NCBI GenBank assembly: GCA_964472345.1
Contig: CAYYLB010000005.1
Location: 1 to 38,938 of the forward strand
Reading direction: 5' to 3'
DNA: 38,938 nucleotides
DNA from: an uncultured Methanosarcinales archaeon
GTDB lineage: Archaea > Nanobdellota > Nanobdellia > Woesearchaeales > JAGLXL01
In this document: positions 1-38,938 of the stretch, piece by piece
Layout: each line of letters opens with the position of its first letter
Position numbering within the stretch: position 1 is the first letter of the stretch
Notes under the pieces: model-generated
The model's database searches: none
What the model was told of the DNA's origin: nothing
Seen by the model: only the letters and a program-made list of their open reading frames with translations
Position numbers and translations under genes: made by a program

Positions 1-583
1 TGGCGGGGACAGGCCTATTACTGCAGGGGAGGCGCGGGAGCGGCTCGGCGGAAGCGATGAGGCATTCGCCAAGGCGCAGGAGCTTATCCAGCAATGTGCT
101 GAGCACCAGATTGACTACTGCAGGAGGCGTGGCATCGCGAACATGGACGGAAAGATGGAGCTGGTCGTAGCAGATGGAGCACCGCTCCTCACCGATTTTG
201 CCTGCACCATTGATGAGAACAGGCTGATGCTTCCGTTCCAGCACGGTGGGATTGGGTACTTGCTGCCGACGAACAAAGAGGTGCAGCGGGCGGTATTCCA
301 TGAGCGGGGGGTTTACACGGAAATTGATCAAGCAAAAAAACTGGCCCGAGAAGCTGGCGCTCAAGCGTGGCAGCCCTATCTTTTTAGGGCTGGGATGACC
401 CGCGAACAATTGCGTGGCGCCATTACAGCTTCCATTAAGCTTATCGAGGATGTTATTGGCACTATCGGCAACACATTGCTCGGCAAAGATGTGTTCCCCT
501 CAAAACCAATCAGCGAATGGGGGCCGCGGCTGCTGCCGTACGCAAGCAGGCTCCAGGATGGCCAGTTGCTGCGAGGGGGTTAA
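1..583 (+). CDS. purC: SAICAR synthetase-like protein, 5'-truncated by the window edge
   Basis: The frame of ORF 143-583 is open back to position 2 (GGDRPITAGEARERL...RRGIANMDGKMELVVADG..LLTDFACTIDENRL...NKEVQR). This resembles the PurC C-terminal half (GI..D.K.E, D...T.D..R, DK+..R). It lies next to purH- and purB-like genes. Confidence 0.6.
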   Translation, partial: GGDRPITAGEARERLGGSDEAFAKAQELIQQCAEHQIDYCRRRGIANMDGKMELVVADGAPLLTDFACTIDENRLMLPFQHGGIGYLLPTNKEVQRAVFHERGVYTEIDQAKKLAREAGAQAWQPYLFRAGMTREQLRGAITASIKLIEDVIGTIGNTLLGKDVFPSKPISEWGPRLLPYASRLQDGQLLRGG

Positions 584-589
584 AATCTG

Positions 590-1843
590 ATGATACTCGA
601 GCAGATAGGCGGATTTGAGCAGTACTTTCGCGGACGTGAGGGGAAGCCTCCTGAAGGGATGGATCGGACGGTTAGGCCATTGAAATATGGGGAGGCAATG
701 GCGAACGCTGCGGCGCATGCTCCTGCTGATCCTGACAAAAGGATGTTCAGGCTCGTGAATGGGGATCACCCTGTCGGCTTCGTCAACCATATGGATGTCA
801 TCGCGGCAGCGCATCTCATGGCCACAACTTGCGGTACGGTGATCATAAAGCACACGATGCCCTGCGGAGCGGCGCGTGGCTTCGCCAGCCCGAAGGAGGA
901 ATACGAAGCTGCGAGCGAGGTGGATCCCGTCGCATGCTTGGGCAGCATCATCGGCGCACCCAAAGTAACATGTGAGTCTGCGCGGGAGATGGTCGGCGCC
1001 TCGGGCAGGAGAAAGCGCGACGCGGTCGTCTCCTTCGAGTTTGAAGAAGGGGCGGTTGGCATCCTTCTGCAGGCACAAAAGCCACCGCTCGTTTACGAGG
1101 TGAAGAGGGAATTCGACGTGCCTCTGATCGACGTCCAGCAGGGGCTCGACGGACCGATCTTCCAGGAGCGCCTGCCGCCGCTGCAGCGTGCGGATCTGCA
1201 GCTCGCGGCTGGAGATGCTCCCCGCACAGAGCAGGTTCTCGACGACCTCGTCTTCGGCATGCACGTCGCTGCAGCGCTCTATTCCAACAGCATCTGTTTC
1301 GTTGAGCGGACAGCGAAGGAGGTTATCGCGGTCGGCATGAAAGGGGGAACGCCGGACCGCGTCAGCGTTGCGCGCGGGGCAATGGAGAACGCCGTGATGT
1401 ATTACCTGCGGAAATATCTCGGCGAACCAAAAGAAGCTCTCACTGCAAAAGCCAACGGCGATATCGGGGTTCAGCTTTACATGGCGTCCGACGGGTTCTT
1501 TCCCGACCCTGCGGCGCTGAGCCTCGCAACCGCATCCCAGATCGAATGCATCAAGAAACGGCTTTCGTGGCATCCTGACCAGCCCACGATGGACTCCTTC
1601 GGCGAACGTACGCTCAAACTCATACGGAAGGAAGGCTGGAACGCCGCGCAGAAGATGCAAGTGATTGCGGGAAAGCTTGACATAACTGTCCCGTACGTCA
1701 TCAGCCCCGGTGGCTCCCAGAGTGATGCCAATGTTGCCGACTACGCTTTGGAACAAGGTATGGTGCTGTTTCATCCAATGCGTGATGGAAAGCATCTGCG
1801 CTTTTTCAAGCACGCGCCGCTGTCGCCCTATCGTGTCAGGTGA
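590..1843 (+). CDS. purH: AICAR transformylase-like protein (PurH C-terminal domain only, divergent)
   Basis: Motifs LKYGE, IIKHTMPCG, YSNSI, MASDGFFP, ISPGGSQSD and RFFKH match PurH LRYGEN/KHxNPCG/SNAI/ASDAFFP/IQPGGS.RD/RHFRH. There is no N-terminal IMP cyclohydrolase domain. Confidence 0.7.
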   Translation: MILEQIGGFEQYFRGREGKPPEGMDRTVRPLKYGEAMANAAAHAPADPDKRMFRLVNGDHPVGFVNHMDVIAAAHLMATTCGTVIIKHTMPCGAARGFASPKEEYEAASEVDPVACLGSIIGAPKVTCESAREMVGASGRRKRDAVVSFEFEEGAVGILLQAQKPPLVYEVKREFDVPLIDVQQGLDGPIFQERLPPLQRADLQLAAGDAPRTEQVLDDLVFGMHVAAALYSNSICFVERTAKEVIAVGMKGGTPDRVSVARGAMENAVMYYLRKYLGEPKEALTAKANGDIGVQLYMASDGFFPDPAALSLATASQIECIKKRLSWHPDQPTMDSFGERTLKLIRKEGWNAAQKMQVIAGKLDITVPYVISPGGSQSDANVADYALEQGMVLFHPMRDGKHLRFFKHAPLSPYRVR

Positions 1844-1926
1844 GAAATATGCAAAACGAGACCGAGAGTAACAACAGCCTGTTTTCGCATGCAACGCGCT
1901 GCTTCGCGCACTTTTGAGGTCAACCT

Positions 1927-3516
1927 ATGGCACTAACGCTTGACGATCTCTGCGGCGGTTACGGGTCTGACTGGAGAACAATCAGCAGCACGCAAGCGAC
2001 TCCGGAAGACAAGGCACGCCTTGCGAAGCGCCACCTCGACGCGAAGTACGGGAAGACGCTCGGTCCCATCAACGAAATCACCGGCGTCATGGAACTCTTC
2101 CGCAACCGGCTGCGCGTTTCCATCGAGTACCTCATTGCGCTTGCCGGCGTGATGCAGTCCTACGATGGCTCACGTGTCATCGATGCCGCGCTGACGGAAG
2201 AGCAGAAGGCAGCGCTGAGGAGCATCCCCGAGATGTTTGGCGCTGACCAGCAGGTGCAGATCGAGCTGATTGAACATCATGCCGAGCACGACCTTGCGGC
2301 AACCACCGACTGGCTGAAGATGCAGCTCCTGAGCAATCCGCTCTACGGGCTGCAGCAGTACGCAGACGCAGTCCACTTTGCCCTCACCTCGGAGAATATC
2401 AACGGCCCCGCCTTTGGGCTGATGCACCAGCGGCTTTTACAGGAGATCATCCTTCCAGTGATCATCGGCTTTCAGGAGCTCTGCCTCGAGCGCGGAGAGC
2501 GCTACCTCGAGCTGCCTATCGTCGCTTTCACGCACGGACAGCCAGCGGAGCCGACGACACTCGGGAAGGAGTACCTGAATATTGCTGCTGCAGTCGACAA
2601 TGGACTCAAGAAGTTTCTTGTTCGTGACGAAAAAACGGGCGAGCGGGTTCCATTCCGCTTCACTGCGTCCATGCGCGGCGCTGTCGGAAACCTCAGCGAT
2701 CATTATGCGGCGTATCCATCCATTGACTGGAGAAGCATGCTTGATGGGGTTGTCGCCTCATTCGGGCTTGAGCCGGTCGATATGTCCGACCAGTGCGAGC
2801 CATTCAGCCGCTACCATTCGTTTGCCAACATCGTCGATGAAATTGCCGTTCCTGTCCTTAAATTCGCTGAAGATTTCTGGCTGCGCGTCCATGATGGGGT
2901 GTATACGAAGAAGCCCAAAGAAAGCCATAAGGGATCAACGGCGATGCCCCAGAAAAAGAACCCATGGCTGTTAGAGGGCGGAATGGCAATCATGCGGAAA
3001 GGCATTGCTCAGCTGCTCTTCACCATCAATGATATGCGGGGCTATCACCAAAGCGGGGACATAAGCCGCTCAGTCCTGAGCAGGGATATCGGTGACGACT
3101 ATGGGAAGATAGTCCTTGGGCTGAAGCGCATCATGAGAGAGGTGGGGAACTATTTTCCGGATGAGGCAAAAATCCAGGGGCAGTTCCGCAGACATCCTGA
3201 GGTCGCCGGCGGCGCAGTGATGACTCGGCTAAAGGCGATGGATGTTAAATGCGATCCGTACCGCGAAATTCAGCAGGTGAGTGTTGCAGCCGAAGAAGCA
3301 CGTAATGGAGGTCGAGATCCCTCTGCTGCCTACCGCGACGGCTTGTCGGCACTATGCGAACAGCGGGGGCTGTCCCTTGAGCAAGGCGGGCGTATTCTGG
3401 ACCTTTGCGATCCGAAGAATAACCTCGGAGCAGCGGTTTCCATGGGCCGCGACTGCATCGAGCGCTGCCGCGCAACAGTGCAGGAACTGAAAAAGTTATA
3501 CCTAAGTGGGAATTAA
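1927..3516 (+). CDS. purB: adenylosuccinate lyase
   Basis: HFALTSENIN, THGQPAEPTTLGKE, GAVGN and the fumarase-superfamily signature GSTAMPQKKNP. GAGGT Shine-Dalgarno upstream. Confidence 0.85.
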   Translation: MALTLDDLCGGYGSDWRTISSTQATPEDKARLAKRHLDAKYGKTLGPINEITGVMELFRNRLRVSIEYLIALAGVMQSYDGSRVIDAALTEEQKAALRSIPEMFGADQQVQIELIEHHAEHDLAATTDWLKMQLLSNPLYGLQQYADAVHFALTSENINGPAFGLMHQRLLQEIILPVIIGFQELCLERGERYLELPIVAFTHGQPAEPTTLGKEYLNIAAAVDNGLKKFLVRDEKTGERVPFRFTASMRGAVGNLSDHYAAYPSIDWRSMLDGVVASFGLEPVDMSDQCEPFSRYHSFANIVDEIAVPVLKFAEDFWLRVHDGVYTKKPKESHKGSTAMPQKKNPWLLEGGMAIMRKGIAQLLFTINDMRGYHQSGDISRSVLSRDIGDDYGKIVLGLKRIMREVGNYFPDEAKIQGQFRRHPEVAGGAVMTRLKAMDVKCDPYREIQQVSVAAEEARNGGRDPSAAYRDGLSALCEQRGLSLEQGGRILDLCDPKNNLGAAVSMGRDCIERCRATVQELKKLYLSGN

Positions 3517-3534
3517 CGGCCGCTGAGAATCGCT

Positions 3535-4131
3535 TTACCCGCACCCCACCACCGCATCCTCCACCTTCAGCGTGAGCACGGCGCTCGATTTGGGATGGGT
3601 GATGGCACGGCTTGTTTCGCCGATCTTGACGGTGATGAATTCTTCGCTGAGGAGCTTGCCGTAGTGCTGCTTGGTGATCTTGAACGGCACGACCTTGGGT
3701 TCAGGCTGGCAGGCTGCGCCCGTCCTGGCGATCTCCCATGCGATGGCGCCTGCGGCGATGTAGCTGCCTTTTCCGGGCGGCAGGGTGTGCGTTTCGCCGG
3801 TATTCGTCTTCACCGTGACCTGCGTGAGCGTGCATTTCTTCTCGCATGCCGCCTCAAATACCTCCGCAAGCGAGCGGCACTGGCCATTGACGCACGAGCT
3901 CCCGGGGCAGTCGCTGTTCGCGGCGCAGATGCGCGCTTCCGGGGCAGCCTCCTGCTGCGGCTCGGCAGGCGGCTCCTGAGGCTCCTGCACCTGCCCGGCT
4001 GCCGCTTGCTGCGCTGCCCGCTGCGCCTCCTCTGCCTGCTCCGGAGCGGTCTGCTCGGCAGGAGCGAAGAGAGCACAGCCCGTGACGAGAAGCAGCAGCG
4101 CTGCGAAGAGCATGAGGAACCGCGGTTGCAT
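3535..4131 (-). CDS. putative lipoprotein with Q/E/P-rich linker and Cys-rich segment
   Basis: ATG 4131 lies 22 nt below a TATA box (4154-4161). Signal peptide with lipobox MQPRFLMLFAALLLLVTGC; CxxxxDCxxxxCxxxxC segment. Confidence 0.7.
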   Translation of the reverse strand: MQPRFLMLFAALLLLVTGCALFAPAEQTAPEQAEEAQRAAQQAAAGQVQEPQEPPAEPQQEAAPEARICAANSDCPGSSCVNGQCRSLAEVFEAACEKKCTLTQVTVKTNTGETHTLPPGKGSYIAAGAIAWEIARTGAACQPEPKVVPFKITKQHYGKLLSEEFITVKIGETSRAITHPKSSAVLTLKVEDAVVGCG

Positions 4132-4154
4132 GTCTGGAGGGAAACGCCGCTGGT

Positions 4155-4745
4155 TTATAAGCGTGACGGATGGTTGGGCTCCGGAGAAAAAGTGGCTGTA
4201 GCTGCCGGTTGTCCCCCCGGCGGCCGCGCCAGCTCCACTTCCGTGACATCGACGTCCTTGACGATGCGGCGGCTCCATTTCCTGACGATGTCACGGCAGT
4301 CGTTGATGTCCTCGAAGAAGTGGGGGAATTTCCGGCAGATGGAAGGGCGTGCATTGTAGATGGTGCAGAATGCCTTCCCCTCCGGCAGGCGCTTCAGGAA
4401 ATAGCAGTCACCGTTCACAAGCCTGATGCCCCAGCCGCTGCCGTCAAGCAGGGGATCCGCGTACTGCCGGGTGCGCAGCCCCTTGTGAAAGAGGATGCGC
4501 AGGCGGTCGCGCAGGGAGAGGCGCACCTTGAGGGTGCAGCAGAAGGTGCCGACCGGACAGTTGCTGCAGTCGATGTTGCGGTGCTTGTAGAACGCTTCAG
4601 GAGCGGGCAGCTTGGCGCGGAAGAGAGGCTCGCGGACACTCCGCTCCGTTTCGGCAAGGCCTGCGCCTTCGGGCGCTTTGACGCTGGCAGAACCAGCCCG
4701 CGCAGCGCCGGCATCTGCGTTGCTGATGGGCACGCCTACTGCCAT
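4155..4745 (-). CDS. YkgJ/UPF0153 family Cys-cluster (Zn/Fe-chelating) protein
   Basis: CSNC...CC, DCYFL and CTIYNARPSICRKFP motifs. Confidence 0.8.
   Translation of the reverse strand: MAVGVPISNADAGAARAGSASVKAPEGAGLAETERSVREPLFRAKLPAPEAFYKHRNIDCSNCPVGTFCCTLKVRLSLRDRLRILFHKGLRTRQYADPLLDGSGWGIRLVNGDCYFLKRLPEGKAFCTIYNARPSICRKFPHFFEDINDCRDIVRKWSRRIVKDVDVTEVELARPPGGQPAATATFSPEPNHPSRL
4177..4210. repeat. solo end of the MITE family seen at 13450/16798
   Basis: GGCTCCGGAGAAAAAGTGGCTGTAGCTGCCGG aligns with the reverse complement of the MITE right end, GGCTCTGTAGAAAAGTGGCCGTAGCCGTCAG. No partner end or TSD found. Confidence 0.55.
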
Positions 4746-4897
4746 AGGATCGTGCGGTGCTTCGGCTTCCAGTGCTGCCGCTTGTGGGCTGCGAGATTCT
4801 CTTCGCTTGCGAAATGCTTCCTGCAGTAGAGGCAGCGGTGCCCATGCATGTGGTGCTGCTTCCGCACGAGCTCCCCAAGCAGGCCGTAGAACGTCAT
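4736..4897 (-). CDS. small C2H2 zinc-finger protein
   Basis: C-x2-C-x3-F-x5-L-x2-H-x3-H (CLYCRKHFASEENLAAHKRQH). ATG 4897 overlaps the upstream stop (ATGA). Confidence 0.7.
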   Translation of the reverse strand: MTFYGLLGELVRKQHHMHGHRCLYCRKHFASEENLAAHKRQHWKPKHRTILWQ

Positions 4898-5085
4898 GAG
4901 CGCGTCCAGGCGCTGAGGCATTTCAGGCTGCAAAACGACAGCTTGTCCGCCTTGCGCTTGATCTTCCAGTGGGCTTCGAGGTGAAAATGATCTGCGTCGC
5001 GGTTAACCGCACGGCCACACTGCCTGCACGCCGGCGGCTTCTGCGGCTTGACCGCGCCGGGCGTTATCTTGGTGAAATGTTTCAT
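4894..5085 (-). CDS. small TRASH/MYM-like zinc-binding protein
   Basis: CRQC...FCSLKC motif; translationally coupled to the next gene. Confidence 0.65.
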   Translation of the reverse strand: MKHFTKITPGAVKPQKPPACRQCGRAVNRDADHFHLEAHWKIKRKADKLSFCSLKCLSAWTRS

Positions 5086-5087
5086 TC

Positions 5088-5270
5088 TTACTTGGCTTCC
5101 GTGATCGCCGCATGATGCTCTGACACGAGCTTGTCAAATTCCTTGCGGAGCGTATCGAGCTTGACGCGCTTCGCGGGATTTATCTGGTTCCGCTGGGCAT
5201 CCCACTCCATCACCTGCAGCTTCTGCCGCATCTCAAGCAGCCTCATTTCCATTTCTTCAGATTGTATCAT
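5088..5270 (-). CDS. small hypothetical coiled-coil protein
   Basis: First ORF of a tightly packed minus-strand run; TATA-like TTTATATA upstream (about 5293-5300). Confidence 0.6.
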   Translation of the reverse strand: MIQSEEMEMRLLEMRQKLQVMEWDAQRNQINPAKRVKLDTLRKEFDKLVSEHHAAITEAK

Positions 5271-5414
5271 ACCACTTGGGATTTTTCGAGGGTATATAAA
5301 TGTTTGGAGAATGGCCTTTCCTTATTGTGTATTATTCACTACCAAAATGTTTAAATATAAGCTTTGTATACTAATATATGTTTTAGTATACTAAAAGGAG
5401 GCAAAAGGAATACA

Positions 5415-6284
5415 ATGTCCGGGCAGATTGCCGAAGCGGAGCCTGTGGAAGTTAGTAGAGAACCTGCGGAAACGCCCAATCTTGAGGAGCGCCTCCGCCA
5501 GCTCACGAATGAGGCCAAGGAGCGCACCGGCCACGAGTGGGAGAGGGCAAGGCAGGCGCTTGAGGCGGTGCTTCCTGCTGCGCTCGCGGGACAGGCGCTC
5601 CGCATCTTTAATTATCTTGCGGAGATGCGTGACGCGGAGGCCGTGCGGGCGGAGAATGAAGGCGGGACGTATGGGCTACACGGGCTTGCGGTTGTCATGA
5701 ATTACGACCCTCAGAAAGGTCAGAAAGGGCGCGGCCGCTACTTCTCTGCCGGTGAAAAAATAATGGGTGAGGATTCCGATATCTTCAAGGGTCATATCGT
5801 AGGCCCGGGTAATCGCATTACTGATGACGGCTTTGATACGAAACTCCGCAAAGCGATGGGCATTGATGGTGTCGTTCTCGTTGATCGTGCCGGCTACGCG
5901 CTCCACAGCGGCTATATCATCTCTCTCGATGCCAAAAAAGTGCTCAGGAAACATCCTCTTGCCCAGGCGAGCTATGTCAGGATGGGCGATCACGCAGAAC
6001 CAGGGACGCGGCACCTGAACGTCTTCGCCGCCACCGCGCTCCTCGACGACATCGTCGTGCTGACGCTCAAGAGCGATGCACCGCAGATCAGAATCATCTA
6101 TCAGGGGCAGGCCCTGCATTCGACGTGCGAAGGCGAGGCGAACTACCAGAAGCAAGCTCCCTCATTGTATGCTTCCTTCCAGAAAGCGGCAGCAGCAGTT
6201 GCATCTGTCTTCTCAGAAGCCTATGAGGGAGCAGGGCGTGCACTAGGGCGTGCGCTAAGCACCCTTGCGGCGAAGCTCCCGTAG
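5415..6284 (+). CDS. DisA/DAC (diadenylate cyclase)-domain protein
   Basis: IDGVVLVD..G (DGA motif variant), GTRH (RHR motif variant) and VLTLKSD...IRII follow the DAC fold pattern. GGAGG SD upstream of ATG 5415. Confidence 0.7.
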   Translation: MSGQIAEAEPVEVSREPAETPNLEERLRQLTNEAKERTGHEWERARQALEAVLPAALAGQALRIFNYLAEMRDAEAVRAENEGGTYGLHGLAVVMNYDPQKGQKGRGRYFSAGEKIMGEDSDIFKGHIVGPGNRITDDGFDTKLRKAMGIDGVVLVDRAGYALHSGYIISLDAKKVLRKHPLAQASYVRMGDHAEPGTRHLNVFAATALLDDIVVLTLKSDAPQIRIIYQGQALHSTCEGEANYQKQAPSLYASFQKAAAAVASVFSEAYEGAGRALGRALSTLAAKLP

Positions 6285-6330
6285 CGGCGCGGCTGTTTTC
6301 CCGGCATCTCATCAACCGTCAAAAACCCGC

Positions 6331-6463
6331 GGCGTCATTGAAAAGTTCCCGTTCGCCACGCTCGACCCGCTTGTCCTTCGGACCGGCATCGAGCTTGAGC
6401 CTGGCAGGCGTCCCGCTTACGCCGGCGCTCACTGGCCGCCTTGGCGAACTTTTCAATGACGCC
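6331..6463. mobile_element. MITE, 133 bp
   Basis: Perfect 18-bp TIR GGCGTCATTGAAAAGTTC/GAACTTTTCAATGACGCC, flanked by 8-bp direct repeat AAACCCGC (6323-6330 and 6464-6471). Confidence 0.9.
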
Positions 6464-6507
6464 AAACCCGCGCAATCTTTATATACCAACTCATCAGCGG
6501 ACCGTGC

Positions 6508-6909
6508 ATGGCAGGAATGGGGTGTGGCGGGTGCGGCTCAGCCGCAGTTCATGAAGTGGAAACGCAGCAGGTTGCTCCTGACACGCAGACGGTGACGCTC
6601 ACGGCGGCAGCGGCCGAAAAGACCAAGGAATTCATGCAGCAGGAAGGCAAGCAGGGCTGGGGGCTGCGGATCCAGGTCGTTCCCGGCGGCTGCGCGGGCT
6701 TCCAGTACGGCCTTGACTTTGACGAGAGCGCGCGCAAGGACGATGAGGTCATCGAGCAGGAAGGCCTGAGGATATTCGTCGATGCGGCGAGCGTGCCGTA
6801 CCTGCGCGGCACCGTGATCGATTTCACCGAGAGCCTGCAGGCCACCGGCTTTAAGATCATCAACCCGAACGCAACGAAGAGCTGCGGCTGCGGCAACTCA
6901 TTCGGCTGA
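6508..6909 (+). CDS. A-type Fe-S carrier (IscA/ErpA/HesB family)
   Basis: GGCAGFQY, NPNA and CGCGNSF motifs; TATA box 22 nt upstream. Confidence 0.92.
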   Translation: MAGMGCGGCGSAAVHEVETQQVAPDTQTVTLTAAAAEKTKEFMQQEGKQGWGLRIQVVPGGCAGFQYGLDFDESARKDDEVIEQEGLRIFVDAASVPYLRGTVIDFTESLQATGFKIINPNATKSCGCGNSFG

Positions 6910-7589
6910 TGGCGTTCACCGCAGGGCTCAGCATTCTTCTTGGACTGATTCTCGGCATCCGGCACGCGCTTGACGCCGACCATCTCGCTGCGCTTTCCGC
7001 CATCGCAGGCCGGGCAAGAACCGTGACGCACGCGTCGCTCGCCGGCGCCTGGTGGGGCATCGGCCACGCGAGCACGCTGCTTCTCGCCGGAGCGCTCGTG
7101 CTCGGCTTCCGGCTCACGATCCCGCCAGCGCTCGCACTGCTGGCTGAAGCTGCGACCGGAGCGATGCTCATCGCGCTTGGCATCGGTGTGATCAGGGCTG
7201 CACGGCTCAGGAAGCTCCACATGCACACACACGTGCACGGCAGCATCCGCCACGCGCACGTCCACACGCACGCGCACACTGCACGCCACCGGCATGTGCA
7301 CCGCCCGTTTCTCGTCGGGCTGATGCACGGCATCGCGGGAAGCGGGGCCGTTGCGCTGCTTGCGGCAACAGGAATGTCCTCAACGATGGAAGGCATCGCG
7401 TTCCTTGCGGTGTTCGGGCTCGGCGCGATGCTCGGCATGATGACCATGAGCGCCGCGGTGAGCGTTCCGCTGCGCGCGATGGAACGCCTTCCGCGGGCGC
7501 ACCAATGCGCCATGATCTCGGGCGGCGCCGGGAGCGTAGTGATCGGGGCAGCTGTTCTCGTGCAGACCGGCAGCAGAATATTTATATAG
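6909..7589 (+). CDS. nickel transporter (NiCoT/UreH/SodT-like)
   Basis: RHALDADH (HX4DH), WGIGH, His-rich loop and HGIAGSG; hydrophobic; adjacent to sodN. Confidence 0.85.
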   Translation: MAFTAGLSILLGLILGIRHALDADHLAALSAIAGRARTVTHASLAGAWWGIGHASTLLLAGALVLGFRLTIPPALALLAEAATGAMLIALGIGVIRAARLRKLHMHTHVHGSIRHAHVHTHAHTARHRHVHRPFLVGLMHGIAGSGAVALLAATGMSSTMEGIAFLAVFGLGAMLGMMTMSAAVSVPLRAMERLPRAHQCAMISGGAGSVVIGAAVLVQTGSRIFI

Positions 7590-7632
7590 GCTGCCGCATC
7601 CAGGCATGACAAAGAAACCGGAGGTACCTGCC

Positions 7633-8145
7633 ATGCTCCATCGTCTTTTGCACGCGGTTGAAACGCTCATACCTTTACGGACTGTTTCTGCACATTGCGA
7701 CATTCCCTGCGGCATCTACGACCCGCATCTCGCGCAGCTCGCGGCGCACACCGTCGTGCGGATGGTGCAGCTGATCAACGAGCTGCCCAAGCCTGGGGCT
7801 GACGCGACAGGCCAGCAGCGGCAGGAGTTTGTCCACAAGATGGCACGCGCCACGGCGACGAAAGACGAGCATGCCGAGCTGGTGAAGCATGAGGTGCGCA
7901 TCATCTGGGGCGACTTCTTCAAGCCGGAGCACCTGAAGCAGTTCCCGGAGCTGCACGAGCTTGTCTGGCAGATCATGAAGCTTGCGTCAAAGGCGCGGCA
8001 GGAAACGGGCATGGAGCCCGCGCAGGAATTGCTGGCGAATGTGCAGCGGTTCGCGGAGATCTTCTGGAAGGCGAAGGGGATCGAGCCAGTGCGCGCCAAG
8101 GCCCCCTATCCGGGCGGCGGCGAGCTGGTGCTGCCAAGACCATGA
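7633..8145 (+). CDS. sodN: nickel superoxide dismutase precursor
   Basis: Ni-hook HCDIPCGIYDP after a prosequence, plus IWGDFFK. GGAGGT SD precedes ATG 7633 (alternative start 7606). Confidence 0.95.
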   Translation: MLHRLLHAVETLIPLRTVSAHCDIPCGIYDPHLAQLAAHTVVRMVQLINELPKPGADATGQQRQEFVHKMARATATKDEHAELVKHEVRIIWGDFFKPEHLKQFPELHELVWQIMKLASKARQETGMEPAQELLANVQRFAEIFWKAKGIEPVRAKAPYPGGGELVLPRP

Positions 8146-8441
8146 GCCTGCTTACGTGCTTCCGCGTCGCGGGAACGAGCATGCTGCCGGCGTTCCGTCC
8201 CGGCGACTATGTCTTCGTCAGCCAGATTCCCTATTTCCTCCGCAGCCCGCGAGCCGGCGACGTGGTTGTCTGCAGGCACCCGAAAACGCGCAGGCCGCTG
8301 CTCAAGCGCATTGCGGCTGTTCAGCATGAGGCGTATCACGTTGCGGGCGACAACGCAGCGGAAAGCTCCGACAGCAGGCACTTCGGCGCGCTCGGCAGGG
8401 ACGGGATTCTCGGAAAGGTCTGCTCATGCATCCGCGCCTAG
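8142..8441 (+). CDS. sodX: Ni-SOD maturation protease (S26/S24-like)
   Basis: VAGTSMLP, LLKR and GDN...SSDSRHFG motifs; ATGA-coupled to sodN. Confidence 0.9.
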   Translation: MSLLTCFRVAGTSMLPAFRPGDYVFVSQIPYFLRSPRAGDVVVCRHPKTRRPLLKRIAAVQHEAYHVAGDNAAESSDSRHFGALGRDGILGKVCSCIRA

Positions 8442-8566
8442 GGAAACGCGCCGCACGGCGCAGGAAGAACCCGCTCGACGACTACCTTCAAGAGCTCGAG
8501 AAATACGAGGAAGGGACGACGCCGAAGCAGGCGGAGCTGGAGGATTGCACGCATGCTGATAAATAG
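8426..8566 (+). CDS. possible small hypothetical protein (46 aa)
   Basis: MHPRLGKRAARRRKNPLDDYLQELEKYEEG... has host-like codon use, but is short and overlaps the end of sodX. Confidence 0.25.
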   Translation: MHPRLGKRAARRRKNPLDDYLQELEKYEEGTTPKQAELEDCTHADK

Positions 8567-8607
8567 AGGCGAAAGGATATAAAGCGGCGGTGCTCCTGCG
8601 GCGGTGC

Positions 8608-8727
8608 GCCCGGGTAGTATAGCTTGGACAGTATACGGGCCTCCGGCGGTTCGGAGCAAGCCTGCGACCGGGGTTCAAATGGCTGCGCGGACAGCTGCGG
8701 CGCGGCCTGAGCTTCCCCGCCCGGGCG
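8608..8727 (+). tRNA. tRNA-Arg(CCG) with two introns (37/38: 8647-8658; 59/60: 8680-8713)
   Basis: Acceptor GCCCGGG/CCCGGGC with G73; D arm GTAT-AGCTTGGACA-GTAT with A20; anticodon stem CGGGC/GCCTG with loop CT-CCG-G|A; T arm CGGGG-TTCAAA|T-CCCCG. Both inserts form bulge-helix-bulge(-like) motifs. TATA box at 8576-8583. Confidence 0.9.
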
Positions 8728-8779
8728 CCTTCTTCTCCGACAGAATGTGATATCAGCGAGTTGCAGGAACCTGAGGGCT

Positions 8780-9184
8780 TCAATCTGGCGGCGGAGCGCT
8801 GCCCCCTTTCCCGAGGCGCTCCTGCTTCTTCGCTTCCTTCCACAGCCGGTGCGCCTCCTCGAGCGACACCTCGCGCCCTTCGAAGATATAGGGCTTGCGG
8901 CGCTTCATCTTCTCGACAACGGAGCGCATGATCTCATCGACGGTGAAGTGGCCGGCATCCTCAGCAAAATGCGCGACCATGAGCACGTCCCACAGCACAT
9001 CACCAAGCTCTTCCCTGAGGTTCTGGTAGTCATGCCGCTCGAGCGCCTGCTTCAGCTCCTCAGCCTCGGACAGCAGCTCCCGGCCGTAGGATTCCACGCT
9101 CTGCTTCCGCGTCCAGGGGCAGCCCTGCCTGCATTTCCGCAGCGCAGCGATCAGCTCGTGAAAGGACTCACTGACGCGTTCCAT
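8780..9184 (-). CDS. mazG: MazG nucleotide pyrophosphohydrolase (single domain)
   Basis: GCPWTRKQ, EAEEL, LREELGDVL and KMKRRKPYIF motifs. Confidence 0.9.
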   Translation of the reverse strand: MERVSESFHELIAALRKCRQGCPWTRKQSVESYGRELLSEAEELKQALERHDYQNLREELGDVLWDVLMVAHFAEDAGHFTVDEIMRSVVEKMKRRKPYIFEGREVSLEEAHRLWKEAKKQERLGKGGSAPPPD

Positions 9185-9863
9185 GGGCAAAAACCTCGCG
9201 AATGAAACCGACTGCTGCTCCCAGCAGCTCTGCGTGATGCGTCTCCTGGGAGAATGGGTGATCAGCGCCGCGGATGATGTGCAGCCTCCCTGTTGCGATG
9301 TGCTTCTCAAGCTCAATGCTTTGCGCGATCGGGACGATATTGTCCTTGTCACCGTGGATGATGAGGAACGGGACTGAGATCTTTTCGGCCTCTTGATACA
9401 CATCAATCCCCAACAGCTTCTGGTACTTGATGTCGCGCGCGCGGAAGGGCTCGAATGTCGAGACCGGGCATATCGCGACCGCTGCGGCAATCGCTTTATC
9501 CCCGGCAGCCGCCAGTGTCACTGCAAGACCGCCGAGTGAACTTCCGATGACCGCGAGCTTCGTTTGATCGACAAAGCGCAGGCTCTGGGCATACGCAACA
9601 GCGGATCTCAGGTCGTCAACGCACCGGGCAGCATCGACACCATCGCGGCACTCACTCTCCCCATGGCAGTGGAAGTCAAAGCGGAGGAAGACCATGTCCG
9701 GGAAACAGGCAGCGAATGCAGCGCTGGTGCGGCCATCTTTGCTCATCCGGTAACCATGCGCCCGCACGACCGCAGGGAACGGCCCGATGCCGTCAGGAAC
9801 GTGCAGCCACGCAGCAAGATTCATCCCTTCGCTGTTGGTGAAGAAGACCTTTTCGGCCGGCAT
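9168..9863 (-). CDS. alpha/beta hydrolase
   Basis: HG, FDF..HGES, GSSLG nucleophile elbow, IHGDKD and GADH. Confidence 0.9.
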   Translation of the reverse strand: MPAEKVFFTNSEGMNLAAWLHVPDGIGPFPAVVRAHGYRMSKDGRTSAAFAACFPDMVFLRFDFHCHGESECRDGVDAARCVDDLRSAVAYAQSLRFVDQTKLAVIGSSLGGLAVTLAAAGDKAIAAAVAICPVSTFEPFRARDIKYQKLLGIDVYQEAEKISVPFLIIHGDKDNIVPIAQSIELEKHIATGRLHIIRGADHPFSQETHHAELLGAAVGFIREVFAHGTRQ

Positions 9864-10022
9864 GAAAGCGGCGCGCGGTTGGTGTTTAAATACGTTGCTG
9901 GTTGTTCGGGGTTAGTGCGTTGCGAAGAGACTGCGCGTCTCTGGCAACTCCTCGGATGCCTCGGAGTCATTCGCTGCGCGGCACTGCCAGCCCGCTCCGC
10001 CCGGGGCGTCCCCTGCCACGGA

Positions 10023-10043
10023 GGCCACTTTTTCTCCTGAGCC
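10023..10043. repeat. degenerate MITE right end
   Basis: GGCCACTTTTTCTCCTGAGCC resembles the MITE end GGCCACTTTTCTACAGAGCC and follows a hairpin-rich non-coding stretch (about 9915-10020). Confidence 0.45.
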
Positions 10044-10082
10044 TTGCACATATTTATAAACGCCTCCCCGTTTTTCCCGCGC

Positions 10083-12245
10083 ATGCCTGCAAGCCAAAAA
10101 AAAAAGCGCACGGCAGCGCAGCGGAAGCCGGGCGGCACAGCAAAGAAAGGGAAAAATGCAACTGAAAAGCCCCCCATCCCCGCCGCCGGCACCGACAAGC
10201 TCCTCATCACCGCCGCCCTGCCCTATGCGAACGCGGGCATCCACATCGGCCATCTCGTGGAGTATGTGCAGGCTGATATCTTCGTCCGCTTCCTCCGCCT
10301 GACAGGGAAAAAGCCATTGTTCCTCTGCGCCTCGGACACGCACGGCACGCCGATCGAGGTGAATGCGGAAAAGCTCGGCATCACGCCGGAAGCGCTGGTC
10401 AGGAAGTTCAACCATGAGCACCGCGAGGACTTTGCCGCATTCCACATCAGCTTCGATGATTTCTACACCACCCATTCGCCGGAGAACCGCGAGCTGAGCG
10501 AGCTCTTCTTCCGTGAGCTGCAGAAGAACGGCTTTCTCTACCAGAAGAAGATCAACGTGATCTCCTGCGGGAAATGCAGGCGCGTGCTGCCGGACCGCTA
10601 CGTGCGCGGCACCTGCCCCCACTGCGGCACGCTCGACCAGTACGGGGATGTCTGCGAGTCCTGCGGCCTTGCGCTGAAAGGCACCGATCTGCTCAACCCG
10701 AAGTGCAGCATCTGCAGCAGCACGCCGCAGCAGAAGGAGCGCGAGCACTACTTCTTCAAGCTGCACCTCTTCGCGGAGAAGCTGCGCGCCTGGCTGGAGG
10801 ACAACCGGAGCCTGCAGCCGGAAATCAGGAACCACATCCGCGAGTGGCTCGACAAGGGGCTGGAAGACTGGTGCATCTCCCGCGACGGGCCTTACTTCGG
10901 CTTCCTGATCCCGGGAGAGAAGGACAAGTATTTCTACGTCTGGCTTGACGCGCCCATCGGCTACATCGCGACGACGAAGCACTTCACCGCCCGCTGGCAG
11001 GACTACTGGAAGGATGAGAACGCAACCATCATCCACTTCATCGGCAAGGATATCATCTACTTCCATTTCCTCTTCTGGCCGGCCATGCTGCTCGCTGCCG
11101 GCTTCACGCTGCCAAAGGACATCGTCGTGCACGGCTTCCTGACGGTGAACGGCGAGAAGATGTCAAAGAGCAGGGGCACCTTCTTCACGGCGCGCGACTT
11201 CCTCAAGCTCTATGAGCCGGAGACACTGCGCTTCTACTATGCGCTGCACCTGAGCAAGCGGCTTGCGGACGTTGACCTGAACTTTGAGGATTTCCGCTCG
11301 GTGGTGAACAACACGCTCGTCGCGAACATCGCCAACTTCTGCTACCGCGTGCTTTCCTTTGCCGAGAAGAACTACGGCGGGAAGCTTGCGGTTGTGGCCG
11401 ATGAGCCGCTTGCCGCTGAGCTTACCGCATTGACGGAGCAGGCGCGCAGGATGTACGAGGCATACAACACCAAGGGAGCGCTTGCAGCGATCCTTGCGAT
11501 CTCGGACAAGGGCAACGCCTATTTCCAGGAGGCTGCGCCGTGGAAGAGCAAGGACAATGCGAAGAGCGCGGGAGCCGCGCAGGCTGCCGTCGCTTTTGCT
11601 GCGAACATCGTCCGGAACATTTCAATCCTGCTCTCCCCCGTCCTGCCGAAATTCGCTGAAACGATCCAGCGGCAGCTTGGCGAGAAAGGGCTGCGGTGGG
11701 GCGATCTCAGCTTTGGGAAGAATGTCCTTGTCAAGGGCGCGCAGCCGACGTTCACGCGCATCGAGCAGCTTCCGGCGTCAGCGCCATTCCCGCTCGACCT
11801 TCGCGTGGGGAAGATCATCTCCGCCGAGGACCATCCCAATGCGGACAAGCTCTACGTGCTGCAGGTTGACCTGGGAAACGAAAAGCGGCAGCTGGTCGCC
11901 GGACTGAGGCAGCACTACGAAAAGGCCGCACTGAAAGGCAGGCATGTCGTCGTTGTCGCAAACCTGCAGCCGGCGAAGCTGCGCGGCGCCGAGAGCCAGG
12001 GCATGCTGCTCGCGGCGGACGACGGCTCGGTGGTTTCTGTCCTGGAGGCGCCGAAGAGCGCGCCGGGCGACGCGGTGCATGCCGCAGGCTTCGCTTCGTC
12101 AACGGCGCACATCACCTTCTCCGACTTCACCAGGCTCGAGCTGCGCGTCAAGAACGGCAAGGTCTTCTGGAACAATGCGCACCTGCACACGGAGAAAGAG
12201 GATATTGCTGTTGCGGGAGTGAGGGATGGGGCGGTGGTGAGGTGA
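10083..12245 (+). CDS. metG: methionyl-tRNA synthetase with C-terminal tRNA-binding (EMAP/Trbp111) domain
   Basis: ALPYAN, HIGH, Zn-knuckles, YVWLDA, KMSKS and a C-terminal OB domain. TTTATAAA lies 22 nt upstream of ATG 10083. Confidence 0.97.
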   Translation: MPASQKKKRTAAQRKPGGTAKKGKNATEKPPIPAAGTDKLLITAALPYANAGIHIGHLVEYVQADIFVRFLRLTGKKPLFLCASDTHGTPIEVNAEKLGITPEALVRKFNHEHREDFAAFHISFDDFYTTHSPENRELSELFFRELQKNGFLYQKKINVISCGKCRRVLPDRYVRGTCPHCGTLDQYGDVCESCGLALKGTDLLNPKCSICSSTPQQKEREHYFFKLHLFAEKLRAWLEDNRSLQPEIRNHIREWLDKGLEDWCISRDGPYFGFLIPGEKDKYFYVWLDAPIGYIATTKHFTARWQDYWKDENATIIHFIGKDIIYFHFLFWPAMLLAAGFTLPKDIVVHGFLTVNGEKMSKSRGTFFTARDFLKLYEPETLRFYYALHLSKRLADVDLNFEDFRSVVNNTLVANIANFCYRVLSFAEKNYGGKLAVVADEPLAAELTALTEQARRMYEAYNTKGALAAILAISDKGNAYFQEAAPWKSKDNAKSAGAAQAAVAFAANIVRNISILLSPVLPKFAETIQRQLGEKGLRWGDLSFGKNVLVKGAQPTFTRIEQLPASAPFPLDLRVGKIISAEDHPNADKLYVLQVDLGNEKRQLVAGLRQHYEKAALKGRHVVVVANLQPAKLRGAESQGMLLAADDGSVVSVLEAPKSAPGDAVHAAGFASSTAHITFSDFTRLELRVKNGKVFWNNAHLHTEKEDIAVAGVRDGAVVR

Positions 12246-12601
12246 TCCTGCTGCGGGGCGATCGGGCACTACCCTCATGGCGCCGGCTCAGAAGAACCCA
12301 AACCGCACCAACAGGCTGAGGCCAGTAAGAAATAGGTAACTCGCTATGTTTGCCGCAATCACGAGTGCAGGGAGCGTTGCGCGCCAGCACCCCCCATCTC
12401 CAAAGAGGTTTTTATTTTGCCGAGGTGTAAAGCCCCGCAGCTTGCTGCGACTGGGATAGCCTCGGCACGTCGGTTACTATCATTCTTATCCTATTGTTGT
12501 AATTGTATAAATAACTTTATTACACAATTTTACAATAGTGTATAAATCTTTCGTTTTGAAGCAGCACTACTTCGCGGTCATTTCCTCGAAAAACTCCCGC
12601 C

Positions 12602-13264
12602 TCACTTCCCCCCAAACCGCCGCTCACGGCCGTTGAAGCTCTCGATTGCCTTCAACAGCTCTGCCTTGTCGAATTCCGGCCAGTACCTGCGGGAGAAGAA
12701 CCATTCGGCATAGGAGGCCTGCCAGATAAGGAAGTTGGATGTGCGCATCTCGCCCGACGTCCGGATGACAAGGTCAAGATCCTCAGGTATCCACAGGCCG
12801 CGTGAGACATTCTCTTCCGTCAGCGGCTGCTTGCTTCCCACAAGGCGCTGCACGGTGTCGAGGAGCTCTTCCCTGCCGCCGTAGCCGATGGCAAGGTTCA
12901 CTTTCATGGTGTTGTTCAGCTTTGTCTGCTCGGCGAGCTTGCTGCACTGCTCTGCGATGTCGGCAGGGAGCATCCCCAGACGGCCGACAGGATTGATGCG
13001 GATGTCGGTGCCTTTCCTCCACTGCTTGAGCTCCGCACGGATAAAAGTGAATAAGTGATTGAGTTCCTCTGCATCGCGCTTGAAGTTCTGCACCGACAGG
13101 GTGTAGAACGTCAGCTCAGCTATCTTCAGCTCGCGGCACCAGTCAATCACGTCGCGGAAGCGCGCAATCCCAACCTGATGGCCATACCACTCCGGCTTGC
13201 CCTGCGCACGCGCCCAGCGGCGGTTGCCGTCCGGTATGATGCCGAGGTGCCTGACCTGCTGCAT
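12602..13264 (-). CDS. uppS: cis-prenyltransferase (UppS); may now start at 13405 with a MITE-derived 47-aa extension
   Basis: HLGIIPDGNRRWA, SVQNFKR, YGGR and IRTSGEMRTSNFL motifs. Confidence 0.95.
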   Translation of the reverse strand: MQQVRHLGIIPDGNRRWARAQGKPEWYGHQVGIARFRDVIDWCRELKIAELTFYTLSVQNFKRDAEELNHLFTFIRAELKQWRKGTDIRINPVGRLGMLPADIAEQCSKLAEQTKLNNTMKVNLAIGYGGREELLDTVQRLVGSKQPLTEENVSRGLWIPEDLDLVIRTSGEMRTSNFLIWQASYAEWFFSRRYWPEFDKAELLKAIESFNGRERRFGGK

Positions 13265-13280
13265 CGGCGCACGGCGATTG

Positions 13281-13412
13281 GGCTCTGGTGAACGTCGCGG
13301 TTTACCGCCAGCGAGCGCTCGCGTTACTCGGAGAGCACGCCCTTGCGCTAGGCCCATTCGGGCGCGGAGTGCGGGCGTCTGGGCCGTAGCGAGCGGGACT
13401 ATCATCAGAGCC
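13281..13412. mobile_element. MITE, 132 bp, between the TATA box and the original start of uppS
   Basis: TIR GGCTCTGGTGA/TCATCAGAGCC (10/11). Flanking 9-bp repeat CGGCGATTG (13272-13280) and CGGCGTTTG (13413-13421). Removing it restores the 22-nt TATA-to-ATG spacing. Confidence 0.75.
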
Positions 13413-13427
13413 CGGCGTTTGCGGGAG

Positions 13428-13435
13428 TTTATAAA
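13428..13435 (-). promoter_or_regulatory. TATA box of uppS
   Basis: TTTATAAA, the same motif and spacing as at metG, 14722 and rps17e. Confidence 0.7.
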
Positions 13436-13449
13436 GAGTGCGGTAAACG

Positions 13450-13630
13450 GGCTTCGTAGAAAAGTGGCCTACGCGCCACCCCGGATGGGGCATCCCCCGG
13501 CGCACGCAAAAGCTTCGCTTTTGGTGCCCGCAAATCCCCGATTTGCTTGGCGTCAGCCGTCGAGCAGACCTCCGCCATTCGGCTCCGGTGCTGCTCCAGC
13601 TGACGGCTACGGCCACTTTTCTACAGAGCC
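13450..13630. mobile_element. MITE family A copy 1, 181 bp
   Basis: TIR GGCTTCGTAGAAAAGTGGCC/GGCCACTTTTCTACAGAGCC (18/20) and 8-bp TSD GGTAAACG (13442-13449, 13631-13638). Homologous to 16798-16930. Confidence 0.92.
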
Positions 13631-13767
13631 GGTAAACGAAAAAGCTCATTCTCTGTCAACTCCGGTGTATGTTCCCCTACACTCGACAACTGATAAGCTC
13701 CACTCGACAAGTGTCGCTGGAGCGTATATAAATCCGAAGCGCTTCCCCATTTCTGAGGTGATGTCCC

Positions 13768-13908
13768 ATGACAAGCTGGGTTGAAGCGGACAGGAAACAG
13801 GTGTTTGGCGTTGCGGAGCTTGACGACTCGTACCTGAAGAAAATACGGGCGCTGCTTGATGCGCGCATCCAGGAGCTCACTGCAGCCACGTATGGGCGTT
13901 CGCCGTGA
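13768..13908 (+). CDS. small hypothetical protein (46 aa)
   Basis: MTSWVEADRKQVFG...; GAGGTGA SD and a TATATAAA box upstream. Confidence 0.55.
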   Translation: MTSWVEADRKQVFGVAELDDSYLKKIRALLDARIQELTAATYGRSP

Positions 13909-13923
13909 AAAGGGGTGAGAAGA

Positions 13924-14052
13924 ATGTACAATGTCTACGATGAGGATGAGCTTGAGGAGAGCGTCGATGAGGATGAGCTTGACGCATCCGACGCGGGCTT
14001 TCTGAAGGGCTATGTTGGCTGCGCCGAGCGCATGCCTGGCACGAAGGCGTAA
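13924..14052 (+). CDS. small acidic hypothetical protein (42 aa)
   Basis: MYNVYDEDELEESVDEDELDASDAGFLKGY...; GGGGTGA SD. Confidence 0.55.
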   Translation: MYNVYDEDELEESVDEDELDASDAGFLKGYVGCAERMPGTKA

Positions 14053-14098
14053 CCGCGGCTGCGCAAATTATTTAAAGGGCGCACCGTGCGCGGCTCCC

Positions 14099-14668
14099 AT
14101 GGAAGTGCTGACCCAAAGTGAGGTGCAGATGCGCATGCATGAGCTGCTCACGCGCGTCCGCGACGGCGAGGTCTTTATTCATCCCACCGACACCATTTAC
14201 GGGCTCGGCTGCAATGCCCAAAGCCAGGCTGCCGTCAGAAAAATCCGCAAGCTGAAGGAGCGCCCGGACGCGCCATTCTCCATCCTGGTTCCGGGCAAGG
14301 GATGGATTCTGGAGCACTGCGAGGTCCCTTCGGAGATGGGGTCATGGCTGGAGAAGCTTCCGGGACCCTACACCCTGATCGTGAGGCTCAAGCATGCGAA
14401 AGCTATCGCCGCAGGCATCAACCCCGCGAATGGGACGGTGGGGGTGCGCCTGCCTGAGCACTGGTTTGCGGGGTTCATCGAGCGCCTTGGCGTCCCCATC
14501 GTGACGACGAGCGTGAACCGCGCCGGCAGGCGCTTCATGACATCGCTTGAGGATATTGATATCGATATCAGGAACGGTGTCCGGTTTGCGGTCTACGAAG
14601 GCGAGAAGCGCGGGCGGCCGAGCAAGATTGTGGATCTCACCGAAGGCGGTGCGGTGAAGGAGAGGTAA
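14099..14668 (+). CDS. sua5: threonylcarbamoyl-AMP synthase (Sua5/YrdC domain)
   Basis: PTDTIYGL, K.R, PGPYT, TVGVR and TTSVN motifs; TATA box 22 nt upstream. Confidence 0.93.
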   Translation: MEVLTQSEVQMRMHELLTRVRDGEVFIHPTDTIYGLGCNAQSQAAVRKIRKLKERPDAPFSILVPGKGWILEHCEVPSEMGSWLEKLPGPYTLIVRLKHAKAIAAGINPANGTVGVRLPEHWFAGFIERLGVPIVTTSVNRAGRRFMTSLEDIDIDIRNGVRFAVYEGEKRGRPSKIVDLTEGGAVKER

Positions 14669-14721
14669 AATCGTCACTTTTTAGGGATAAATTTATAAAG
14701 GGGCCTTTTGCTGCGATTCCC

Positions 14722-15318
14722 ATGAAAATCCTTGCGGCAAGCGATGTGCACGGCGACACCCGCTGGATCGAGCAGCTGGCAGCGAAAGCTGCGCACGAGA
14801 ATGTGGACCTGGTGCTGCTGTGCGGCGATCTCACGCTGAATGAGGCAAGCACCGAGAACATCGTAGGCCCGTTCAGGAAGCGCAGCCTGCGCGTCGCGCT
14901 GCTGCCGGGCAACCACGAGAGCGCCGCGACCACGGCTTTTTTGGCAGAGCAGTACAGCGCCCACCACCTGCACGGCTATGGCATGAAGCTCGGCGACATA
15001 GGTTTCTTCGGCGCCGGCCATGCCAATGTCGGCCCGCACCTGATTGACGATGACGAGCTCTTCGACCTATTGAAGAAAGGGCACCGGTATGTGAAAGACG
15101 CAAAGAGGCGGATCATGGTCACGCATGTGCATCCCTCCGGCGGGCTGATTGAGAAGATGTCGTTTGCCGGCAGCGCTGCGGTTCGGAAGGCGCTCGAGCA
15201 GTTCAAGCCGGACCTGCATCTCTGCGGCCACATCCACGAGTGCGAAGGGATCGAGGACACGATTGCGGGCGTGAAGAGCATCAACGTGGGGAAAGGGGGG
15301 AAGATTATTGAGGTTTAG
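14722..15318 (+). CDS. calcineurin-like metallophosphoesterase
   Basis: SDVHG, GD, GNHE and GHIHE motifs. Confidence 0.92.
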   Translation: MKILAASDVHGDTRWIEQLAAKAAHENVDLVLLCGDLTLNEASTENIVGPFRKRSLRVALLPGNHESAATTAFLAEQYSAHHLHGYGMKLGDIGFFGAGHANVGPHLIDDDELFDLLKKGHRYVKDAKRRIMVTHVHPSGGLIEKMSFAGSAAVRKALEQFKPDLHLCGHIHECEGIEDTIAGVKSINVGKGGKIIEV

Positions 15319-15334
15319 GGGGCGCGCTGCAAGC

Positions 15335-16021
15335 ATGCAACAATACGATCCTTTAACTGCTGAAACGTACGCCAAAGTTGGAATAACAGGCACATGGGTA
15401 TGCGGCTTTGGGGAAGTTGCACGGGCGTTAGGTCATATCCAAGGTAAAAATGTGCTTGATTATGGTTCGGGAACGGGAAGGTCCGCGAGATTCTTGGCCG
15501 AATTGGGTGCTAGGGTTACTGGAGTTGACATCGATCCAGAGATGGTCCAGAAGGCACAACGACTTCATCCTGACCTTGAATTCCGGCTCCTTGCTGAAGA
15601 TAGACGGATACCCGCCGATGATCAGACCTACGACGTTGCTTTAAGCGCATTTATGCATGTCATGGTTCCGGATGGCAGGATACTGCAGAAGATAGAGAGT
15701 GAGGTGGAGCGCGTGCTGAAGCCTGGCGGCAAATACATCACATTGACTGCAAGTCCTGAGGTGTGGGGCCATGAATATATCTCATTCCTGAGCAGATTGC
15801 CCAAAAAGTTTTCCAGAAGGGGTGGCGAGCGCGTTTATGTGATGCTTAAAGAAAAGCCACCCATTGACGGGTACGACCATTTCTGGTCAGAGCGGGATCA
15901 TGTTAGGTGGCTGCAATCTGCCGGTTTTAGGAATGTCAAGGTGACCAAACCGCGGCCTGAGAACGACCTGTCATCCATTCCGCCGTTTATGGTTATTACT
16001 GCTTGTAAAGAATCACGTTGA
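15335..16021 (+). CDS. class I SAM-dependent methyltransferase
   Basis: VLDYGSGTG, GVD and RVLKPGG motifs; AT-richer than its neighbours. Confidence 0.9.
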   Translation: MQQYDPLTAETYAKVGITGTWVCGFGEVARALGHIQGKNVLDYGSGTGRSARFLAELGARVTGVDIDPEMVQKAQRLHPDLEFRLLAEDRRIPADDQTYDVALSAFMHVMVPDGRILQKIESEVERVLKPGGKYITLTASPEVWGHEYISFLSRLPKKFSRRGGERVYVMLKEKPPIDGYDHFWSERDHVRWLQSAGFRNVKVTKPRPENDLSSIPPFMVITACKESR

Positions 16022-16162
16022 CCCTCAACTATCAATATGTTTTTTGTTAACTGAATAGGCCTAATTTATAATTATTGTTAATAGAAAACAAACCCGGTGT
16101 GTAGAGTGCCTGCTAAAATATCCACAGTCCACCAGCGCACCCGCCCCCATCACGAACGCCCC

Positions 16163-16456
16163 TCACGGCGTCTCTTCCTTCTTCGCCAGCGTGATCTCGA
16201 TGCTGCTCACGCGCACATTCCGGCCTTCGGTGTTGGTGAACTGCTCGCTGTCGATCCTGATGTCCTTCACCTCGACCGTGCCTTCGAGAAAACGCTTCGC
16301 CGCGACCTCGGCGACGTCAACGCCGCGGCTGATGAACTTGCCGCGCGCCTTGATGATGACCTCGCTTGCGCCTTTCGTCGTGAACTGCATCACCACGCCC
16401 GTCACATAGTTCATGAAGGGCTTGCTTCCGATGAAGATGCTGTTGTCGTCGCCCAT
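16163..16456 (-). CDS. albA: DNA/RNA-binding protein Alba
   Basis: IFIGSKPFMNYV, IKARGKFISRGVDVAE and VSSIEI motifs. Confidence 0.97.
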   Translation of the reverse strand: MGDDNSIFIGSKPFMNYVTGVVMQFTTKGASEVIIKARGKFISRGVDVAEVAAKRFLEGTVEVKDIRIDSEQFTNTEGRNVRVSSIEITLAKKEETP

Positions 16457-16476
16457 GGCAGTCTCACCCCGCCGGC

Positions 16477-16671
16477 CTATTCCGCTGCCTGCTTGCGCTT
16501 CAGGCGTGTTGCGTAGCCTGCAATCATGTTGCGCAGCTTCTTGCTCTGCGCATCGACATAGGTGTCCACCACCCGCTTGTTCTCATCGAACGTCGTCGTG
16601 AGCTCATCACGGGAGGTCTGGACAAGCTCGCGGGTCACCCTCTTGATCAGCCGTGTCTTGATCCGTCCCAT
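16477..16671 (-). CDS. rps17e: 30S ribosomal protein S17e
   Basis: MGRIKT..IKR, FDENK and SKKLRNMIAGY motifs; TATA box 22 nt upstream. Confidence 0.97.
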   Translation of the reverse strand: MGRIKTRLIKRVTRELVQTSRDELTTTFDENKRVVDTYVDAQSKKLRNMIAGYATRLKRKQAAE

Positions 16672-16778
16672 GCATGAGGCGCATCGCGGCCGCTTTATAA
16701 ACATTATGGCAAAGATTTAGTTACTAAAAAGTAGTAAAAATAGAAAAATATATAAAGGGGTGCGCCTTGCCGCGCCGC

Positions 16779-17297
16779 ATGAACGCATCGATCGCACGGC
16801 TTCGTAGAAAAGTGGCCTACGCGGCAGCCCGTAGGGCGCAACCCCAGCCGCGTCAGCCGTCGAGCAGAGCTTTGCTTTGGGGCAAAGCTGCTGCTCCAGC
16901 TGACGGCTACGGCCACTTTTCTATAGAGCTGATCGCACTGATGGGCATCCTGGTGCTGCTCAGCGCCTGCGGCACGACGCAGCCCGAGGCTCCGGGCGCT
17001 CCCGGCAGCGGCGCTTTCCTGACATTTGAGGTTGATGCCGCCGAAACGTATGAGCCAAGCACCTCGATGCGCACGTATGAGGTTGTCACAAGGCAGAAAA
17101 GCGACCTGTACGGGCGCTGGCAGAAGCACAACGAGCTCAGGATCCAGCAGGACAAATGGGATGCGTGGAGCGATGACGGCGACGATGATGACGATGGGGA
17201 TTTCTTCGATGATGATGAGGAGGACGGGCGGACGGAGCGCAAGAGCGTCCGGAACAGCCCGCTCAAGCTCAGCTGCAAGCACCTTGCGTGCGATTAA
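16779..17297 (+). CDS. putative lipoprotein with an in-frame MITE inside its signal peptide
   Basis: Removing the MITE plus one TSD gives MNASIALMGILVLLSAC (lipobox). Acidic C-terminal tract; TATA box 22 nt upstream of ATG 16779. Confidence 0.65.
   Translation: MNASIARLRRKVAYAAARRAQPQPRQPSSRALLWGKAAAPADGYGHFSIELIALMGILVLLSACGTTQPEAPGAPGSGAFLTFEVDAAETYEPSTSMRTYEVVTRQKSDLYGRWQKHNELRIQQDKWDAWSDDGDDDDDGDFFDDDEEDGRTERKSVRNSPLKLSCKHLACD
16798..16930. mobile_element. MITE family A copy 2, 133 bp
   Basis: Same terminal and internal blocks as 13450-13630; 8-bp TSD GATCGCAC (16790-16797, 16931-16938). Confidence 0.92.
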
Positions 17298-17341
17298 CGC
17301 CGAGGCGAACCTTTAAGAACTATCCTCAAGTTCGGCGTACC

Positions 17342-19258
17342 ATGAACTACAAAGGCCTTACCTTGGACAGGTTCCAGGAGCAGGCGATCGCGGCCATCGA
17401 GAACCAGCATTCTGTCGTCGTTTCCGCTCCCACGGGCTCCGGCAAGACCCTTATCGCGGATTACATCATCAACCGGGACGTTGAGCGCGGCATCCGGGTG
17501 ATCTACACGGCACCCATCAAGGCGCTGTCGAACCAGAAGTACCATGAGTTCACGCGCGATTACGGCACGGAGCGTGTCGGGCTGCTGACGGGGGACATCG
17601 TCAAGAATCCCGGCGCCCCGGTGCTCATCATGACCACGGAAATCTACCGCAACATGGCGATCACCCACGACCCCATGCTCGATCAGGTTTCCTATGTCAT
17701 CTTTGACGAGATCCATTTCATCAACGACATCGAGCGCGGCTACGTCTGGGAAGAATCGATCATCTTCTCAAAACCTGAGGTGCGGTTTCTCTGCCTGAGC
17801 GCGACGATTCCCAATGCCGACGAGTTTGCGGAGTGGATCCATTCGATCAAGCAGCACCGCGTCGAGGTCATCCGCCACGACACGCGCGAGATTCCGCTGC
17901 ACCGCGCCTTGTACGACGCCGAGCTCGGCATCACGACGCCCGAAAAGATCCGCGACGTGATCGACATTCCCGATCATGCCTACGTCCGCGGCACATCCCA
18001 TCGCAGGCGTCCGCGCGTGCCCGCCCCCTCACCCGTCGAACTGATCAAGGAGATCCGCGACAAGCTGCCCTGCTTCTTTTTCACCTTTTCCCGCCAGCGC
18101 TGCCAGCAGCATGCAGCCGACCTCCTGAAAGCGAAGCTCTTCGCGCACAACCCCAAGGTCGTCGGCCTCATCCATGAGAAGCTCGCAGGCGCAGCGCCGG
18201 AAATCAGGCAGCTCGCATCCACGCGCCTGCTGCGCGAGCTGCTTCCCTACGGCATCGGCTTCCATCACGCGGGCCTGATCCCCGTCATCAAAGAGCTTGT
18301 CGAGGAGCTCTTTGCCGCAGGATTCATCAATGTGCTCTACACGACAGAAACCTTCGCGGTCGGCATCAACATGCCCGCGAAGACGGTCTGCTTTGAGTCA
18401 TTGCGCAAGTTTGACGGCGCCAACTTCCGCTTTGTGCATGCCAAAGAGTATTTCCAGATCGCGGGAAGGGCGGGGCGCCGCGGCATTGACAAGGAAGGCT
18501 TCGCCTATGCCATGGTCGACCGCCGCGACTTCGATTATCACCAGCTCAAGAGGGTCACGGGCGCCGACAGGGAGCCCATCCGCTCCCAGTTCCGGCTGAG
18601 CGTGAATACCATCCTCAACCTCATCAAGCGCCACCCGCGGCAGGAGATCGAGGAGATCCTGCACAAGAACTTCTACACCTTCCAGCGCATGCGGCGCTTT
18701 CCCCAGCGCAAGACGCCGTTTTTCTACACGTTCACCAAGCTCACCAAAAAGCTCGAGCATATGGGCTACCTCGCAGGCAACATTCTCACCGAGAAAGGCG
18801 AATTCGCCTCAAAGATGTACGCTGACGAGCTGACCTTTACCGAGCTGTTCGCAACAGACTTCTACGCTGATCTGGATGAGTACCAGCTCCTGCTGCTGAT
18901 CGCGGCGCTGTGCTACGAAGGGCGCGAGAAGACCAAGTTCCATAAGACACACCCCTCCGACATGCTCCGCACGCTGCAGAAGAAGCTCGCTGCCCATCCG
19001 TTCCTGCAGCGCGAGAAGCGGTTTGAGGAGCTCGAGGCGCTCACCGCGCTGGTGGATCCATGCTACCGGGGCAGGAACATCTTCGCGATTTTGCCGAACA
19101 CTTCGCTGCTCGAAGGCGACGTGATCCGCCTGTTCCGGCAGATGATTGACCGGATCGGCCAGCTGAAAGGCGCGACGCAGGACGCGCGCCTCGCTGCGAT
19201 GCTGCAGAGCTGCAAGGAGATGATCGTTTCCTGCCTGGCGGAGATCGATGCGGTTTAA
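17342..19258 (+). CDS. Ski2/HelY-like SF2 RNA helicase
   Basis: APTGSGKT, PIKALSNQK, DEIH, LSAT, HHAGL, TETFAVGINMPA and QIAGRAGRRG motifs. Confidence 0.93.
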   Translation: MNYKGLTLDRFQEQAIAAIENQHSVVVSAPTGSGKTLIADYIINRDVERGIRVIYTAPIKALSNQKYHEFTRDYGTERVGLLTGDIVKNPGAPVLIMTTEIYRNMAITHDPMLDQVSYVIFDEIHFINDIERGYVWEESIIFSKPEVRFLCLSATIPNADEFAEWIHSIKQHRVEVIRHDTREIPLHRALYDAELGITTPEKIRDVIDIPDHAYVRGTSHRRRPRVPAPSPVELIKEIRDKLPCFFFTFSRQRCQQHAADLLKAKLFAHNPKVVGLIHEKLAGAAPEIRQLASTRLLRELLPYGIGFHHAGLIPVIKELVEELFAAGFINVLYTTETFAVGINMPAKTVCFESLRKFDGANFRFVHAKEYFQIAGRAGRRGIDKEGFAYAMVDRRDFDYHQLKRVTGADREPIRSQFRLSVNTILNLIKRHPRQEIEEILHKNFYTFQRMRRFPQRKTPFFYTFTKLTKKLEHMGYLAGNILTEKGEFASKMYADELTFTELFATDFYADLDEYQLLLLIAALCYEGREKTKFHKTHPSDMLRTLQKKLAAHPFLQREKRFEELEALTALVDPCYRGRNIFAILPNTSLLEGDVIRLFRQMIDRIGQLKGATQDARLAAMLQSCKEMIVSCLAEIDAV

Positions 19259-19842
19259 GTGCGATCCCTGAAAACCAGATCAATCACGCACGCCACGGGG
19301 ATCAGGAGCCTGCGATGCTCCTCGGGGATGGTCGCTTCGATGCGGACTGCGTAGGTGTCCGCAGTGGTGAACAGCTCCCGGGCAGCACCCGCCCACTTCT
19401 TGCTGATGTCCACCAGCTTTTTGCCGCCGCCTGACATGATTGCAAAATGCCATCCGGCGAAGCTGCCTTCCATCGTCGCGAGCTGCGCGCCGCCCGGATC
19501 GAGCACCAGCAGTTTTGGCTTGCTGAGCCGGAATTTCTGCCGGTAGGTTCCGAGCGTCTTCCCGCTGGCGTCGAGCACGGCCACATGCGACATGAAGAAC
19601 GTGAACGGCCGCCTGAGCGTCACCAGCTTCGTTCCGCCGGCGTCGTACAGTGAAACGGTGAACGGGAGCATGTTTTTGTATTTCGTCATCCTGAAAAACT
19701 TCTGCAGGAAACTGATGCCCTCTTCGCGCGCCTCGCCGAGCTTCTTGCCCTGCGGCGTGAAGAACTCGTACACGTTGCCGAACTTGAGCACGCGCACCTG
19801 CTCCTTGACGATGATTTCCTCGGCATCGAAAAGGAATGTCAT
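19255..19842 (-). CDS. LURP-one/scramblase (tubby C-terminal-like) family protein
   Basis: Repeated beta-strand pattern; ISKKWAG..RELFT.ADTY motif. Confidence 0.8.
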   Translation of the reverse strand: MTFLFDAEEIIVKEQVRVLKFGNVYEFFTPQGKKLGEAREEGISFLQKFFRMTKYKNMLPFTVSLYDAGGTKLVTLRRPFTFFMSHVAVLDASGKTLGTYRQKFRLSKPKLLVLDPGGAQLATMEGSFAGWHFAIMSGGGKKLVDISKKWAGAARELFTTADTYAVRIEATIPEEHRRLLIPVACVIDLVFRDRT

Positions 19843-19895
19843 CGCCCTCCTTTGATACCACAGATATATAAATCCACGGCGAAAAACTCCTGCCT

Positions 19896-20570
19896 ATGGG
19901 GGAGCTGCACCGTGTCCAGAAGCTGCTGAGCAACTGGGGCCGCTGCTCGCGGCGGAAAGCGGAGGAATTGATTGCAGAAGGCCGCGTCATGGTCAATGGC
20001 AGGGCGATTCACCTCGGCGACAAGGCTTCCGGTCAGGATACCATCACGGTCGATGGCGCCCGTGTCATGCCCGAGCGGCGCATCACGATCCTCTTCCACA
20101 AGCCCATCGGCTGCGTGACGGCAGTTGCGGACAAGCGCCAGAAGACCGTGCTTGATTATGTGCGGATCCCTGAGCGCGTCTTCCCCGTCGGCAGGCTTGA
20201 TTCCAACACCTCGGGATTGCTGCTGCTCACCAACGACGGGGACTTTGCCAACCATATGATGCATCCCCGCTATGAGGTCGAGAAGGCCTATGTCGCGCAG
20301 CTCGACAAGCCCCTGCAGGCGCGCGACGCAGCTCGCCTGAAGCAGGACGTGCGGCTCGCGGACGGCGCGGTTCGGATTGATCGCATGCGGCAGCTCCGCC
20401 CGCAGGTGATCGAGGTGGCGCTGCACGAGGGCAGGAAGCATGTTGTCCGCAGGCTGTTCGGGGCGCTTGGCTATCGCGTCCTTGCGCTGAAACGCACGCG
20501 GATGGGCCGCTTCGCGCTCGGCAGCCTGAAGGAAGGGGAGTGGAGATATATTGATACACGGAGCCGGTGA
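19896..20570 (+). CDS. RsuA/RluB-family rRNA pseudouridine synthase with S4 domain
   Basis: S4 motif SRRKAEELI.EGRV.VNG, KP.G, VGRLD, TSGLLLLTNDG and EGRKH.VRR. Confidence 0.93.
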   Translation: MGELHRVQKLLSNWGRCSRRKAEELIAEGRVMVNGRAIHLGDKASGQDTITVDGARVMPERRITILFHKPIGCVTAVADKRQKTVLDYVRIPERVFPVGRLDSNTSGLLLLTNDGDFANHMMHPRYEVEKAYVAQLDKPLQARDAARLKQDVRLADGAVRIDRMRQLRPQVIEVALHEGRKHVVRRLFGALGYRVLALKRTRMGRFALGSLKEGEWRYIDTRSR

Positions 20571-20584
20571 GCGCACCCAGGCCA

Positions 20585-21016
20585 TTAGAACAGCGGCTGA
20601 TCGGGGCCTTGCCTTTTTTCCTGCTGCTCGCCGCGCAGGTACAGAAAATACCTGTCTAAGAGCGTAGGGCGTTCTGCTGGCATCGGATCGTAGATGTGCA
20701 CCTCAGCGGCAAAACGGTCAATGTACAGCCCGACGCCTATGCCACCATTACCGGCAATGAAGGCAACATACTCAACGCCATCTGACTCAGCGGGAATGTC
20801 TGGCCCAGCGAGAATAATAACCAAAGGCCCGCGGTACACGCCATCAAGGAACCGAAAGAAATCTCCTGCGAGGATGCCGGGGGCTGCCGGGAGCGAGCTC
20901 TTTAGGTGTACGCGGAGTGTCTGCCCTTCATCCGAAGGAGGGCCCAATGCCAGAACGTCAATCAAATCGCACAGTTCCTCCGATGAGATGGGGATCACTC
21001 CCTCAGCGCCGCGCAC
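20585..21016 (-). CDS. hypothetical protein
   Basis: 143-aa ORF following the dehydratase gene; no motif recognised. Confidence 0.5.
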   Translation of the reverse strand: MRGAEGVIPISSEELCDLIDVLALGPPSDEGQTLRVHLKSSLPAAPGILAGDFFRFLDGVYRGPLVIILAGPDIPAESDGVEYVAFIAGNGGIGVGLYIDRFAAEVHIYDPMPAERPTLLDRYFLYLRGEQQEKRQGPDQPLF

Positions 21017-21028
21017 GGCTACGGTTGG

Positions 21029-21400
21029 CTACAACGATTGCATCGGTGCTTGCACCTGCTTCCCGGCGAGCTGGTCGACCTTCGCCGCGACAATGAAGTC
21101 GTTCTCATGCAGCCCTTTGATCGCATGGGTGTAGAGCATAAGCCTGACGTTCCTGAAGCCATGGATGAGGATGTCGGGATGGTGGCCTTCCGCTTCTGCA
21201 ACACCTGCGACGTCATTCACGAACGCAACCGCCTCTTTGAAGTTGTTGAAGGCAAATGTCCTTTCGATCTTGCTGATGCCGCCCTCGCTGATGAGCGTCC
21301 AGCCGGGAACCTGCTTCAGGAAGGCGCTGATCTCGCCCGCTCCAAGAGGGGGCAGGCCGCCGCTGCACGCGACGCAGGCTTTTTTCGCGAGCGCAGTCAT
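21029..21400 (-). CDS. pterin-4-alpha-carbinolamine dehydratase
   Basis: CVAC.GG, AE.EGHHPD and YTHAIKGLHENDFIVAAK; ATGA-coupled to the NUDIX gene. Confidence 0.92.
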   Translation of the reverse strand: MTALAKKACVACSGGLPPLGAGEISAFLKQVPGWTLISEGGISKIERTFAFNNFKEAVAFVNDVAGVAEAEGHHPDILIHGFRNVRLMLYTHAIKGLHENDFIVAAKVDQLAGKQVQAPMQSL

Positions 21401-21816
21401 GCGTGGATTCCCAGCAGCCGCTGATGCGCCTTTTCGAGCACGCTTTGCGCGTTCCTGAATGTGAGCTTCTTCATGGCATTGCCGTAGCTCAGCCACGCAT
21501 AGCCGATGTGCTCCCCGCTGATCTTGACCTGCTTCTGCGCGGTTTCGGCGAGGAAGAATGTCGCTTCCTTGAAGATGCGCCGGCCGTCCCGCATGTAGAA
21601 CCAGCTGACTTTTTCCTCAAAGCCTGGGACAAGGTTCATGCGCCTGATTCCCGTCTCCTCCGCGAGCTCGCGCTGTGCCGCCTCCTGTGCAGTCTCTTTC
21701 GCCTCGATGTTGCCGCGGGGGAACTCCCAGTGGCCGGCTTCGTAATGGAGCAGCAGATAGTTGAGATCATGGCCGCGGTGGAAGACAATGACGCCGGCGC
21801 TCTTTTCTGTTGGCAT
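21397..21816 (-). CDS. NUDIX hydrolase (asymmetric Ap4A hydrolase-like)
   Basis: EKSAG, HWEFPRG..E..E...AA.REL.EETG and SGEH motifs. Confidence 0.92.
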   Translation of the reverse strand: MPTEKSAGVIVFHRGHDLNYLLLHYEAGHWEFPRGNIEAKETAQEAAQRELAEETGIRRMNLVPGFEEKVSWFYMRDGRRIFKEATFFLAETAQKQVKISGEHIGYAWLSYGNAMKKLTFRNAQSVLEKAHQRLLGIHA

Positions 21817-21866
21817 GACGGGAGAAAGTGTTTTAAAGCTATAAATGTTGTGGCATTGCCATGCAG

Positions 21867-22697
21867 ATGGCCAAGGAGAAGCTCCTGCTGCTGTTCAAGA
21901 CAAGCAGACCTCTTTTCTGGCCGGTGCTCCCGCTGGTGTTTGCTGCGGCCCTGCGGTTTTCCGGCGCCTCGTGGTCATGGCAGGCGATAGTGCAGGCGCT
22001 TCTGCTCGGCTTCCCCTACTGCCTCCTGCTCTACGGCATCAACGACATCTACGACTACGCGTCGGATCTCCGAAACCCCCGGAAGCGTGAGCAGCTCTAT
22101 GGCATTGTCCTGGCCCCCGTGCATCATCCCCTCGTCAAGAAAGCTGCGGCTCTCTGCGCAGGCATGCTCCTCCTCTCCTCGTTCTTCCCAAAGAGCGGCT
22201 CCAACCTGCTCGCCATGGGCGTGCTCCTCGTTTCATCGTATGCCTATTCAGCCCCGCCGATACGCACAAAAACCCGCCCCATTCTGGACTCCCTCTCAAA
22301 TGCAGTCTTCTATTTTCTTGCTCCGTTTGCACTGGGGTGGAGCTTCAGCAGGCCGCTCCTGCTCCTGCCGCCCAAAATCTACCTTGTTGCGCTGGCGATG
22401 GCCGGCTATCACGCCCTGAGCACCATCGGAGATTACACCGTCGACCGCTCGGTGGGGGACCGGACCATCGCGGTGGCAATCGGGAAGCGCGCGACTGCCA
22501 TCATCGCTGCGGCAGGCTCGCTGGTTCCACTGCTTTTCGGCGGCATCAAGGCGCCAATCGTCCGGTATGCGCTCATTGCGTGCGTTGCGATCCCCCTTGC
22601 GGTTGCGGCCTACCCGTCAGAGAAGCTCACCGCGTTTCTCGTGAAGCTCATCTATGTAATCTTTCTCGTGACTGCGGTCGCTTACAGCTTCCTTTAA
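21867..22697 (+). CDS. UbiA-family prenyltransferase
   Basis: SRP..W, NDIYDYASD, YSAPP.R.K and D...D...G..T motifs; multiple TM segments. Confidence 0.9.
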   Translation: MAKEKLLLLFKTSRPLFWPVLPLVFAAALRFSGASWSWQAIVQALLLGFPYCLLLYGINDIYDYASDLRNPRKREQLYGIVLAPVHHPLVKKAAALCAGMLLLSSFFPKSGSNLLAMGVLLVSSYAYSAPPIRTKTRPILDSLSNAVFYFLAPFALGWSFSRPLLLLPPKIYLVALAMAGYHALSTIGDYTVDRSVGDRTIAVAIGKRATAIIAAAGSLVPLLFGGIKAPIVRYALIACVAIPLAVAAYPSEKLTAFLVKLIYVIFLVTAVAYSFL

Positions 22698-22816
22698 GCC
22701 TGCTTCCGGTGCTCCTGCTTCACGTACTGCTCGTGGATGGGATGGTCGCTTTCCTCATCAAGCTCCCAGAATTCACTTTTCCTCCTTTTCTTCCTTTTCT
22801 TTGGTTTGCGCTCCAT
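22694..22816 (-). CDS. small basic/acidic hypothetical protein (40 aa)
   Basis: MERKPKKRKKRRKSEFWELDEESDHPIHEQY..., 5 nt after the DUF59 gene. Confidence 0.4.
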   Translation of the reverse strand: MERKPKKRKKRRKSEFWELDEESDHPIHEQYVKQEHRKQA

Positions 22817-22821
22817 ACAGC

Positions 22822-23115
22822 CTATACCCCCAGCATCGCGCGCAGCTCCTCGCTCGGCTGCCATGGGGGATCGAAGGTAATCTCGAGCTGCACGTCGCTC
22901 GCCCCGGCTTCGTCCTTGACGCGCGCACGGATCTCCTCGATGAGCATGGGGCCGTAAGGGCAGGCAGGCGTGGTGAGCGTCATGAGAATGTGGACTGTCC
23001 CATCCTCGCGGACATCGAGCCGGTATATCAGGCCCATGCTCCAGACGTCAAGCTGGATTTCCGGGTCGTAGACCTGCTTGAGGACCTCGATGACGGATTC
23101 TTTGGTGGGTGGCAT
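22822..23115 (-). CDS. DUF59/SufT/PaaD-like Fe-S maturation protein
   Basis: VYDPEI, GLIY, MTLTTPACP and FDPPW motifs. Confidence 0.92.
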   Translation of the reverse strand: MPPTKESVIEVLKQVYDPEIQLDVWSMGLIYRLDVREDGTVHILMTLTTPACPYGPMLIEEIRARVKDEAGASDVQLEITFDPPWQPSEELRAMLGV

Positions 23116-23155
23116 ATCCTTTGGAGCAGGGAGAAAGGAAGATTATAAACCCTGC

Positions 23156-23276
23156 GTTTTCCACCGGTGTCTGCCGAACAGAGTGAGCGCAGATAGCACA
23201 GAACACTGTGCGTGTTTTCACCGGTGGAAAACCAGTGTGCTCAAAAACCGCCGGTCAGTAGACCAGCGGTTTTTGA
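23156..23276. repeat. compound palindromic (REP-like) element
   Basis: GTTTTCCACCGGTG/CACCGGTGGAAAAC (14 bp) encloses the hairpin GCACAG/CTGTGC. It is followed by TCAAAAACCGC/GCGGTTTTTGA with inner GGTC/GACC. Confidence 0.7.
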
Positions 23277-23291
23277 CATGTTGCGGGGCGG

Positions 23292-23522
23292 TTACTCCGT
23301 GGCGTCGACGCCGCGCTGGATGTCCTGCTCGTCGTAGTTGGCGCTCTGCAGCGGGAGGACGATGTCCCGGATGTTCTCCGCCATGGCGAGCTGGTAGTTG
23401 ACGTTGACGAACGCGAGCACGACGAGGAAAGCGAGCTGGAGGACGAAGAGCGCGGCGAGGGGCGGCGTGTGCTGCTTGATGGCAGCGATGAATGCGGTGG
23501 ATGCTCGTGGTAAAAGGCTCAT
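23292..23522 (-). CDS. short membrane protein, possibly a truncated remnant
   Basis: One TM segment; the ORF ends next to the palindromic element. Confidence 0.4.
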   Translation of the reverse strand: MSLLPRASTAFIAAIKQHTPPLAALFVLQLAFLVVLAFVNVNYQLAMAENIRDIVLPLQSANYDEQDIQRGVDATE

Positions 23523-23798
23523 GGCCCCTCCGCGAGCTGTTCCATCCTGCCTCTTTTTGGTGCGTTCATCGGGACCTCACACGATGTTGATCCTGTCTTT
23601 CTCAACCCGCTGGTAAAATGCCGGATCCTTTCTTGCCATCTGGCTCCACGCAATAGCGGTAAAGAGCTGAGGCTTTATCACCTTTGCGGTGCGCTTGGCT
23701 TTATACACCCTGGTATAGAGGATATTTATTGAATCACCTCCAGTTTCAGCGAATGTTGTTCGGAAGAACGGTGAAAAGCGGGGGATAATCAAATCTCT

Positions 23799-24329
23799 CT
23801 ATAAAAAGTGCCTTAAAGGTAAAATCGGGAATTTTATACCATAAAGCCTCGCGTCGCGAGGAACGGTTGGCTTCGGTTGTAGTAGCATTACGATTCCTTC
23901 TTTGGGATCTGGAGCATCAAATATTGGGTTGGGAAAATAGAGTTGCTGTACTGCTGCGTTTGATAGGTCACGCAAAAATCCAACATCAACATGATACACA
24001 ACAGGAACAACCCCAGCTTGAAGGAGAATCTCTCCATCCCCAACCGATGGATGTCCTCCATTATATAAGACCTGCGCTTCTGCATCCTCCGCTATTTTGT
24101 CAATCACAACACTATATTTCCCAATCATCCTCGGCGTTTTTTTCGGTCCAGTTGATACAAGAACAGGAAACGTGTACTTTATCCAATCCCCGCCCCCAAC
24201 ATCCTTCGTCTCCGGCTCGCCAAAACCGACAGTCTTGTTTAGAGATTCACCCAGTTGCTGCAAAAATGGAGCTGGATATACTTCCCCAAGACGTTTATAC
24301 GCCTGATTGCGCGAATCAGTTTCAGTCAT
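23799..24329 (-). CDS. hypothetical protein, AT-rich
   Basis: 176-aa ORF with a TATA box upstream (about 24353-24360); no motif recognised. Confidence 0.65.
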   Translation of the reverse strand: MTETDSRNQAYKRLGEVYPAPFLQQLGESLNKTVGFGEPETKDVGGGDWIKYTFPVLVSTGPKKTPRMIGKYSVVIDKIAEDAEAQVLYNGGHPSVGDGEILLQAGVVPVVYHVDVGFLRDLSNAAVQQLYFPNPIFDAPDPKEGIVMLLQPKPTVPRDARLYGIKFPILPLRHFL

Positions 24330-24450
24330 AAGCGGCGAAAAATAGTCCCCAATATATAAATGTTTCTATTTTTCACCACTATAAAGTTACATTTTAAAAT
24401 TGTCAACTTTTAAATACTCCTTCTTAACTATCGTTAATTCAGAGGGGTTT

Positions 24451-24873
24451 ATGAAGCAAAGTAAGTTGATCCTGCCACAGGAACTGGAGGTCTGGTACGT
24501 GCTTCCTGCCATCCGGAAGGCATTCGCGTTGGCGATGGTAGCCTCGGGCTTGACGCAGAAGGAGGCAGCTGCGCTTCTCGGCGTGACGGAAGCGGCGGTC
24601 TCGCAGTACAAGAAGGAGAAGCGGGCCGCGGGGCTCGTGCTGGACGCGCATGCCGCTGCGCTCGTCAGGGAAGCGGTGGAGCGGATCGCCACAAGGCAAA
24701 GCACGGCGTTTGCGGAAATCATGCGCATTGATGACGAGCTCAAGCGCTCAGGCATCTTCTGCCAGCTCCACCGCCTCAAGTCGCAAACGCCGGACGGCTG
24801 CGAATCGAGCTGCGGCAGGCACTTCCTCAAGATGCGATCAAACCCAAAGCTCGCGGTGGTTTCTCATGGCTGA
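24451..24873 (+). CDS. HTH transcriptional regulator (archaeal COG2522-like) heading the suf operon
   Basis: [35 protein letters not shown] and C-terminal CQLH...C...C; overlaps the sufB start. Confidence 0.85.
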
Positions 24874-27800
24874 GCTTGCCGAGCTTGGGCTGGATATTGA
24901 CCGCGAGCGCTTTGACCACAAGAATCCGGTGCGCTTCGCGCTCACCGCCGGAAAAGGGCTCACGCGGGCGACGGTCGAACTCATCTCGAAGGAAAAGAAT
25001 GAGCCGGAATGGATGCTCCGCAAGCGGCTGAAGGCATTGGAGCACTTCAGCAAGACACCGGTTCCGCGCTGGGGGCCCGACCTGAGCAGGCTGGACCTGA
25101 ACGACATCACCTACTACGCCAAGCCCGATGCGAAGACGAACGCGGCGAGCTGGAGCGAGGTGCCGGAGCAGATCAAGAGGACCTTCGAGAGGCTCGGCAT
25201 CCCCGAAGCGGAGCGGAAGTCGCTTGCCGGCGCGGGAACACAGTATGAATGCATAACTGGTGATTCGACACTATTTACGAATCCGCGCGGGCCTGCGCAG
25301 ATAAAAGATATAACCCCCGGTATGCATATATTCGCACTTGACGAAGCAACTGGAACAATAACCCAAGCCAGGGTTATCGGCGTGAAGTGCAGCGGCAAAA
25401 AGGAGGTCTACGAAATAACCACTAAAAAAAGAAAGATTAAAGCATCAAAAAACCATCCTTTCTTTACATTATCCTACGAAAGAAAACCCGGAAAGAGGCG
25501 TGGAATATACAAAAAAATATGGAAACCGCTTGAGAATCTTAAAGAAGGCGATCTTATTGCTGTCGCAAGAAAGTACCCTGATGTTGGGGAATCGGTAACT
25601 CTACCTAAAGTAACATTGCGAGAGAATGTTATTGGAAGCAATCAGTTCGGCGTGAAATACAATTTAAGCATAAAACATCTCTATAACCAAGTAAATATTC
25701 CTGAAAGATCAAATGAAGATCTCATGTGGTTCTTCGGGATGTATGTTGGGGATGGGTGGATACACCGAAACGCAAAGAAACCTAAAGCAGCGGTGGAGAT
25801 CGCAACACCAGAAGAACAGAAAGATTTACGTGAGGAACTTATACGTGTCGTAACAATTTTATTTGGAGAAAATTTGATTGGGCAGAAACGGGACAGGATA
25901 ATCATCTACTCCACAATAATCGCAAAGTTTATTGAAATGTGTGGATTTACAGGCAAAGCGTTAACAAAAGTTTTACCGGACTGGGTTTATCAACTTCCGC
26001 TTTCGGAACGCCTTGCATTCATCGCGGGCTATCTTGATTCAGACGGGTATGTTAGGGACCATCCAAAAAACCATGATATTGTCTTCACAAGCGGGAACAA
26101 AAGTCTCTTAGAAAGCATAAGAAACCTCTGTATCTACTCAAATTTTGAGGTATCAAAGGTATCTCAGTTTACATCGAAGCATCCTTATGACAAAAATAGG
26201 CGGATTACTGCATATCGGATGAATGTGAGCGGGAATATAAGTCCGGTGCCCAGCAGGTACAAGTTCAAACGAGACCGTTTGAGACTCAAAAAGTATGCTC
26301 ACTCTTTCATAAGTGCAAAAGGAATGCCTGAGTTTGGGAAATATTGTACGGACTATCTTGGATTCTTAAAGATTCAGTCGATCCAAAAGGTGGGTGAAGA
26401 AGAAGTTTATGATATCGAAGTGGAAAATTACCATAATTTTATAGCAAATGGACTCGTTGTGCATAATTCAGAAGTCGTCTACCACAACCTGAAACAGGAG
26501 TGGGAGAAGAAAGGCGTCATCTTCGAGAATGCGGATGTCGCGCTGCAGAAATATCCGGAGCTCTTCGAGAAGTACTTCATGACGCGCTGCGTGCCCATCA
26601 CCGACCACAAGTTCGCCATGCTGCATGCTGCGGTCTGGAGCGGGGGAACGTTCATCTACGTCCCTCCCGGCGTGAAGGTGACGATGCCGCTGCAGGCATA
26701 TTTCCGCATGAACGCTCCGGGCCTCGNNNNNNNNNNGCCTCGGCCAGTTCGAGCACACGCTGATCATCGCAGACAAAGGAGCGGAAGTGAACTATGTCGA
26801 AGGGTGCAGTGCTCCGCGCTACAACGTCAACAACATCCACGCCGGCTGCGTCGAGATCTACGTGCATGAGGGCGCACGGGTGCGCTACAACAGCGTCGAG
26901 AACTGGAGCAAGAACACCTACAACCTGAACACGAAGCGCGCGATTGTCGAGGCCAACGGCACGATCGAATGGATCAACGGAAATATGGGCTGCCTTACGG
27001 GGGATTCTAAGATATTTACAAACCCGCGAGGCCCAATAAAAATAAAAGATATTGATGAAGGCGATCACGTTTATGTATGGGATGAGTCAAGTCATTTAAT
27101 TAAAAAATCGATCGTCAAAAATAAAATTTTCAGCGGAAATAAAACTGTTTACACTCTTGAGGCGGGGGGCCGTTCGATAGAGGCGAGTGGCAATCACCCA
27201 TTTTTAACGCTTCAAAGAATAAAAAAACATCCTGCTCATAAAAAGTCATTCTTTGCTTATAAATGGCAGCCTCTCGAAAACTTGAATGTTGGTGATGTTG
27301 TGGCTATTACCAAGCAGCTTCCATTGGAAGGAAGGCCCTATGCTTTACCGGGAATAACTCAAGGGAAAATTGTTGAAAGCAAAAATCAATATTCTAGATT
27401 TACTATGAGCACTTCCTATCTTTACAATGACATCGCCCTGCCCGCTGAGACGAATGAAGATTTTATGTGGCTGGCTGGTTTACTCATCGGTGATGGACAT
27501 GTTGATGTTACCCAAAATAAAATCAATCTTGCGGTGCACGAAAGAGATGATTATCGTGAATATATCTGTTCGCTTCTCAAGAAAGAGTTTAACTATACAG
27601 TAACTGAAAAGAAAGAGCGCTATATCATCATAAACTCAAAAGTATTATGCGAACTTTTTACTGCCTTAGGAATAGCAGGAACTGCGGATACAAAACGGGT
27701 CCCTCTTTGGGTTTTTACGCTACCACGTACGCAAATACTCTCTTTCTTAGCAGGCTACTTTGATGCGGATGGCCATGTTGAGAGAGGTGGTGTCTACCTT

Positions 27801-28715
27801 ACTAGTGTAAGCAGAAACCTGCTTGAGGGTGTCTACGATCTTGCGCTGAGTGTCGGCTTCGGCGTATCAAGAATATTTCGTCATGGCCATGCTCGCCGAA
27901 TAGATATACTTGGAAATAAGTGTAATGCAAAAGATTCTTGGAGGTTATTGCTGAATGGTAAACTGGTGAAGGAGCTTCCTTCCCGTAGCAGCCACAAGCG
28001 CAATAAACTGGAAAAAAGTAAAACAAAACGAAATTTTGTTTCGGCGCGTGGGTTGAATTTTAGAAGCAAGGTGAATGAGTATATCGGCTTTGCGACTGTG
28101 CAAAAAATACAAGAAACGGGCATAAAGCCTACCTATGATATTGAAGTTAGTGGTACACATAATTTTGTAGCGAATGGGTTCCTCGTCCACAACAGCAACG
28201 TGACCATGCTCTATCCGTGCAGCGTGCTCAAGGGCGCCGGCGCGCGCTCCGATTTCCTCGGCATTGCGTTTGCCGGCGACGGCCAGAACCAGGACACCGG
28301 CGCGAAGGTCTTCCATCTTGCGCCGAACACGACGAGCGTCACGCGCAGCAAGAGCATCAGCAAGGACGGCGGCATCAACACCTTCCGCGGGCTGCTGAAG
28401 GTTGTGAAGGGCGCGAGCAGCTGCAAGGCGACGGTGCAGTGCGATGCGCTGCTGCTCGACGAGGCGTCGAAGTCGCACACCATCCCGACGATGGAGATCC
28501 AGGACTCGACGGCGGACATCGCGCACGAGGCGACCGTGGGCAAGATCGGGCAGGAGCAGCTCTTCTACCTCATGTCGCGCGGGCTGAAGGAGGAGGAGGC
28601 GATGAAGCTGATCGTCTGTGGCTTTGTCGAGCCCATCGTGAAGGCGCTGCCGCTTGAGTACGCCGTTGAGCTCAACCGGCTGATCCAGCTCGAGATGGAC
28701 AATGCGATCGGGTGA
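24866..28715 (+). CDS. sufB: Fe-S assembly protein SufB with two inteins (apparent frameshift at N gap 26727-26736)
   Basis: Exteins: [86 protein letters not shown] and [13 protein letters not shown]. Confidence 0.95.
25250..26467 (+). mobile_element. intein 1 in SufB (406 aa) with LAGLIDADG homing endonuclease
   Basis: Starts CITGDS, block B ASKNHPF, LAGLIDADG-like FGMYVGDG and IAGYLDSDG, ends [13 protein letters not shown]. Sharp switch to AT-rich sequence. Confidence 0.95.
26991..28193 (+). mobile_element. intein 2 in SufB (401 aa) with LAGLIDADG homing endonuclease
   Basis: Starts CLTGDS, block [17 protein letters not shown] and LAGYFDADG, ends [15 protein letters not shown]-rich. Confidence 0.95.
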
Positions 28716-29941
28716 ATCTTATGCTTCTCCTGAAAAGCCCGGTGATTGAAGCGCTCAGCTCCCGTCTGCAGGAGCCCGCATGGCTGAAAATGAAGCGCGA
28801 GGGGGCGTTCGAGGCATTCCAGCAGCTCCCATTGCCGAACTTCCGCTACGGCATCACGGCGCGGATGGATTACAGCGATCTTCCGCAGGAGCTTCTTGAT
28901 CCACCGGATTCCATCGCGGACGTTCCGCAGCCTTCCGCTGCATTTCAGGCGCCTCCTGGCGTCGTTGAGGAGCATCCGGGCGTCTTTGTCGGCCCGCTGC
29001 AGGAGTTCGCGAAGAGGCAGCCTGCTCTTGCCGAAGCATCATTCATGCGCCTTTTCAACCCAGTGATAAGCAAGATCGAGGCATTCCACGCGGCATTCTG
29101 GGCGGGCTCCGTCGTTATTTTCGTGCCAAAGGGGGCAGCCATCCATGATCCGCTGGCGCTCAGAAGTGCGCAGCAATCGCCGCAGGCAGCGCAGCACACC
29201 CTCATCATCGCCGAAGAAGGGAGCAGCGTCATGATAACGGAGCACCTGCAGTCAGCCGGCCGGCAGCCAGCGCTCGCAAGCACCGTCACCGAGGCGTTTG
29301 TCGCGCGGGGCGCACGGGTGCGCTTTGTCCGCGTCCAGGACTATGCGCGCGGCGCCTTCCACTTCGATGAGAAGGTCGCGCACGTCGCGGGGGATGGGCG
29401 CATGGAGTGGAGCGACATCTTTCTGGGAGGCGCATTCACGCACAGCGAGACGAGCAGCATCCTCGCCGGCGACGGCAGCTCATGCAGCGCGAGCAGCCTC
29501 TTCTTCGGCGACGGGGAGCAGCGCTTTGACCTTGCCACGAGCGCTATCCATGAAGGGAAGCACACGCACAGCCGCATCACGGGCCGCGGCGTGCTGAACG
29601 GCAGGGCAAAGAACATCTCCCGCAGCTTAATTCGCATAGGTAAAGGCGCGGTTGGCAGCAACGGCTTTGAGAAGCAGGACACGCTGTCGCTCAGCCCATT
29701 TGCGGAAGCAGACAACATCCCGAAGCTTGAGATCGACAACAATGATGTGAAGTGCGGCCATGCGGCGACGGTCGGGCAGGTTGACCGGGAGAAGCTCTTC
29801 TACCTCATGGCGCGCGGCCTGTCTGAAGAAGCAGCGAGAAAGCTGCTGGTGTCCGGGTTCTTCGAGCCGCTGCTTGCGGTGCTCCCGCCACCGCTTGCGG
29901 ATGCGGTCCGGGCACAGGTCGAGGCGAGGCTGCCATGCTGA
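28712..29941 (+). CDS. sufD: Fe-S assembly protein SufD
   Basis: Beta-helix paralogue of SufB with PKLEIDNNDVKCGHAATVG and LFYLMARG. Confidence 0.93.
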   Translation: MNLMLLLKSPVIEALSSRLQEPAWLKMKREGAFEAFQQLPLPNFRYGITARMDYSDLPQELLDPPDSIADVPQPSAAFQAPPGVVEEHPGVFVGPLQEFAKRQPALAEASFMRLFNPVISKIEAFHAAFWAGSVVIFVPKGAAIHDPLALRSAQQSPQAAQHTLIIAEEGSSVMITEHLQSAGRQPALASTVTEAFVARGARVRFVRVQDYARGAFHFDEKVAHVAGDGRMEWSDIFLGGAFTHSETSSILAGDGSSCSASSLFFGDGEQRFDLATSAIHEGKHTHSRITGRGVLNGRAKNISRSLIRIGKGAVGSNGFEKQDTLSLSPFAEADNIPKLEIDNNDVKCGHAATVGQVDREKLFYLMARGLSEEAARKLLVSGFFEPLLAVLPPPLADAVRAQVEARLPC

Positions 29942-31167
29942 CGCTCCGCACGCTCGATGCCGCGGCGATCAGGAGTGACTTCCCCATTTTCGCGAACGCC
30001 GGCAACGGCAGGCCGCTCGTCTACCTCGACAGCGCATCGACCGCGCAGAAGCCCCGGCAGGTCCTTGACGCGATGCAGCAGTACTATGAGCAGCGGAACG
30101 CGAACGTCCACCGCGGCGTCTATCAGCTCAGCGAACTCGCGACCGAGCAGTACGAATCAGCGCGCGAGCGGGTTGCCGCATTCGTCCATGCGATGCCGCA
30201 GGAGACCATCTTCACGGGCAATGCGACGCAGGCCATCAATGCGGTCGCTTACTCGTACGGATTGCGGAACCTCACCGCAGGGGATAATGTCGTGCTGAGC
30301 GTCATGGAGCACCACAGCAATTTCGTGCCGTGGCAGCAGCTGTGCGCGCTGCGGGGCGCGGAGCTCCGTGTCGCCGGCATTGACGACGCAGGCAACCTGG
30401 ACATCGGGCAGATCAGGCAGCTTGTTGACCGGAGGACGAGGATGGTCGCCGTCAGCCAGATGTCCAACGTGCTCGGCACGCTCAATGACGTGCGCGCCAT
30501 CGCCGACATAGCGCATGAGAAGGGGAGCGTGCTGCTCGTTGACGGCGCGCAGTCGGTGCCGCACCTGCCGGTGGATGCCCGGAAGCTCGGATGTGATTTT
30601 CTCGCTTTCTCGGGGCACAAGATGCTCGGGCCCATGGGCATCGGCGTTCTCTACGGGAAGCATGAGCTGCTGCATGCGATGGAGCCCTTCCTCTTCGGCG
30701 GCGGCATGATCCATCAGGTGACAGTGCAGAAGACAAGCTGGGCAGCGCTGCCGTGGAAGTTCGAGGCGGGCACGCCGAATGTCGCGGGCGCCGTCGGATT
30801 GGCAGCGGCAGTTGACTATCTCACCAGGTTCGGCATGGATGCGGTCTGGGAGCACGGGCAGCAGCTGCTCCGCGCCGCGACGAAGAGGCTTTCCGGGATC
30901 AGCGGCCTTAGATTGTATGGGACTGCACCTCGCAAGGGAGGCATCCTGAGCTTCACGCTCGACGGCATCCATCCGCATGACCTTGCGACCGTTGCCGCCA
31001 GCAGGAACGTCTGCATACGGGCAGGCCACCACTGCTGCCAGCCGCTGATGGAGCGCCTCGGCGTCGCGGCGACGGCACGCGCGAGCTTCTACCTCTACAA
31101 TGATGCGAAGGACATCGACGCGCTCGCGGAAGCGGTTGAGGAGGCGAAGAAGGTGTTTGCACGATGA
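29935..31167 (+). CDS. sufS: cysteine desulfurase SufS
   Basis: YLDSASTAQKP, MEHHSN, DGAQ, SGHKM, FEAGT and RAGHHC motifs. Confidence 0.97.
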   Translation: MLTLRTLDAAAIRSDFPIFANAGNGRPLVYLDSASTAQKPRQVLDAMQQYYEQRNANVHRGVYQLSELATEQYESARERVAAFVHAMPQETIFTGNATQAINAVAYSYGLRNLTAGDNVVLSVMEHHSNFVPWQQLCALRGAELRVAGIDDAGNLDIGQIRQLVDRRTRMVAVSQMSNVLGTLNDVRAIADIAHEKGSVLLVDGAQSVPHLPVDARKLGCDFLAFSGHKMLGPMGIGVLYGKHELLHAMEPFLFGGGMIHQVTVQKTSWAALPWKFEAGTPNVAGAVGLAAAVDYLTRFGMDAVWEHGQQLLRAATKRLSGISGLRLYGTAPRKGGILSFTLDGIHPHDLATVAASRNVCIRAGHHCCQPLMERLGVAATARASFYLYNDAKDIDALAEAVEEAKKVFAR

Positions 31168-31931
31168 CAGATGGTGGCAGGATCGGTGTGGAGTTTGTCT
31201 GCACGGGAAACAACGGGCGAAGCCCGCTCTGCGAAGTGGTTGCGCGCGCTCGTGTAGATACAAAATACCCGGACCTTTCTCAGCGCGTCGTCATCTCGTC
31301 GAGCGGGATTGATGTCCTGCGCAAGGTTGATTGGACCACGAGAACGTTTGAGTATTGCGCTTGGTTCCTGGAGAAGGGAAATGGCTACCGGCAGGGCGTT
31401 CCGGAGTTTTATGCTCCAGAGCAGGCTGGGTTTGTTGACGCTTTCGTGCGCGGGAATAAGCAGGCAGGCGAGCAATTTAAGGCCGACCAGCTTTTTCGCG
31501 CAAGCGTTGTTTTGCTGGCTGAAGAAACACGAAGAAAGCTTGAGGCAATCGAAGCGGGAAACCGCAACGCTTACTTACGGCAGAATGGGCTGCCTGATCC
31601 TGGAGCGCCGAAGCCTTTTGAGCCAAGGGAGGGCGTTCACTATGTCATCGGAATGGAACCACGGCATGCTGCTGTCGCCAGCGCCGCATACGCTGAACGG
31701 GCGGGCGCAGGACGAACGGGAAGAGGCGACGGAAAGGCAGCCCAGCACATCGCGACCATCGCGGATTTTGTCGGAGAACCTGAAGCCGTTGTTTCGGGCG
31801 CATTCGGAAGCGCGGACCCGCAAAAGTACCGAGCGCTCTACGGCACGCTCGCCGGCCTCAGCAGAAGGGCCATTGACAGGATCGTTCGTGAGATGCAAGA
31901 GCATGCGGATAAGGGACGAGGTTATGCATGA
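31164..31931 (+). CDS. low-molecular-weight protein tyrosine phosphatase/ArsC-fold protein
   Basis: P-loop FVCTGNNGRS (CX5R), SSSG, VIGME..H and C-terminal DP; large central insertion; ATGA-coupled on both sides. Confidence 0.75.
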   Translation: MTDGGRIGVEFVCTGNNGRSPLCEVVARARVDTKYPDLSQRVVISSSGIDVLRKVDWTTRTFEYCAWFLEKGNGYRQGVPEFYAPEQAGFVDAFVRGNKQAGEQFKADQLFRASVVLLAEETRRKLEAIEAGNRNAYLRQNGLPDPGAPKPFEPREGVHYVIGMEPRHAAVASAAYAERAGAGRTGRGDGKAAQHIATIADFVGEPEAVVSGAFGSADPQKYRALYGTLAGLSRRAIDRIVREMQEHADKGRGYA

Positions 31932-33097
31932 TGACGGACGCAGATGAGGGAATGTTCGCCAAAGAATGGCACGCAGCAGATGCCCACCTGCTCTTCGCGG
32001 AGATACTCCACCGCGGGGATACCTCGCACATGCCCCGGCTTTTTGGATTTGCGTATGGCGGGCACCTGTTCACGCTGGAGGACGGAACAATCACATTCTT
32101 CAAGAACAAGGAAACGGAGAGGCGGGCTGCGGAGGCGGGAGCGCACAAATACAGGGACAGCACGTTTCCGCAGTTCCTTGGGGTGCATGTCGGGCGCATT
32201 GAGGCAAACATCAGGCAGACGCTCGACCTCATCGGGAAAGAAACGCTTCCGGCGCTCAGCAACCAGCAGCTGTGGCAGCTCCATGCGGCGTACGTCGAGC
32301 ACATGTCCGAGCTGTACGCCTGTTACCGCTTCACCCGCAAGGATTTTTATGCGCGCGTGATCGAGGATATCAAAGCGCAGCTCCCCGAGCCGAAAGAAGA
32401 GACGCTCAATACCCTGCTTCGGGGTGCGGCCGGTGTCCCGCTGCCTGCGCCTTTTGACTCCCTGATAGAGTCGCTCCGCACCGTCGGGAAGCTGCGCTGG
32501 CACATGCATAAGGTCTGGCTTGACTCGTTTGAGCGCGGAGAGCGCCTCTTCGAGGAAGTCGGGCGGCGCGTCGGGCTCAGCGCGAGAGAGGTGAAGCATT
32601 CATTGTCGGGGGAGGTGCAGGCGTACCTGCTTGAGGGCGCGCAGCCTGATAAGGTCATGCTCCAGAAGAGGATGTCGTATGCTGCAGTTGCCTACACTCC
32701 TGAGGGGTTCACCGTCACCACTGAACGTGTCGCGGTGCAGCAGAAGACCGCACCGGTGGATGAGGTGCAAGGGATGCCTGCCCATCCCGGCTGCGTCCGC
32801 GGGACGGTGCGCATCATCCGCGAGGCGCTCAGGAGCGTTGATGCTGTGGAGCTTTCACGCGTCAGGAAAGGGGACATCATCGTCACCAACATGACCTCAC
32901 CGGACATGATCCTCGCGATGGAGCGGGCGGCGGCATTCGTGACGAATGAGGGAGGAACACTCTGTCATGCAGCCGTTCTGGCACGAGAGATGGGAAAGCC
33001 ATGCATCGTAAGCACGCGCCACGCGACAGATGTCTTCAAGGATGGCGATCTTGTAGAAGTAGATGCCAATCAAGGGATTGTTAGGAAATTAGAATGA
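31928..33097 (+). CDS. stand-alone PEP-utiliser mobile (phospho-His) domain protein 1
   Basis: C-terminal G..A.PG...G, TNMTSPD, TNEGG..CHAAVLARE.GKP, F.DGD.VEVDA..G. Helical N-terminal region; no ATP-grasp domain. Confidence 0.88.
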   Translation: MMTDADEGMFAKEWHAADAHLLFAEILHRGDTSHMPRLFGFAYGGHLFTLEDGTITFFKNKETERRAAEAGAHKYRDSTFPQFLGVHVGRIEANIRQTLDLIGKETLPALSNQQLWQLHAAYVEHMSELYACYRFTRKDFYARVIEDIKAQLPEPKEETLNTLLRGAAGVPLPAPFDSLIESLRTVGKLRWHMHKVWLDSFERGERLFEEVGRRVGLSAREVKHSLSGEVQAYLLEGAQPDKVMLQKRMSYAAVAYTPEGFTVTTERVAVQQKTAPVDEVQGMPAHPGCVRGTVRIIREALRSVDAVELSRVRKGDIIVTNMTSPDMILAMERAAAFVTNEGGTLCHAAVLAREMGKPCIVSTRHATDVFKDGDLVEVDANQGIVRKLE

Positions 33098-34533
33098 AAC
33101 GCTACCAACTCGCATGGGCAGAAGAACAGCCATTGTTGAAGCTGAGCCTTAACACAGAACGCTACAGGACGCATCGGCATATTGTTGGTAACGTTCTCGA
33201 CGACGCACTCATTTGGGGAACAGGAACATATATTGAAAGCTATTTTAATAGTACCGACGTGAAAAAAAAAGTCAACAAAGACGGTGAAAAATTTCTTACG
33301 AAAGAGATTGCAGAAAATACCCTGCAAGAGATTGACGCAACGGCAAAGAACTTTTGGATTGCAGTAAAAAATATCAGAGAACAAGCAAAGAAAAAACTAA
33401 CGGCCGAACAACTCATAAAACTATTTGACCAGCTTGTTGCCGTCTCAAGGGAGGTATATGCTTACTTTATGTGTTCACGTGAAGAAGTTATGCATGCAGT
33501 AGAAACAAGACTGGCAGCATTACTCAGGCAAAAGTTCCCAGCGACTTATCAAGATGCGCTTATAACTTTAACGACGCCAACAGAAGCTGATGTTCTCTAT
33601 AACGAAAAAAAAGATTGGATGAATGTTATTCCCAACCCGACAGAGGAAGTGATACAACAACATATTGAGAAGTACCCATTGCTCTTGTACAACATTACTT
33701 CTGAAGAAAAGGCGATTGAGCTGATGAAAAACAAAGCGCAAAAACAAAAAACTGATGAATTACAGGCAGAGCTCCGGGAGAACAAAGAAAAACGCCGACA
33801 GCTAAAAGAAAAACAAGAACAGCTTTTCAAAGAGATGGGGTCAGAAGAAATTGAACGACTGGCTGGGTTCATTAGACAGATGGCCCTTGGTAGGCTTAAA
33901 CTTAAGGAGTGTTGGGGTGGAACAAGCTATTACCTCTTAGACTTCTTCCGCCAGCTTGCAGAGAAAGCGGGTTTTTCCACATATGATGTCATGAATTTCT
34001 ACACAAGAGAGGACATGGAAAATCTTGTTAAACACGGAAAAAATATTTCAAAGGAGGAGTTAGAAAAGAGAAAGCAGAATTATTTGCTTCACTACCTCAA
34101 CGGAAAGCTCTGCCTCTACTCAGGAGAAGAAGCGCGCCGCATGAAAAAAGAACTCCTTGACGGCAGTTTGCCCAAGCAGGATACTACATCATTTAAGGGA
34201 ATGATCGCCAACACAGGAAAGGTTACTGGGCGTGTAAAGTTGGTTAAAGTAGTCGATATGGAGGAACTAAACAAAATAGCAAAAACACTTTCAAAGGATG
34301 AACATATCCTGGTTACGGGAATGACAAACCCAACTATGGTGATATTGCTTGACAAAGTTAAAGGCATCATCACAGACGAAGGCGGTTTGGCCTGTCATGC
34401 GGCCATTGTTTCACGCGAATTCGGCGTGCCTTGTTTAGTCGGATGTAAAATTGCAACGCAGGTCCTAAAAGATGATGACTTAATAGAGCTCGACGCAACG
34501 AACGGCATCGTCCGGAAGGTGAGCACTCCATGA
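33094..34533 (+). CDS. stand-alone PEP-utiliser mobile domain protein 2 (AT-rich)
   Basis: TGMTNP, TDEGGLACHAAIVSREFGVP and IELDATNG motifs. Confidence 0.88.
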   Translation: MKRYQLAWAEEQPLLKLSLNTERYRTHRHIVGNVLDDALIWGTGTYIESYFNSTDVKKKVNKDGEKFLTKEIAENTLQEIDATAKNFWIAVKNIREQAKKKLTAEQLIKLFDQLVAVSREVYAYFMCSREEVMHAVETRLAALLRQKFPATYQDALITLTTPTEADVLYNEKKDWMNVIPNPTEEVIQQHIEKYPLLLYNITSEEKAIELMKNKAQKQKTDELQAELRENKEKRRQLKEKQEQLFKEMGSEEIERLAGFIRQMALGRLKLKECWGGTSYYLLDFFRQLAEKAGFSTYDVMNFYTREDMENLVKHGKNISKEELEKRKQNYLLHYLNGKLCLYSGEEARRMKKELLDGSLPKQDTTSFKGMIANTGKVTGRVKLVKVVDMEELNKIAKTLSKDEHILVTGMTNPTMVILLDKVKGIITDEGGLACHAAIVSREFGVPCLVGCKIATQVLKDDDLIELDATNGIVRKVSTP

Positions 34534-34958
34534 GCGAGGCGGCATTCGACGGCATCGATCTCGGCCAGATGTACCGCGAGCACCTGCTGGACCACTACCG
34601 GAACCCGCGCAACCAGGGCACGCTTGCGGATGCGGAGCATTTCCACGACCTCAACCCGCTCTGTGGCGATGAGATCGAGATGTTCGTGCGCTTCCGTGAC
34701 GGGCTGCTTGAGGACATCCGCTTCCGCGGCAAGGGCTGCGCCGTCTCGCAGGCGAGCGCATCGCTCCTGACGGAAGCAGTGAAAGGGAAGAGCCGCGGTG
34801 CGATCGAGGCCATGGACCGCGAAAAGATGCAGGAGCTGGTCGGCATTCAGGTGACGCCGGCGCGCGCCAGGTGCATGATGCTGCCATTGAGCGTGCTCAA
34901 GACCATCACCTACCTGCACGAAGGGAAATGTCAGGAGGGGCAGGAGCCATGGAACTGA
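34530..34958 (+). CDS. sufU: SufU/IscU-like scaffold or sulfur-transfer protein
   Basis: YRE.LLDHYRNPRN.G, NPLCGD, GCAVSQASAS and RARC motifs. Confidence 0.93.
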   Translation: MSEAAFDGIDLGQMYREHLLDHYRNPRNQGTLADAEHFHDLNPLCGDEIEMFVRFRDGLLEDIRFRGKGCAVSQASASLLTEAVKGKSRGAIEAMDREKMQELVGIQVTPARARCMMLPLSVLKTITYLHEGKCQEGQEPWN

Positions 34959-35710
34959 GGATCACGGATGCGCACGTCGCCGTTGCGGGGCAGGAGATCG
35001 TGAAAGGCGTCTCGCTGTCCGTCGCACAGGGAGAGATTGTGGTCATCATGGGCCCCAACGGATCCGGCAAGAGCACCCTCGCAAACGCGCTCATGGGGCA
35101 TCCTGCGTACACCATCACGGGCGGCAGCATCCTGCTCGACGGTGATGAGATTGCCGCGATGAAGCCGCACCAGAGGGCGCAGCGGGGCCTTTTCCTGAGC
35201 TTCCAGTATCCGAGCGAAATTTCCGGCGTCACCATCAGCAGCTTCCTGCGCACGGCGCTGAAGGAGCTCAAAGGGGCGAGCATGCCCATCCCTGACTTTA
35301 TGAAGCTGCTCAGGGAGAAGATGGCCTGGCTGAAGATGGATTCTGCCTTTGCCGGCCGCTATCTCAACGAGGGCTTTTCCGGCGGCGAGAAGAAGCGCTG
35401 CGAGATCCTGCAGCTCGCGGTTCTGGAGCCGAAGATCGCGCTGCTCGATGAGACCGATTCCGGCCTTGATGTCGATGCGCTGAAGGTCGTTGCGCAGGCG
35501 GTCGAGCAGCTTGTCAGAGAAAAGAACATGGGCGCGCTTGTCGTGACGCATTACCAGCGCCTGCTGCACTATCTAAAGCCGGACCGGGTGCTGGTGATGG
35601 TGGGCGGGAAGATCGTGAAGAGCGGCGGGGCGGAGCTTGCGAAAGAGATTGAGGAGAAAGGGTATGAGTGGGTGAAGGGCGAGGCACTGCCGAAAGAGGA
35701 GGCCCAATGA
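34949..35710 (+). CDS. sufC: Fe-S assembly ABC ATPase SufC
   Basis: MGPNGSGKST, FQYP, NEGFSGGEKKR, LDETDSGLD and THYQR motifs. Confidence 0.97.
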   Translation: MELRITDAHVAVAGQEIVKGVSLSVAQGEIVVIMGPNGSGKSTLANALMGHPAYTITGGSILLDGDEIAAMKPHQRAQRGLFLSFQYPSEISGVTISSFLRTALKELKGASMPIPDFMKLLREKMAWLKMDSAFAGRYLNEGFSGGEKKRCEILQLAVLEPKIALLDETDSGLDVDALKVVAQAVEQLVREKNMGALVVTHYQRLLHYLKPDRVLVMVGGKIVKSGGAELAKEIEEKGYEWVKGEALPKEEAQ

Positions 35711-36741
35711 AACCCGGGAAGGACTGGGTGCATTACCTCAGCCGGCCGTTCGGCATCTTCGGGGCGTCACTGTGGGTGGTGTGGTACGATTCTCCGTCCA
35801 CGAAAGAGCTGTTTGGGGTGACAATGCCCGACTGCCTCTGCATCGAGGAGCACCCCGGTGTTGTGAGGAGATACGCGATCAGGGAGCAGCTTGAGCGGTT
35901 CACCGGTGCGGTCAGGCAGGTCGTTGCCAGGCAGCCGGAACGGTGCAGGAAGATTCTTGAGGCTGGCGTTGAGCTGAACCGGCAGGCGGAGCGGCTGCTG
36001 AAGCAAGATCGCACGATAGAGCTGCAGGCCGCAGTGGATTTTATGGTCCGCCTGACGCTGCACGCGACGATATTCCCCTATTTCGGCTATGAAGCCCTCC
36101 ACGGGCGGAGCACGGATGCCGATGGGCTCCTGAAGCTGGCAGAGGGGCTGCGCGCCGTTTCATTCTATCCGCGCATCATCAGCGACGTTGTCCTGCGCTC
36201 GGCGAAAGCCCGCGCCGGCGATGCGGCTGACGTGCTGCTGCTGTCGGAGGTGCTCGCGGGAGACACGTCAAACGCCGCAGCACGCGGGGGGATGCAACGG
36301 CAGAGTAAGCGGTTCGTCTATCAGCGGCTTGACGGCAAGGAAACGGTTGAATGGGTTGATGATGCGCTTGCATTTATCTGGCAGCTTGAGGGGTTTGATG
36401 CGGCGCAGGAGGTTCGAGGCTCTTGCGCGTGCACGGGAAAAGTCCGGGGCGTTGTGCGGCTTGTCCACATGGCAAATCCCGAAATGCCGTTCAGCAAGGG
36501 GGACATCGTGATCGCGGCAACGCTCAGCCCCACGCTCCTTCCCCTGCTCTCCCGGTGCGGTGCAATCGTGACTGATGAGGGCGGCATGACCTCCCATGCA
36601 GCGATCCTCAGCCGTGAGCTCAACAAGCCGTGCGTGATCGGCACGAAGCATGCGACGCACGTTTTCAGGGACGGCGACCTGGTCGAAGTGGACGCAGAAA
36701 AAGGGGTTGTAAAGAAATTGTTACATCTTAATAGTGGTTAA
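35707..36741 (+). CDS. stand-alone PEP-utiliser mobile domain protein 3
   Basis: TDEGGMTSHAAILSRELNKP and FRDGDLVEVDAEKG motifs; ATG overlaps the sufC stop (ATGA). Confidence 0.88.
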   Translation: MKPGKDWVHYLSRPFGIFGASLWVVWYDSPSTKELFGVTMPDCLCIEEHPGVVRRYAIREQLERFTGAVRQVVARQPERCRKILEAGVELNRQAERLLKQDRTIELQAAVDFMVRLTLHATIFPYFGYEALHGRSTDADGLLKLAEGLRAVSFYPRIISDVVLRSAKARAGDAADVLLLSEVLAGDTSNAAARGGMQRQSKRFVYQRLDGKETVEWVDDALAFIWQLEGFDAAQEVRGSCACTGKVRGVVRLVHMANPEMPFSKGDIVIAATLSPTLLPLLSRCGAIVTDEGGMTSHAAILSRELNKPCVIGTKHATHVFRDGDLVEVDAEKGVVKKLLHLNSG

Positions 36742-36794
36742 AAATAGAAATGTTTATAAAGAGGAGATTCCTCGAATGGTGTGGTGATGCAAGA

Positions 36795-37634
36795 ATGGGG
36801 AAAATTTATGTTGTTTTAGCAAGACACGAGAAGAAGGAAAAGTTAGAACCGAAGCCAACACCTGGCGGAGAGCAAGATCGTACGCTTGTTGGGCTAAGTG
36901 AAGCCGGACACGCAGATGCCTTTGCTTCAGGTCAACGAGAACTTGGCGGTAAATCAATAGATAGGGCGGTGGTTGTCCATTCAGGATTCTTACGAACTGA
37001 ACAAACAGCGGAAAAGTGGTTGCGTGGTGCTGGAGTTATGGATGATCTCTACGGGGATGCGGACAGATACCAAGTTGTAGCTGATAGTGCGATTAGCCTA
37101 GCCGGAACAATCTGGGATCCGGAATGCTTCCCCCCATTTGGTGATAAACAGGAGGTTCTCAATGTGTATGTTGAGCATGCCTTAGCCAACCACTACCTTG
37201 CGCAAGCAGACGATCCTAATAATGCTGCCCGACTTCCGATACTGGCAAGAAAAGCCGTCGCTGTCTTGGAAAACCTCGTTCGCGGCGCAGAACGTCTCTC
37301 AAGAACAATCCAGGGAAGGGAAAATGGACTTGTCATTCAGGTGACGCATGGCCCGATTGTTGACGCAGCGGCTATGGCATTCAATGGGGGGATAAACCTC
37401 GAACAGCTTCCAGACTCCAGCTACGGGGTAGCTCAACTATTGCCATTCGTCGCACATCGCGAAGGCGAGTATGTTGTTGGAGTCATTAATGTCCAAGAGC
37501 GCCAGCCTATAGATGATGCCGTGCTCGCGCTGAACATCAAAGGAACGCAACATGAACGTCCCATGGAAATTGTCAGGCGAGACATTGAAAGACTGAAGTA
37601 TATGGCGTTTGGTGGTGTTCAGCGCCATAGCTAA
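36795..37634 (+). CDS. histidine phosphatase superfamily protein
   Basis: VVLARH, LSEAG...A, S...RTEQTA and VTHG motifs. Own TATA box (36753-36760) and GGTGA SD. Confidence 0.7.
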   Translation: MGKIYVVLARHEKKEKLEPKPTPGGEQDRTLVGLSEAGHADAFASGQRELGGKSIDRAVVVHSGFLRTEQTAEKWLRGAGVMDDLYGDADRYQVVADSAISLAGTIWDPECFPPFGDKQEVLNVYVEHALANHYLAQADDPNNAARLPILARKAVAVLENLVRGAERLSRTIQGRENGLVIQVTHGPIVDAAAMAFNGGINLEQLPDSSYGVAQLLPFVAHREGEYVVGVINVQERQPIDDAVLALNIKGTQHERPMEIVRRDIERLKYMAFGGVQRHS

Positions 37635-37683
37635 TTCACCAGAACCCGCAGGGATTGTTTGGAGTGAAGCAGGTGGTGGGGTC

Positions 37684-38938
37684 GTGATTGATTGGGATGC
37701 GGTGCGGAAGGTTGACTGGGAAGCGGCAGTCAATAGGCCAGAATCTCCACTGTGGCAATCATATTCTGATGAAGGTCACACTCTACATTTCAGCGAAGCG
37801 ACAGGGCTGCCGTGGGACGCAGAGGTTATCGCCTTCGTCCGCGGTGATGTCTGCTTTTCAGGGAAAAAGCTCGAAGAGCTCCGCAACCTGCTTAAGGAAA
37901 GTCACAACAAAAATCGTGAATTCTTCGCAATGTTTGCCGCGCGCTGCCTGGCGTATTGCACGAAACTCAATGAGGTGGCTGCACAACTCGCAAGGAAGGA
38001 GTACGCGAATGCCCCGTTGGAGGACATCAAGAATGACTTTGCCCTCTTCGATGCTGTTGCGCCAAGACTTTTTTCATTCCTGCTTCCTATGCCTATCGCC
38101 GATGGCGTCTTGTCTGAATTGGTGCGAGAGCGTATCGCAGCAGCGCTTCCTGACAAGTGGCAGAATGATGGTGAAGAGGTCCTCAGGGTAGTGACCTATC
38201 CGGTGAAGGAAAACACCCACACTGCCGAGAGGCTTGGAATGCTCTCTCTTGCCAGGAAGATACGAGAGTGGGGCCTTGAAGAGGGCTGGGAGCGCAACAC
38301 CCGGGTACGCGACGAGCTGGAAAACCACCTGAAGCGCTATGGCTGGATCGGGACGCGGCACTGGTGGTTCCACCGGCCATGGACCGTGGGTGACCTTACC
38401 GGGAGGATCCGGACCCTGCTCAAGAAGGATGCAAACGAGCAAATCCGGCACATCAAAAAGTTACGGGTGGAGAACGAAGAGAATGCTGCGCAGCTGATGA
38501 GTGCGCTGCGGAGTGCTGCAGCCTCTGATTTTGAGCGTATCGTCTCAATCGCAAAAGAATTCGCGTGGCTGCGCACCTACCGGACGGATGTGCTCCATTC
38601 TTCCGGATTCAATGCACGGCACCTCTTTTTCCGGATTGCGGAGCTGATGGGACTCAACCATAAGGATGTGACCTACCTTGGCTCATACGAGATCCGCGCA
38701 TTTCTCGAGGAGGGAAGGACGGCGGTCACCCGCATGGTCATTGATGAGCGACGGAATGGTGCCGAAACACTCCGTCTTGGCCAGCCGCTGATTGTGAGCG
38801 GAAAAGAGCGCGAAAGGCTGCTCTCGATTATGGACAAGAAGCTGAAGCAGGAGCTTCCTGCCGTTGTGAGGGGCACTCCAGCGTTCCACGGGAAATCCGT
38901 TGGTCGCGCAAGAATAGTGCAAAACCAGTTCCAGCTCG
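37684..38938 (+). CDS. PEP-utiliser mobile domain protein 4, 3'-truncated by the window edge
   Basis: Missing from the ORF track because it has no stop. Open frame from GTG 37684 (VIDWDAVRKVDWE...) through WLRTYRTD to VRGTPAFHGKSVGRARIV, the start of the mobile domain seen in paralogues 1-3. Confidence 0.75.
   Translation, partial: MIDWDAVRKVDWEAAVNRPESPLWQSYSDEGHTLHFSEATGLPWDAEVIAFVRGDVCFSGKKLEELRNLLKESHNKNREFFAMFAARCLAYCTKLNEVAAQLARKEYANAPLEDIKNDFALFDAVAPRLFSFLLPMPIADGVLSELVRERIAAALPDKWQNDGEEVLRVVTYPVKENTHTAERLGMLSLARKIREWGLEEGWERNTRVRDELENHLKRYGWIGTRHWWFHRPWTVGDLTGRIRTLLKKDANEQIRHIKKLRVENEENAAQLMSALRSAAASDFERIVSIAKEFAWLRTYRTDVLHSSGFNARHLFFRIAELMGLNHKDVTYLGSYEIRAFLEEGRTAVTRMVIDERRNGAETLRLGQPLIVSGKERERLLSIMDKKLKQELPAVVRGTPAFHGKSVGRARIVQNQFQL

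Follow-up and report, generated by a model that had tools for sequence, protein, structure and literature searches.

The stretch of DNA analyzed here (the window, 38,938 nucleotides) carries a sulfur-mobilization (suf) operon interspersed with genes for stand-alone phosphohistidine swivel-domain proteins (PEPm1 to PEPm4) and two phosphatase-like proteins. This arrangement raises the question of what the swivel proteins are, what charges them with phosphate, and whether their position points to a role in Fe-S assembly. The host is a tiny groundwater archaeon with minimal metabolism. The cluster reads as follows:

24650..28715, plus strand: sufB, with two LAGLIDADG inteins (Pfam SUFBD_core, Intein_splicing, LAGLIDADG_3)
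28712..29941, plus strand: sufD (Pfam SUFBD_core, E 4.8e-74)
29935..31167, plus strand: sufS, cysteine desulfurase (Pfam Aminotran_5, E 4.9e-146)
31164..31931, plus strand: LMW-PTP-like protein, 255 aa, with the P-loop CTGNNGRS and a long insert (Pfam LMWPc)
31928..33097, plus strand: PEPm1, short acceptor module, 389 aa (Pfam PEP-utilizers at 313-383)
33094..34533, plus strand: PEPm2, full acceptor module, 479 aa (RPH match by phmmer, Foldseek and VIA)
34530..34958, plus strand: sufU, scaffold (Pfam NifU_N, E 3e-22)
34949..35710, plus strand: sufC, ATPase, with its ATG at 34949 (Pfam ABC_tran)
35707..36741, plus strand: PEPm3, 344 aa (Pfam PEP-utilizers; swivel and last part of the N-domain recognized)
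36750..37634, plus strand: His_Phos_1-like protein, 294 aa, with an RHE motif (Pfam His_Phos_1, below cut-off)
37609..38938, plus strand, open at the contig end: PEPm4 N-domain, start codon uncertain (hhalign to module alignment A2)

The gene order and the overlapping stop and start codons from sufS to PEPm3, both described in an earlier note made from the sequence alone, are confirmed by the ORF coordinates and, for the order, also by Pfam and by bridging public contigs. Four-base ATGA overlaps join sufS to the LMW-PTP-like gene, the latter to PEPm1, PEPm1 to PEPm2, PEPm2 to sufU, and sufC to PEPm3; sufU and sufC overlap by 10 bases. All five genes sufB, sufD, sufS, sufU and sufC are identified by Pfam as co-directional members of one cluster, and their orthologues in relatives follow the same order with 41-93% identity (67-69% for SufC compared with SufC of the same-family genomes G002 and G005). 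The apparent split of sufB into two overlapping ORFs is due solely to a 10-N gap at 26727-26736, which was read directly and where tblastn with the G005 SufB as query places a frame change. Every junction of the cluster is bridged by independent contigs from four public runs: a single Logan contig from run X1 spans 30490-35407 (4918 bases, 0 differences), and the junctions outside this interval are covered by other public contigs at even depth, which rules out an assembly chimera as the cause of the gene order.

PEPm1-4 are acceptor subunits of the rifampin-phosphotransferase (RPH) type of dikinase: in these proteins a RIF-binding-like, helical substrate-binding domain, recognized only in its last part in PEPm3, precedes the phosphohistidine swivel, and the ATP-grasp domain is missing. 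The Pfam domain PEP-utilizers (PF00391) is detected in PEPm1, PEPm2 and PEPm3 with E-values of 1e-24 to 1e-25, and the respective histidine motifs are TNEGGTLCHAA, TDEGGLACHAA and TDEGGMTSHAA. Between paralogues the N-terminal regions share 18-31% identity, in agreement with the initial description of divergent N-terminal regions attached to a conserved His domain. The comparison of these regions with the RPH substrate-binding domain, proposed in the same note, reveals homology by sequence, profile and structure. By phmmer, PEPm2 residues 190-474 align with residues 598-864 of RPH (5fbs; E 2.4e-15); the AF2 model of PEPm2 (pLDDT 96.7) matches RPH in Foldseek (E 7.5e-14, TM 0.57); and VIA superimposes residues 1-477 of the model on RPH 327-867 (Z 18.2, 405-417 residues, rmsd 5.0). 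The only whole-length structural matches of this model are to RPH-Lm. Because PEPm2 matches the RIF-binding and swivel domains of RPH over its whole length, the PEPm proteins are identified as acceptor subunits of split dikinases.

The other three proteins are connected to this architecture by hhalign comparison with module profile A2. Residues 10-389 of PEPm1 match it with E 4e-43, lacking a central helical insert, and residues 72-439 of PEPm4 match with a probability of 97.8%. The part of PEPm4 that lies within the window contains no Pfam domain; its C-terminal end just reaches the beginning of the swivel in the alignments (A1, hhalign), where the contig end cuts the gene, and a public contig continues beyond position 38938 into sequence resembling the swivel-coding part of PEPm3. 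In PEPm3, residues 195-339 alone match A2; residues 1-194 have no hhalign match and yield only a weak lead in the atlas search, and this N-domain has one orthologue, in G007, with 37% identity. The catalytic histidine (H435) is invariant in all 58 rows of A2, R326 is likewise invariant, and R267, a basic residue of the N-domain, and K271 are nearly so. The phosphotransfer residues of RPH are Arg666, Glu667 and Lys670 (PMC4844700); phmmer places R267 of PEPm2 opposite Lys670, a provisional register taken from sequence alone. Identification of the modules as PEP synthase or PPDK was rejected, given that PEPm1-3 carry PF00391 alone, with neither PPDK_N nor PEP-utilizers_C. Decay from full-length PEP synthases with relaxed selection on the catalytic His, the outcome that would have undone the original proposal, was also rejected in view of the 58 of 58 rows retaining this residue.

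Where, then, does the phosphate come from? The 1.26-Mb DPANN-type genome contains 13 dispersed acceptor modules and a single PPDK_N and a single PEP-utilizers_C domain, both within a 774-aa PEP synthase on contig C2. Neither domain is detected by Pfam on the present contig, so the absence of a donor domain from these genes and from the window, as originally reported, holds. The recommended genome-wide search for a stand-alone PPDK_N gene came back empty, and a family-specific ATP-grasp HMM found no further ATP-grasp among the 4889 ORFs of the genome. The assembly consists of 120 contigs and, consequently, a stand-alone ATP-grasp could be unassembled; none was found either in the relative G004 (4 contigs, 96% complete). 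One PPDK_N, again within a PEP synthase, accompanies 12 swivel genes in G003, 10 in G004 and five in G007, and modules lacking a dedicated ATP-grasp persist in four genera of the family. Elsewhere, one PPDK_N is combined with 1-6 swivel modules in 18 of the 24 long relatives that were scanned; of 27 named CPR/DPANN loci, eight have an ATP-grasp either fused to an array of up to eight modules or lying next to one. The earlier note's supposition of a donor in trans agrees with the rule in this family, where ATP-grasps occur fused or stand-alone elsewhere. HpeHI is a studied case: its acceptor subunit is served in trans by a separate ATP-grasp subunit (PMC12167813). The earlier suggestion that the system may be uncharacterized in kind needs correcting, given that two-component RPH-like dikinases are already known.

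The same report bears on a different possibility, namely that the modules are ATP-independent phosphotransferases which pass phosphate from a phospho-metabolite via the swivel His to another acceptor, with the phosphatases completing kinase/phosphatase pairs: on its own, HpeH transferred a phosphate group from 4-phosphoacetophenone to acetovanillone (PMC12167813). The failure to find a dedicated ATP-grasp in four related genomes and the tandem pairing of many modules are compatible with such activity. However, the ATP-grasp fusions in 18 of the 24 long relatives argue that charging by ATP is the ancestral and usual mode, and the donor metabolite cannot be named; we therefore regard ATP independence as unlikely. 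Under RPH-type charging, which we favor, the likeliest charger would be the lone PEP synthase, through its ATP-grasp domain, given that no dedicated ATP-grasp was found in the genome. Two points weigh against this: the ATP-grasp of that enzyme usually works with the swivel to which it is tethered, and the archaeal form assembles into a large multimer, with 24 chains in entry 8a8e.

Phosphatase-type genes recur as partners of the modules. The LMW-PTP-like gene precedes a swivel-domain gene in five of six informative loci, so that the phosphatase association seen in the window recurs in relatives. Among 31 related genomes, three contain a homologue of this gene, with a module immediately downstream in every case, and two metagenome contigs have such a gene upstream of a bare swivel gene. 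Four of the 15 phosphatase-type genes of this genome directly adjoin a module, where 20,000 permutations gave an expectation of 0.2 (P about 1e-4, for a category defined post hoc). Module neighbours in G004 include HAD, TPM and LMWP genes. In a broad sample, however, phosphohydrolases account for only 6 of 83 neighbours.

The LMWPc gene of the window is the sole copy in the genome, and its match to the profile (27.9 bits against a cut-off of 23.2) covers only positions 1-48 of 144; the homologue at locus L103 matches positions 67-142. The CX5R(S) P-loop is present as C13-T-G-N-N-G-R19-S20, with C13, R19 and S20 invariant in four homologues. Position 5 of the loop is Asn in three of the four sequences and Gly in one, and never Ile, the residue that confers phosphotyrosine specificity (PMC7772506). 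The D-loop 'DP' is shifted in the alignment in three of four sequences, and AF2 gave a model of too low confidence to use (pLDDT 50.5). In the second phosphatase-like protein, the match to His_Phos_1 (21.3 bits) falls below the cut-off of 21.7, and a paralogue with 54% identity, located near two modules on contig C8, scores 35.9 bits. R25 and H26 of the RHE motif and H200 are invariant in five sequences; the Arg of 'LRTxQTA' is present in four of the five and replaced by Ile in the fifth.

Another reading is that the modules are regulatory phosphocarriers directed at or binding neighbour-encoded proteins (SufS/SufU, CDC48 or DnaK), and that the LMW-PTP-like enzyme removes phosphate from phosphohistidine or phosphoarginine in proteins, the whole forming a circuit for signalling or quality control. 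Among solved structures, the LMW-PTP-like protein is most closely related to YwlE arginine phosphatases, and its P-loop lacks the phosphotyrosine-type Ile. CDC48 and cysteine desulfurase genes adjoin modules in both this genome and G004, dnaK adjoins a module on contig C82, and a LMWPc-like gene lies between dnaK and dnaJ at locus L104. Furthermore, VadK, a kinase derived from PPDK, is reported to phosphorylate itself and to bind metabolic enzymes (PMC13400623). Nevertheless, the N-domain corresponds to the part of RPH that binds the small molecule, the closest characterized relatives all phosphorylate small molecules, and the neighbours vary by locus and by relative, making protein-directed regulation a rather improbable function.

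The sufBDSUC operon, otherwise ordinary, has received two sets of three genes each, one separating sufS from sufU and the other following sufC; these are recent, lineage-specific insertions, some of them apparently acquired horizontally. In G002, G003, G005 and G007, the four genomes of the same family that have a suf-type operon, sufS and sufU stand side by side with nothing between them. The G+C content of PEPm2 is 0.42 as opposed to 0.59-0.63 in its neighbours, and that of three sister modules is 0.31-0.35, compared to 0.57 for the genome. In the module tree, which has very long branches, paralogues of this genome form no well-supported clade of their own and instead pair with modules of CPR bacteria and other DPANN archaea; the closest relative of PEPm2 is a protein of a CPR bacterium, Taylorbacteria (46% identity). 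Judging from the gene sequences, the inserted genes are read as probable translationally coupled passengers.

This result bears directly on a reading that extends the earlier note's idea of co-expression with Fe-S assembly: the cluster and that pathway would form one functional unit, in which the modules would be co-regulated with SUF and needed for it, for instance because they act on an intermediate that carries sulfur or belongs to cofactor synthesis. Such a unit would account for the translational coupling predicted at all junctions from sufS to PEPm3, for the LMWP-like gene that also follows sufS in the near relative L102 (SufS 93% identical), and for the module in G004 that overlaps the start of a nifS-HAD-iscU cluster. 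The association is, however, not conserved: sufS-sufU is uninterrupted in the four family genomes, the inserts look horizontally acquired, as the foreign G+C of PEPm2 illustrates, and the other nine modules of the genome, outside the suf cluster, reside in unrelated contexts. A dedicated role in Fe-S assembly accordingly appears very unlikely, even though the module beside the cysteine desulfurase cluster of G004 leaves some link of the modules to sulfur or Fe-S metabolism conceivable.

The least probable of the readings, to which we give hardly any credence, is that the modules are non-functional or selfish leftovers, stranded after the loss of an ATP-grasp partner and drifting to decay. The lack of this partner in the genome, a module copy number ranging from 0 to 14 among 31 relatives, the foreign G+C and the long branches would all be expected of such remnants. 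Yet the GGxx(S/C)HAA motif is retained by 11 of 11 complete modules of the genome, the frames are intact with coupled start codons, the PEPm2 model is very confident, the orphan state has been kept in four genera, and the LMWP-swivel pairing is conserved.

Taken as a whole, the explanation that we favor, and hold to be probable if only modestly so, is that RPH-type acceptors, carried as passengers in suf and charged in trans, work together with phosphatases as module-specific small-molecule kinases. By analogy with RPH and HpeHI, an ATP-grasp acting in trans would load the beta-phosphate of ATP onto the swivel His, and the charged swivel would then swing back to its own N-domain to phosphorylate a small molecule specific to each module. 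The LMW-PTP-like and histidine-phosphatase-like proteins may discharge the phosphohistidine or dephosphorylate the products, and the position in suf would supply expression rather than a role in Fe-S assembly. A bolder and doubtful variant is that the housekeeping PEP synthase charges a dozen horizontally traded modules, with the LMW-PTP-like protein acting, beyond a phosphatase role, as the next carrier (from His to the P-loop Cys) and the unrecognized C13_358 family as a further donor or acceptor domain. If true, archaea would have assembled a phosphorelay of the PTS kind out of dikinase components, in which the LMW-PTP-like protein plays a role like that of PTS IIB.

Among known systems, RPH-Lm (PDB 5FBS/5FBT/5FBU, 5HV1) shares with the modules the RIF-binding-like helical domain, the C-terminal phosphohistidine swivel and the T/SxxGGxxxH motif, but the modules have no ATP-grasp in the polypeptide, are only 15-17% identical to it, and score 59-64 bits with the NCBIfam model RIF_Ptrans_rph, against a cut-off of 999. 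With PEP synthase they share the swivel (44-51% identity with the domain in this genome's enzyme), whereas PPDK_N and PEP-utilizers_C are lacking; scores with the NCBIfam PEP synthase models are 93-107 bits against a cut-off of 598. In public records, such proteins are labelled 'hypothetical' or 'PEP-utilising enzyme mobile domain-containing protein'.

As in PTS enzyme I, which hands phosphate to HPr, a phosphohistidine swivel would serve a separate partner, although the sole PEP-binding domain of this genome is the one in PEP synthase. The LMW-PTP-like protein resembles the YwlE/DARP arginine phosphatases in its CX5R(S) P-loop with a residue other than Ile at position 5, and differs from them in having Asn or Gly rather than Thr at this position, an insert of about 100 residues and a D-loop Asp that is not clearly aligned. 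The SixA-type phosphohistidine phosphatases provide a parallel for the second phosphatase, in that an enzyme of the His_Phos_1 superfamily could strip phosphate from histidine.

The closest counterparts in organization are HpeHI, CreHI and PpsAB (phenylphosphate synthase), in which acceptor and ATP-grasp reside on separate subunits (PMC12167813), so that HpeH, CreH and PpsA, like the modules, combine a RIF-binding-like domain and a swivel apart from the ATP-grasp subunit. Those systems consist of one acceptor of about 600 aa and one adjacent ATP-grasp gene, act on phenolic substrates and belong to catabolic operons, whereas here 13 dispersed acceptors of 344-480 aa have no dedicated ATP-grasp; a partner ATP-grasp subunit was found neither in this genome nor in G003, G004 or G007. 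The NCBIfam PRK08296 models give the modules about 81-82 bits, against cut-offs of 578-730. [quoted passage not shown] These arrays are tandem or fused, in proteins of up to 3761 aa with eight swivels, and include an ATP-grasp in the minority of loci given above, in contrast to the present modules, which are single or paired, located in housekeeping operons, devoid of an ATP-grasp and associated with phosphatases. What is new here is this orphan, dispersed, phosphatase-paired archaeal form of the module, together with its insertion into suf.

The suf cluster of the archaeon under study lies on a 38.9-kb contig (C5) that the window spans entirely, in a genome of 1.26 Mb in 120 contigs (G000). 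From 24.6 kb onward, the following genes are encoded in this order:

24650-28715, plus strand, sufB, with two LAGLIDADG inteins
plus strand, sufD
plus strand, sufS
[quoted passage not shown]
plus strand, PEPm1, 389 aa
plus strand, PEPm2, 479 aa
plus strand, sufU
plus strand, sufC
plus strand, PEPm3, 344 aa
36750..37634, plus strand, histidine-phosphatase-like gene
plus strand, PEPm4, open at the contig end

This gene order and the overlapping stop and start codons described in the earlier note are confirmed: ATGA overlaps occur at five junctions and a 10-base overlap at sufU/sufC, and every junction is bridged by contigs assembled independently from four public groundwater runs, all belonging to a single study. 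A single public contig of 4918 bases covers 30490-35407, from sufS into sufC, with 0 differences. The bridging contigs from four runs, along with a read depth that is even over the low-G+C PEPm2, rule out an assembly artefact as the source of the gene order. Archaeal markers (CDC48, deoxyhypusine synthase, GatD and endonuclease dU) are present on the module-bearing contigs. The sufB gene looks frameshifted only because a 10-N gap at 26727-26736 splits its reading into two overlapping ORFs; in related genomes, sufB either has no intein (G005 and G007, 470-477 aa) or is a longer gene (G002, 862 aa). Elsewhere in the window, 7606-8145 encodes a nickel superoxide dismutase (Sod_Ni, E 9e-45) and 19255-19842 a scramblase-family protein, both in a small archaeal genome.

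In the PEPm proteins, Pfam detects just the C-terminal PEP-utilizers swivel domain, none of the NCBIfam models reaches its cut-off, and a word-based homologue search with the PEPm2 N-terminal domain returned the self-match only. Nevertheless, residues 190-474 of PEPm2 align with residues 598-864 of the Listeria rifampin phosphotransferase (RPH; E 2.4e-15). An AlphaFold model of PEPm2, built from a 58-row alignment of the module family (A2; pLDDT 96.7), has whole-length Foldseek matches to RPH-Lm entries only (E 7.5e-14, TM 0.57), and PPDK, enzyme I and pyruvate kinase match it in the swivel alone (TM about 0.2). VIA-align places residues 1-477 of the model onto RPH 327-867, that is, the RIF-binding domain and the swivel (Z 18.2, 405-417 residues, rmsd 5.0, 17% identity), in agreement with the relationship between the N-terminal regions and the RPH substrate-binding domain that the earlier note had proposed to check. 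PEPm1, which lacks a central helical insert, matches the A2 profile over its residues 10 to 389 (E 4e-43), and the N-terminal domain of PEPm4 matches it with a probability of 97.8%. A public contig extends beyond the window end and, 146 bases on, resembles the swivel-coding part of PEPm3; given this and the N-domain match, PEPm4 is a complete module truncated by the contig end. PEPm3 matches the profile from residue 195 onward, and its residues 1-194 have no match in that comparison; an atlas search with this N-terminus yielded weak leads, including one cluster (score 0.90) with Pfam 'Rph_4th' in 21% of its members.

The possibility that these genes are decayed fragments of PEP synthases is rejected: the GGxx(S/C)HAA motif is kept by 11/11 complete modules of the genome, and the catalytic histidine, His435, is invariant in A2. 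In HpeHI, CreHI and PpsAB, as described in the portion of PMC12167813 available, RIF-binding-like and swivel domains are located on one protein and the ATP-grasp on another. By their domain architecture, with the matches to RPH and the intact histidine motif, the PEPm proteins are therefore likewise acceptor subunits of a split dikinase of the RPH-like type. No cassette or repeat common to the module boundaries was evident when the sequences around the starts and stops of 13 modules were compared.

The genome contains 14 PF00391 matches: a PEP synthase with PPDK_N, swivel and PEP-utilizers_C domains; 11 complete modules on contigs C5, C8, C28, C43, C56 and C82; and, on C13, a degenerate module and a bare 137-aa swivel. 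With PEPm4 added, the total comes to 13 modules. PPDK_N and PEP-utilizers_C are each present in one copy, both inside the PEP synthase, so that the stand-alone PPDK_N ATP-grasp gene for which a genome search had been proposed was not found. An HMM derived from the ATP-grasp domains of the family's own fused members detected nothing beyond the PEP synthase in 4889 ORFs (next best E 0.5), a divergent ATP-grasp sought in the uncharacterized C13 proteins received an hhalign probability of 0.1%, and no PEP synthase regulatory protein (PF03618) was found in the genome.

The wider family is organized differently. PEPm2 has 19,438 matches at E up to 1e-3 in an exhaustive search (651 at 1e-30), the closest relatives being from DPANN archaea and CPR bacteria. 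In 18 of 24 long matches scanned, a single PPDK_N accompanies 1 to 6 swivel modules; the other six are module-only tandems or other fusions. In 27 named CPR/DPANN loci, module genes form arrays that reach 8 or more members, and an ATP-grasp is fused or nearby in eight of these loci. One ATP-grasp for many modules, seen across these long relatives and loci, is thus the rule in the family, and the lineage of the window departs from it in having no dedicated ATP-grasp. Across 31 related genomes (including the unpublished G008, which is used for such counts only), swivel genes number 0 to 14; G003 has 12, G004 (4 contigs, 96% complete) 10 and G007 5, each with a single PPDK_N, a stand-alone ATP-grasp occurs in G015, and one fused with three modules in G016. 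Giant multi-module proteins also occur, such as a Woesearchaeota ORF of 3761 aa with one ATP-grasp and 8 swivels and others of 1994 aa and over 2568 aa (L049:2374-13659; L062; L076:4201-10185), and an open frame of 2815 aa with 5 swivels (G015:C7). The available portions of the literature mention module arrays just through passing automatic labels, namely 'rph' counts in CPR genomes (PMC8651080) and 'phenylphosphate synthase' in DPANN MAGs (PMC8091004); the supplements of both papers (Tables S2/S3; Fig. S13) may list such genes, and PMC8421398 carries no relevant mention. Database labels for the modules are 'hypothetical' or 'PEP synthase', and one DPANN study interprets them as phenol degradation.

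In 4/4 same-family genomes with a suf-type operon (G002, G003, G005, G007), nothing separates sufS from sufU; in a metagenomic near relative (L102, SufS 93% identical), an LMWP-like gene follows sufS. The six extra genes of the cluster are read as insertions, putatively expressed by read-through. The G+C content of PEPm2 is 0.42, vs 0.57 for the whole genome and 0.59-0.63 for the flanking genes; that of the histidine-phosphatase-like gene is 0.49, and three sister modules of about 480 aa have 0.31-0.35, the first percentile of 1-kb windows of the genome being 0.34. A FastTree phylogeny of 75 modules, to be read with care because its branches are long, contains zero well-supported clades consisting of this genome's paralogues alone. 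PEPm2 pairs with the G003 module that follows the LMWP-like gene of that genome (support 98), and the C8b and C43 modules pair with modules from Nanoarchaeia (100) and Nealsonbacteria (98), respectively; the best database relative of PEPm2 is a Taylorbacteria 'hypothetical protein' (46% identity). The modules appear to be horizontally traded, also between the two domains of life, and that they lie within suf is most probably incidental. A caution on the reading of the six extra genes as read-through insertions comes from G004, where a module overlaps the start of a nifS-HAD-iscU cluster (G004:C3, L028:7198-11789); a nifS-like/HAD/iscU-like cluster is conserved in two genera (G004:C3; G006:C6, L029).

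The LMWP-like protein, encoded by the only LMWPc gene in the genome, has an invariant P-loop, CTGN(N/G)GRS. Its closest solved relatives are the YwlE arginine phosphatases, yet it lacks their Thr at P-loop position 5: the residue is neither the Ile of the pTyr enzymes nor the Thr of the pArg enzymes (PMC7772506, in the part available). A word-based search found one close relative only. Homologues occur in 3/31 relatives including this genome, and in each case the gene immediately precedes a co-oriented module. In two metagenome contigs, a TrmB regulator lies upstream of an LMWPc gene, and after the latter come a bare swivel of 114-118 aa and then a homologue of C13_358; in a third, the LMWPc gene lies between dnaK and an HD-like gene with no swivel next. 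Because a swivel gene thus adjoins in 5/6 informative loci, and is bare in two, the swivel domain itself looks like the partner of the LMWP-like protein. An AF2 model of this protein (4 sequences, pLDDT 50.5) is unusable, and a complex prediction of PEPm2 (A2) with it (alignment A3), run without controls (score 0.00), is evidence neither way. The conserved C13_358 family (about 355 aa) directly follows the bare swivel gene (G000:C13:8088-11856, L017; L103:4079-6097; L105:2779-4884). Pfam, atlas and profile searches with it gave no usable match, and its identification as a detached N-domain is rejected (hhalign probability 0.7%); the family is a possible donor or acceptor domain that has so far escaped recognition.

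The histidine-phosphatase-like protein retains R25, H26 and H200, and phmmer gave 0 matches in the PDB at E up to 1. A paralogue (54% identical) lies one gene from the module pair on C8, and among 30 other genomes searched only G003 has homologues. There, two copies flank a 252-aa gene beside a response-regulator receiver gene, on a 6-kb contig with no module (G003:C58, L096:153-3038). In the genome under study, 4/15 HAD, His_Phos_1 or LMWPc genes directly adjoin a module vs 0.2 expected (P about 1e-4; 20,000 permutations, with the category picked after looking and gene calls approximate). Together with the position of LMWP-like genes before swivel genes, this bears out the association of modules with phosphatases. 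Module neighbours in G004 include LMWP, HAD, HAD-like and TPM-phosphatase genes; in a broad CPR/DPANN sample, phosphohydrolases account for just 6/83 neighbours. TrmB-family regulators recur beside module loci. CDC48, which contains an intein in G000, is directly upstream of one or two modules in two genera of the family (G000:C8:8343-13774, L016; G004:C1, L097:9412-12710). Regions around dnaK carry inserted accessory genes, in the order DnaK-HD-methyltransferase-module-HAD (G000:C82, L021) and, in a metagenome contig, DnaK-LMWPc-HD-like-DnaJ (L104:2057-6386). A further module pair lies in a minus-strand run, GlmS-HAD-module-module-CofD-HAD-sugar nucleotidyltransferase-ThiE (G000:C28:2069-10245, L018), a context suggestive of sugar or cofactor chemistry.

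With next to no metabolism of their own, DPANN archaea and CPR bacteria nevertheless devote several per cent of their genes to modules (here about 13 of roughly 1370). Which compounds the modules phosphorylate, be they host metabolites, antibiotics, sugars or proteins, is of direct relevance to the lifestyle of these ultra-small symbionts. By analogy with HpeHI and with RPH (PMC4844700, in the portion available), we infer that the swivel histidine would be charged with the beta-phosphate of ATP at an ATP-grasp acting in trans and would return to its own N-domain to phosphorylate a bound small molecule, and that the partner phosphatases would either discharge the carrier or dephosphorylate the product. 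The charger could be the ATP-grasp of the PEP synthase, which spans residues 1-345 of that protein and is the only one available in the genome; this is the least certain step. Because the usual partner is missing, the donor question has one obvious testable candidate, and the conserved phosphatase partners offer a second biochemical handle. The suf insertion illustrates how genes of this kind can come to be expressed in a compact genome. The observation of the earlier note is confirmed, and its interpretation, a modular phosphotransfer system with dedicated phosphatases, is supported in part. The split RPH-like dikinase is a known system; what is new here is its orphaned, dispersed, phosphatase-paired and, as it appears, horizontally traded form.
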